A DNA stretch of 64,000 nucleotides. Origin: Selaginella moellendorffii (taxonomy: Eukaryota; Plantae; Lycopodiophyta). Both the position numbers and the translations under genes were made by a program. Under the pieces are notes generated by a model. It was not told the origin of the DNA. It made no database searches and was given only the letters and a program-made list of their open reading frames with translations. Below, one piece after another: positions 1 through 64,000 of this stretch (position 1 is the stretch's first letter; each line of letters starts with the position of its first letter). Location: positions 165,765-229,764 of the forward strand of contig NW_003314352.1 in assembly GCF_000143415.4 (NCBI RefSeq). The letters are read 5' to 3'.

Positions 1-27
1 CGCGATGGATTGCCGCATTTCACCGCC

Positions 28-1263
28 ATGGACTCGCTGGATCTCAATCTCCACCTAGCGCCGCCCCCAGCAGCCGTGCATCCGGCCGCGACGCCGCCAT
101 ATCCACTGTGGCAGCCATCGCGATCGGAGTTCATAGGCCACGGCATGTTTAACTTCCAGCCTCTGCCGACGCCACAGCCGATCTGGACGAGGTTCTTCCT
201 CGAGTATCCGCCCAGCCCCAGCCCGCCATCGCCAGGGGAGATCGACTTTAGCAACCCGTACCATTACCACGACTACCACCACGAACACCACTCGCCCTTC
301 TGGGGGATGGATTTCTCCGACGTTGACTCTGGGCAGGAGCTCGACCTGGATCTCTCGCCGCTCCTCCACGACCACTTTCTCCGCGAGGAAGACGACGAGC
401 TGGAAGCGGCATTGCTCGAAGGAGAAGAGCAGCACCATCAAGAAGATGGCGATCGAGATCACGAGCAGGATTGGTGGGGTGCCAGGAGCAGCAGCGCTGC
501 TACGACCACCAGATTGAATTCAAGCGGCAGAGCGACACCGGCAGCAGCAGTGGCGGCGGTGGCTGCCACTGAAGCTCCACAGTCATCGTCCTCAAAGTCT
601 CAATATCTCCCGAGGAAGAAGAACAGCGCGTCAGCTTCTTCGCTGGATTTGAATTCCCAGCAGCACCAGCAGCAGCAGCAGGATGAAGATCAAAGCCAGG
701 CCAAGCTACTCTGCGACGATCAAGAGCAACAGCAGCAGCGATCCGGATCCGCCAAGGAGTTCTTCTTCGATTGCAACGTTTGCTTCGATGTGGCGAGCGA
801 GCCGGTGGTGACGAGCTGCGGCCACCTCTTTTGCTGGCCCTGCCTCTACCAGTGGCTCCACGTCCACTCCCACAATGACGAGTGCCCGGTCTGCAAGGGC
901 GCCGTCTCGGACGCTGACGTCATACCCATTTACGGCCGCGGCGGCGACGGCGGCCCCAGCGTGGAGCGATCCTGCCCGTCCGCCAGCATATTCGCGCAGC
1001 ACATCCCGCCCCGGCCGCGCGCCCGCCGGGCCGACTCGGTCCGGCTGCGCCACCCTGGCACAGACGTGGCGCTGGCGGAGATGCTGAGATGGCGGAGGTT
1101 CATGCGCATGTGGCACCAGCACACCAGCCGTCTGATGCTGGAGAGGCGTGGCGCGATCGACGGTGGGGGGCGGCCGGCGATGGTGCCCGCGTCCATGATC
1201 GACCAGCTCCATCACCAGTGGCCATACAATGTGGCCAGTACGGAACTAGAGAGGCGGATGTAA
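28..1263 (+). CDS. C3HC4 RING-finger E3 ubiquitin ligase (RNF5/RMA-like)
   Basis: Contains CNVCFDVASEPVVTSCGHLFCWPCLYQWLHVHSHNDECPVCKG followed by IPIYGRG and IPPRPRARR, typical of plant RNF5/RMA-like proteins. ATG at 28 (MDSLDLNL). No intron needed. Confidence 0.88.
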   Translation: MDSLDLNLHLAPPPAAVHPAATPPYPLWQPSRSEFIGHGMFNFQPLPTPQPIWTRFFLEYPPSPSPPSPGEIDFSNPYHYHDYHHEHHSPFWGMDFSDVDSGQELDLDLSPLLHDHFLREEDDELEAALLEGEEQHHQEDGDRDHEQDWWGARSSSAATTTRLNSSGRATPAAAVAAVAATEAPQSSSSKSQYLPRKKNSASASSLDLNSQQHQQQQQDEDQSQAKLLCDDQEQQQQRSGSAKEFFFDCNVCFDVASEPVVTSCGHLFCWPCLYQWLHVHSHNDECPVCKGAVSDADVIPIYGRGGDGGPSVERSCPSASIFAQHIPPRPRARRADSVRLRHPGTDVALAEMLRWRRFMRMWHQHTSRLMLERRGAIDGGGRPAMVPASMIDQLHHQWPYNVASTELERRM

Positions 1264-1450
1264 GGAGAGAGCCAGGGAATATGCTTCGGGTGGATATGAA
1301 ACGCCGGTTCCTATTTTGTTTTTTGAATTGGCCGGGATTTGGTGGGAAAACGAGACATAGGGTTCTTAAGAGAGCGAGGAGGAAGGATCGTCCAGGGCGC
1401 CCAGCGGTGAGTGCGTTTCTCGATCGGTTCTGGCCTGGAAAGGAGTGATT

Positions 1451-2855
1451 ATGGCTGGCGCTGGCGTCGCGAGGCAGAGCAGGCGGCGGACCAAGCCAGC
1501 TGCCGCGGCTGACACGGAGGCGGCGGCGGCGATCGAGGCCCAGCGTGCTGCTGTTGCTGCAGCTACCAATCTTCCTCTTCCTTCATTCAATTTTGCTACC
1601 AAGGAGGCGCTCCCGACCAGGACTGTGGCCGCGTCCAGGGCGAAGGCGCTCAAGGAGAAGAATGCCGCTGCCGACGCAGCGGCTCCTGCCGCTAAGAAGA
1701 ACCTTCAGGGGGAGTTCCAGGATTCTTGCCAGGAGATCCGCAAGAGCTGGGAGTTTTTCTCCGCCGCCAAGGTGTTTCTCCTCCTCTTCGCGGCTGCGGG
1801 GATAAGCACCACGCTGTTGAGCCTCCGCGAGAGCGATCAAGGGCAGCTTCTCCCTGAGACGCCCACGGCAGCGAAGGTCTCGGAGGTGGAGGATTTCATG
1901 AGGAAGACGAGCAAGTGGTTGCAAGTGCAGCTGGATGTGGTGGACGACAAGATCGGCAAGGAAGTGTCGGGCGTTCGATCGGAGCTGGAGGAGAAGCTGT
2001 CGGAGAGGACCCGGGGCTTCGAGAAGGACATTGGAAGCATCAAGGCTCAGGTCCAAAAGGTGGACAACTCGCTCAAGATGCTCTACAGCCAGGAGCTCTT
2101 GTCCAGGGAGGAGACTTTGGAGCTCGTCAAGTCGGCCATGGACCAGCGCGCTCGAGAAGGGAGTGACAAGGCCATTAGCCTGGACGACGTGCGCGCAGCC
2201 GCGAGAAAGGTGGTGCAGAGTGAACTGGAGACGCATGCCGCGGATGGGATCGGGAGAGTGGATTTTGCTCTGGAAAGTGGTGGAGGAAAGGTGGTTCATC
2301 ACTCGGACGGCTACTTCCAGGGGCTGCACTGGACCAGGCTGGGGATTCATGTCCTCCCGGGTGTTTTTCGGAGGCACCCGATGGCTGATAGGCTTCTCCG
2401 GCCCAGCTTTGGAGAGCCCGGGCAGTGTCTGCCTCTCAAAGGCAGCAATGTGACAGTGGACATCAGGCTGCGGGCTCACATTTTTCCAGAAGCGGTGACA
2501 TTGGAGCACTTGTCTAAGGTAACGCAAAAGTTGATTTTCTCTTTGTGTTTCTCGGCCTAACAGCTTGCTTTCTCAGAAAGTAGCCTATGACCCAAGAAGT
2601 GCACCCAGAGATTTCGAGATCTGTGCTTGGCGTACTGTGAAAGACGACGTTCTCGATGCCAGGAACGTTACTTCTCTTGGGAGGTTCACGTATGATCTCG
2701 AAAAAGGAAGCATCCAGACATTCGATCTTTCCGACAAGCCGACATCTTCAGTCAACATGATCCGGTTGCACGTTCTCTCAAACTACGGCAGTCCGACGCA
2801 CACTTGCTTGTATCGGTTGCGAGTACATGGCACTGAGGACGGAGTTATGGCTTGA
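1451..2855 (+). CDS. C-terminal SUN-domain nuclear envelope protein (SUN1/2-like); intron 2519-2576
   Basis: TM segment, coiled coil, then SUN domain (DFALESGGG, PSFGEPGQCLPLKG, EHLSK|KVAYD, SNYGSPTHTCLYRLRVHG). A GT-AG intron joins the two ORFs in frame. Confidence 0.92.
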
Positions 2856-2921
2856 GGAAACAGATGGGAGGCGCTTGTACAGTATGGTAGAGTTAGAGGG
2901 AGTTGCTATAGGGTTTTGGCA

Positions 2922-4093
2922 ATGGCAGTGAATGCTAGGCAGTCAGCTCCGCCTCCTACATTTCTGGGTGCTGGTGCCAAGACAAGGAAAAAGGTGGGAT
3001 CACTCTGCTCGTCTTGTTCACCGAGTTTTGGCTCCGAGGATCAGGCTCCTGAGTTTGTGAGAGGCAAGCTTCTTAGTGAACTATCGACTTGGGGCATTGG
3101 CGGAGCTGCGCGGCTCTTTGTAGAAGTCCGAAACAGAGAGCAGCTCGTTTCTTCTATAAGGTATGTTGTTTTTTTTTCACTGTCTCTGTCGTAGTTGAGC
3201 ATTTCCTTCACAGGCACTGCCGCGAGCACAACCTCAAGTTCCTGGCTCTGGGAAAAGGATCCAATTGCCTCTTCGACGATCGCGGATTCGACGGCTGTGT
3301 AATCCTCAGTCGCATCAACGACATGCACGAGAATGGCTGTGGACGCTACCGAGTTGGCAGTGGCTATCCTTTCAATCTCCTGGGGATTCACACGTCAAAG
3401 CAGGGTTTCGGGGGGCTCGAGTTTGCGTCTGGCATTCCTGGGACTGTAGGCGGGGCAGTGTTTATGAATGCTGGAGCTGATGGCCAGGTATGTCTTTGAT
3501 CCTTCCATGTTTTCAAGTAAGTAAAACCCGAGCATCAACTTGTTGCGTCTAGGAAACAATAGAAGTCCTCGAGGCGGTGGAGTTCGTCGACACGAACGGA
3601 CAAACACGCGAGCTGCTGAAGAAACAAGGAGAGCTTGCCTGCAGCTACCGGAAGTCTCCATTCCAGGGAATGCCAGACCTTGGAGCCATTCTCTCCGCCA
3701 CCTTCCAGCTCCAGCCGTGCCCTCTCTCTCGCGACAGGCAAAGAGACTATCTCGCCAGGTGAGAGCTCAGCCTTCTCCCATCACTTCCATCTAACATCAC
3801 GACCTTCCGGCAGGAGAAAGCAAACCCAGCCAGTGAACGAGCGAAGCGCAGGGTGTGTGTTTCGAAATCCAGGCAAGGGGTGCCAATCAGCGGGAGCCTT
3901 GATAGAGGCCGTGGGGCTCAAAGGGCTGAGGATTGGAGGAGCAAAGGTGTCCGAGCTTCACGCCAACTTCTTGATCAACACGGGCGGCGCCAAAGCCAGC
4001 GACGTCTTGTCCCTCATCTCGGTGATCAAGGACCGCGTGAGAGCCGAGAGTGGCATCCAGTTGGAGCAGGAAGTACGTTACATCCCGTACTAG
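2922..4093 (+). CDS. murB: Plastid UDP-N-acetylenolpyruvoylglucosamine reductase; introns 3161-3213, 3488-3552, 3759-3813
   Basis: Motifs TWGIGGAA, LGKGSNCL, GLEFASGIPGTVGGAVFMNAGA, SAGCVFRNP, HANFLIN, LEQEV. Transit-peptide-like N-terminus. Three GT-AG introns keep the frame. Confidence 0.93.
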
Positions 4094-4156
4094 AAGCTCC
4101 CTCCTCCACAACCAGGTACACGGGAGAGAGAAAAAGGAAGCTTTCATTCTCAATGT

Positions 4157-7100
4157 CTAGTGTTTGCTTTTCTTTTTGTTCATGCTTCCTTCTCCTTCCA
4201 AGATGTGAGTGTAATCCTCGGCACTTGCATATAGAGATTTTCTCTTTGACCCCGTTGATCCATCTTGTGTCCTGTTCTTCGCGCCCCTTCTGTTCTTGTT
4301 CTTCGTCTTGTCCTTCGTATCCTCCATGAAGATCTCATCGAACTCGTCATCATCGGAGCTCTCATCTTCATCGTCGGGTACGTTCTTTGCGCTCTTCTTC
4401 TTCTTCTTACTGTTTTTCTTGTCTACAGCCAGAACCTCGGGTAGCTTCTCGTCGTCGTCGGATGAATCATCGTCGTCGTCCTGTAGATCAAACTCTGCAC
4501 CCTCCGAGTCATTTTCATCGAGCAGTCTATCGATTTCTTCCTCTCCCGAATCCCCTTCGTCGTCTACCAAACCAGCATCACCACCTTCTTCATCTTCATC
4601 ATCGCCTTCTTCATCATCGCTGCTAAGTTCTTCGTCACTTCCAACCATGTCGTCATCAAAGTCCTCGAGCGCCTTCTTTTTCTTCTTCACGCGTTTGCCC
4701 ATAGCCTCGGCCTTTGCGCGGTAAAACCTGTGGAAGATCAGATCCGATGGAGCAACGTCGTCTTCCGCCAAGGACGCCAACTTCATGCCCACGGGCGCAT
4801 TTGAAACAGCCTCCTGGAATCAAAGCTTCATGAGTGAAAAGAAGTAGAAAAAAAAATTGTCACCTTTTTGGTACTGTCAATCCCGATCTTGCGAGCTTTC
4901 GGCTTCCTTTCAGCGAAACGATCCAGAAAAGCGGTGAAGGCAAGGTCCTGAATTGGGTCACCAGAGTAAACAACCGCGGCATTTGAGAGAATCGTTTTGG
5001 CCATTGTTGAAACGGATGGATGAATGTGTGATGCGAGGATGGCAAGCTCCCACCAACAAGTTTGATCAGCTTTACTGCACAGATCATGATGTGAGAATTT
5101 TTTTTTTAAAGAAACCCACACTTACCAGTGGAGTGGATCACGATGTCGAGGATCATAACCTTTCGAGTTACGAGTATATTTCGCAGCTTCGCCCAGCAGC
5201 GGACTAGCTTTAGCTGTAGGCATGGCCTGCATTTTCTTCCCAGTTTCTTTTCTGTTGAATTCAGTCTCGCTGTCACCGTCTTCTCCAAGCGCCGCTGCCA
5301 TTTCAACGTCTACATCGATCTCTGAATCGCTATCGTCACGCAAAGGCTCTTTGCTAGCAGCATCTGGCAGCAACGCAGGCACATCTTGGTTCTCCGGTAG
5401 TTCCACGTCCTTGAAGTGTTCGATGTCATCGCCTTGGCTTGAAGGTTCTAAGATAAAGTTCCTGTAAACATTACAAAGCATTAAAAACATGAAAATCTTT
5501 GAAACAGAATGAGCATCGCCCACCATAGAATGTGTTTGGCCTTCAACACCTCTGACAAAAGCACCAGAAAAGCGCATCCTAGCTCGGGCGATTGGTGTAC
5601 AGCTACCTGAAATAGACCCTGAAAACGCCACAAAAAAACTATCTTGAAGATACCTGCATGAGGCGCTTTATAAATCCACAAGTCCGACTCGTGCTTACGT
5701 CGGACCTCAGAACCTTAAAAACTAGAGCAAGATACATCTCAATCTGAAACGCCACATATTAAAACATCTCTAGCAACAGTTCCTCGAGGAATCTCACCTT
5801 AGAAGATTTTAGAAGCGCAGGCGAAAGCATAACAGAATAAAGAGCACGGTAGAAACGTTCGCTGACGGTTTGATGCTTAGCGAGAATCTGATGCAAAAGG
5901 AGAAGAGCTTGCACTGCGACATTAAAATTTGTAGAGTGTGCCTAAACAAAAGGATTAATACGCCATTTAGATCGACAAGAAAATCCTTACCAGAAGGAAC
6001 AAGGACGGCGTGTGTTCCTCGATAATGTTTTCAGCGCTGTCCTCGGTTACGAATCGAAAAGCCTTGTTTACTCCCTACAGTACACAGTAGAAAAGGTACA
6101 AGGATGCCGTGAGCAAGACTTACTGTCAAAAGTGACGATATTAATCGCGAATCGAGAGCTGAAGCTTCGCTGTTGGAATTATCTTCATTTGTAGCGCCCT
6201 CAGACTGCTTTCGTGGTTTCTTTTGCGGATTTGTATCTTTCTTCATTCCACGACTGGTGATGGTCTAAGCATTCAAAATTGATCCTTTCAAGAAGAAACA
6301 GACAGCCAAGCATACCTTAAACATTACAAAATAAATGTCGATCAGCTGTTTCGCAAGATTTGGGCCTTCGCCTTTATAGCTTAGTCGTAATTGGTTCATG
6401 AACACGGACTAGGAAATAGGACAGATTAGTAACATTTTGCAATTTGAAAACGAAAAGAGCAAACAAGTAAATTACAGCATAGTAAATTGCGCGCATTCCA
6501 AGATTTGGCCGAAACATAAATGCCTCCACTTCGTTCAACACTACTTTCTGCAACAAAAGTATGAGCCACTAGCTCAAATGAATCTGAGGTATCAGTTACC
6601 GTCATATTGGGATGTTCTTTCAAAAGGCACGACAGAAAATAACCAGCATTGGAGGCAGCCTTTCTCTCAGGATCACCAAGCTGCCCATAACGAGCGTAAA
6701 CAATGCAGTGAAATAACTGTAAGTAATACCTTGTTAACGACAGCTGAGAGCAGCTTCTTTTCTTGTTCCGGCTTCGCCTTCAAGAGTTCGTACAGAGTCT
6801 ATGGAAACTATTCTTAAGCGGGAAAATGTAGAATTTCATCGAACGAGTACCTTCACTGTTTTCAGCTTAAGGTAGACAAGCGCATCTTTGGTTCCCTCTA
6901 TAACAGCATTCACGAACTTCTCGTACCTGAATAAAAAAAATCGGTCAGTGAGCAAGCAGGGCAACAGATGAAAAATCACAGAACACCTCTCTTTAATGCA
7001 ATCCTCCCAAAACCACCACAAAAGGAGAATTGCACCTTCTTTGGTTTCAGGCAAAGTCGCGAGAGGTTGCCGAGCAAAATATGTTAGTTTCCGATCTGGC

Positions 7101-7935
7101 AACAAGCTGACGCCTGGTTAAGTTAAAATCTCAAGAGGAAAACAATCAAACTTGGAAGCTACCTCATGATAAACAATTCTTTCAACACGTCTAGCCCGGA
7201 TAAGGCGTGTCGTTTGCCTCCCTTCGAGGTAACCATTGCTGAAAAAGAAGCGTTACCACAAACCTAAGACACACACTCGAACCAATACTTACCGAGAAGC
7301 GAGTCCAGCGTCTGAAGATTTGCCACAGGATTTTCCTGGATCAAGATAGTCATGGCAGCAACTTTGTCTCCAGAAGTTCCCGACCTGCGAGCGGATTGGA
7401 TCATCCTCATGTCACTGCTGTTCCGCCTTGATCTCTCGAACTCCACCGCAACCAGCTGGAGCAATGCCTCGGCCTCCTTGCGTTTCAGCTGGACAAAACC
7501 ATCAGCCACCTCTTTCTCCGGTTCCACGAACTGGATAGCCGACGAAATCCCCGCGGCAGTCTCGTACCATTTCTCGCCACTTCCGGCCCAGCGCGAAAGC
7601 GAGTGAACGACATCCTTCCCAAACCTGACCTTGGCTACGCTCACATTTACTTTCTTCGCCTCGTTCTTCCAGTCCTCGGCCCTTGGCTTCGGTGGAGGCC
7701 ATTTCCTAGCTTGAGAGCCCGCATTTCTACCATCTCTTCTACTGTTACCTCCGGTTTCCTTCTTCTTCCTGGGGATCCTCTGGGATTTCTCTGCCTTGTC
7801 GGGATTTCTGGCGGTGCCGCGCTTCAGAGGCCCCTTCTTCCGGAAATCCGCATCATTGAAGCCCACCTGCGACGAGGCGAGCCCCAAATTCGCAGCGAAC
7901 GAGGCGACATCGGCTTTCAGCTCCTCGTCAGTCAT
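4157..7935 (-). CDS. CCAAT-binding factor / NOC1 (MAK21/CEBPZ-like) ribosome biogenesis protein, multi-exon
   Basis: Exon fragments GTSGDKVAAMTILIQENP, LLPDRKL, DSRLISSLLT, GYDPRHRDP, HPSV...YSGDPIQD...FLDRF and an acidic C-terminal tail. Exact exon boundaries not all resolved. Confidence 0.88.
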
Positions 7936-8111
7936 TCCTTAAACCCTAGTCTATAAACCCTAAAACAAGGAATATACTATTTCTTAAAGGACCAGCGGGG
8001 CTAAAATCATATTCTTCTAGGGCTAAGTCGGCCATTTTTATTTTTATTGGACTGCGTGTGTGTGGGCACTCTTCTCTCTCTCGCGCGCGCCAAGCTTCGC
8101 TCGTCTCAAAG

Positions 8112-8393
8112 ATGGTGTTCTTCTTCCTCTTCTTTGCGGTGGTTATCGTGGTGGATTTTTCTGCCCTTTTCTTGGTCCACAAGGAGTGGAAGCTCGCCAA
8201 GAGGACATCCCTCGCTGCAGCCCAGGAAATCTCTTCAATCGCTATTGACATCGACGCTCTTGTTGAGGTGAGTTTAAGGGTCTTTCTCTCTTGAATCTTG
8301 ATTCTCTGTTTCCCTCTTTCCTTTTTTTTGTTCTTGCTCGTTAACCTCTTTTCTGCGCAGGGGGCCGCCCGAGCTGCAGCTCATTCTCCGTGA
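8112..8393 (+). CDS. Possible small hydrophobic protein (about 62 aa, two exons, intron 8268-8360)
   Basis: ATG 8112, hydrophobic N-terminus, GTGAG donor and pyrimidine-rich GCAG acceptor. No recognisable family. Confidence 0.3.
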
Positions 8394-8579
8394 TGACGAA
8401 AAGGTGGTGGAGCTACAGGAACTCGCCCAAAGCTCGGGCAACCTTGGGCATGGAAGTCACCTCAATTGATTAAAACTTTGGCCTGACATTTTGGAAGATC
8501 ATATAGATCCACAGGTAAAAGTTTCGAAAACAAGTTACAATGTCTGACTTCCCGTGTTACTCTTTAGGACACGAGCAAG

Positions 8580-11500
8580 TTACGTTCCTCCCAGAGAAGC
8601 AATGTTGGACAAGACTACGTACGTTGCAGCATCCTCGGGCTGGCGCGCGAGAATTCTCTCCACTGCTCGCTTCCCACGCTCCGAGTCTCCATGGATCCCG
8701 CACGCAGCTAGGAAGCTCGTCCAGAGAACGACGAGAGGGTCATCACCACTGCCACCACTACTTCGGGATGATGAAAGCTCCTGCCTCCTGTTTCTAAGTT
8801 TGACGGCCACCATCTCCTCGGCCTCGTCCAGCAATCCAGCCCGGCCGAGCACGTCGATCACGCAGCAGTAGTGTGTAGCCGATGGAGTAAGGCCGTGATC
8901 CGTGCTCATGGAGCTCAACTGGTAGCAGCAGGCCTCCACGAATCCGGCATGACTCAGTGTGGAGAGAACGCTCACGAAAGTCACCAAGTCCGGATCAATG
9001 CCCGATAGCCGCATGCACTCGAGCACTCGGATCACTTCGCTCGGCCTTGCGCCGTGGGCCAACGCCGTGGCCAGTCCGTTCCAAGCCAGCAAGCTTTTCT
9101 CGTGTGGCACTAGCGTCAGGAACGTTTCCACTGCGGCTTCCAGCTTTCCACACTTTCCAAACAGGTTGATGCCGGCTGCTGCGACTTCTGCTCCAAATCC
9201 TGCCCGGACTGCCTCGGAGAAAACACGTTGGCCAAGCTCGAGCTCCGAGTTGGCGGTGCATGCATTCAGGACCGCAACGAATGTGAGGCTGTCGGGAGCA
9301 ACTTTGGAGTCTTTCATCCGCTGGAACAAGTCGAAAACTCTCTGGAACTCGCCATAGTGCGACAGGGCCGAGATCATCGCATTCCAAGACACCACATCAG
9401 GCTGCTGTATCGTGCCGAAAGTCGTCGCCGCGTCCTCGAGGCTTCCACATTCCGAGTACATGTGAACCAAGGCTGTTGCGACGATAAGATCCAGGCTGCC
9501 GCTGCTCTCCCTGGCAAGTTGATGAAGAATCCTTCCATGAGTTAGATCCTCTCGGCTCTGCTTGCAAACGCCTAGGATGGTGATGAAGGTATAGTTGTCA
9601 GGTCTGGAGTCGCTCTCCAGCAGCATATGTCGAAACAGGCACCGGCATTCCCTGCTTTCTCCGACTTGAGCACAGGCCGACAGGATGGAGTTCCAGCTGA
9701 CAACGTTGCGAGTCCACATCCTAGAGAAGATCTCACGGGCCTCCCTCAAGTTTCCCAGTTTGGCATGCACGCTCAGAGCGGCATTTCCAACCACGAGCTC
9801 TCGATCTTGTCCAAGTTCGACGCAGCACCGGTATACCCGCATCACGCTCTTGAGTTCATCAGCTTCAAGTTCCACTTTCGAGCAAGCAGTCAGCACGGCA
9901 GCCATTGTCACCTTGTTTGGAGCTTCACCCTGGAGCTGCATGAGTTGGAAATACAGCAGCGCTTCTCCAAAGAAACCGTGCTGCCCGTAGGCGGAGACCA
10001 TGGCAGTCCAGCAAACAACGTTGCGGTCTCCAAGGCTGAGTGTTTCAAATACGCAACGTGCCTCCTCCAGCCTTCCGCACTTGCTGTAAGTGTCGAGCAG
10101 TGCAGTGGCTACGAACGTATCTCGAGCGTAACCACGCTGGATTATATGGCCGTGTAGTCCCTCCACAACCGGTCGAGCTTCTAAAGTGGNNNNNNNNNNN
10201 NNNNNNNNNNNNNNNNNNNNNNNNNNNNNNNNNNNNNNNNNNNNNNNNNNNNNNNNNNNNNNNNNNNNNNNNNNNNNNNNNNNNNNNNNNNNNNNNNNNN
10301 NNNNNNNNNNNNNNNNNNNNNNNNNNNNNNNNNNNNNNNNNNNNNNNNNNNNNNNNNNNNNNNNNNNNNNNNNNNNNNNNNNNNNNNNNNNNNNNNNNNN
10401 NNNNNNNNNNNNNNNNNNNNNNNNNNNNNNNNNNNNNNNNNNNNNNNNNNNNNNNNNNNNNNNNNNNNNNNNNNNNNNNNNNNNNNNNNNNNNNNNNNTA
10501 CTGTGGCTGAGGCTTCTAGGTTTCCACACTTGCCATACATTCCCATGATGGCAGCGGCTAGCTCTACCTCGTCGCCAAGCTCTACAACACAAGCATGGAT
10601 CAGTTTGCTCTTGAGAAAGAACTTTGAGTTTGAACAAACCTTAAGCATCGCTAGCAACGTAATCTTGTCCGGTAGAAAACCTTGGAGCTGCATCTGCTGG
10701 AACAAGTTGATAGCTTCTTCGTAGTGTGCATAATGTACGTAGGCTCCGATGATAGTGTTCCAGGAAATTAGATCCTTGCGAATTTCTGCAAACACTCGGA
10801 CTGCCTCTTCCAAGCTCCCACACCTCGCGTACATGTTCATGACAGCGTTCATGAGGCTGGCGAGGCCCCCGAGTCCCAGTTCTCGAGCGTGAGAATGGAC
10901 CATCCTGCCCACGGCGAGGAAACAAGAGCGATCCAAGGCGTCAACAATCGTCAGCAGAGTCACTCTATCCGGCTTGATTCCCTCCAGCTGCATGAGTCCG
11001 AAGTACTGCATCGTCGTAGCACTGTGTCCTTGCTTCGTGCTCGCAGCCATCCTTCGTGTCCACAAGACAACGCTGTCGTGGTGAGGAGCATAGTTGAACA
11101 GCACGTCCAGATTCTGGCCCTTGGAGTAGAGGCTAAAGATTGCTGCTTCCACCCGGACGTCTGCATGGAATCCTTTCTCGATAGCCTGCTCGTGAAGAAC
11201 CCGGCCCTGTTCCAAATCCCCGAGACCACTGCAAGCGTTGAGAGCCTTGACAAAGCTCGACCTGTCCGGCACCACGTCCATCTCCTGAAAGAGCCTCAGC
11301 ACTTCTGAGTAGTCAAACCTCCGCATATAAACGTCCATCATCGCATTCCAAGTTCTCACGTCCTTGGCGAGAACACCCTCAAAAACCTGTCGCGCATGGC
11401 CAAAATCCGGAAGCATTGAGACGAGAGCAGTCCCAACGATGGTCTCGCTGTCCCGGCCAGTCTCCACGGCGATGGAGTGGAGTAAGCGAGAGGCTCGGCC

Positions 11501-11989
11501 TCGATCTTCCAGATTCCCGCAAACGCTGATCACCGTCGCGAGAGTGGGACTATCCGGAGGAACTCCTTCCAGCAGCATGGTGTGAAAAACCGAGAAAGCC
11601 GAGTGGAAGTGGAATTCTCGAGCGAGAGCGCCTATCATGCTGGTCCATGGAACCGGGCCGCGGTTGGGCATTTTGTAGAAGGAGCGCTGGGCCTCGTCGG
11701 GGCGACCACAGGCGAGATACATGACCACAAGCCTGTTTCCAAGGAACACGTTAGAATCCAGCGCGAGGTTGGAGATGCGAGCATGAACCAGCAGACCTTG
11801 GTGGAGATCCTTGCTCGCGGCGCAGGCATCCAGGAGCTGCGCATAGTCGTCGGGCGATATTTCGGCCCGCCTCTCGACAGACGATCCATGATGAAATTCA
11901 GTGCTGTGGGCAGCATTGGAGAAATCTTGTCCCGGAGATCGATTCCTCAAGGATAGGATTCCTGAGAATCGAGACTTACTGCGCAGCAT
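8580..11989 (-). CDS. PLS-class pentatricopeptide repeat protein with E-like C-terminus; spans N gap 10190-10499
   Basis: Repeated PPR motifs (MYARCGSLEEA, VSWNAMISA, HYCCVIDVLGRAGLLDEAE, WTSFLAACGIHGD, ATYVVLSNI). No DYW domain. Could be two genes across the gap. Confidence 0.88.
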
Positions 11990-12050
11990 TCGCTAGCTCA
12001 TCGCCGCCCTCCCTCCAAATGCCGGATCGACTTGAAAATGCCGCTCCGCA

Positions 12051-12078
12051 TAAACCCTAACGTAGGGTTTACCACGTG
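12051..12078. promoter_or_regulatory. Inverted telo-box pair plus G-box in the divergent PPR/Prx promoter
   Basis: TAAACCCTA-acg-TAGGGTTTA (12051-12071) and CACGTG at 12073. Confidence 0.45.
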
Positions 12079-12274
12079 TCACGCTTGAATTTGGCCACGT
12101 AGAGAAGATATTCCCATCGCATATTTTTCTCCTCCTCCGCTGTTCTTGGGCTTTTTCGTCGTCGCAAGGGCTACATCGTTCGTTCGCGGGGCGGAGGTAA
12201 AAGCCGCAGCTTTTAGGTCTTCGTTCGCTCGATTGATTGCTACATTCTTTCGCAGAATCTCCGATAATCTGTCC

Positions 12275-13304
12275 ATGGCGTCGCTAGCTGCCGCCGTCGT
12301 GCCATCGCTCGTCGCGTCCTCGTCCAGGCCCCAAATCTGCCACGCTCTCCTCGCCACTGGGCGACAATTCCTCAGGCAGCGCTCGTCCGCGCTCCAGGCA
12401 TCGCCATCCCTGTACAGTAGAAGCTCCGTCTATGGGGCGACCATCTCCAGGGCGCCATCGCGGAGCCTCGCCACAGCCGCGGCGGTCGGCACCACCACCA
12501 CAAAGCCGAGCATCGCGGTCGGGGAGAGGATTCCCGATGGAGAGCTCTCCTACTTCGACGAGAGCGGCGCCATCCAGAGCATCAAGGTGTCGGACCTGAC
12601 GAGCAAGAAGAAGGTGGTGATCTTCNNNNNNNNNNNNNNNNNNNNNNNNNNNNNNNNNNNNNNNNNNNNNNNNNNNNNNNNNNNNNNNNNNNNNNNNNNN
12701 NNNNNNNNNNNNNNNNNNNNNNNNNNNNNNNNNNNNNNNNNNNNNNNNNNNNNNNNNNNNNNNNNNNNNNNNNNNNNNNNNNNNNNNNNNNNNNNNNNNN
12801 NNNNNNNNNNNNNNNNNNNNNNNNNNNNNNNNNNNNNNNNNNNNNNNNNNNNNNNNNNNNNNNNNNNNNNNNNNNNNNNNNNNNNNNNNNNNNNNNNNNN
12901 NNNNNNNNNNNNNNNNNNNNNNNNNNNNNNNNNNNNNNNNNNNNNNNNNNNNNNNNNNNNNNNNNNNNNNNNNNNNNNNNNNNNNNNNNNNNNNNNNNNN
13001 NNNNNNNNNNNNNNNNNNNNNNNNNNNNNNNGCCTGCGTCTCCGTGAACGATGCCTTCGTCATGAAGTCGTGGGGCGAGGCGCTGGGCGTCAATGGCAAG
13101 ATCCTCATGCTGTCCGACGGCAATGGCAAGTTTACCCGCGATCTGGGAGTGACCGTGGATCTTTCGGACAAGGTGGAGGGATTGGGAGTGAGGTCCCGGC
13201 GCTACTCGCTACTGGCCGAGGATGGGATCGTCAAGGTGTTGAATCTCGAGGAGGGTGGTGCCTACACGGTGAGCAGCGCCGACGAGATCCTCAAGGCACT
13301 CTAA
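12275..13304 (+). CDS. Plastid type II peroxiredoxin (PrxIIE-like); active-site region lies in N gap 12626-13031
   Basis: Transit peptide, [22 protein letters not shown]...[36 protein letters not shown]. Confidence 0.9.
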
Positions 13305-13506
13305 GCTCCAAGAGCTACATACGAGGTGATAGAACTCCGTTTTACTTCGTTTTTGGCTTTGATAGATGATCGAGCGAGCCTAGAGTTGGAAGCTTTCTTT
13401 CGCAAAATAAAGACTTTTAGCAGGACGATGAAGTTCTTGCGTGATCATCGGAAGTTTCTTTCGAATCAAAGAATGGCTTTTATTTCCTTGCGAGATCACG
13501 AAACAA

Positions 13507-14639
13507 TCAGCATCCATGTTGTCCAGCAGCCGCTCGATCCACGTACCATACCAGGTTTCCATCATGAGGCAAGATCATCTGCGCCGGCAACTCCCCAGCC
13601 GGGAGCTCCTCCCCGAAAACTCGCGCCACCATCTCCGCCTTGGAGGCCCCCGACGCGACGAACACGACGTTGGCGGCCGCGTTGATCACCGGCAGCGTCA
13701 TGGTGATGCGCTGGGGTGGCGGCTTTGGCGAATCGGCGATGGAGCACACCCATCGCTGCCTCTCCTGGATCAGCGGATGGTTTGGGAAGAGCGACGCGAT
13801 GTGGCCGTCGGGTCCCATCCCCAGGAGGATGAGATCGAATCGGGGAAGTCCCTGCTGCGATGTGTCGAGGATCCCCGTCTGGATGGAATGCGCGATCAAG
13901 GCCTGGTAGTCGTCGGCGGCGGCCTCGGCGTCGAGAGCGTCATTGATGGAGTAGACTTGAGACACTGGAATCGTCACCTTGGATGATCCAAGAAGAAAAA
14001 ACCAAGTGTTGGAAGCTAGCTGCAAAGATTCTGGAGGAATTCTCTACCTTGGAGAGGAAGAGATCGTGCGCGAGCTTGTAGCTGCTGTCCGGATCATCCT
14101 TGCGGACCACGCGCTCGTCCACCCAGAAGACATGCCATCGGCTCCAATCGATCTGGTCCACGACCGGCGCTTGCGCAAGCTTCCTGAATCGATCGATCCC
14201 TCGTGAATTTCGCCGAACAAAAGGAGATCATCACTTACGTGAGGGCCGAGACGAGCGATCCTCCCGACAGCACAACAGTGAATGCGCCCTTCCTCTCGAT
14301 CGATGCAGCCGAGAGCTTGCTGATGTGATCCGCCAGCCCCTCGGCGAGCTTGCCGCCGTCGTCGAATGCCTTCAAATGCAGCGAGGGATCGAGCTTGGGC
14401 GCCATTACACCGGACGAAGAGGACGAGAAAGAAGACGCGCCCCCAAAAGATCCAAGAACCCTAGGAGCTCTCCTGGCCGGCAAGCTGGATCGCTTTTCCG
14501 CGAGAAACGTTGCGCGAGCAGGGATTTCGACACGAAATCGCGGCGACAAGCCACGATCGCGATGGCAATGGGGAGAATCGAAGTAGGCGAGGATCGATTG
14601 GGACTGCCGGGGAGAAGAAAGAGCGTGTGGCAGTGGCAT
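13507..14639 (-). CDS. 6-phosphogluconolactonase, plastid-targeted, 3 exons
   Basis: FTVVLSGGSL, WHVFWVDERVV, FDLILLGMGPDGHIASLFP, DSPKPPPQRITMTLPVIN. Confidence 0.92.
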
Positions 14640-15404
14640 GGTGGTCAGCGCTTCTTCAGCCTAGGACCATTGACGACGAAGGTAAACGAATATACAGTGA
14701 GCCTGTAGAATATGCGATCTTCTTTTAAAGGAGCCCTAAAGTGTGAAATGAAAACTAAAGGCAATTGAATTGAAAGAGACAAATCAATCACTTCTGGCCT
14801 TGCTGGCTGCTGTAAGTGTAAAGGTAGCCAGTAAGCCAGTATAGCGAGCGCCAGAGATTGGACGGACGAGATCGCGCGAGAGCTACATCCTGTGGCGTCA
14901 GTCTATCCAACAACAAAATGCCAGCACCAACCCGCAAAAGGAAATGGCGCTTTCACCCTTTAATCCCCTCGGCCGTACGGTGCTTGTAGCTGTACGGAGG
15001 GCCCGGTGATCGGTTCGATTCCAACCACCGGATCATCCAGGGCAAGGGTTTTGCCTTTGGGACAGGCACGAAGAACAGGGGAGGGGATTGATCGCTTTCC
15101 GACGGGGTTCTTGCCGCGATCGAGAGAGATCGCAGCTGGAAGGGAGCGGCGTAGCGAGCGCTGCGCAACGCCGTCGCGCCATTCAATCCAGGAGGTTTGT
15201 CGGCGAGGTCGGGATTTGAGAGGATTATGAGGAGGGAGGGGGTGTGCGCTAGCGCTCGACTGTTCTTGGTCGGGTTTGAGTCGTCGCCGGTGATGACACG
15301 CATCGGCATTGTGCGCTTGATGTGATTGGCGCGTCTTCCATCGCCAATTCAAAGGCAGGCAGAAGGAACAAAAGGGAGAGAGAGACAGATAGAGAGACTT
15401 TGAA

Positions 15405-15405
15405 G

Positions 15406-15438
<33 letters not shown>
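15405..15438 (+). repeat. (CT)n microsatellite upstream of the NPH3-like gene
   Basis: Direct CT tract. Confidence 0.8.
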
Positions 15439-15439
<1 letters not shown>

Positions 15440-15570
15440 CACACCCACAGGGAAGCGCGAGGAAATCTACTGGAGAGCCTATTTTTTGCTCGAGATTCCA
15501 GGCTCTGCCAGATCACTCACTCCGGAGGGTTTTTCTCCTCTCCCGGCAGTTTTTCTCGCACAGCATTCGA

Positions 15571-17919
15571 ATGGCGGCGAGTATGAAGCTGGGCTCCAAG
15601 AGCGAGGGATTTCTTCGCAGAGGCCAAGCATGGTAAGCTTGGAATTGCTAGATCTCTCGCCCCATTGTCTCCTCCTTTTCCTTGCGCAGGTTTTGTACGA
15701 CCGGTCTTCCCAGCGATGTGGTTGTCCAAGTCGACGAAATGACATTCCACCTTCACAAGGTTCTATTCTGGATTTCTTATCCAATTGTTCTGATCCATGT
15801 CTCTTGTAGTTTCCTCTCATGTCCAAGAGCGGGCTTCTCGAGAAACTCATCACCGAGTCCTTAGAGAGCCGCGATCAACTTAGAAACGAAGATGACGAAG
15901 ACGAGGACGATGAAGAGCAGCGTGGCTGCGTCGTTCAGCTCGCTGGCATCCCTGGCGGCACCGAGTCCTTCGAGCTAGCCGCAAAGTTCTGCTACGGCGT
16001 CAAGCTCGAGCTCACCGCCAGCAACATTGTCCCGCTCCGTTGCGCCGCCGAGCACCTGGAGATGACCGAGCAGCTTGGCGAAGGCAATCTCATCGTCAAG
16101 GCCGAAGGCTTTCTCAACCAAGTGGTGCTCCGCAGCTGGAAGGACTCGGTGCGGGCGCTTCAGTCGTGCGAGAAGGTGCTCGAGCAGGCGGAGAAGCTCC
16201 AGATTGTCAAGCGGTGTGTGGATTCCATCTCCAGTAAGGCGTGCACGGATCCGAGCTTGTTCGGGTGGCCGCTCATGGATCACCACCTCACCATGCAAAG
16301 CCCCGGCGGCAGCGTCCTCTGGAACGGGATTAGCACCGGGGCTCGGCCGAGGAACTCTCGCAGCGACTGGTGGTACGAGGACGTCGCGTCGTTGAGCTTG
16401 AGCATGTTTGAGCGGCTGGTGGCGGCGATGGAAGTTCGCGGATTGAAGCCCGAGATCGTCGCTGGAGCAGTGATGAGTTACGGAAAACGCTACCTCCCTG
16501 GATTAAACCGGCGCAGAGGCGAAGGTGGCGGAGGCGGTGGCGGCGGCGGTGGAAGTAGAAGGAGTGGACTCTACTCGGCTCCCGTCACCACGCTCTCTGA
16601 GGTGGATCAACGAATTCTACTCGAGACCATCCAGCGGCTTCTTCCGGCTCAGAAAGGAGTCGTCCCCGTCCGATTTCTCTTCGGCCTGCTCAAGCTGTCG
16701 ATGCTCCTGGGTGCAAGCAGCGATTGCAAGGCGAGCCTGGAAGCGAGGATTGGTATGCAGCTGGAACAGGCCGGGCTGGACGACCTCCTCATGCCGAACT
16801 ACTCGTACACAGTGGAGACCCTCTACGACATCGACGTCGTCCAGCGGATCGTGGAGCATTTCCTGAGCAGCGATGGTGGTGGATCGTCCGTGAACACGCT
16901 GGGGAACCTGGTGAGCCTGTCGTATGATCACGACGGCTCGCCAAACAATGGAGCGGTGACGCCAATGATGCAAGTCGCCAAGCTCATGGACGCGTACCTC
17001 GCGGAGGTGGCACCGGACGTGAATCTCAAGATGGGGAAGTTTCAGGCTCTGGCGGAATCGCTGCCCGAGTACGCGAGGCTGGTGGACGATGGTCTGTACC
17101 GTGCGATTGATATCTATCTCAAGGTAAGTTCTTCGTGCCACCTCCTTCGTGAGTTTCTTCTATAACTTTGGTTCTTGGTTCCAGGCTCATCACTGGTTGA
17201 CGGAGCTAGAGCGCGAGAAGCTGTGTCGCACCATGGATTGCCAGAAACTTTCGCTCGAGGCGTGCACTCACGCCGCTCAGAACGAGCGCCTGCCCCTCCG
17301 CGTCGTCGTCCAGGTGCTGTTCTTCGAGCAGCTGCAGCTCCGGACCGCCATCGCCGGCTGCTTCCTCGTGTCCGAGAACGTGGAGGCGTCGCGGCCAGCT
17401 TACCAGAACCCACGCGACGCTGCCAGTGGCGCCGCCGCCGCCGCCGCCGCTGCATCGAATCGAGCAGCAGCAGGAGGAGGAGGTGGTGGAGAAGGCTGGG
17501 CGAATGTACTACGCGAGAACCAAGTGATGAAGGTGGACATGGATCGGATGAGGAGCCGCGTGATCGAGCTGGAGAAGGAGTGCACGCAGATGAGGCAGGA
17601 GATTGAGAAGATTGGAAACGGGAAGAGCGGCGGCGGTGGCGGCGGCGGCGGCGGCGGCGGGGGTGGAGTGAAGAGCAGTCACGCCGTGCTCGCGGCGTCG
17701 ATGATGTCGAGCTTCTCGCTGGCCAAGAAGCTGGGCTGCCGATCGAAGCCGCACGCGCTAAAGCCGCAGGACGTGATGAAGCCGCCACAGCCAGCGCCGC
17801 CGCCAGAGGATGATCTTGATGAAGGATCGCTCAAGGCGGCGGCGGCGGCGGCGAGGGCGGCGGGGGTGGCGGCTCCTCAAGTGAGGCGGCGGCATCGGCG
17901 AACCCATTCACTGGTTTGA
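15571..17919 (+). CDS. BTB/POZ-NPH3 (NRL family) protein; introns 15633-15689, 15760-15809, 17124-17184
   Basis: [60 protein letters not shown], and a C-terminal RxS-type tail. Confidence 0.94.
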
Positions 17920-18393
17920 TGCTTACTTTCTCCTCTCGTGTTCTCGTGTTCTTCTCGTGTGCTCTGTTTTAGGGCTATTAAAATTGCCGCGAAATATTTT
18001 AAATTTAGACTCGTTAGCCTGGCGCTAAATGGTCATGTGGCCTAGTTTCACGGCCGTACGCATATAAAGAAGCATGGAGGAGAATGAGCTCTCTCTATCT
18101 CCACCAACCTATCTAATGGAAGACAACAGGAAAGAACAAAAAACCTCTTAAAAAGGGCGAGGAAGAATCCCAACGGAAGAAAGGAAGGTCGGCCTACCTA
18201 CATTGCGCTGTGTGATCAATCGATTCGTCTTCGTGTTTCAATCGAATTTCCATATAATCGTTTGCTCGGTCACCATTTAACTCTCCCTGCTCGATCGATC
18301 GATCCCATGTATCTCATCCATTGCGGGTCGATCAATCGCCAGAGAAGAAAGAACCAAGAAAGGGGAAGGAAGAAAGGGGCTATAATCCATCGA

Positions 18394-18987
18394 TCACATT
18401 GTGTAAAACTCCAAGAGCTCCTCGAGATTGAAGTTGCGCAGCGATGGATCGTCCCGGCTGAGCAGCCACAGGATGTGCTCGAAGAGAATGGCGTCGCAAT
18501 CGAGCAGGATGTCCTCCTCGTACAGCGGCGATTCGCCCGCCCTAAGCCCCGCGGCCACGAAGTTGGATCTCTCGAGCAGGCATTGCACGATGGCGTGGTC
18601 CAGGATCTGGGGCTCTACCTGGAACGCCTGCCGCTCCTCGTCCTCCTTGCCCACCAGGAGCGTCACCAGATTGCTCTTGGCCTTCCTGGCGAATTTGACG
18701 CACGAGAGGAGGCGGTGATCCCCCCTGCGCTGCAGCACCGCCAGCGAGGAATTGGACGCCGCCGCCTCGCCGCCGGGGAGGATGGGCGAGAGGCTCTCCC
18801 TGTACGAGGTGGAGAAGCGCCAGAGCTTGGAAGAAGATCTGAAGAGATCCATGGACGAGTCCTCGTCGCTGCCCGAGCGCCGCCCGCCTCCGCCGCGAAT
18901 CGCATCCAGTTTCTCGATGAGCCGGTTCATCTTCATCCTGGGAGAGATCGAATTGGGGATTGGATTGGAGGGATTCGTGTCTCTCAC
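18394..18987 (-). CDS. SAUR-like (small auxin-up RNA family) protein, intronless
   Basis: LLVGKE..RQAFQV..LDHAIVQCLLERS...CDAILFEHILWLL...LEELLEFY resembles the C-terminus of a SAUR subclade. Confidence 0.7.
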   Translation of the reverse strand: MRDTNPSNPIPNSISPRMKMNRLIEKLDAIRGGGGRRSGSDEDSSMDLFRSSSKLWRFSTSYRESLSPILPGGEAAASNSSLAVLQRRGDHRLLSCVKFARKAKSNLVTLLVGKEDEERQAFQVEPQILDHAIVQCLLERSNFVAAGLRAGESPLYEEDILLDCDAILFEHILWLLSRDDPSLRNFNLEELLEFYTM

Positions 18988-19677
18988 GAGGATGGAGATG
19001 GAGGAAAAGCCCTCATTCGCGACGGAGAGATGATAGCATTGTGGCAGAAGAAGATTTTGGAAAGAAATCCAAGGGGAAGGAATCAGAGTGCATTGGACGC
19101 AGCCCTTTGTTATGGAGCTTCTTGCCAGAACGCTAGAGTGACGTCTTCCATAGCCAAAGCCGCGATGGACTCTAGCGGGGTGGACCGATCCTGAGCGTCC
19201 ATTTCCGGCACACGATCTTAGTTAAGCTTGTTTAAAACGATAGCAAAGGGTAAATAACCTCTCCCGGATTAATAGTATGGTTGTCTATGGCCAGCAGAGG
19301 TTCGTGTTTGTCACTCCGGGAATAATTTTCAATATCCCCGAGTAAAACAATAACGTGGTTGATAATCGAGAGCTTTCGAAGTTGCTAGAAGAAGCAAAGG
19401 ACGTATGTTCTTGTTTAAAATGGGAGAACGTCAAACACGGGATTCTGGGCATGCCTACTAAAATTCCTCGCATTTTCCACTCTGGCCTTGGAGCTTCCAG
19501 CCTGACCAGAACAACAAGGTCGAGCATCTTTAGTAACTTCAATCACCTTTAGCAAAGTCCTACCTTGCCTTGTAGTTTCAGCAAGAAAGTATGATCAACC
19601 TCCCGCGTTGTTCACAAAAAAGCGGGGTGAAAGAGTTGAAAAAACAGATGAACGCCTCCTCGCTTGCTATTTAATGG

Positions 19678-22146
19678 TCACTGCGATCGAGGCCGCCGGG
19701 ATCCTGCAAAAATGATCTGCGTTTCATCACCAAAACACGAAACAAAAGTCAAGATAACGTACCTGACATGATGTGCTGAAGCATTGTTTCCTGGATGTTG
19801 TCGTAGAACATCGTTCCAAACCGAGAGATGGCAGGGGTGCTTGGCAGCGACGCCACAACGTCTTGGCCTTTCACCATCTGTGGCCCTCGCTTGAACTCGA
19901 GAATGGATTTCCTGGTGGTGAAGTCGTGCTTGGCAGCCAAGGTGATGAGCGCCGACCATCGCACTTGGTAGTCCACGATACGCTTCACTTTGATGTAATT
20001 GTCGGAGCAGCGGTAGTAGACGAGCAGCGCGTAGGCGATCGCCGCGAAGTAAGAGACGATGGACTCGTCCGGAGCGTTGAGAAACGAGCAAACAGCGTCG
20101 GGGCGGATGGAGTCGGGCTTGATCATTCCGATGTAGCGCAGCTCGGCCATGATGGTGTCCAGCGGCGCAATGAGCCGAATTGGAAGAGCTCCATACGTCT
20201 GCACCATCTCCAATCTCTTGGACTTGTTCTTCGGCAGGACCGGCTTTGGATCTCGGTTCTCCTTCAAGATGCTCCTGTAGTGCTTCTCAAGCAAGTCCGT
20301 CAAGTGCTGATGAGCCTTGGTTATCTCCTCCGGGATCCCAAGGGCAGACATGTTGTAGAACACAGCGTTCTCGGTGTTGAGTAGCTCTTCCACGGCCAGC
20401 CTTGTCATTCCACTCCTCAACTTGGCAATGGCGAAGTCCCTGACCATATTCTCGGATTTTAGACGGACCATGCTCTTGCACTGTTCCAGGTCCGGGAGCT
20501 CCCGACTTACTTTTCGGAGTCCCAGCATCCACGCATGCAGCGTCAATCTCTTCATCCTGTCCGACCACACCCGCTCACGAAGTTCCCTCAGCTTGACGTT
20601 CCGGAACTTGCTCCTCCGGCGTTTCTCCAACCTTTTTGCTTCTGTCCGGGGATCATACGTCGACTCAGCAGCCGTGATTCTCATCCCAAGGAAAAGCGTC
20701 GACCCGAAGCTTATGTCCACGTACGAAGCGTAGTCTGGCTCCAGATGAAGCTCCGTTTTCATGAACTTTAGTATCAGAGCCTGTATTCTCTCGGCAATGG
20801 CCCTTGACGCCCCGACTCCCACCACAAACTCGTCCAGGTACCGCACGTACTGCAAGTTGATGGGAAGCTCCTTGCTGGCTGGGACTGGATTGGAGCGGAC
20901 GTTGAAAATCGTCCGTCGTCCACGGTCTGCTGGCACCCTCTCCTGCTCCAGAATCATCCGAGAGATCTCGTCGTCCAGCGATCGCAGGTAGACGTGACAG
21001 AGTAGCGGTGCTAAAACGGATCTCCGGACTCCAAGCTCTTCGTGCTCGTACTTATTCTTCGCCAACTGCGGGTTCTTGGCCAGGGTCTTCGGCGAGTACT
21101 TGACGTCCTCGGCAACGGTGGCCTTCACGTCGAACAGCTTGAGTATTAGCTCCACGAAACCTTTGTCTTCGATCTCTTGCTCAAGCATCGAGGCTAGCAA
21201 ATCCGTGTCTATCTTGGCGTAGATGTTGTCGAAGTTAAACTCGAGCAGCCAGCAAACTCCCAGCCACCGGTTACTCCTTACGTCCTCCAACAAAGTGTGG
21301 CACCCTCTGTTGGGACGATACCCGTGAGCTTTTGGGGAGAGCAAAGGCTCGTAGATCTTCTCCAGAGCCATCTGCATGGCCTCTTGGACGATCAAGTCCC
21401 CCACCGGCGGAAATGGACTGGAGAGTGGATGCTTATACTTGCTGTGAAGGCCGTAGTCCAGGAAGAAATCCAAGTTGAAGCTCCTCAAGGGATCCCGCCT
21501 GCCTTTCTTCCAGTAGAACTCGCAGTTGCCCGAGAAGATCTCCGCTCGCTTGGTCCGCATAGCCCAGAGGTTTACGAGGAGAAAGGTGTAGCGGTCGGCA
21601 AGAGTGTGCTGAGTAGCACGAGTTCCAAACTTTCTAAACACGTTCCTGGCGTGGTAGTGTTGAAACTCATAGGCCCCGGCGAGGAGACTCTCGCGCGTCA
21701 ATCTCAGCCAGTTTAGAGGCAGCTCGCCCGATCCAAGCTGTGGAATCTTGAGACCCGGCCTGGCCTTGAGCCTCTGGTAAGCAGCAAGCAATGTGTTCTT
21801 ATCCGAGACAATGTCTATGAGATTCTCGTACCTCCCATTCGGGCCCCGGCACAGCTCCAAGATCCTGTCCAGCCGCCTCCCCTGGCCCTGCGATGGCAAT
21901 GGAATGAGGCCAAAGCAGCCCTCGGCGAGCACGAAATCCAGCGCAGTCTGCTCCACATCCCTCCTGTAGTCTTCATCGCCAGCATCGTCCTGCCCTTGTT
22001 CTTGCACTGCTTCGACCATGGCTTGGGAGAGCGTGCAGTAGCTTGTGCCGCCCAGACCTATACCAAGAATGAGAAATGCTGGATCGATGGAGCTGCCTAC
22101 CAGGCGATCGAGGCCGAGAAATCGCTGCGCGCCACACCCGTGCCAT
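19678..22146 (-). CDS. Nuclear-encoded group II intron maturase (RT + X domain, MatR-like); predicted introns 22058-22100 and 19704-19762
   Basis: NTLLAAYQRLK, IVQEAMQMALEKIYEP, HGYRPNRGCHT, YVRYLDEFVVG and X domain YYRCSDN...VDYQVRWSA..TLAAKH. The spliced N-terminus MARVWRAAISRPRSPG looks like a mitochondrial presequence. Confidence 0.88.
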
Positions 22147-23712
22147 GTTTCTCTAGGGTTTAAGGCATAAACCCTAGAACTTTTTAAACTACAAAGTTTT
22201 AACGAAAAAAATATAAAACAGGAAATATAAAAATTCATTGCAAACTAATCGGATTTTTAGTTGGTTTCACTATCAGGCCTTTGATATGATTAGATGGATT
22301 ATGTGGCTCTGCAAGAAAGTCAAGCCTCAAATGGACAAGAGAGAAAAAGACTTGGAATAGGAAAAAAAAAAAAAGTGGGATTCTCTTGAAAATGTCATCT
22401 ATTCAAAGAACACTACAAATGACGATGATTTTAACAGCGAAGCTTCAGCTCTTGATTTGTGATTAATATAATCGCTTTTGAAAGTAAATCTTGCTCACGG
22501 CATCCTTGTTCCTTTTTCACTGTTCACTATAGGGAGTAAACAAGGTTGTAACTGAGTATCAAAGACTGAAATAGAACAATGTACAAGAAGCTGTGCTCAT
22601 GCGATGGAACTATCAATGAATATAGTTCCTAGCCAGAAAACTTTGATCATATTGGCCATCTCTAAACTCCTTTCATCCATCGTTAGATATTGTTTATTGG
22701 GAACACTCCAATCTAGGCAATCATATGTTTCAAATCTCTGTCACCATCCTCTCCAAAAACTTGTACCTGGAGTATATCGCTGTAGCTCTGGAAGCTGATC
22801 GTGTCGTTGGAATAGATCCCGAGATTAAGAGCCCGGTTTTCATCAACAAGCACGTAAGTTTTCCTTCCTAGATTGTTTAAACTATAGAATTAGAAGATCG
22901 ATCAAAACAATAAGGTAAAATGGCCGGGAGTAAATAACTATAATATAATTGACAAAATTAACTATATATATTATGCAGGCAAAATCAATTACTCTTGCTC
23001 AAGAACCAAGTTCCAATAGCTCTAATTTAGTGATCAAGATCACTAGCATGCTGAGATCATCTCATTCAGCAGATCAAGATACTCTTTGTGTTTGTCATGG
23101 TTATATCTGTAGTATTAAAAACTTGAAGCATTAGAAAGACAGTGAATCTTAAAATCTTTACATGAAAATACAAAAGTAGTGGAATTTAAATAGTTTTAAT
23201 TTTTATATATATATAGCTCTAGCCTCTAACCTCAATCAAACTCAGCAGGAAAAACAAAATGGAATAGAAATGACACTATGTGTCACAATGTATCATGTTG
23301 TATGGCCTTGATTTTCTTATCTTTTATATGATAAAAGTTCCACTTCAAGCATCAGAAACAAAGAAGGTAAACCTGAAAATACAATTGATGAAAAACAAAT
23401 TTAAAAAACATAGCAACATCTATACTTAATGGCTAATCAAATTCTAAAGACATAAATGTTTTGGTAATGATAATATTTTATGATACAATCAAATGAACCT
23501 CACGCTCTAACTTTTGACATAGTGCTCTCTCTTGAATGCTAATTTTCAGATTATTAGCTCTTCTCTGTAGACATTCAAACAAAGGCTTGTCACCGACAAA
23601 AATGGAGAACGTACTAGTTCTCTTGTACTCTTCAGAATTGCAAAGGCCTGGTGAACCAGCCTAGCTCAGTTTCACCTCCTTCAAACACCCCCCTGCATTA
23701 ACCAACAGTCAG

Positions 23713-24597
23713 CTAGCAAAAACAAAAACATTGCTCCGCTCCACTGCTACCTTTCCAATCTCTGGCACAATCAACCCTGAAAACAAAAAGCATGTAAGCA
23801 TTCATCAGCGTACCTGAGAAGCATCCATCAGTCTCATGAATCCAGTAGGCATTGTGATACCTGCTGGCACAAACTTGGTTCATCTTCTTGAAGTCAAGCT
23901 CCACACTCTGGAGCTTGTTCACTATAATCAGCCTCATTTTCCATCTCATGCCATGCCATACCAGGCTTTGAGAATCAAAGACTAGGATCCTTCTCACCCA
24001 ACCACTTGAGCCCAACTTATTACCAATGAAGTACCTACCATTCACTTTCCACATGGCATTTGATGACCATAAGTGGAGTTTCACTAAAATACATACCTAG
24101 GATATGGTGGAGATATAATGTTAGCTATGGTGGGTGGAAGTGAAATAGTCATGATGATCAGTAGATTTGCACCACAAATGTTAGACTGCCCACTGTGCAA
24201 CACTCCCTATGGTCGAAAAAGGCTCCTTAGGATGACACATCCTTCCACATTCACCTCTCCCTATCCAGCACCAACAGTCTGGAATCGTGCCTCACAAGCA
24301 CCCCAATTTGGCCTCCGACTTCCAGCATGTAATTTCATATACCAAGTGTGCACCCATTGGCGTTGCTACTCGCTGCCATATCGTCAACACCTGTGGAGCG
24401 CATTTGCAGTCTCCCCGTTTTCTTGTTCACAGCAGGAGGAGCGTCTGTGGCAGCAGTGTCCCCACCAGCCGCTTGAAGCATGGATCGTTGCGCATCAGCC
24501 GAGTCCAGGCCTTGCACATTGTATCGGCTTTGACATGTTCTCACATGTAGTGGAACTGCATAAGAATGTCTTGTGACCGTGGAAGAACAGGTTCCAT
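23713..24597 (-). pseudogene. Possible degenerate F-box protein pseudogene
   Basis: Manual translation MEPVLPRSQDIL...MCKAWTRLMRNDPCF, ...GANLLIIMTISLPP, ILVFDSQSLVW, with stops and frameshifts. Confidence 0.35.
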
Positions 24598-24773
24598 GTC
24601 ATTGCTATTTTGCTTTGATTGTCACACCTTTCAATGATTGGGCCTCACTATGGATGCCCAAGGTCCTCCAGTAGGTGCTTGCAGCCCCGCAAAGTTGCAA
24701 GCTAAAACTTGTTGTGGATCAACAACCTTTGTTTGTCGCCCAACTTGCATTTGTATAGCCTCCAAGTCAGTCG

Positions 24774-25674
24774 TCAAATAACTAAATTATAATTCATTGT
24801 CCCTTTGAGGTATTGCAGACTGTGCTTTGTGGTCTTGCAATGGTTGGTGCATGGTTTTGCATTGAACTGGCTCAATGCAATAGTTGCATAACAAATGTCT
24901 GGCCTCATCAAAATTGCCATCAAACAGCTGATGAGGAACTTGCTAAGTTCCTCCCTTGCATTCCTTAGGGTCAAAATGCTAGTGACTGTGGGCATCCTCA
25001 CGGGGTGGCATTACCCCATGCCAAAATGGTGTAGAAGATGCTTTATATACTAACTTTAGTGGATCTTCATGGTGGCATTCTTGGAGTACCACTAAATTTG
25101 GATGCCCAAAAAGGTTTGCAATCACCAAGATCTTTCATATGAAAAGTGTTGGTTAGTGTGGCCTTCAATCGTATGATTGCCTGATCATATCAACATAAAA
25201 AGCAACAATGAGTATGTCATCCCTTTCTCCCTCATTGGAGTTAATTGTGTTGTAGTGCTTTATCAAATTTGTGATACCAAATATGGGATAATTGTTTCAA
25301 TCTATACAAAGCTTTTTGAAGCTTCTGGAGCTTTGTCATGATCTGCATGACTAGGAAAACCCACAGGGATATATATGAACAGCTAGCTCACTGTGGAGAA
25401 AAGTAATTTTAACATCCATTTGGTGAACTCTTCAATCCTTGGCATTTGTAGTGGTAAGGATGGTTTGTATGTAGTCATCTTCATGACTGGAGAGAATGTC
25501 TTGTCATAATTGACACCTTTCACTTGTGTAAATGCTTTTGTGATGAGATAAACCTTGTAATGATACTGATCCATCATGTGATCATGAGTTTGTTAAAACA
25601 CCCATTTAAAGTCCACAAGCTTGCACCCACTTGGAGCATCACATATTTCAAATGTTTGATTATCAACAAGAGAA
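24774..25674 (-). mobile_element. Ty1/Copia reverse transcriptase relic, interrupted by element A and resuming at about 45118
   Basis: KAFTQVKGVNYDKTFSPV and RPDICYA...LSQF...LQYLKGT. The reading EIDS|LVDNQTF joins across the A insertion. Confidence 0.8.
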
Positions 25675-28175
25675 TGTAAAGAACCAGCTCCCCAAGGTGT
25701 CGTAGGCTAAAGGATCTCCGAAAGCACGACTGAAATGATAAAGAGTTTATCGAATTGGACCAAATCTAAGATCGAGTCCAAGATCGACTCTGAGACTGAG
25801 TTCAAAATAGAGTCCGGGATCGAGTCCAAGTCCGGCTCCAAGACCAAATTCAAGATTGAGTCCAAGATTTGAGATTGGGTCTGAGACCAAGTCTGAGGTC
25901 GAGTTTGAGGTCAAGTTTGAGATCGGGTCCGAGATTGGGTCCGAGGTCAAGTTTGAAATCGAGTCCGAGGTTGGGTCCGAGATCAAGTTTGAGATTGAGT
26001 CCGAGACCGAGTTCAAGTACTAATACAAGTCGAGGGGTGAAAGCCCAAAGCGTATGTCTCCCAAAGGCAGGGGGGGGGGGGGGGGGGGGCGGGGGGGGCG
26101 GCGTTGTAGGGGATAGTGAGTCCAAGAACCAGTCTTGAAGGAATTCTCTAGTAGTGCTTCCAAACTGACTTGAGGTTGAGATTGGTGAGACTAGGGCCGA
26201 AGGGCCGAAGGGCCTTGGGTGGGAGTGAGCATGGACTTGGGTGGTGCTGGAAGGGCCACCTCAGGAAGTGCTCAAGAACAGCTCCCACTCCCAAAAGGGA
26301 AACCAACTGCAGTGCTCCTAGCTCATGTGGAGTGGTGCACCACTTGAGTACCATGCAGCTCATTAGTCCTCGCCCTGCCTAGGGGCTTAAACCTTCCCTT
26401 TGGGATGGAAGTGGGGGAGTAGGGGTACCCATACCGGGTTGTTAAGCCATAGTGTTTCCCCCTTGCGTCTCGGAGGAAGTGTTGCACAAAAGGCTTGGGA
26501 TTTAGAGGGTCCCATGATCAAATCTTACAGTGCCAAGGGATGTTAAGAATCTGGAGGCTTTGTGTGCTTGGCTATTTGTGCTTGCAGGGAGTGTAGTTGA
26601 ACCTTAAGTCTAGTTTAACCTAGAGAGGGGGATTGGGAGAGATTTGGGAATCCGTGGATGGATGGTTAACGCTTTGTTACTCATGCAGTGAGTAGTTGAA
26701 ACCAAGTAGGATCTAATACCATAGGCGGGAACCTTGGTGTGGGAACTTAGCTAAGTCCAAGGAAGTGTCAGTCGGATAGATGAGGTAAACTTGCAAATTG
26801 GAAAGGAAAAATTTGTAGCATATAATTTGGTATCAAAGCCTTTTCCTCAATTCTAGCAAAGGATAAAGGCTGATTGCTGGGGGATGGCAAAGGCAAGGCA
26901 TAAACGAATCAAGGCGGACACAAAACCTCCTCCGGAGTTGGAGCTTCTAGTCGAACAAAAGGCTATGGATGAGGAATCTTTGCATGAGGAAAACTCTAGT
27001 GAGGAAATTTCCAAATAGAAGTCTGGTGGTGAGGTTCGGACGTCCAAGGCTCGATTGGACGTTCTAGAAGGAAATTGGCATAGACCAATGCCCTACTAGA
27101 GACTCTTGTACGCAAGTTAAAGCGTGACAAGAAGCGAAAGAAAAAACAAAGGATTGTAGATGCTGACAACGCAGAAGGTGCAGACCTTTTGGCAGGGACT
27201 AAGGCAGAACCAAACAAGTGTAAGCGACTACCACTTGGAGGAGTCTCACTCACAACCTCTATAAGTCCTATTTCAGACTTAGGCTTGCTAGCCCTGAGAA
27301 TGGCATCCCCACCACTCAACCCTTGCACTTGGTCCAAGTGCTCCACATGTCCGATCCCATGACCGACACCACAAGGTACCATCGACATATCAGCCCGTTA
27401 TGCTAAGGCCATGCCCATTCACCTTGGTCACACCAGTGGTCCGACACCACCTCCATCACAGTCCCATCTCTCAAGACTGGGCCATCTGTTCATGAGTGAT
27501 CATCCCAGATCCACTCCTTAGCATCCTTAGGACGCCCGCAGACATGGGGAATAGCCTTCCCCATTATCTCCATTCCGGTCTCCACCAAGTCCCTTTTTGT
27601 CCTTGGCCATGTTTGCCAACACTGCCACTAGATCAAGGCCTACAGGCCCGACCACTAAGTCCCACTGTCCTCTAGGACTTCCTCACTATGTGACTATGTC
27701 CTTGGTCACCACACCAGAGGGCTACTCCTCTTCCTTTCCATAGACTGGGACTTTGAGATAACATTTCGAAACACCGTGGCCCTATGCAAGCCTCATGGGT
27801 ACTCTCCCTGCCTTCTGCCTTTAGGTGCTCTAGCCATAGGCTTAGAGCAAGGTTCCGTTGAGCCACGCTAGGTATCCAAGTAGGTAGTGCCACCCACACT
27901 TAGACTGAGAGCATTGGCCAATCAATCTCCCGGGGGAACTAGAGCTAGCTCTTGAACACTTCACCAAGCTACCCCGCTTGTCAGTCCGTGTTCACTTTAG
28001 TCTTGGACTTCTCAGTGGGCAACTCATCACCCAACACTAGGTACAGCCTTCCTGGGCCAAACTGGCCTTTCCTGCCCAAACTGGCTCCACTGCAGTCCTC
28101 CCCCTTACTATACTTTTGGAGCTCACCAAACCCCCCAGGGTCTGGGAGATGAACGCTTTGGGCTTTCACCCTCTC

Positions 28176-28737
28176 AGACTCGAACTCGGACTCGAACTCG
28201 GACTCGGACTCGGACTCGGACTCGGACTCGGACTCAGACTCAGACTCGGGCTTGGGCTCGGGCTTGGGCTCGGGCTCGGTCTCGGTCCTGGCCTCAGTCC
28301 CGGTCTCGGTCTTGGTCTCGGTCTCGGTCCCGGTCTCGGTCCTAGTCTCGGTCTCGACCTCGGACTCCATCTCAGATCCTTCTCGGACTCCATCTCAGAC
28401 TCCATTTTGGTCCATCTTGGACTCCATCTCGGACTCCATCTCGATCTATCTCGAACTCCATCTCGGACTCCGTCTTAGTCCATCTCGGACTCCACCTCGC
28501 ACTCCATCTCGGACTCCATCTCGGACTCCACCTTGAACTCCATTTCGGACTCCATCTCGGACTCCACCTCGGACTCCACCTTGGACTCCATCTCGGACTC
28601 CATCTTGGACTCCACCTCGGACTCCATCTCGGACTCCGTCTTGGTCCATCTCGGACTCCATCTCGGACTCCGTCTCGGTCCATCTCGGACTCCATCTCGA
28701 ACTCCAACTCTGGTCCATCTCGGACTCCATCTCGGAC
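28176..28737. repeat. 6-bp (GGACTC/GGTCTC) and 12-bp (GGACTCCATCTC) minisatellite in the B LTR; also at about 39328-39978, with related arrays in the A LTRs
   Basis: Direct tandem units; source of the spurious ES/SP/RTPS ORFs. Confidence 0.9.
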
Positions 28738-31255
28738 ACTTCCACGTGTCATGTGTTGGTCCTTCTGGGTCCCTTTTTGGAGCCTCGCTTATTGCTCGCT
28801 TCGTGCTTGTTCCTCGAGCACTTTGTTGGGAGTTCCACTCCTGCTCTCGACCTTTCAAGTCAGAGCTTTTAGTCCAAAAGTGTTACGCTTGTTTGGCTTT
28901 CGCTTCGGCCACTACCACGTGGCACCCTTTCGGCTCCACTTTGGGGCCTAGAGATTTTGTGTCTCACAACTCCACCACCCATAGACGAAGTTCGATGTAC
29001 TCATTGAACGGTAAACCCTTTTATAAAGTAATACCCGCAGGTATTACCATTTCCATCTTTGGCACCCAGCTAATATTTGCCTATGGTTTAACCCCGAAGG
29101 CTCACCATGCCTTGTCTATCCTCTAAGGAGCATAGTCTCTCCAACATAGAGACTCACTCGACCACCTAGGGTGGTTTGCTCCTTTTTATTGGTTCAGTTC
29201 TCGGTAAACCTATTAGAGACACCCTCTATAACTCAATTCCACTACTCATTCTTGAGTAATCTCAGATTCCATTGATATAACCTCTGCACTTTGGAACTTT
29301 TAATTTTGACTTCTCCGAGTCAATTTCCTAGGTGTCTCTGACACCTTATGTTGCACATGGTGCAACTCCACTTCCCTATCCTAGGAAGTTCTTTACTTGA
29401 GGGTACCATCATCCTCTCTTCGATATTGTGCCACCTTTGGGCACTAAGTTCCAGTTATCATAATTGGTGCTAGGGCTGCCTATGGCCCTATTATTTGGCT
29501 ACCTTACCGCTCCCCCCTTTGGAGCATCCACTTTCACCAAATCGGAGCAGTTGGGAATCTATCCTTGGGGAAACATTACCTTTCCCACAATCCATTAGCA
29601 CCCGTTCTTGGCCTAACTTTGCCATTTGGATTCTTTCCCATGATTCCCATGGCTCTTTTCTTAACCACTAGTCTTTTGCTCCTATCCTTGATTGTTGCAC
29701 CTAGCAACATAAGATTGCTACCACCATTTTTGAGGTTTCCTTTCGGTTCCATAGCAAACACTTTGCTTTGCCAAGTCCAGAAGGTGTTCACCCCTAGTAC
29801 GTCTCTTTAACATTTTCTATCGTGGGCTCTATCATGGCCCAACTTTTTGAGACCCTCCCTTGGATCTCTTATAGAGACTACTTTCCTTGGACTTAAGATG
29901 CCATAGCATTGACATAGCTCATTTCCCTTAGGTGTTCTTCCCACTTGGTCACCTTGACCAAGCCACACTTTTATTAATAGTTCAAATCAACACTTTGAAC
30001 TAGGAATCATATTCCTTAAACCAAACAAAGACTTTGTCCTTGTTTAGCCATAAGATCACCTTGTAATCTCATCTTGACCCCTTAATAGGTCTATCAATAA
30101 GAACTAAGTCTTCCAGACCCTTCTAAGTTGTTGACTATAACCCCGAGGGCATCCCCCACACTTGGCGGTGCGCCCAAGCCAGCCCTTTCGGCCAAGGATC
30201 CATAGCAACTGAGACTTGGGTGTCCCTATCTCATTCACCACGTCCTTGGCTTTGCACCAAAGTGTTCAAGTTAGATATGCCAAGCTTTCACTCTAAGCAA
30301 TCTAACCGTGCATCACAACTTCGAGGCATCCCTCGCTTGGCAGTGTGCCCAAACCAGTCTCCTCACTGAGAGTCCATGACCACCGAAATATGAGTGTCCT
30401 CATATTCCAAACCATCACCACGCCTTAGTGATTTGAGACTTGAACCCAAGTACTAGAGGGTTGGGACTCGAACCCAACCTCTGTATATGCATCTACAGAC
30501 AGCATCACTCTAGATGCCTGGCGTGACTCCCCACGCTAGTGCACCAACTTATACTTAAAGCGCGCTATAGATCACAGCTTAGGAACCTAGTTCCTCCACA
30601 TTGCCAAGTCCTTTCACTTGACACGTCTGTGATCATGCATGGACTCCTTCACGCTTGGCCCCATGGCCCCCCTTTATGAAGTTATCACCTCCAACTAGGG
30701 TATTTGTTCCCCTGACTTGCCAATCTCGCTTGGCAAATCCTCCGACCACCGTAACATGGTTCCTCCATAAGCGTGAAAGTCCTTGACCATCGACTTTCGT
30801 TCAAAGCCCTCTCTTTGAACACTCGGGAACTACTTCCCTAACCTTGATAGCCTTGCCTCCTGGCAAGCTTCAAGACTACGCTTCTGTTGCGCCACTCTAG
30901 TTTCGCGTGTTCCATGAACCATTTACACTTTGGCCTTTCTAGGTACTAAACTACCTAGAATCGTCTTTGGGAACCTTGAAGGGACTCTATCCTTTAGTTT
31001 GCCTAGGCCTCCTTTTTCGCAAGCTTTCTAGTTGCCATATAGTCTAACATGGACAACTCCATATTTTAGACTTTCCATAGCATCAAGGTTGCTAGCAACA
31101 ACATCCTCGAGCCCCCATTTGATTCTCCACTCCCAGCTGGCATAACCAACCTTGGTCATGCCCTTCGATTCCTATGGTTCGGTTCTATCCCCTTACTACT
31201 TGCTTTTGGCTTCACACCTTTCCTTCGGTCATTCTCCTCCAGACTAGGAGGATAG

Positions 31256-34200
31256 TGTCAGGAATCCCTGAATCCTCCAATTCTTGCCACATTCCTGACT
31301 CTCGCCGGATTCCTAACCTGCAGACCACATTCCTGATTCTCGAGACACTTCCCTATTCCTGACTCTCGAGACAGTTCCCTATTCCTGACTCCCAAGACAC
31401 TTCCCTATTCTTGACTCTCTGATTTCCTGGACAATTCCTGAGTCTCAAGCCACATTCCTGATATTGATGTGGCGCCTCCTCAACCTCAACTATATTTAGG
31501 CCGTCCTCGATCCAAGAGTGGTGGAGTTTCATCAACCTATAGTATATATAGGTTAGCCTTGTTCCATTTCTCCACAATCTGAATCAACACTAGTCTAAGG
31601 CCTTTTCTTTGTTTCCATTAGCTTTTCTCTTTGTCTTTTGCATTTTCCAGTCTTGATCATGTTGGGGGTCTTGACAGTTTGATTCAGATTGTGCTTTTTC
31701 ATTCTTTTTTTCCTTTAGCTCATTTTGATTGTTTGACTGCCTTTGCCTTTTTTCCCCCTTTTCTTTCTTTCTGCCGATATGGTCTCCAAGCCATCCTGAT
31801 TTCTTTGCCGAAGTCCTTGCAAAAATCCAGTCTGAGAATACCGAGCTGAAGGCGACCCTTCTTCGCATGCAGCAGGAGCTTGCTTCACTTTCGGCTCAAG
31901 GATCCAGCAAAGTTCCTGAACCAAAGGTGAGTTTCCCGGCGAAATTTTTAGGCAAGCGTTCGGAGCTTCGCGGATTTTTGAACCAAATGGAGCTGATCTT
32001 TGCACTTCAACATCGGCGGTATCCCACTCCCGAGTCTCAAATTGGCTCGATTGGGACGTTGCTCGAAGGTGCAGCTTTGTCATGGTTTTTTGCTCTTCTG
32101 GAGAAGAGCATGAAAGGGGTCGTGGTTTCGGAGCTGATGGATCTTCAGTTGTTCAAAGAAAAGCTCGAAGCATGTTTTGGCGAGACGGATCGGGTTCGGG
32201 CTGCTACCACAAAGATGAGACATCTCTCTCAGGGGTCTCGTCCTGCCTCGATCTACGCTGCAGAGTTCCAACTCCTTGCCTTGGACACTCAGTGGGATGA
32301 GCGGGCCCTGATTGACCAATTTCGTTTCGGCCTCAACAACGGTGTCAAGGATTTGTTGCTCACCATGGAGGATCCCAAGGACCTATTGGACGCGATCAAC
32401 AAAGCTATTCGATGTGACAATCGTCTCTTTGAACGTCGCCAGGAAAGTCGCCGCACCGCTGTTTTTCCATCCCAGACTCAGGAATCTCAGCTTGAGTCTT
32501 TGGGGCATACTCCTGAACCTACTGCTCCGGTCTTGATGGATATTTCTGGTACTCCTTGACTCATTAGAGGGAAGTTGAGTCCTGCTGAGAAGCAACGTCG
32601 AATATCTCATAATCTTTGCCTCTATTGTGCTGATCCTAATCACAAAGCAGCTGTGCGTCCCAAGAAGCCTCCCCAACTGCTCGAGTTCACTTTGCCTCAA
32701 AGTCCACCTCTGTTGCAGTCGGGAAACAACCCTGTCCAAACAGAGTAGGAGCTGTCTGTTTGGACTCCCCGAATAAAAATCACTTTTCTTCTTTATCAAG
32801 CTCCTCACCACCTTTCATCAAAGCCACCACCAATTCCCGCAACTTCCGCATCCCATGTCTCCTTTCTTTCACCGGACAATCAGGACTCAAGGCTTTGGCG
32901 CTACGTAACTCGGGTGCAACTTCCTGCTTCATGGACATGGACTTTGCTGCCCGACATCATGTTCCTCTTTCTCCTACCATACGGGATCTGAGGGTTGAAG
33001 GCATCGGCGGGCATTTTGTGTCTCCATCTTCTGGACTTAGGGAAACGTTGCCCGTTCGAGTACACATCAGGTCCACTGTCACCAATATCGCCTTCAACAT
33101 CATCAACAGCAAGTCCTCCTCTATGGTGCTCGGTCTTCCTTGGTTCCAACTACATCAGCCTCAGATTTGTTGGAAGGAATTACAGCTCATCTCTCCCACA
33201 TCACCATCTCCCACGGCTTCCCCTGCTGTTCATCGAGTCCAAATCAGGAAAAGTTCCCTAAACTTAAATCGGGGTTTTGTTCCTGACTCTACGAAGTTTT
33301 CACCCTTTTCTTTTTCCTCTCTTCCATCTTACATTGGACAGTATCCTCGTCTCATCATTCCATTTAGTTGTACACCTCCTTCTATCTCCCCTCCTATCTC
33401 CACAATCACTATGAAAGAACTCCTTCATGAAGAACCTATTTTCCTTTTTGCTTTGCATGTTTTTCCTGTCAGTCTTCCTGAGAAGTATCATGATTTTGGG
33501 GATGTGTTTGACAAGAAAAAAGCTAGTGTACTGCCTGTTCATTGGCCTTATGACTGTCCCATTGATTTACAGGAAGGAGCGTCACCTCCGTGGGGGCCTA
33601 TCTACGGGTTATCCCCGTCCGAGCTTAAGGCCCTCAAAGAGTATGTGGATGAGAACCTTGCCTCGGGGTACATTCAACATTCGCAGTCCCCGGCTAGAGC
33701 GCCTGTCATCTTTGTCAAGAAGAAGGATGGGAGTTTGCGGCTAGTCATTGATTACTGAGGTTTGAACAAGGTGACTGTTCGGAACCGTTATCCACTGCCC
33801 CTGATCTCGGACCTGTTGGAACGCCTCGGCAGTGCCCGCTTCTTCACCAAGATTGACCTCTGTGGCGCATACAACCTGATCCGAATCCGGCTTAGTGATG
33901 AATGGAAGACTGCGTTCCGAACCCGCTATGGCCACTTTGAGTACACTGTCATGCCATTTGGCTTGACAAATGCTCCAGCAGTTTTCCAACACATGATGAA
34001 CGATGTCTTTTGGGAGTTTCTTGATCAGATGGTGATCGTCTACCTCGATGACATCCTCATCTACTCAAAAACTCAGGAGGAGCACGACGAACATGTACAC
34101 AAGGTGCTAGCGAAGCTGCGCGAACACGGCCTATACGCGAAGCTTGAGAAATGTTCCTTCGATCAGCAGTCTGTGGAGTTCCTTGGATACATTGTCACTC

Positions 34201-36584
34201 CTGAGGGTATCATGATGGATCCTGCCAAGGTCAAGACTATTCTCGAGTGGGAGCCTCCACAATCAATGTCGGACGTTCAGGTTTTCCTTGGCTTCACCAA
34301 CTTCTACCGCAAATTTATTGATCACTACTCTGACATTGTCCTTCCTCTCACGCATCTCACTCGCAAGGATGTTCCCTTCTCTTGGTCTGCTTCTGCCTAG
34401 CATGCCTTTGACACAATCAAGGTAGCCTTCAGTTCTGCTCCCGTTTTAATCCATGCTGATTCCTCACAACCTTTCTTCATCGAGGCTGATGCCTCCGACT
34501 TGCCATTGGTGTTGTGCTGTCTCAACTCGGAGTGGATCAAGAACTTCATCCGGTCGCTTTCCATTCTCGGAAATTCCAGCCTGCGGAGATCAATTACGAA
34601 ATCCACGACAAGGAGCTCCTTGCCATCGTGGATTCCTTTGGAGAGTGGTGCCGTTTCTTGGAGGGGGCGGGCCATCAAACAGCAGTCTGGACGGATCACA
34701 AAAATCTCAAGTACTTTGCCACTTCCCGAGTTTTAAGCCGTCATCAAGCAAGGTGGGCACAATTCCTGAGTCGGTTTGACTTTGTTATCAAGTACAGACC
34801 TGGAAAGCTTCAAGGCCTTAATGATGCTCTTTCAAGGCGCTCCTATCTTAGTCTCAGGCCTGGTAATCCTGCCTTCGATCAACAGAATCAAGTTATCCTC
34901 AGTCCTGATTGGCTTCAAGTTATGGCAATTTCCTTGGCCCCGCAGGACTCCTCCTTGATGGATGCAATTAGAAATGATCTTCAATCCGATGATCTCGCCA
35001 GCGACATTTTCCCCCATCTTCAGGCTGGACACCCTGTGACTCCCGACTGCCGGCGATTTGACGAGTTTGAGTTCTTAGATGGCTTATTATACCGTGTGGA
35101 GCAGCTTTACGTTCCTGAAGGTGATGCTCGAAGGTTGGTCCTGATGGCGTGCCACGATAGCCCGACTGCTGGTCACTTCGGCATTGCGAAAACCTATGAG
35201 CTAGTTGCATGGGACTTTTGGTGGCTTCACATGGACAACTACATCAAAGCTTTTGTTACCTCCTGTAACACTTACGCCCGGAATAAGATACCTCGCCACC
35301 TTCCTTCAGGTTTGCTTCGTTCCCTTCCGGTCCCTTCAGGTCCTTGGGAATCCATCTCCATGGATTTCTTGAGTGATCTTCCGAGTTCTGGAGGCTTCAA
35401 CAGCATTTTAGTCGTGGTGGATCGCTTCACAAAGATGGTGCACTTCTTGCCATGTACCAAGGAGTTTTCGGGCGAGGACATGGCAAAACTGGTATTCAGG
35501 GAAATTTTCTGACTTCATGGGATTCCTACGGATGTGGTTTCGGATTGGGGGCCTCAGTTCATCTCTCATTTCTGGAAACGATTTTTGCAGCTGCTTGGAG
35601 TGAAGGCCAACCTCTCTTCGGCGTATCATCCTCAAACTGATGGGCAGTCCGAGCGAACGATTCAGACGTTAGAACAATTCTTGAGGTGCTTCATCAACTA
35701 TCATCAGGATAACTGGTTCGATATCCTTCCCCTTGCTGAGTTCTCCTATAACAACTCTGTTCACTCCTCTCTTCGAATTTCCCCCTTCTTTGCAAACTCT
35801 GGCCGAAATCCCCGATTCAATCTCTCACTTCCTTCTCCATCCGAATCCTCTCATTCAAATCCCCGCTCTAATGCATTTGTCTCCAACCTCCAGGAAATCC
35901 ACAACTCCATCTCCTTCCACCTCCATCGAGCTCAGGAATCTCACAAAACATTTGCCAATGTCCATCGTCAGGATTGTCCCCCTTACAATATCGGGGATAA
36001 AGTCTGGCTCCTCAGGCGAAATATCTCCACCACCAAGCCCTGTCCAAAACTTGATTTCAAACGCCTTGGTCCTTTCCCTATCACTGCCATTATTAATCCT
36101 GTCACTTATCGCTCGTCGTTCTCATTCACATCTTTGTTCCACTTGTTCTTGAGGAGGGGGTGCTGTCAGGAATCCCCGAATCCTCCAATTCTTGCCACAT
36201 TCCTGACTCTGGCCGGATTCCTAACCTGCAGACCACATTCCTGATTCTCGAGACACTTCCCTATTCCTGACTCTCGAGACACTTCCCTATTCCTAACTCT
36301 CAAGACACTTCCCTATTCCTGACTCTCTGATTTCCTGGACAATTCCTGAGTCTCAAGCCACATTCCTGATATTGATGTGGCGCCTCCTCAACCTCAACTA
36401 TATTTAGGCCGTCCTCGATCCAAGAGTGGTGGAGCTTCATCAACCTATAGTATATATAGGTTAGCCTTGTTCCATTTCTCCACAATCTGAATCAACACCA
36501 ATCTAAGGCCTCTTCTTTTTTTCCATTAGCTTTTCTCTTTGTTTTTTGCATTTTCCAGTCTTGATCATGTTGGCGGTCTTGACA
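31256..36584 (+). mobile_element. Element C: Tcn1-like Ty3/Gypsy element. LTRs 31256-31676 and 36164-36584; gag plus disrupted pol; chromodomain deleted
   Basis: TSD GATAG (31251-31255, 36585-36589). Gag with Zn-knuckle relic; PR, RT (YLDD), RH and IN motifs with premature stops; PPT GAGGAGGGGGTGC. Confidence 0.93.
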
Positions 36585-39500
36585 GATAGCTTTGCACTTT
36601 CTATCATGCCTTAGCAAGTATTCTTAGGGATGAACCTACCTGATAGCCTAGGGAGTGGTTCCTCAATCCAGGTATGCTCACTTTATAATCCCACACACCG
36701 GGATTAACGTTGCTGCTCATGGGCCTTCACTAGCTTTGCCAAAATTCCATTTTTGGCTTTGTCCAATTCAGGTAGACAATCTTCTCCTGTCTCTGCAACC
36801 TTGGACATTTGGATAGCACCTTCTATCCATCATTCGCTAGGGACTTAGTCCCTTGGGCCTTATCTATTGCCCTCGCGACACTAACCACCACCTCCTGGTG
36901 TTCCAGAGTGTTTGGGTGTCCCAATGATGGTCTTCTTGACAATGAGCATTTTCTTTTACGATATTGACTCACTATATCGTAAGATAAGCAATTTATCCCC
37001 TGTAAGGGTATATCTAACTTCCTTATGCCATTAAGAAGTCTTGGGTAGCTACCTTCTACCCGTTTAACCAATTATCTTTGCACCTCTTGCTTAGTTGCCC
37101 CATAGTTGTCAAGTCCTACAACTCATTGCTTGGTGCTTCCATACCTCCATCATTATCTGGGTCACCACACTCCAACCGCATGCCTTCCAGCTTAGGCTAT
37201 GCCATTCTCGCTTCCGTTAGGATTCCCTTGGTAAGGGGTTTTTATGAACCCACCATCATAACCTCAAGGTCTCACACCTTGGCACATTTGGTGTCTCCAC
37301 ACCATCGGCCTCACGAGCCTACCCTTATGACACTACTTATTAGTGTCTAGGTCTTTGCCAAGACTAATATAATTGTTCCTTATGCTAACTATTTGTTAGC
37401 ACCGCACCATAGTGTTTGCACCCAACTCTGGGCCAAAGTTACTTTCTTCTAGGAACATCTTTCCCACAACTTTAGTATGGCACATTCTGTCATTAATGAG
37501 ATACCTACTATTCTCATACTTGGATCTTATGATCCTCCCCATACCTCATGGGGCACTATACACCTCAGTCCAAATGCTTCAACCAATCCCTTAGGACCAT
37601 TCCCTGACTCCACTTGAGTCATCTAGCATTTTGAACTTTGCTAATCCAACAACCTGCGAGGTCTCAGTCTTAGAGGTGCCAACTCACTAGAATACAACTT
37701 CTTGTATTCATGTCCTACTCACAAGGATAATTTTTGCAAGTGTTACTCTGACACTTGATGATTTTCTTGGGGCTAACCTTTGCCCCTTAGGACTACTTGT
37801 TCATATGATGAGAATAACAACTCATCTTTAAGTACACCCCCAACTCCTTGGGGTTTTCCAGCATTTATTAGAGGTAGCCCCGACTACCATTTCAAGGACT
37901 AGTGTCCTCTTTTATATTTGACCTCCCACGGTCAACAATTCCAGTCTTGAATTTATGAGTACCAACCTCAACCATATAAGGGTAATCTTGTGACTCCTAT
38001 ATTGTTTTGGAGTCTGTATCTTTCCCATAGTTGTTTACCACAACTACATTAGCTCATTTGCTGCGTCAAACACTCATCTAGATCACATCCTTAACTCTCT
38101 AAGGACACCCTTATACTGTTCCCAAGATCCCAAAGTCGTTCCCTTACTGGCCCTTTTCTATCCACCATATCGTGCACAAGTTCACGCATGAACTTGAGTG
38201 GAGAGCCATGTCTTCTCGGCATGTTACTCCTCAAGGATAGGTCCATATCGAGGACCTCCAATTCCAATACAAGTGGTGATATACTTAGCCACTAATAAGA
38301 GTCGGACTAAAGAATAGCTCTGATACCAAATTGTAAGCAACTAATTTTTCCATTCTACTTTAGTCACTTAACCACACCTCCGACCACTTGGAGGAGTCTC
38401 ACTCACAACCTCCATAAGTCCTATTTCAAACTTGGGCTTGCTAGCCCCGAGAATGGCATCCCCACCACTCAACCCTTGCACTTGGTCCAAGTGCTCCACA
38501 TGTCCGATCCCATGACCGACACCACAAGGTACCACTGACATATCAACCCGTTACGCTAAGGCCATGCCCATTCACCTTGGTCACACCGGTGGTCCGACAC
38601 CACCTCCATCACAATCCCATCTCTCAAGACTGGGCCATCTGTTCATGAGTGATCATCCCAGATCCACTCCTTAGCATCCTTAGGATGCCTGCAGACATGG
38701 GGAATAGCCTTCCCCATTATCTCCATTCCGGTCTCCACCAAGTCCCTTTTTGTCCTTGGCCATGTTTGCCAACACTGCCACTAGATCAAGGCCCACAGGC
38801 CCGACCACTAAGTCCCACTGTCCTCTAGGACTTCCTCACTGTGTGACTATGTCCTTGGTTACCACACCAGAGGGCTACTCCTCTTCCTTTCCATAGACTG
38901 GGACTTTGAGATAACATTTCGGAACACTGTGGCCCTACGCAAGCCTCATGGGTACTCTCCCTGCCTTCTGCCTTTAGGTGCTCTAGCCATAGGCTTAGAG
39001 CAAGGTTCCGTTGAGCCACGCTAGGTATCCAAGTAGGTATTGCCACCCACACTTAGACTGGGAGCATCGGCCAGTCGATCTCCCGGGGGAACTAGAGCCA
39101 GCTCTTGAACACTTCACCAAGCTACCCCGCTTGTCAGTCCGTGTTCACTCTAGTCTTGGACTTCCCAGTGGGCAGCTCATCACCCAACACTAGGTACAGC
39201 CTTCCTGGGCCAAACTGGCCTTTCCTGCCCAAACTGGCTCCACTGCAGTCCTCCCCTTACTATACTTTTGGAGCTCACCAAACCCCCCAGGGTCTGGGAG
39301 ATGAACGCTTTAGGCTTTCACCCTCTCAGACTCGAACTCGGACTCGGACTCGGACTCGGACTCGGACTCGGACTCGGACTCGGGCTTGGGCTCGGTCTCG
39401 GCCTTGGCCTTGATCTCGGTCTCGGCCATGGCCTCAATCTCGGTCTTGGCCTCAATCTCGGTCTCGGTCCCGGTCTCGGTCCCGGTCCCAGTCCTGGTCT

Positions 39501-42500
39501 CGGTCTTGACCTCGGACTCCATCTTGGATCCATCTAGGACTCCATCTTGGACTCCATCTCGATCCATCTTGGACTACATCTCAGACTCCATCTTGATCCA
39601 TCTCGGACTCCATCTCGGACTCCGTCTCGGTCCATCTCGGACTCCATCTCGGATCCTTCTCGGACTCCATCTCGGACCCCGTTTTGGTCCATCTTGGACT
39701 CCATCTCGGAATCCGTCTCGGTCCGTCTCGGACTCCATCTCAAACTCTGTCTCGGTCCATCTCGGACTCCATCTTGGACTCCGTCTCGGTCCATCTCGGA
39801 CTCCAGCTCAGACTCCACCTCTAACTCCATCTCAAACTCCATCTCGGACTCCATCTTGGACTCCACCTCAGACTCCATCTTGGACTCCACCTCAGACTCC
39901 ATCTCGGACTCCGTCTCGGTCCATCTCGGACTCCATCTCGAACTCCAACTCAAGTCCATCTCGGACTCCATCTCGGACACTTCCATGTGTCATGTGTTGG
40001 TCCTTTTGGGTCCCTTTTTGGAGCCTCGCTTATTGCTTGCTTCGTGCTTGTTCCTCAAGCACTTTGTTGGGAGTTCCACTCCCGCTCTCGACCTTTCAAG
40101 TCGGATCTTTTAGTCCAAACGTGTTACACTCGTTTGGCTTTTTTTTCGGCCACTACCACGTGGCACCCTTCCAGCTCCACTTTGGGGCCTAGGGATTTTG
40201 TGTCTCACAACAAGGTCGAACAGATTGAAGTGGAATCAATCCCTTAAGTAGTTCCTAAGTACAAACTAAAGCCCCCATCAGTCTTCAAGGGAGTGAATGA
40301 CTATAAGGTGATGGAGGATTAGTTACGATATGGAGGACTACTTCTGAGTATTGTGGTTACTGAGCTCGGAGAAGGTCCCATGTGCAAAACCATACTTGGC
40401 AGATAAAGCAAAGTCTTGGTGGAGAACGATAGAGGTTAATGAATGACCGGTGGCCACTTGGGAAATGATGAAGGTGAGGATCTGCATGACTTACATTCCT
40501 CCAAATGCTACTCTGCACCTAAGGGATGAGCTAAGTAGGTTGAAACAGACCAAAACTATTCAAGAGTATATGAATGGGTTTATGGCAAAGAGGATATTTG
40601 TCACAGATATGGGTGATATAGATGAGTTCCATGCCTTTATATTAGGCTTGCAAATTTGGGCTTGCGGAGAGGTGATACATTGGAACCCAACCAACTACAA
40701 GGAAGCGTTGGATGCGGCTATCAAGGTGTATTTCAATGATAACTTGTGAAAGGGGAACATGACAGGGTCGGGGTCCATGTTTAGCAAATGGGCTAAACTA
40801 AGGGGAATATATGGCAAAGGGAAGAGTGATAAAAAGACGGGAATGGAAAAAGTACCTTTAGTGATCCAGCGGCTGTTGGACCAATTCATGCTGAAGGAGC
40901 TACCGGTGGGGTTGCCCCCCGCACGACTGATAGAACATAAGATTGAGTTGGTTGAGGGTGCTAATATGGTGGTTCATCCACTCTATCGTTTGAATGAAAA
41001 GGAACTCAAGGAGCTCAAGTGCTAACTAGAAGAGTTGGTGGACAAAAGGTATGTTAAGTTAAGCAAGTTACCGTATGGGGCACTAGTGTTATTTGTGAAA
41101 AAGAAAGATGGATTTATGCACATGTACAGAGACTAACGGTTGCTCAACAAGTATATAAAGAAGAACAAGTACCGTTTGCCAAGAATTGAGGATCTGTTCG
41201 ATAGGTTAGGAAAGGCAAAATACTTCTCGAGGATTGACCTAAGATCAGGATAGTACCAAATCAGGGTAGCAAAGGAAGATGTCGAGAAGACAACCTGTCA
41301 AACAAGGTATGGGAGCTTTGAGTTTCTGGTGATGCCCTTTAGGCTATGCAATGCACCGGCAACGTTTTTGGCGTTCATGAACCACATCTTTATACCCTAT
41401 CTAGATCACTTTGTGGTTGTCTATATTAACGACATCTTGATCTATAGTAAAATGCTAGAGGAGTATGCTGAACACTTGACAAAGGTGTTTGAAAAACTAA
41501 GGGAACACAAGTTATATGCTAAAGAGAGTAAATGTGACTTTTCTCAATAAAAGGTAAAGTTTTTCGGGCATGTGGTGGGTAAGGACGGGCTCAAAGTGGA
41601 CCCTGAGAAGGTCTAAGTGATCTAGGAATGGGAGTGACCATCGAATGTACATGAGTTGAGGGCGTTCTTAGGGCTATGCAACTACTACAGAAAGTTTATC
41701 AAATATAATCCGAGAGTAGCCTTGGCTTTAACAAACCAAATAGGTAAAGGGAAAGTGGTATGGATAGCGAAATGTGAGGTGGCATTTATCCACCTCAAAG
41801 GGAAGTTGAGGAAGACTCCCGTGTTGGCGTTACCAGACTTTGGTAAGAACTTTGAGGTAGAAATGGATACTTCAGACTTTGTGTTAGGCACAGTTTTGAA
41901 GCAAGATAGTTATCTAGTGGTGTCTTCTCGAAGAAGTTGGACAAGGCTCAACAAAAGTGGCATGCCCACGAGAAGGAATTATTTGCGGTGGTCAAGGTGC
42001 TCAAGGAGTGGCAACACTACTTTGGGAGGCTCTTCAAAGCTTATACGGATAATGTGGCAACAAAACACTTTTTGTCACAGCCCAACTTAAGAGGGAAACA
42101 AGGTCAGTAAGCCAATGCTTTAGCCGAGTTTAATTGCGAGATTCTGTATAAACCTGGGAAGAGCAACATCGTAGCGGATGCTCTAAGTTGAAAAGCAAGC
42201 TTGAAGTTGGTGATATCTAGGGCAACAACAATATTTTAGGATGATGTACAGACACTATATGAGGATGATGGTCTAGCACAAGAAGTGTTGCTGAAGAACC
42301 AAGAGGCGCAAGAAGCTCACTAGAGAGGTGAGCTGCTAATGGAAGAGAAAATAGGTTATGTGGAACATAATGGACTCATGTATTATAAACAAACAAAAGT
42401 GTATGTTTTAGAAGGGGAATTAAGGAAGGTAGCCTTAGAAGAGTGTCATGACGGACCTCTTGCGGGACATGGCAGAGTGTTTAAGACGATGGGCTTACTC

Positions 42501-45500
42501 AAGAGGAAGTATCACTTGCCAGATATGGCTAAGGACGTCCAAAACTATTTAAAGACATGTCTAACATATTAGTAGGTCAAAGGCGTGGGTAAGGTTAATG
42601 GGGGCTTGTTACAAAGCATCCTAATTCTAGATCATCCGTGGAAATATCTTATGATAGACTTCATTATGGGACTCCCCCCAAGTGAGGGGTTTGATGTGAT
42701 ATTCGTGGTGGTGGACCAATTTTCAAAGATGGCACATTTTATACCCACCACAACAGAAGTGTATGCAAAAGGTGTGGCGAAGCTATTCTTCGAACAAGTG
42801 GTTCAAGTGTGGGGAAGCTAGAAGAGATTCTCTCAGATCGAGATAAGATCTTCACTAGTAGGTTCTAGAGAACTCTCCTAGAATAGTATTGCACTATGTT
42901 GAACTTCAGCACAACTTATCACCCACAGACAAGTATAGAGTATTAAGTCAAGTTTGATGGAACTAACACTTCTTGACAGATGGACATACAGAAAGGGTAA
43001 ATAGGCAGCTAGAGGATTATTTGTGATGCTATATCTTGGGAAACCATACTGATTGGGTAAGTGATTTGGGACTTGCGGAAATGTGCTATAACAACTCACC
43101 ACATTCGAGTATTGGGGTGAGTTCATGGGAAGTCATTAATAGGCGAGTTATTGAAGGTCTTATAGAACTCAACGTGGCCAAGTCTCATGGAGAATTACCC
43201 ACAATGGAGGCATTCACGGTAAAAAGACTCAACATTTGGAATCTAGTGAGGGATTCCTTGGAACAAGCTCAACAAAGGCAAACCAAGTATGCGAACCAAA
43301 AGTGCTGGGATGTAGAGTTCCAACTTGGGGAGAAGGTATGGCTGAACACCAAAAACCTAATGCTACCAAGTGGGATCAACCGAAAGTTGACCCAAAGGTA
43401 AAAATGCATATATTCCTAGAAATGAACTAATCTTGAATTCCTTAAGTAGGTTCATGGGGTGTTACGAGATTAATGCACGAATCGGTAAAGTAGCTTACTG
43501 CCTCCGACTTCCTCGAGAGATGGGGAAGATGCACCTAGTGTTCCATGTGAACTTACTCAAGCCATATTTTGAGGATCTGCTTCACAAAGACCAAGTGAGA
43601 CCTTTACCTAAAGTTATCCAAGGCGAAGAGGAATACGAAGTCGAGGGCATCTTCAATGAGTGAAAGAGCAAGTGAGGACACGAGGTGAGGGAGTTCCATA
43701 TGAAGTGGAAAGGATTTCCATACTACAAAGCAACATGGAAACTGGAGGAGAACCTAGCAAACATGCAAGATCTAGTGGAGGAATTTCTACAAGACAGAAA
43801 TCTATGTACTTATGCAAAGTTCAATTCAAAGTATCAATTTGTGAAGTTGAGCAATGGCATATGTTGGGACCTGAAAGCACGCTGAAGGTAACTTAATTAG
43901 CATGGGTTAGCTAGGTCAATTAGGCATAGGGAACTACACTCGACTTCCCGCGGGGATGTCAAATCCATAGACATATTCTACGAAGGTTGGGTTCAAGTCC
44001 CAACCCCATACTAGGGCGTGGTGAGGTGAGGGGTAGAGGTATATTTCGTTGTTATGGGGTCCTGGCCAGGGAGGCTAATTTAGGCACACTACTAAGTGGG
44101 GGATGCCCCCAGAGACATGGTCAACAAGTCGTAGGATTAAAAACAAATGTTTAATATGGGCATTGAACTTCTTCTATGGGTGGTGGAGTTGTAAGGAACT
44201 AACTCCTCGAGGTGTCATAAGCTAAAGGATCCCCGAAAGCATGACCGAAATGATAAAGAGTTCATTGAATGGGACTGAGTCTGAGATCGAGTCTAAGACC
44301 AACTCTGAGACCGAGTTTGAGATAGAGTCCGGGATTGAGTCCGAGGCCGACTCTGAGACCGAGTTTGAGACCGAGTTTAAGACAGAGTCCAAGATCCGAG
44401 ATTGGGTCGGAGACCTAGTCAAGTCTGAGGCCGAGTCCCAGGTCGGGTCTGAGATCGAGTCTGAGATCGAATCCGAATACTAATACAAGTCGAGGGGTGA
44501 AAGCCCAAAGTGTGTGTCTCCCAGGGGGGGGGGGGGGGGGGGGGGGGTTCCCGGGGTTTTTAAAATTTTTTAAGGGTAGTAAGGGTTTGGAACCCCCCTT
44601 GGAAAAATTTTCCCAAGGGGGTTCCCAACCAAATTTAGGTTTAAACTGGGGCCCAAAAGCCTTTGGGGGGAAGGAACATGGACTTTGGGGGGGTTGGAGG
44701 GCCCCCCCCCGGGAGGGAAAAAAACTGGGGGGCTCCCCCCCCCTGGGAAGGGGGGCCCCCCTTGGGGACCATGGGGGTTATTGGACCCTGCCCCACCCAG
44801 GGGGTTAGGCCTTTTCTTTTGGAAGGAAAGGGGAAAATAAGGGGACCCCTACCGGGGTTTTAGGCCCCGGGGTTTCCCCCCCCCCTTTCCAAAAAAGGGT
44901 TTCCCCCCAGGGTTGGGATTTTAAGGGGCCCCTGAACAAATTTTTGGGGACCCCGGGTGTTTGGAATTTAAAAACCTGGGGGGCTTGGCCGCTTTGGCTT
45001 TTGGGGGGGNNNNNNNNNNNNNNNNNNNNNNNNNNNNNNNNNNNNNNNNNNNNNNNNNNNNNNNNNNNNNNNNNNNNNNNNNNNNNNNNNNNNNNNNNNN
45101 NNNNNNNNNATAGAGAATCTATCTCTCTCTATCTGGAATAGTCATACCCAAAACTGTGAGTTAGAGCCCTAGACACCTTTCTAATATGTCCACGGAATGC
45201 TCTTATCAACAAACATGTACAACTTGGCTTTATCTTGATCATCATTATGAGGTGGCATCCTTCAATATTTTCTAAGATGGTCTCCATATGCACATAGGGT
45301 CATGAGCATCATGTCAAGAATGAAAGGTAGCAATCATTGTAAAGTGATTGAACTAATGATACACATCATCTTTAGGATTCTTAGTTTATATACAAAAGTA
45401 AATGGTCTGAATTGAAACTAATCTAATAACGGCTATCAAAATCCTACTATACTAATATTTATTGCAGTGGAAAATAATGAGTCATGTGAGGAGTGAGAGT

Positions 45501-45721
45501 CCTTGACTCCAGCTGAATAAAAGGATTAGTAGTAAGAGAAAGAGGAGTTGTACCATATGCTATGAATACCACTATTAATTGAGTTTGATTATTCAACTAT
45601 ATCTATATAGCATTAAGCAATTACACCAATTGCTTCTCTAGAGTCAAAGGAGGAAGAGGTTGTTACTTTACCATGAAGATGAACATAGGATAAAGGGTGA
45701 AAACCACATGTACTATAGTTA

Positions 45722-46000
45722 AACATCCTTGGGTTTGAATAATACTAAAGTGGATGACCTCCTAAGAAGTCTAAATTCACGAGTTTACATTTGGTATCAA
45801 AGAGGACTCAGGTTCAACTTTTTTAGTTGGCTAAGGGAATCATATCACATGTTGAAATTGAGTTCAGTTTACCATAAATAAAAGTGCTCCCCCTTTTTAT
45901 AATTGGTTAAGGGTATTGGGATATTTAGGGTTACATGTCCTTGGGTTTGAATAGTATTGGGATAGGTGATATCTCAGAAAGTCTAAATTTATGAGCTTAT
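45722..46000 (+). mobile_element. Degenerate copy of TRIM family F
   Basis: LTR 3' end, then TTTGGTATCAAAGAGG PBS, then a second partial LTR. Similar to the reverse complement of 57715-57959. Confidence 0.7.
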
Positions 46001-47486
46001 ACCTAGATTAATATGACAAAAAACTATCAAGAGGTGGGCTTTTAAAGAAGGACTTGAAGTCATGTGCCCCTCAGATTTGGGATGGAGTGAATATATTGTG
46101 AGTCACCATAGATCTCCAGACAACAAATGAAAAGAAGGAAGCAATGAAGGAGATATTGGAGACCTGGCAATTACTCATCTCCACCAGTTTTGGAGATGGC
46201 TCTAGGGGACCTCAATGGCAATTATGATAATATTATAGAGTAATACATGGCAATTATGGTCTATTGCACACTTTTCTTGGAGTTGCAGTTGGTCAAGAAT
46301 GCCTTGTGAGTAGGTTTCCAACACTTGATGAGGATGGAAGCACATTACTATCTTTAGAAAAGTGGAGTACTTTTCAGAGCATTGTCAAGCATTGGCATCG
46401 ACTCTTTGCTATAGGTATTCACAATATGAGTTATAATCTGAACAAAGGATATAGTGGCAATTTTACACTTCAGAGGCCTTTTAGAGGATTTGCAACAGTG
46501 GTTTGTAGAGATTGTGTAAGGTATGGCTTTAACAGTTTATGAACCTTGTTTGTCTAATCCACTTTTTGTCCACTTTACAGAATTTGATGAAGAATGACAA
46601 TCCAAGTTACATAATTTTACAATAGATTCACTAGGGTTCTGGCCTAAGGAGATCACTCACATCTAAAGAGATGACTTATTTCATCTCATATAGTAATATG
46701 TAACATTGAGTTTCGAAGCAATCAAATGAATATAGTTCTAAAAGTATGAAATTATCAAGCATAGAAGAGTTTTAAATATATTAAATATTTTCTATATTCT
46801 TCCAAATGCCTTTGGTGGGCATCTTGTAATTGCCATCACTTACCATCTGTGCTTAATGATATATTGATAAATTTCTTCAAAAGATAGTCTATTACTTGTT
46901 TGAAATCATCGCTCTCCAAACAAATAGCCTCTTGAAGCTCAATAAGTATGGCATTACTCTACTCAAGCCCCTTAAACTCCTCAAGCACCTTGATATTATC
47001 CTTAGCTATGACATATGATTGGATGGTTTGTTTTTCTCCTACGTTTTGTATGCATTGGTTGATACTATCGACCTGGGCCTACTTTCTAAGGTTGAAAGAA
47101 TCTAGGATTCAAATAATAAGAATATCTGATCATCAAAGGTTCCATATAAAATATCTACTGGTAGTTCTTCATCTTTAACTTTGACTATGAGCTTAGGCTT
47201 AGTTTTTGCACACCAGGTGAACCAATGGGTGAAATAGGGGAGGGATTGGGAGTAGTTAACACCTTCAGGCATGATCCTTCACTAAGAAAAATCTGGGCTT
47301 TGTAGGTTGAGAAGAAACCTCTCTATTAAGCAAATCTTGGAGGAAACCCTTCCATCTGTTAGAAAAGAAAAAGGAATATATGTTGTGTTTATTATAAGAT
47401 TATATGACTTACAAGAGTTACAATTGTCTTCCAATCTCAATAAATTCCTATCCTCCTTCCTTTGCCCATAGCATATAGTGGAAACC

Positions 47487-50400
47487 TGTTAGGCACCAGC
47501 TTTGACCATGTGGTCAATGTTGGTCAAAGGGAGGCTCAAGGGTATTTTAAGGCATGTTAGGGTAAGGGTCTTAACCTACTCTAGGGCTCACAGTGAAGCA
47601 GCGGCATAGTGGAGCTTTTGAGGTACCTTGGGGGTGGTTTATTGAGAAGCTTATTCGCTTGATTAGTTGTGTTCTAACAAAGGATCCAAATTAGAACAAG
47701 TCCTACTTCATTAATGGCATTCATAGTGAGAGCATGTGGCAACACTTGCGTCATTCTCAGCCTACAAAGAGTTTGGAGGAGCTTTTTGATGTAACTCGTC
47801 AATTTGACAATGACAAGCATAAGTCTCGCAAGTGTTCGCGGAGTCCTTCTATCAAGAATCACCATGATGATCACTGTGGACACAAGGATGGGAACAAGCA
47901 CCATAAATTGAAGTCTGTGGTGACTACTTCAGATGCAAAGTGGTCAAAGAAGCAAAAGTTCTTTATGAAAAATTATAGACAAGGTTGTCATCATTGTGGC
48001 GAGCTTGGACACTACAAAGCTGATTGTCCACAGTTGAAGAACAAGTAGCATAGCAAGGAGAATGGTCAATCTTCTACTGATGGTAAGTTAGATATTAAAA
48101 AGTTGCAAACTTTGTAGAGTGAGGATGACGGGGATGACTATTCCAGTTGGAGGAAGAGGCTTTCGATCATTGCTCATCAACTTAACTGTGTGTGGAATAA
48201 GATGGAGCTCGAGGATACTTGTGAATCAGCTTTAATGTTGGAGGGCATATTCCGTAACGGTCTAGTGTGGATTTTACTGGATAGTGGGAACAATGACAAC
48301 TTTGTTTCGGCAAAGTTTGTTGCAAAGTATGGCTTGGTCACATGCAGAGTTCCTCCATACATGGTAGAAGGTGTAACTACCTCTACTTAGAATTTTGATG
48401 TTTGTATAGAGGGGCTGGAAGTGTTGGTTGGCAAAACCACATTTGTGAAGACATTTTATCTCGCGAATATTTATTGTGTGGATCTCATTCTTGGGATGCC
48501 ATGGTTGGTAAAAGTGGATCTGGAGATAAAGTGGAGTATTAAGCATGTCTTGTTAGAGTACGGTGGCATTAAAGATATGTGGTTTGGAGAGGGAGTTCAA
48601 CCTCTAGTTGTTATGCTCTCCACTACATCTTTGAAGCGGGCTTGTCGTAATGGAAAAGAACTTTCGAATTACTTGTTGTTTGTTCATGACTTGGGAGACC
48701 AAGATATGTGTGGGGGAGAAGCAACAGTACAGGATGTACTCAATGAGTTTTCCAATGTTTTTCTATTTGAACTTCTTCATGGGTTACCCCCATTACGAGG
48801 TGTGGAGCATGGGATTATGTTAGAGCCAAAGACGCAACCAATTTATCGGCATCTATTTCGGTTAAGTTATGTGGACGAGCAAGAATTTCAACGATAAGTC
48901 AAGGAGTTACTTGAGTTTGGATTTATTCAACCAAGTAAATCTTTGTTTGGTGCTCCAGTCTTGCTTGTGAAGAAGAAGGACAGTTCAATATGGATGTGTA
49001 TTGACTACTGTGCCTTGAACAAAAAGACAGTGAAGGATAAAATGCCAATGCCATGTGTGGATGATATCTTAAACAAGCTTGGTGAAGCATGAGTGTTTAC
49101 TAAGATTGATCTGAGGAGTGGATATCATCAAATTGCAATAGATAATACATCTATCTCCAAGACGACATTCAACACAAGCCTCAGGTATTTTGAGTTTACA
49201 GTTATGCCATTTAGTTTGACGAATGCACCAGCCACATTTACTCGGTTGATGACAGAAGTATTTAGGCGTTATCTTCATGAGTTTGTGGAGATTTTCTTGG
49301 ATAATATTCTTGTTTTCAGCAAGAATATGAAGGAGTATAAGGTTCTTTCATTATTCTATGATAGCAAGCTTTATGTGAAAAAGAGCAAATGTGAGTTTGC
49401 AAAGTCGAACGTGGAATATTTAGGCCATATTGTGACATCTAAAGGTGTTAAGATAAATCCCAGGAAGGTGGCTGTGGTGGAGAACTAGCCTACACCAACT
49501 TCGGTGGCTGAGTTATGTAGTTTTCTTGGTATGACAAATTACTACCGATGTTTCCAGCATAAATTTGCAGAGGTGGCTATTCCTTTGACATGGTTGTTGC
49601 GCAAGAACGTACTATTCGAGTGGAAGACACCACAAGAGGAGAGTTTTGTGGTGCTGAAACAATTGTTAAGTGAGGCTCTAGTGCTTCACATTATTGATCC
49701 ATCAAAACCTTATGAGATGACATGTGATGCGAATGGTTATGCACTGAGAGGAGTTTTCATGCAAGAGGGACAGCCTATTGCATATGAGAGTCAAACTTTG
49801 AATTCTGTGGAACAACGCTATTCCACATATAAGCAAGAGTTACTCTTTATTGTTCATGCTTTACAGATGTAGCAGCACTATCTTATAGTGCAGTGTTCAT
49901 GGTGTTGACGGATCACGAACCACTTGTGTATCTTTTCACACAGAAAGAGTTGAATACTAGGCAAGCTCATTGGATGGTTAAACTTATGGAGTTTTGGGAG
50001 TTTCCTATTGAGCATCGTCCGGAAAAATCGAATGTGGTGGCAGATGCTTTATCTCGTGTTCATCATGTGACACCATTACAAATACGGTTTTGTCATCATT
50101 TGAGTAAGATGGTCAACGCAATTGGTTGAGCGAGCTCAAGCTCAAGATACTGAGGTGGCCTCTTTGTGAAACCAGATAGAAGCCCCTTTTTCATAGGTGG
50201 ATGGGGTTCTTTGCTGCCATGGCTGTGTCTATTTGCCATGGGTGGATGCTTTAATTACTCAAGTTTTATTCCACTATCATGATCATCCAAAGGCTAGTTA
50301 TTTTGGGGGGAAGAAGATGTATAAGTTGATTAAGTGTAATTTTTATTAAAGGAATATGAAGGTTAATATCTTTAAGTATTATAAATCATGTGAGCTCTAT

Positions 50401-51672
50401 AAGCAGGTTAAGGTGCCATGGGAGAAGCCGGGGGGACTTTTGCAACCTTTACCTATTCCTTAGAGCTGTTGGTGTAGTTTCTCTATAAAATTTATCACTT
50501 GTTTGCCACGCACACAAAGGCAAAAGGAGCAGTTATAGTGGATTAGTTGATGAAGTATGTGTGGTTTTTGGCTCTTCGGAAAATTGTCATTGCCTCAAAT
50601 TTGGCTACAGTCTACTTGAAGAAGGTTTTTTCTAATTTTGGTTTGCCAAAAGTCATCATCAGTGATCGAGATTTAAAGTTCACAAATGGATTTTGGAAGA
50701 GCTTTGCAAAGCCTATGCAAGTGACTTTGAAACTCTCGAGTGGAGACATTCCTTAGACGGATGGCCAAATTGAGCTTGTGAATCAGGTGGTGGAGGATAT
50801 GCTACGTTATAATGTTGGTCAAAGGCAAGGATAATGAGATCTATATCTTCTATTAGTGCAATTTTCTTACAATAATAACCAACATAATGGAACCAAGCTA
50901 AGTCTTTACTTTGCCATGTTTGGAAAGCATCCCCGAATAGTAGTGGAGTTGGGATTGCATTTGAGTAAGGATGTTCAAAATAAGCTTGATTTTGAGGTGA
51001 TTAATTTGGCTATAAAATTTAATGAGATTCTGGTGGTGTGCAAACGGATTTTGTAGGCAGCTCAGGATAGAGTAAAGAAGTTTGCTAATGAGCATCACTA
51101 ATTCCGGGAATATAAGATGGGTGTTCTCGTCTTTGTGCGAGTGATTTTTCCATCAAGTGAGCAGCAGAACACTTTGATGCCTTTACGAACAGGGAAGAGT
51201 GACAAACTTTCCCATCGATATGCTAGTCCATATGAAGTACTGAAGCATATTTGTAAAGTGACTTATCGAGTGTGGTTGCCAGTTGAGGTGAAAATTCATC
51301 TAGTATTTTATGTTAACTAGTTCAAAGGTGTACTATCTCAGAGTGACAAGCTTAATGCCTACTTGATGCATACAGTTCCCTAGAAAGGGTGATCACTGAT
51401 ACAACTCGTCCTTAGGACAAGGACTTTGTTGGGGGGGGGGGGGGGTAAGAATTGTTAGGTGTTAGCTTTGACCACGTGGTCAACATTGGTCAAAGGGAGG
51501 CTCAAGTGTATATTAAGGCATGTTAGGGTAAGGGACTTAACCTACCCTAATGTTTACAGTGGAGCGGCAATGTAGTGGAGCTTTTGAGGTAGCTTAGGGG
51601 TAATTGGGTGGTGAGGAATCTCAAGAGGTCTAGGCTAACTAGATCTCTATTTTTTTGCACCAGATTATAATA
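47487..51672 (+). mobile_element. Element E: degenerate Ty3/Gypsy element, with LTR-like repeats at 47487 (truncated) and 51453-51672
   Basis: Zn knuckle CHHCGELGHYKADC, protease LLDSG, RT FTKIDLRSGYHQI, RH and IN relics, G-rich PPT. No TSD found. Confidence 0.85.
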
Positions 51673-53159
51673 ATCTCTTTGAACACTTAGGGATTATTTC
51701 CCCAACCTTGATAGCTTTGCCTCATGGCAAGCTTCAAAACCACACTTTTATTGCACCACTCTAATTTCACATATTCTATAAATCATTTATATTTGACTTT
51801 CTAGGTATTAATCTATCTAGAATTGTCTTTGGGAACCTTGAAGGAACTCTATCCCTTAGCTTGTTAATGTCTGTCCTTTTGCAAGCTTTCTAATTGCCAT
51901 ATAGTCTAACATGGACAATTCTATATTTAGACTTTCCATGGCATCACGGTTATTAATAGTAATATGTTTGAGTAAACATTTGATTCTCCATTCTCAATTT
52001 ACATAACCACCATTAGTTATGTTTTTTGATACCTATGGTTCGGTTTTATCCTTTTCCCACTTGCTTTTTGGCCTTACACCTTTTATTTAGTTATTTTCCT
52101 CTTGCCTAGGAGGGTAATTTTGGACTTTATACCATGCCTTAATAAGTATTCTTAGGGATGAACCTACTCAATAATTTAGGGAGTGGTTTTTCAATTTGGA
52201 TATGCTTACCGTGTAATCCCACACAGTGGTCAAAAACAAGGATAGTGGGATCTATATATCTTCCGTTGGTGCAATTTACTTACAACATAAACCAACATAA
52301 TGGAACCAAGCTAAGTTCTTACTTTGCCATGTTTGGAAGGCATCCCCAAACAGTGGTAGAGATTGCATTTGAGTAAGGACGTTCAAGATGAGCTTGATTA
52401 TGAGGTGACTGATCTGGCCACAGAACTTGATGAGATTTTGGTGGTGTGCAAATGAAATTTATAGGCAACTCAGGATAGAGTGGAAAAGTTTGCTAATGAG
52501 CATCTTCAATTTTGGGAATATAAGATGGGTAATCTCATCTTTGTGCGAGTCATCTTTTAGTCAAGTGAGTGGCAAAACACCTTGGTGCCTTTATGGACAG
52601 GGAAGAGTGACACTCTTTCCCATCGATATGCTGGAGTGCATTGGTAAAGCAACTTATCAAGTACGGCTACCAGTTGGGATGAAAATTCATCTGGTATTTT
52701 ATGTCAACCAGTTGAAAAGTGTATTATCTCGAAGTAACGATGTAAACTCCTGAGTTAAACCCAAGGACACTTAACCCCAAATATCCCTAAACCTTTAACC
52801 GATTAGAAAACGGGGTGCACTCTTATTTATGGGCCCTTTCCCTCTATATTTGAACCCCATGGATCGTCTCTCAAATCGTTCTTTTTGGTTGCTTACAATC
52901 CACTACACTTCTCTGCAAGTTCACGCCCTCGTGAATGGAAGCTAAGAGCCACAGCTCTCCAAAAAGCCCTACTCTCTTGACACCCTATCTCTTTGGTTGC
53001 TTACAATCCACCACGCTTCCTTGCAAGTTCATGCCCTCGTGAATGGAAGTTAAGAGCCACAGCTCTCCCAAGAGCCCTGCTCTCTTGACACCCTACCCCT
53101 TAGGTCGAGCCCAGCAGGAGCAAATTAGACTAGCCAGATGTCAATCAATATGTGGTGTG

Positions 53160-56100
53160 TGTCAAGACCCCCAACAAGATCAAGACTGGAAAATGCTAAA
53201 GACAAAGAGAAAAAGCTAGTGAAAACAAAGAAGAGGCCTTAGACTGGTGTTGATTCAGATTGTGGAGAAATGGAACAAGGCTAACCTATATATACTATAG
53301 GTTGATGAAGCTCCACCACTCTTGGATCGAGGACAGCCTAAATACAGCTGAGGTCGAGGAGGCGCCACATCATCATCAGGAATGTGGCTCGAGACTCAGG
53401 AATCGGGAAGTGTCTCGAGAGTCAAGAATAGGGAAGTGTCTCGAGAGTCAGGAATAGAGAAGTGTCTCGAGAGTCAGGAATGTGGTCTGTAGGTCAGGAA
53501 TCCGGCGAGAGTCAGAAATGTGGCAAGAATTGGGGGATTCCTGACAGCACCCCCTCCTCAAGAACGAGTGGAACGAGGATGTGAACGAGAACGAAGAGGA
53601 GGATGAGATGAGCGGCGAGGGATGGGAGATGGAGAAAAAGAATGAGGACTGGGACGAGAAGGATAGCGGCGGTGGAAGTCCTGAACAAGGTCAGGAGAAT
53701 GAATCAGGTTGTCCGCAGGTTCCCAAGTGCGTTCCTCAGGTCCGTAACCCTTCCAGTCCACCAGATAGTAGAGTTTAGATCGTGAAATCTTGGAATCAAG
53801 GATGTCCTGAACCTCGTACTCAGACCCATCCTCGAGCTGCACTGGTGGAGGCGGAGGAATGACCCGATTTGGAATAGGACTGGGAATATAAGGCTCAAGG
53901 AGAGAGGAGTGAAAAACGGGGTGAATTTGATATGAGGAGGGAAGTGCAAGGCGATAAGTGACAGGATTAATGATGGCAGTGATAGGGAAAGGACCAAGGC
54001 GTTTGAAATCGAGTTTTGGACAGGGCCTGGTGGTGGAGATATTTCGCCTGAGGAGCCAGACTTTATCCCCGATATTGTAAGGGGGACAATTCTGACACTG
54101 GACATTGGCAAATGTTTTATGAGATTCCTGAGCACGATGGAGGTGGAAGGAGATGGAGTTGTGGATTTCCTGAAGGTTGGAGATAAATGATTCAGAGCGG
54201 GGATTTGAACGAGAGGATTCAGATGGAGAAGGAAGTGAGAGATTGAATTGGGGATTTCGGCCAGAGTTCGCAAAGAAGGGGGAAACTCGAAGAGAGGAGT
54301 GAACAGAGTTGTTATAGGAGAACTCAGCAAGGGGAAGGATATCGAACCAGTTATCCTGATGATAGTTGATGAAGCACCTCAAGAATTGTTCCAACGTCTG
54401 AATCGTTCGCTCGGACTGCCCATCAGTTTGAGGATGATATGCCGAAGAGAGGTTGGCCTTCACTCCAAGCAACTGCAAAAACCGTTGCCAGAAATGAGAG
54501 ATGAACTGAGGCCCCCGATCCGAAACCACATCTGTAGGAATCCCATGAAGTCGGAAAATTTCCCTGAATACCAGTTTTGCCATGTCCTCGCCCGAAAACT
54601 CCTTGGTACATGGCAAGAAGTGCGCCATCTTTGTGAAGCGATCCACCACGACTAAAATGCTGTTGAAGCCTCCAGAACTCGGAAGATCACTCAAGAAATC
54701 CATGGAGATGGATTCCCAAGGACCTGAAGGGACCGGAAGGGAACGAAGCAAACCTGAAGGAAGGTGGCGAGGTACCTTATTCCGGGCACAAGTGTCACAG
54801 GAGGTAACAAAAGCTTTGATGTAGTCGTCCATGTGAGGCCACCAAAAGTCCCGTGCAACTAGCTCATAGGTTTTCGCAATGCCGAAGTGACCAGCAGTCG
54901 GGCTATCGTGGCACGCCATCAGGATCAACCTTCGAGCATCACCTTCAGGAACGTAAAGCTGCTCCCCACGGTACAATAAGCCATCTAAGAACTCGAACTC
55001 GTCAAATTGCCGGCAGTCGGGAGTCACTGGGTGTCCAGCCTGAAGATGGGGAAAAATGTCACTGGCGAGATCATCGGATTGAAGATCATTTCTGATTGCA
55101 TCCATCAAGGAGGAGTCCTGAGGGGCCAGGGAAATTGCCATAACTTGAAGCCGATCAGGACCGAGGATAACTTGATCCTGTTGATCGAAGGCAGGATTAC
55201 CAGGCCTGAGACTGAGATAGGAGCGCCTTGAAAGAGCATCAGGAAGGCCTTGAAACTTTCCAGGTCTGTACTTGATAACAAAGTCAAACCAACTCAGGAA
55301 TTGTGCCCACCTTGCTTGACGACGGCTTAAAACTCGGGAAGTGGCAAAGTACTCGAGATTTTTGTGATCCGTCCAGACTGTTGTTTGATGGCTCGCCCCC
55401 TCCAAGAAACGGCGCCACTCTCCAAAGGAATCCACGATGGCAAGAAGCTCCTTGTCGTGGATTTCGTAATTGATCTCCGCAGGCTGGAATTTCCGAGAAT
55501 GGAAAGCGACCGGATGAAGTTCGTGATCCGCTCCGAGTTGAGATAGCACAGCACCAATGGCAAAGTCGGAGGCGTCAGCCTCGATGAAGAAAGGTTGTGA
55601 GGAATCAGCATGGATCAAGACAGGAGCAGAACTGAAGGCCGCCTTGAGTGTGTCGAAAGCCTGCTGGGCAGCAGCAGACCAAGAGAAGGGAACATCCTTG
55701 CGAGTGAGATGTGTGAGAGGAAGGACAATGTCAGAGTAGTGATCAATGAATTTGCGGTAGAAGTTGGCGAAGCCAAGGAAAACCTGAACGTCTGACATTG
55801 ATTGTGGAGGCTCCCATTCGAGAATAGTCTTGACTTTTGCAGGATCCATCGTGATACCCTCAGGAGTGACAATGTACCCAAGGAACTCCACAGACTGCTG
55901 ATCAAAGGAACATTTCTCAAGCTTCGCGTATAGGCCGTGTTCTCGCAGCTTCGCTAGCACCTTGCGAACATGTTCGTCATGCTCCTCCTGAGTTTTTGAG
56001 TAGATGAGGATGTCATCGAGGTAGACGATCACCATCTGATCAAGAAACTCCCGAAAAACGTCGTTCGCCATGTGTTGGAAAACCGCTGGAGCATTTGTCA

Positions 56101-57709
56101 AGCCAAATGGCATGACAGTGTACTCGAAGTGGCCATAGCGGGTTCGGAACGCAGTCTTCCATTCATCACCAGGCCGGATCCGGATCAGGTTGTATGCTCC
56201 ACGGAGGTCGATCTTGGTGAAGAAGCGGGCACCGCCGAGGCGTTCCAACAGGTCCGAGATCAGGGGCAGCGGATAACGGTTCTGAACAGTCACCTTGTTC
56301 AAACCTCGGTAGTCGATGACTAGCCGCAAGCTCCCATCCTTCTTCTTGACAAAGAAGACAGGCGCTCCAGCCGGGGACTGCGAATGCTGAATGTAGCCCG
56401 AGGCAAGGTTCTCATCCACGTACTCTTTGAGGGCCTTAAGCTCGGACGGGGATAACCCGTAGATAGGCCCCCACGGAGGTGACGCTCCTTCCTGTAAATC
56501 AATGGGACAATCATAAGGCCGATGAACAGGCAGTACACTAGCTTTTTTCTTGTCAAACACATCCCCAAAATCATGATACTTCTCAGGAAGACTGACAGGA
56601 GAAACATGCAAAGCAAAAAGAAAAAGAGGTTCTTCATGAAGGAGTTCTTTCATAGTGATTGTGGAGATAGGAGGAGGAGTACGACTAAATGGAATGATGA
56701 GACGAGGATACTGTCCAGTGTAAGATGGAAGAGAGAAAAAAGAAGAGGATGAAAACTGCGTAGAGTCAGGAACAGAACCCCGACTTGAGTTTAGGGAACT
56801 TTTCCTGATTCGGACTCGATGAACACCAGGGGAAGCCGTGGGAGATGGTGATGTGGGAGAGATGAGCTGTAAGTCCTTCCAACAAATCTGAGGCTGATGT
56901 AGTTGGAACCAAGGAAGATCGAGCACCACAGAGGAAGACTTGCTGTTGATGATGTTGAAGGCGATATCGGTGACGGTGGACCCGATGTGTACTCGAACGG
57001 GCAACGTTTCCCTAAGTCCAGAAGATGGAGACACAAAATGCCCGCCGATGCCTTCAACCCTCAGATCCCGTATGGTAGGAGAAAGAGGAACGTGATGTCA
57101 GGCAGCAAAGTCCGTGTCCATGAAGCAGGAAGTTGCACCCGAGTCCAGTAGCGCCAAAGCCTTGAGTCCTAATTGTCCGGTGAAAGAAAGGAGACATGGG
57201 ATGCGGAAGTTGCGGGAATTGGTGGTGGCTTTGATGAAAGGTGGTGAGGAGCTTGATAAGGAAGAAAAGTGATTTTTATTTGGGGAGTCCAAACAGACAG
57301 CTCCTACTCCTACTCCCCAAACTGTCAAGACCCCCAACAAGATCAAGACTGGAAAATGCTAAAGACAAAGAGAAAAAGCTAGTGAAAACAAAGAAGAGGC
57401 CTTAGACTGGTGTTGATTCAGATTGTGGAGAAATGGAACAAGGCTAACCTATATATACTATAGGTTGATGAAGCTCCACCACTCTTGGATCGAGGACAGC
57501 CTAAATACAGCTGAGGTCGAGGAGGCGCCACATCATCATCAGGAATGTGGCTCGAGACTCAGGAATCGGGAAGTGTCTCGAGAGTCAGGAATAGGGAAGT
57601 GTCTCGAGAGTCAGGAATAGAGAAGTGTCTCGAGAGTCAGGAATGTGGTCTGCAGGTCAGGAATCCGGCGAGAGTCAGGAATGTGGCAAGAATTGGGGGA
57701 TTCCTGACA
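53160..57709 (-). mobile_element. Element D: young Tcn1-like chromovirus of the same family as C. 387-bp LTRs 53160-53546 and 57323-57709; gag deleted
   Basis: TSD GTGTG (53155-53159, 57710-57714). About 3 LTR mismatches by eye. Confidence 0.95.
53558..57034 (-). CDS. pol: Pol polyprotein of D (RT, RNase H, integrase, chromodomain); protease LLDSGA just upstream, separated by one stop
   Basis: 1158-aa open frame with [43 protein letters not shown]...YLVDWKGY..TWEP. Confidence 0.92.
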   Translation of the reverse strand: MSPSSGLRETLPVRVHIGSTVTDIAFNIINSKSSSVVLDLPWFQLHQPQICWKDLQLISPTSPSPTASPGVHRVRIRKSSLNSSRGSVPDSTQFSSSSFFSLPSYTGQYPRLIIPFSRTPPPISTITMKELLHEEPLFLFALHVSPVSLPEKYHDFGDVFDKKKASVLPVHRPYDCPIDLQEGASPPWGPIYGLSPSELKALKEYVDENLASGYIQHSQSPAGAPVFFVKKKDGSLRLVIDYRGLNKVTVQNRYPLPLISDLLERLGGARFFTKIDLRGAYNLIRIRPGDEWKTAFRTRYGHFEYTVMPFGLTNAPAVFQHMANDVFREFLDQMVIVYLDDILIYSKTQEEHDEHVRKVLAKLREHGLYAKLEKCSFDQQSVEFLGYIVTPEGITMDPAKVKTILEWEPPQSMSDVQVFLGFANFYRKFIDHYSDIVLPLTHLTRKDVPFSWSAAAQQAFDTLKAAFSSAPVLIHADSSQPFFIEADASDFAIGAVLSQLGADHELHPVAFHSRKFQPAEINYEIHDKELLAIVDSFGEWRRFLEGASHQTTVWTDHKNLEYFATSRVLSRRQARWAQFLSWFDFVIKYRPGKFQGLPDALSRRSYLSLRPGNPAFDQQDQVILGPDRLQVMAISLAPQDSSLMDAIRNDLQSDDLASDIFPHLQAGHPVTPDCRQFDEFEFLDGLLYRGEQLYVPEGDARRLILMACHDSPTAGHFGIAKTYELVARDFWWPHMDDYIKAFVTSCDTCARNKVPRHLPSGLLRSLPVPSGPWESISMDFLSDLPSSGGFNSILVVVDRFTKMAHFLPCTKEFSGEDMAKLVFREIFRLHGIPTDVVSDRGPQFISHFWQRFLQLLGVKANLSSAYHPQTDGQSERTIQTLEQFLRCFINYHQDNWFDILPLAEFSYNNSVHSSLRVSPFFANSGRNPQFNLSLPSPSESSRSNPRSESFISNLQEIHNSISFHLHRAQESHKTFANVQCQNCPPYNIGDKVWLLRRNISTTRPCPKLDFKRLGPFPITAIINPVTYRLALPSSYQIHPVFHSSLLEPYIPSPIPNRVIPPPPPVQLEDGSEYEVQDILDSKISRSKLYYLVDWKGYGPEERTWEPADNLIHSPDLVQDFHRRYPSRPSPHSFSPSPIPRRSSHPPLRSRSHPRSTRS

Positions 57710-58659
57710 GTGTGATTCCCCTAGCCAACCAATAGAGTCGGATTTGGAACCTCTCTAATACCAAATGTAAGCTCTTGAATTTGGACTTTCTGGGAGGTCA
57801 CCTAGCCCAATACTATTCAAACCTAAGGACGCTTAACCCCAAATATCCCAAAATCCTTAACCGATTGGAAAAGGGGGTGCACTCTTATTCATGGGCCCTT
57901 TCCCTCTATATTTGAACCCCATGGATTATCTCTCAAGTCGTTCTCTTTGGTTACTTACAAACGAGCTTAATGCCTCCTTGATGTATATGGCTGTGGAAGA
58001 TGGACTAAGAGCTTGAGCAAGGCTCCCCAGAAAGGGTGATCACTAGTACAACTCATCCTTGGGACAAGGACTTTGTTAGGGGGCGAAGAATTGTTAGGCA
58101 CCAACTTTGACCACATGGTCAACATTGGTTAAAAGGAGGCTTAAGGGTATTTGAAGGCATGTTAGGGTAAGGTCTAAACCTACCTTAGGGCTCATATGGT
58201 TGGGTGGTGAGGAACCTCAAGAAGTGGTGTAGCATAGTATAATACGACTAGATCTCTATCATTTTACACTGGATCATAACAATAGTGGAAGATAAAATTA
58301 GGGTTGTTCATTTGTTATGATTGTTTTAATCTTGAGATTTCTTATTGGTGTGTTAATGGCATAATTAATATCTCTAGTTTTGCATTATTATGCTTTAATG
58401 TGCATAGTCGTGAATTTAAGTAAGTGTTATTGTTGAAAATGTGTTGTTGATTAGGGTTGGATGTTGCAGAAAGCTGGAGGGGGCACTGGAGATCTTTGAG
58501 GCCTTGCTAGCTTGAGACAATAACTTGGAACATCATGATCCAAGATCATTCTTCCTAGTAGGCTGTAATGGGATTCTTAGAAAATGCAGCAAGAAATGGC
58601 ATTGATCGGCCCAAGTAACTCTTCTCACCGTGCTTGAGTCAGGATCAGTCAGCGTGGAG

Positions 58660-61195
58660 CATACTTGCATCTGAACATTCGAACGCAACCAGATTCATAC
58701 GGGTATCGAACGTTTAATACCTATTTAGCTTTTTTTCGATTGGGTATAATGGTTTTCAGTTTTAATATAATTAAAAAATAATTTACTGTTACTAAACAAA
58801 GTTTAACATAATATAATATAGGTTTAATCTAATCTCCATCCTCTAAATCTAGAACATTATCACCACTAGCGCTGTTGTCATCAGGTTGTTGAAGAGGTTC
58901 TTCAATAACCTCCTGAAGTGCAAGGATCCTTTGCCACTGAGGCTCAAGCTCAAGGTTATCAAGATCATGCTTGATAAGCCTCAAACTCTTGAACTCGATC
59001 TTCTGTATGACACGCATATTTGTGTGCACAAAAACCAGCTTCTTCGAGTTTTTGGAGAGCAGTCGAGACCTCCTCTTCGTCTGGATCATGCTCCATGAGC
59101 TCCAGTTTCGCTCGTATGGTGAAGCACAAACTGGCTGACTCAAGATCCGTAAAGCAAGCCTTTGAAGTTCTAGTGTGCCTACACCAAAGTTGCTCCACCA
59201 ACTCACTGGGTGTTTCCAGTTCTCCATCTATACAAGAGAATCAATCTAAAAAGTTGTCAAACAAATAGTTTATATGCCAAGTTGTTGACGGAAACTCTGA
59301 AACTCATGCAGCAGCTTGTGTTGAAGTCCTCGATCTCCTTTGCAATACAACTCTAGGTACTCCACAAAATCTTCCTAAGCCTCCTGGTCGAGAGGGAGAT
59401 GAAGAAAAGCTGGGTTCAGAATAAAAGCAGCTCCATACAAGATCGAATGCATCTGGAACCAACGAGCTGCTTTCCGACGTCCCTTGCCATGATCCTCCAT
59501 CATGAACCTGTTGATCTCCTCAACCTCTTCCTCAGCTAAAATCCCAGTCTCAATAGCCTCTGAAAGCTTCTCATTCATCCGGTCCATAGCCTCGAAAATG
59601 AGACCGGAAGTTGCCCCCTCCCGGTCCGCAAGCTTCAAGACCTTGAGGAGCAGTCCAAGCAGCACCAACAAGTGCTGGCACTAGTCCAGAAAGAGTTCGG
59701 AGTCTCTTCTTATATCCGAGTTCAAATGTGCTGGGCTTTGGCGGTCTTCGTGACGTCCAATCACCGCCACTCAGAGCTCGCAACCATCTCCTTCAATGCC
59801 TCCAAGGTTGTCAGATTCAGGAGCTGAGACATCACTAGAAACATGTAAGCGAACCTTGTGCTAGCCAGCTTGATGAGATCCCGATTGCTCAGCTTCCGAA
59901 ACAAAGCCAAAACACGAGGTTTTTTGGTGATAAAAGTTACCACCTCATTGCAGCCTTTCACCAATGGTTTTACCCACAACAAGCTCCCGATGTCTTCGAA
60001 GAGAAGGTCTAAGACATGGCACACACACCGGCTGTGGAGAATGTGAGGATACTTAGCTGTCATGAGTTCTCCCATCTGCACACAGTTTGATGCATTATCA
60101 GTGATCACCTGAACAATGTTTTCTTCGCCAACTTCTTGAATCACTTTCTTTAGCTTGACCCAAATCCACTCTTCCGTCTTTGTCCTACCCTTGGAATCTA
60201 CAGACTTCAAGAAAACCGAACCCTGGATGTTGGAGGCCATGAAGTTGATCAAGGATTGGCTATGGTTGTCAGACCAACCATCAGTGACGATGCTAACTTC
60301 ATATCTTCTCCACCCCTCACGGATTGGATCAAGTTGAGCATTGACACTATCATAAAGCTTCTTCAACTGTGTACTCCGCAGCTTCTCATATCCCATCATC
60401 TGTGCAAGAGCTCTAGGGTTGAAGTCGATAGCAGCTTGAAGCAACTTCCTCAGATTTGGCCTCCGAATGGTGTTGAAAGGGATATTTTCAATGTAGAAAA
60501 ACTCGGCCATGGCATCATCCAGACATTTAACCTTTGCAGACTTCATCATCTTTCGAATGTCACCATTCAGCGCCGGTGCAGCACTTTGTTTAAGACTGCT
60601 GCTCCCGGAAAGTGGAACGCTGCCGCTACTCACCTCGCCCAGCCCTCCAGTAGCCCCACCGCTTGCCCAGCAGCTGGCATCGCCACTCACTTCACCGACC
60701 TCAGTCTCGTTAGCTAAGGCAAGTCTCTCTTGGGGACTTGCTGCAATCATGGAGCTCTTCATGAGCTCCACACGATTAAAAGATGCCCAAGCCTTGTTCA
60801 CCACCTCCAGTTGCACTTGTCCTCTACAAATCTCTACATTCCTTCCTTTCACACCCCCAAGGTGAGCGCGAACTCGTTTAGCCATGCCGGTGTAAATATT
60901 CGAGCAATACTTACACTTCCATAGACTCACGCTGTGGCTTGTCTCGGATGTCGGCCTTAGTTTCAGAACATGAGCCCAGCTCCAGCATGGCTGCCTTCCT
61001 CCCCCCATCCCGGACTTACTTCAGCGCTTCCAGATCCTGCGAACCCTGATTTTACAAATCCTAAGTAAAAGAAAGCATATTCTTTAGTGTTTTTAAAAAA
61101 TATTCTTGGTGTTTAAACACTGTTTTAAACACCGTATTATATGCGCATTTTAAACAGCGTTTTTTATTAATAGTACCCGTTCGAATGCAAGTATG
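58660..61195 (-). mobile_element. hAT DNA transposon with pseudogenised transposase (58829-61008)
   Basis: 11-bp TIR CATACTTGCAT, 8-bp TSD GCGTGGAG (58652-58659, 61196-61203). BED finger (CKYC..HL..C), DGWSD, TDNASN, CVCHVLDL, WWSNFG..ERNWS dimerisation domain. In-frame stops. Confidence 0.93.
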
Positions 61196-61587
61196 GCGTG
61201 GAGTGCCCAAAAGGGAAAGCAAATAAATCAGTCAGCATGGAGCACCCAAGTGGGAACATGAAGAAATCAGTCAGTGTGGAGATGCCAGGAACACAAACAA
61301 TTCAGTCAAATGATGAGTTATTTTGTTCCTTCCTCCACAAATCTTACTTTCTTTGTCTCTATGCTGTTCCTGATCATTTTGCAGATTGGATGCACTAGCC
61401 ACTTTCATTCGATTTGCATGGGTTCAGATGTAGTCCGACCTCCATACATACCCTTAGCTCGTAGCCATATTGAATAGGAGTGCATGGAACTACTAAGCTG
61501 GAAGAAGACAGAGAACAACGATGGAGCTAGAGCTGCTTCCAACACCGTGCAGTACTATTTTTCTAGGATTGTTGTCATTGAGGAACC

Positions 61588-63781
61588 ATGGGGAGCGGAT
61601 TTAAAGCACTAATGCATGAAAGAATTTTGGAAGACAAAGGGGGTAACAAGTATTTCCCATCCGACGGCCGCGAGCAGATCAAGTTTAGGGTTCGCCGGGT
61701 GCGAAGGGTGATGGAAGATGATGGGCTGGATGATCTCTTTAGACATCGACGCATAGGGGCGGCCACCATTTCCAGAATCCGAGATCTAGATCTGAAAGCA
61801 CAGGATTTGCTGGTTCTGTCACCTCAGTTTTTGGCAGAGCTGTGCCAAACTGTGGGAGCATCTGAAGGCGAGAGGTTCAAGATTTTTGCTGCCGTGGGTG
61901 CAGCTAAACATTCCGCAGTGACGGGAATCCGCGGATTTGGTAAGCAATCAAGCCCTTTGTTGGCTGATGGCTGATGTATTCTATGTTTCAGGTTCGCAAT
62001 CGGAAGGCTTGAACGCGCGTTTATACATTTCTGAAAGAAAAGATCTGTTGGAGAAGCTTGAGAGTCTTGTTCGCAAAGAACGAGCAGTCGTCGTGCGAGC
62101 CCCTCCTCAAAGTGGTAAAACGTCTCTTCTTCAGCTGCTAAAAGCCAGAACCGAATCGAAATTCGGCGACGTGTTCTACATCAGCCTTGCAGGCATCAGT
62201 GGCCACAGTTTCGAGTATATGTGGTATCAGCACTATCATGGTGAGTACTCTAAGAAAGTCTGTTTATTTTACTCTCTGTGACATGTCTATCATTATCTTG
62301 CAGATGTTTCAATGGAGAGGCTCAACAGCAGCAAGCCTACACTTCTACTTGTCGACGAAGGGCAGAGTGGGTTTCATGCTTCTGATCTAACTCTATGGGC
62401 CAAGATTAAATCAGCGCAAGCCGGTGGTATGCTGCATATTGTGCTCGTCTCCAGCTTTGGGGGTGATGAGGGTGATACGGACGAAGGCGAGCTGCCGGCA
62501 ACACCAGTTATATTTAAACCAAGTTGCGCTGTGACTATACGGTGAGGCTTAGAAATTATTCGCATGTAACTTATGTGATTCTCCTGAATGCAGGCCCCAG
62601 CATGGTTGTGGATCCTCGGGTCTTTATCTCCAGTTTTCAAATGCTGAATGCATGGAGTTATGGGAGAACTGGTGCAAATTCTGTGCATTTGTACCCAGCA
62701 ACAACGATATCCTCTACTACGTGATGGAGGTTGGAGATAGACAACCAGGGCTCATGACACACATGCTTGACTGGCTTGTGAGGGGAACGTTCAATGACAA
62801 AAATTGGGACGACTGTGAGGAGTTTGCGAAGAGCGAATTGCTTTCTGAACGCTTTATGGCTTCGCTATCTGAGATTCGAAGTATTTCCACGTAAGTAAGG
62901 CCCGCAGACTAGACGCCTGATGTGATTTGATGTGATTCGTGTCCAGGTTTCGTAATATGTATTGGCGACCGGAGTATGCGGGTATCCTCTCCAAATTACT
63001 GGGATCCAGTTCAGTAAGTGTCATTCTCATGTTTCCAATTTAACTATCCAATTTAACTTGCTATCTAAACCTGCAGGCTCTGGGTTTTGTGAAGAAAACA
63101 GAGCTGTCCTCGGAAGAGCTTCGTGCTGCAAATAAGCTTTCGAGAAGGGGTCAATTGGTGAGGACCAAAGCCATGAACTTTATGTTTCCTTCGCCTTTGC
63201 ACCGTCACTATTATGCATCTTTATGTGCCACTGCAACGTTAACGCTGCCCCAAGTTCAAACAATGGGCATCGAGAGCTTTCTGGTCCATGTGATTCAAAG
63301 GATGAGTGCCGGGCGTTTGGCTTGTTCTGAATCTCTTGCAACTGAAGATGGGACAATATACGAGCGACAATACCAGAATGAGTTCTATCGGTATGTATGC
63401 TATTTACCTTGTGTTGGCCTAACTGAAATGTTTTGTTACAGCACATACTGCACACTTCTTGATGTCCCAATGTCCCCGGATGTTGGTAGACTGTATGGTG
63501 TGGCAGGATACGTTGACTTTTATCTCGCAGATCTCAAATGGGCCTTTGAAATTGCTCGGGATGGTATCAAACTTGGGGAACACCTTGCACGGTTCGAATT
63601 GAGGGGCCGTTACCATGCATTGATCTCCAAGGGAGTGGTGAAGAAGTATGTGGTAGTGAGCATGGATGCAACTGGTGTTGTTTACAAAGATGAGGTAGGA
63701 TTGGTTCAGGTGATATTTGCTGATGGTTACAAGACTGCAACAATCTATCCCTCAGGCCAAGAAGTAGTTTTACAAGCTTAG
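61588..63781 (+). CDS. Crinkler(CR)-like P-loop NTPase + PD-(D/E)xK nuclease-fold protein. 7 exons: 61588-61939, 61992-62240, 62304-62541, 62594-62890, 62947-63013, 63077-63390, 63442-63781
   Basis: Walker A APPQSGKT, Walker B LLLVDEGQ, FPSPLH, ERQYQNEFYR, GYVDFYL..KWAFEIARDG..LGEHLARF. All six GT-AG introns preserve one open frame. Confidence 0.78.
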
Positions 63782-64000
63782 AACAGTGAATTTCTTAGCC
63801 CTTATCCAAGTATTTTCTTAATAAATTTAAATTGTTAGTTGTTGACTTTTTGGGCTGTGGATCTAGCCAGGGGGAGGGGGAAGATCCAGAAAGCAAATTC
63901 AATAGCAAGCACACTTTTTTTCCTTCCCTCTTTATTTCTTGTTTTTTTTTCTCATTTTTTCTCTTAAATACAGGTTTCAACTAGCTATTATGGTGGGATA

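Follow-up and report, generated by a model that had tools for sequence, protein, structure and literature searches.

Two putative spliceosomal introns within the integrase region of a high-copy Ty3/gypsy chromovirus of Selaginella moellendorffii

Results

A decayed chromovirus split by a nested element

The stretch of DNA analysed here, hereafter the window, comprises 64,000 nucleotides of the Selaginella moellendorffii genome (contig NW_003314352.1, positions 165,765 to 229,764). Alongside a SUN-domain gene, a MurB-like gene and an NPH3-family gene of the host, it carries an LTR retrotransposon, element A (Table 1), whose Pfam matches follow the domain order of a Ty3/gypsy chromovirus (Retrotrans_gag, RVT_1, RT_RNaseH_2, Integrase_H2C2, SH3_Tf2-1 and Chromo) with the protease missing. 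Indeed, neither a protease nor a CCHC finger fits between the gag and reverse transcriptase regions of element A. A loose end in the family alignments at 40887 was considered as the point of a protease deletion and dropped, as it reflects a small local indel variant only.

Table 1. Features of element A and of the element nested in it (positions within the window; slashes mark the predicted splice sites or the point of a frameshift)
Feature	Position	Strand	Remarks
5' LTR	25675-26820	+	starts TGTAAAGAAC; poly-G tract 26070-26098; 3' boundary approximate
Primer-binding-site-like sequence	26828-26839	+	TGGTATCAAAGC, tRNA-Met type, 1 mismatch
gag, start	26884-27218	+	ATG at 26884; interrupted by nested element X
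Nested LTR element X (not part of A)	27219-40209 (12,991 bp)	-	LTRs 27219-28970 and 38331-40209
gag, remainder	40215-40746	+	Retrotrans_gag domain 40447-40746; several stops
Reverse transcriptase and RNase H	40850-42107	+	RVT_1, RT_RNaseH_2; stops; frameshift near 41915
Integrase exon 1	42324-42932	+	Integrase_H2C2 zinc finger and catalytic core to YHPQT; 1-nt frameshift at about 42815 (VWG/KLEEILSDRD); stops at 42570-75, 42866 and 42887
Putative intron 1 (insert 1)	42933-42979 (47 nt)	+	A/GTATAG...CTAAC...GACAG/AT, phase 1
Integrase exon 2	42980-43397	+	catalytic Glu (GHTE), remaining core, first part of C-terminal SH3; one stop, 43024
Putative intron 2 (insert 2)	43398-43449 (52 nt)	+	AAG/GTAAAA...CTAAT...AAGTAG/GT, phase 2; inside SH3 (GPY/F) domain
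Exon 3	43450-43800	+	rest of SH3_Tf2-1 (43451-43567), chromodomain about 43691-43792; stops at 43661 and 43673
Polypurine tract region	44174-44188	+	CTATGGGTGGTGGAG
3' LTR	44190-45009	+	starts TGTAAGGAAC; poly-G tract 44524-44547; ends at assembly gap 45010-45109

The element is interrupted within gag by element X, which has a perfect tRNA-Met primer-binding site on the minus strand (38317-38328) and itself contains another nested element. The 5-bp sequence ACAAG on either side of element X (27214-18 and 40210-14) is its target duplication; element A therefore comprises 25675-27218 and, beyond element X, the DNA between 40215 and the assembly gap that begins at 45010. The same duplication led us to drop the reading of element A as 5'-truncated at 40212. 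Its two LTRs both begin with TGTAA(A/G)GAAC and share 68-72% identity when the 5' LTR is compared with 44190-44944. With at least 18 in-frame stops in total, this copy is dead and cannot itself make any of the proteins; it is thus a poor witness for the feature described below. We also considered whether ribosomes might get around the frameshift in exon 1 by a programmed -1 slip on TGG-GGA-AGC (42810-18), and did not adopt this reading as the site has no canonical slippery heptamer. An Rfam scan of 36000-47000 gave no match.

Element A probably belongs to SM1-Galahad or a very close relative

The architecture of element A fits that of a published family. SM1-Galahad, described from S. moellendorffii by Novikova and co-workers in 2012, has LTRs of more than 1 kb with poly-G tracts, a tRNA-Met primer-binding site and a group I chromodomain (PMC3350952). 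Its coding region was reported as three ORFs, namely an ORF1 of 3885 bp that ends in the core integrase, followed by two further ORFs (316 and 309 bp), with the chromodomain encoded in the second of these (PMC3350952). Element A shares the host, the poly-G LTRs of more than 1 kb, the tRNA-Met primer-binding site, the group I chromodomain and the three-ORF layout, and its stretch from the ATG at 43081 to the stop at 43401 measures 321 nt, to be compared with the 316- and 309-bp ORFs. LTRs, primer-binding site, polypurine tract and ORFs all agree. Because its LTRs are only about 70% alike and the assembly gap truncates the 3' LTR, neither paired TG..CA ends nor a target duplication of element A is seen. 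We conclude that element A probably represents a high-copy Ty3/chromovirus family, SM1-Galahad or a very close relative, as judged by the published description.

SM1-Galahad has hundreds of copies, of which none is intact, and its breaks were treated as the lack of an intact copy; the word 'intron' does not occur in the paper (PMC3350952). The two inserts described below would explain this published layout of three ORFs and no intact copy.

Two inserts with the signals of U2-type introns

Both inserts have GT and AG at their ends and a YTRAY branch motif at the distance from the 3' splice site that is expected of U2-type introns (10-40 nt), namely CTAAC 13 nt from the 3' end in insert 1 and CTAAT 19 nt from it in insert 2. 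Their G+C content (0.34 and 0.27, respectively) is lower than the 0.42-0.43 of the flanking coding DNA. Neither length is a multiple of three and both contain in-frame stops; the reading frame shifts from 3 to 2 across insert 1, and from 2 back to 3 across insert 2. In all these points (coordinates, GT-AG ends, CTAAY motifs, lengths and stops) the initial annotation, which first proposed the two introns, proved exact when the sequence was read again.

Translation of unspliced RNA would be cut short at either insert. In the frame of exon 1, a TAA at 42944-46 is met four codons into insert 1 and precedes the Glu of GHTE by five codons. This Glu we take to be the third of the DDE triad, by the conserved PQ(T/S)xGxxE motif. 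Thus, the earlier claim that unspliced translation ends just before the catalytic Glu holds. In the frame of exon 2, a TAA at 43399-401 is the first codon of insert 2. Removal of insert 1 from GT to AG yields HPQT-N-GHTE, with Asn in place of the Asp conserved in relatives, which counts against the intron reading; the annotation had allowed either Asp or Asn after YHPQT, and only Asn is produced.

Such signals are by themselves common, as 47 combinations of GT, AG and YTRAY occur in 3.6 kb of element A. The case therefore rests on the signals coinciding with the exact edges of both extra segments, the chance of which we put, as a rough estimate, at about 1e-7 for the two inserts together. Being intron-like in every sequence feature, the two segments are probably true U2-type (GT-AG) spliceosomal introns.

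Comparison with introns of host genes

From frame continuity and continuation of domains, six introns were predicted in the host genes of the window. Their lengths are 58, 65, 55, 57, 50 and 61 nt, most of them begin with a GTA-type 5' end, and in three of the six a CTAAC or CTGAT stands 16-19 nt before the 3' end. The inserts, with 47 and 52 nt, lie at the short end of this range of 50-65 nt, in line with the earlier statement that they match host introns in size. Their G+C content of 0.27-0.34 compares with 0.36-0.55 for the six, and in length and composition both can be counted as intron-like. This agrees with the published intron-length distribution of S. moellendorffii, which is fungus-like and short, clustering with those of fungi and being sharply unlike that of other land plants (PMC6157073).

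Colinearity with uninterrupted integrases

The three exons were translated and searched as separate pieces, unjoined and with no frame repaired. In an exhaustive protein search, about 20 intron-less chromovirus polyproteins were colinear with element A over both junctions, with zero residues gained or lost. In P0020, for instance, the match to residues 844-883 stops at 42931, that to residues 880-1022 covers 42967-43398 and that to residues 1020-1131 begins at 43442. The same colinearity, again with no residue gained or lost, was seen with an intact chromovirus of another family that lies in the same window (53558-57034, minus strand). Together these comparisons back the view that taking out the inserts restores the frame. 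Furthermore, the SH3_Tf2-1 profile of Pfam, 64 positions long, is matched by exon 3 from position 24 onwards, and insert 2 thus splits one domain in two. Uninterrupted HPQTDG sites do exist in the window, as had been noted for three other elements (C, D and E); however, we find only two, at 35627 on the plus strand and 54436 on the minus strand, and these belong to 95% identical copies of one other family.

The exhaustive search (HMMER) returned 461 matches, the closest of which are ordinary retroelement polyproteins with only 30-41% identity, so the family of element A appears to be absent from the protein libraries searched. With exon 2 as the query, a word-index protein search yielded a single candidate and zero matches, and a scan of metagenomes gave one relative, at 32%.

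These results bear on the origin of the introns. Conceivably, the 3' part of the integrase and the chromodomain were captured, introns included, from a domesticated, intron-bearing host gene for an integrase-chromodomain protein by recombination or template switching, in which case the introns would be host introns by descent and not gained within the element. The Galahad-type chromoviruses of S. moellendorffii are indeed discordant in the trees of reverse transcriptase, integrase and chromodomain (PMC3350952; PMC6317226). Against this, no host gene carrying such exons came to light, the nearest matches in the databases are the ordinary polyproteins just mentioned, at no more than 41% identity, and intron 1 interrupts the catalytic core, which is upstream of the place expected for a swap of the C-terminal module. 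We consider a capture of this kind quite improbable.

The inserts are fixed in the bulk of the family DNA

The family at large was examined using Logan contigs from a DNA run (X24) labelled as the same species, aligned to the window copy with a likeness of at least 85%. Within insert 1, 84 distinct contigs cover position 42961; their summed depth of 40,794 equals that of the neighbouring exons. Within insert 2, 52 distinct contigs at family depth cover position 43437. The positions probed lie at least 33 or 46 letters from the contig ends, so the contigs span both edges of each insert. No joint 42932^42980 or 43397^43450, that is, none removing an insert, was present among the 15 best supported of the 57 DNA joints (depth 13-37). 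We conclude that the inserts are fixed in most of the family's DNA, and hence that they have persisted through copying by way of RNA. The 42 joints of weaker support could still conceal one or a few copies that lack the introns.

Among the observations that would speak against its proposal or qualify it, the initial annotation had named inserts unique to one copy and the occurrence of intron-less copies. The former is contradicted by the 84 and 52 contigs that cover the insert interiors, and the latter finds no counterpart among those 15 joints. Many private lesions in the window copy and the assembly gaps nearby might have suggested that the inserts are private to a decayed copy, or an artefact of assembly. 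That explanation has been refuted so far by the coverage from an independent DNA run, at family depth, and it fits poorly with the same three-ORF layout in the published SM1-Galahad; we regard it as extremely unlikely.

The same contigs bear on the frameshift in exon 1. The table of indels between the window copy and the family contigs has six rows, all of them minor variants and none near 42815, with contigs covering 42762 and 42830. The frameshift may thus be common to most copies, which would mean at least 95% of the aligned family DNA if the table is complete. Since it lies 39 codons upstream of intron 1, most copies may then fail to make integrase even from spliced RNA. As to the table itself, a missing row is weaker than a seen alignment, and larger indels are reported as loose ends, as at 40887; we therefore take the shared frameshift as a caution.

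A shared frameshift would fit a family that is non-autonomous and integrase-defective, being copied in trans by the proteins of a related autonomous element such as SM2-Galahad. The inserts would then be lesions of a successful defective master copy, intron-like and maybe occasionally spliced, yet with no working integrase depending on them. There is not one intact SM1-Galahad among the hundreds of copies, whereas the close relative SM2-Galahad has a single uninterrupted ORF of 4731 bp with integrase and chromodomain (PMC3350952), and, as far as the table of indels shows, the window copy does not differ from the family contigs in the 42815 frameshift. This last argument, however, is drawn from an absent table row and not from a seen alignment. 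Moreover, random lesions are very unlikely to have produced two independent inserts with GT..AG ends, a well-placed branch motif, host-intron length and low G+C; the rough estimate given above applies. The SH3 and chromodomains also remain recognisable in exons 2 and 3, which carry 1 stop in 139 codons and 2 in 117, respectively, compared with 10 in 579 and 3 in 169 in the upstream pol regions. Exons 2 and 3 are thus not more decayed than upstream pol, which mildly favours the intron reading over a family lacking its own integrase.

A single RNA read lacking intron 1

Three RNA-seq runs from 2026 (X1, X2 and X3), about 12% of each of which was read, yielded 8, 3 and 1 reads on element A, respectively, 12 in total. 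So low a number of reads counts in favour of a trans-copied, integrase-defective family. Among the 12 reads, no splice joint rose above the listing threshold. One read from X1 (first mate on minus), however, was counted at 42897, 42904, 42987 and 43063, while coverage at 42961, inside insert 1, was zero. The depths of 0.29 and 0.78 in bins of 139 correspond to about 40 and 108 letters, so that 148 letters of the 150-nt read are accounted for and the 47 nt are absent from the read, not replaced. With 18 mismatches to the window copy, it derives from another member of the family. The intron-less DNA copies conceived of above could be its source; as insert-less DNA is at most rare, a spliced transcript is the likelier one, and the read speaks against inserts that are mere lesions.

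Of the two RNA junctions proposed initially, the first has one read that skips the 47 nt, and the second, 43397^43450, met no informative read. Removal of intron 1 in vivo accordingly stands at a single RNA read, that of intron 2 at zero informative reads among the 12. Weighing both sides, we regard a trans-copied family without an integrase of its own as the main alternative explanation, though a less probable one.

Discussion

A possible splicing switch for integrase

LTR retrotransposons copy themselves through RNA, and loss of introns is expected. How, then, could a high-copy family keep two introns in the gene of an essential enzyme? We reason that the RNA that is translated must be separated from the RNA that is copied. 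The RNA that is reverse transcribed would be the unspliced form, because the introns otherwise would be lost. This unspliced RNA would encode Gag through reverse transcriptase and RNase H, plus an integrase cut off shortly before its catalytic Glu, and RNA spliced at both sites would alone encode the full integrase core, the SH3 domain and the chromodomain. Thus, with introns fixed in the family, unspliced RNA may serve as the replicative template and only spliced RNA may provide the complete integrase-chromodomain protein, a proposal that we hold to be somewhat probable. Host-like introns, their fixation in the family and the stop placed before the catalytic Glu lend partial support to the splicing switch suggested by the initial annotation; the copy in the window, being dead, and a frameshift that is possibly family-wide count against it.

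Relation to known systems

In part, this follows known ground: the family, its odd ORF layout and the occurrence of intron-bearing LTR elements, as in Ogre, are already known. In Ogre, a pol intron is spliced in only a subset of transcripts, and the spliced RNA alone encodes the whole polyprotein (PMC6317226; PMC12786077). Introns in the coding regions of LTR elements had been put down as rare in the annotation, and to call them unprecedented would be too strong given this pol intron (PMC6317226; PMC12786077). Both systems retain a spliceosomal intron, putative in the present case, within the pol of an LTR retrotransposon through replication, and the switch proposed here would apply the logic of two RNA pools, as in Ogre, to integrase. 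The differences are also clear. Ogre is a giant non-chromovirus with one intron, of a few hundred bp on average, between protease and reverse transcriptase, and its splicing has been shown experimentally; element A, in contrast, is a lycophyte chromovirus with two putative mini-introns of 47 and 52 nt in the integrase core and SH3 domain, the first of which is skipped by one RNA read.

Spliced and unspliced pools with different roles are likewise found in Ty1/copia elements (EVADE, BARE and Drosophila copia) and in retroviruses (PMC12786077; PMC3735527). There, splicing removes pol or gag-pol and thereby raises Gag or Env, and the full-length ORF is read from unspliced RNA. In the family of element A, on the contrary, full-length integrase would need splicing. 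No description of two mini-introns inside an integrase was found in the literature searched.

If splicing is real, it would explain why SM1-Galahad was published without an intact copy, and would carry the strategy of Ogre beyond one pol intron to the integrase. The family would then also offer a compact natural system in which to study the sorting of spliced and unspliced RNA in plant retroelements, the setting of integrase dosage and the origin of new introns. In the absence of splicing, it would instead exemplify a highly successful element with a defective integrase that lives on the proteins of a relative.

A possible self-protecting design and a possible origin of intron 1

The proposed switch may extend to the leader of the element. 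A third candidate intron lies there, at 26785-26856, and its splicing would remove the primer-binding site. Spliced RNA would therefore never be copyable back into DNA, which would make for a self-protecting design: the unspliced RNA as the sole replicable genome, and the spliced RNA as the sole source of the complete integrase-chromodomain protein.

As to how the introns arose, introns 1 and 2 show no likeness to one another, since 235 of 500 shuffles score equally well, and neither recurs within the window or resembles the adjacent exon DNA. There is thus no sign of an introner-type repeat or of tandem duplication. Taken together, a gain of two introns in integrase, the self-protecting design with its leader intron and an origin of intron 1 by insertion of 43 nt make up a joint reading that we put forward tentatively, as one that may well prove wrong in some part. 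For the last of these components, a 4-nt direct repeat, GACA, flanks intron 1 (42928-31 and 42975-78), and the splice sites are offset by 1 nt from the edges of the insert; both would fit an origin by a 43-nt insertion, and so a datable intron gain in a plant.

Insertion 1 and decay of the element A copy

Insertion 1, the 47-nt intron 1 in the integrase of element A (the decayed SM1-Galahad-like Ty3/chromovirus copy), is bordered by a 4-nt direct repeat, GACA, at 42928–42931 and 42975–42978. Bounding the insertion at 42932–42978 would regain the canonical codon of HPQT-D-G, whereas GT-AG splicing gives Asn. The repeat and the shifted bounds could be a trace of origin by insertion, or could have arisen by chance.

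The integrase also carries a frameshift (see the table). No indel difference was reported at that site between element A and the DNA contigs of its family, and the frameshift may therefore be common to most family copies. Among the differences that separate the element A copy from the RNA reads (run X1) and from the DNA contigs (run X24), A>G and T>C prevail, with A or T being the state in the element A copy. This excess is the pattern expected under C-to-T decay of an old methylated copy.

Coordinates of features described in this section
Feature	Position	Strand	Detail
Host gene block	1–22300		RING-finger, SUN-domain, MurB-like, PPR, NPH3-family and group-II-intron-maturase-like genes
Nuclear group-II-intron-maturase-like gene	19752–22238	minus	
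Candidate GT..AG segment, element A	26785–26856		72 nt; GAG/GTAAAC...TTCTAG/CA; 5′ LTR end and leader
Element X, LTR element inside element A gag	27219–40209	minus	12,991 bp
tRNA-Met primer-binding site, element X	38317–38328	minus	perfect
Second chromovirus family, two copies	31256–36585; 53160–57710	opposite strands	
Frameshift, element A	42810–42818		1 nt; VWG/KLEEILSDRD

LTRs of element A and the nested element X

The two LTRs of element A (25675–26820 and 44190–44944) share a likeness of only 68–72%, which is far too low for a single insertion event. Subfamilies may have recombined, or the assembly may be chimeric near the gap (45010–45109). The candidate segment at the 5′ LTR end and leader contains the primer-binding site of element A, and its branch motif is weak.

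The two copies of the 5-bp target duplication flanking element X (ACAAG) are identical. Its LTRs, 1.75–1.88 kb long and rich in 12-nt tandem repeats (39321–39978), are only 88% alike. The polypurine-tract region of element A is matched almost exactly by the sequence adjoining the 3′ LTR of element X (28971 onward), as well as by the consensus flank of the element X family in DNA contigs. Thus, element X is a relative of SM1-Galahad that carries a different LTR. No A-type integrase was found within it.

Second chromovirus family and host genes

The two copies of the other chromovirus family are 95% identical in their internal parts, and within each copy the LTRs (388–422 nt) are 97–99% identical. 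Its minus-strand copy has an open frame of 1158 aa, in which the integrase is uninterrupted and a chromodomain is present. In the host gene block, the introns are tiny, at 50–65 nt.
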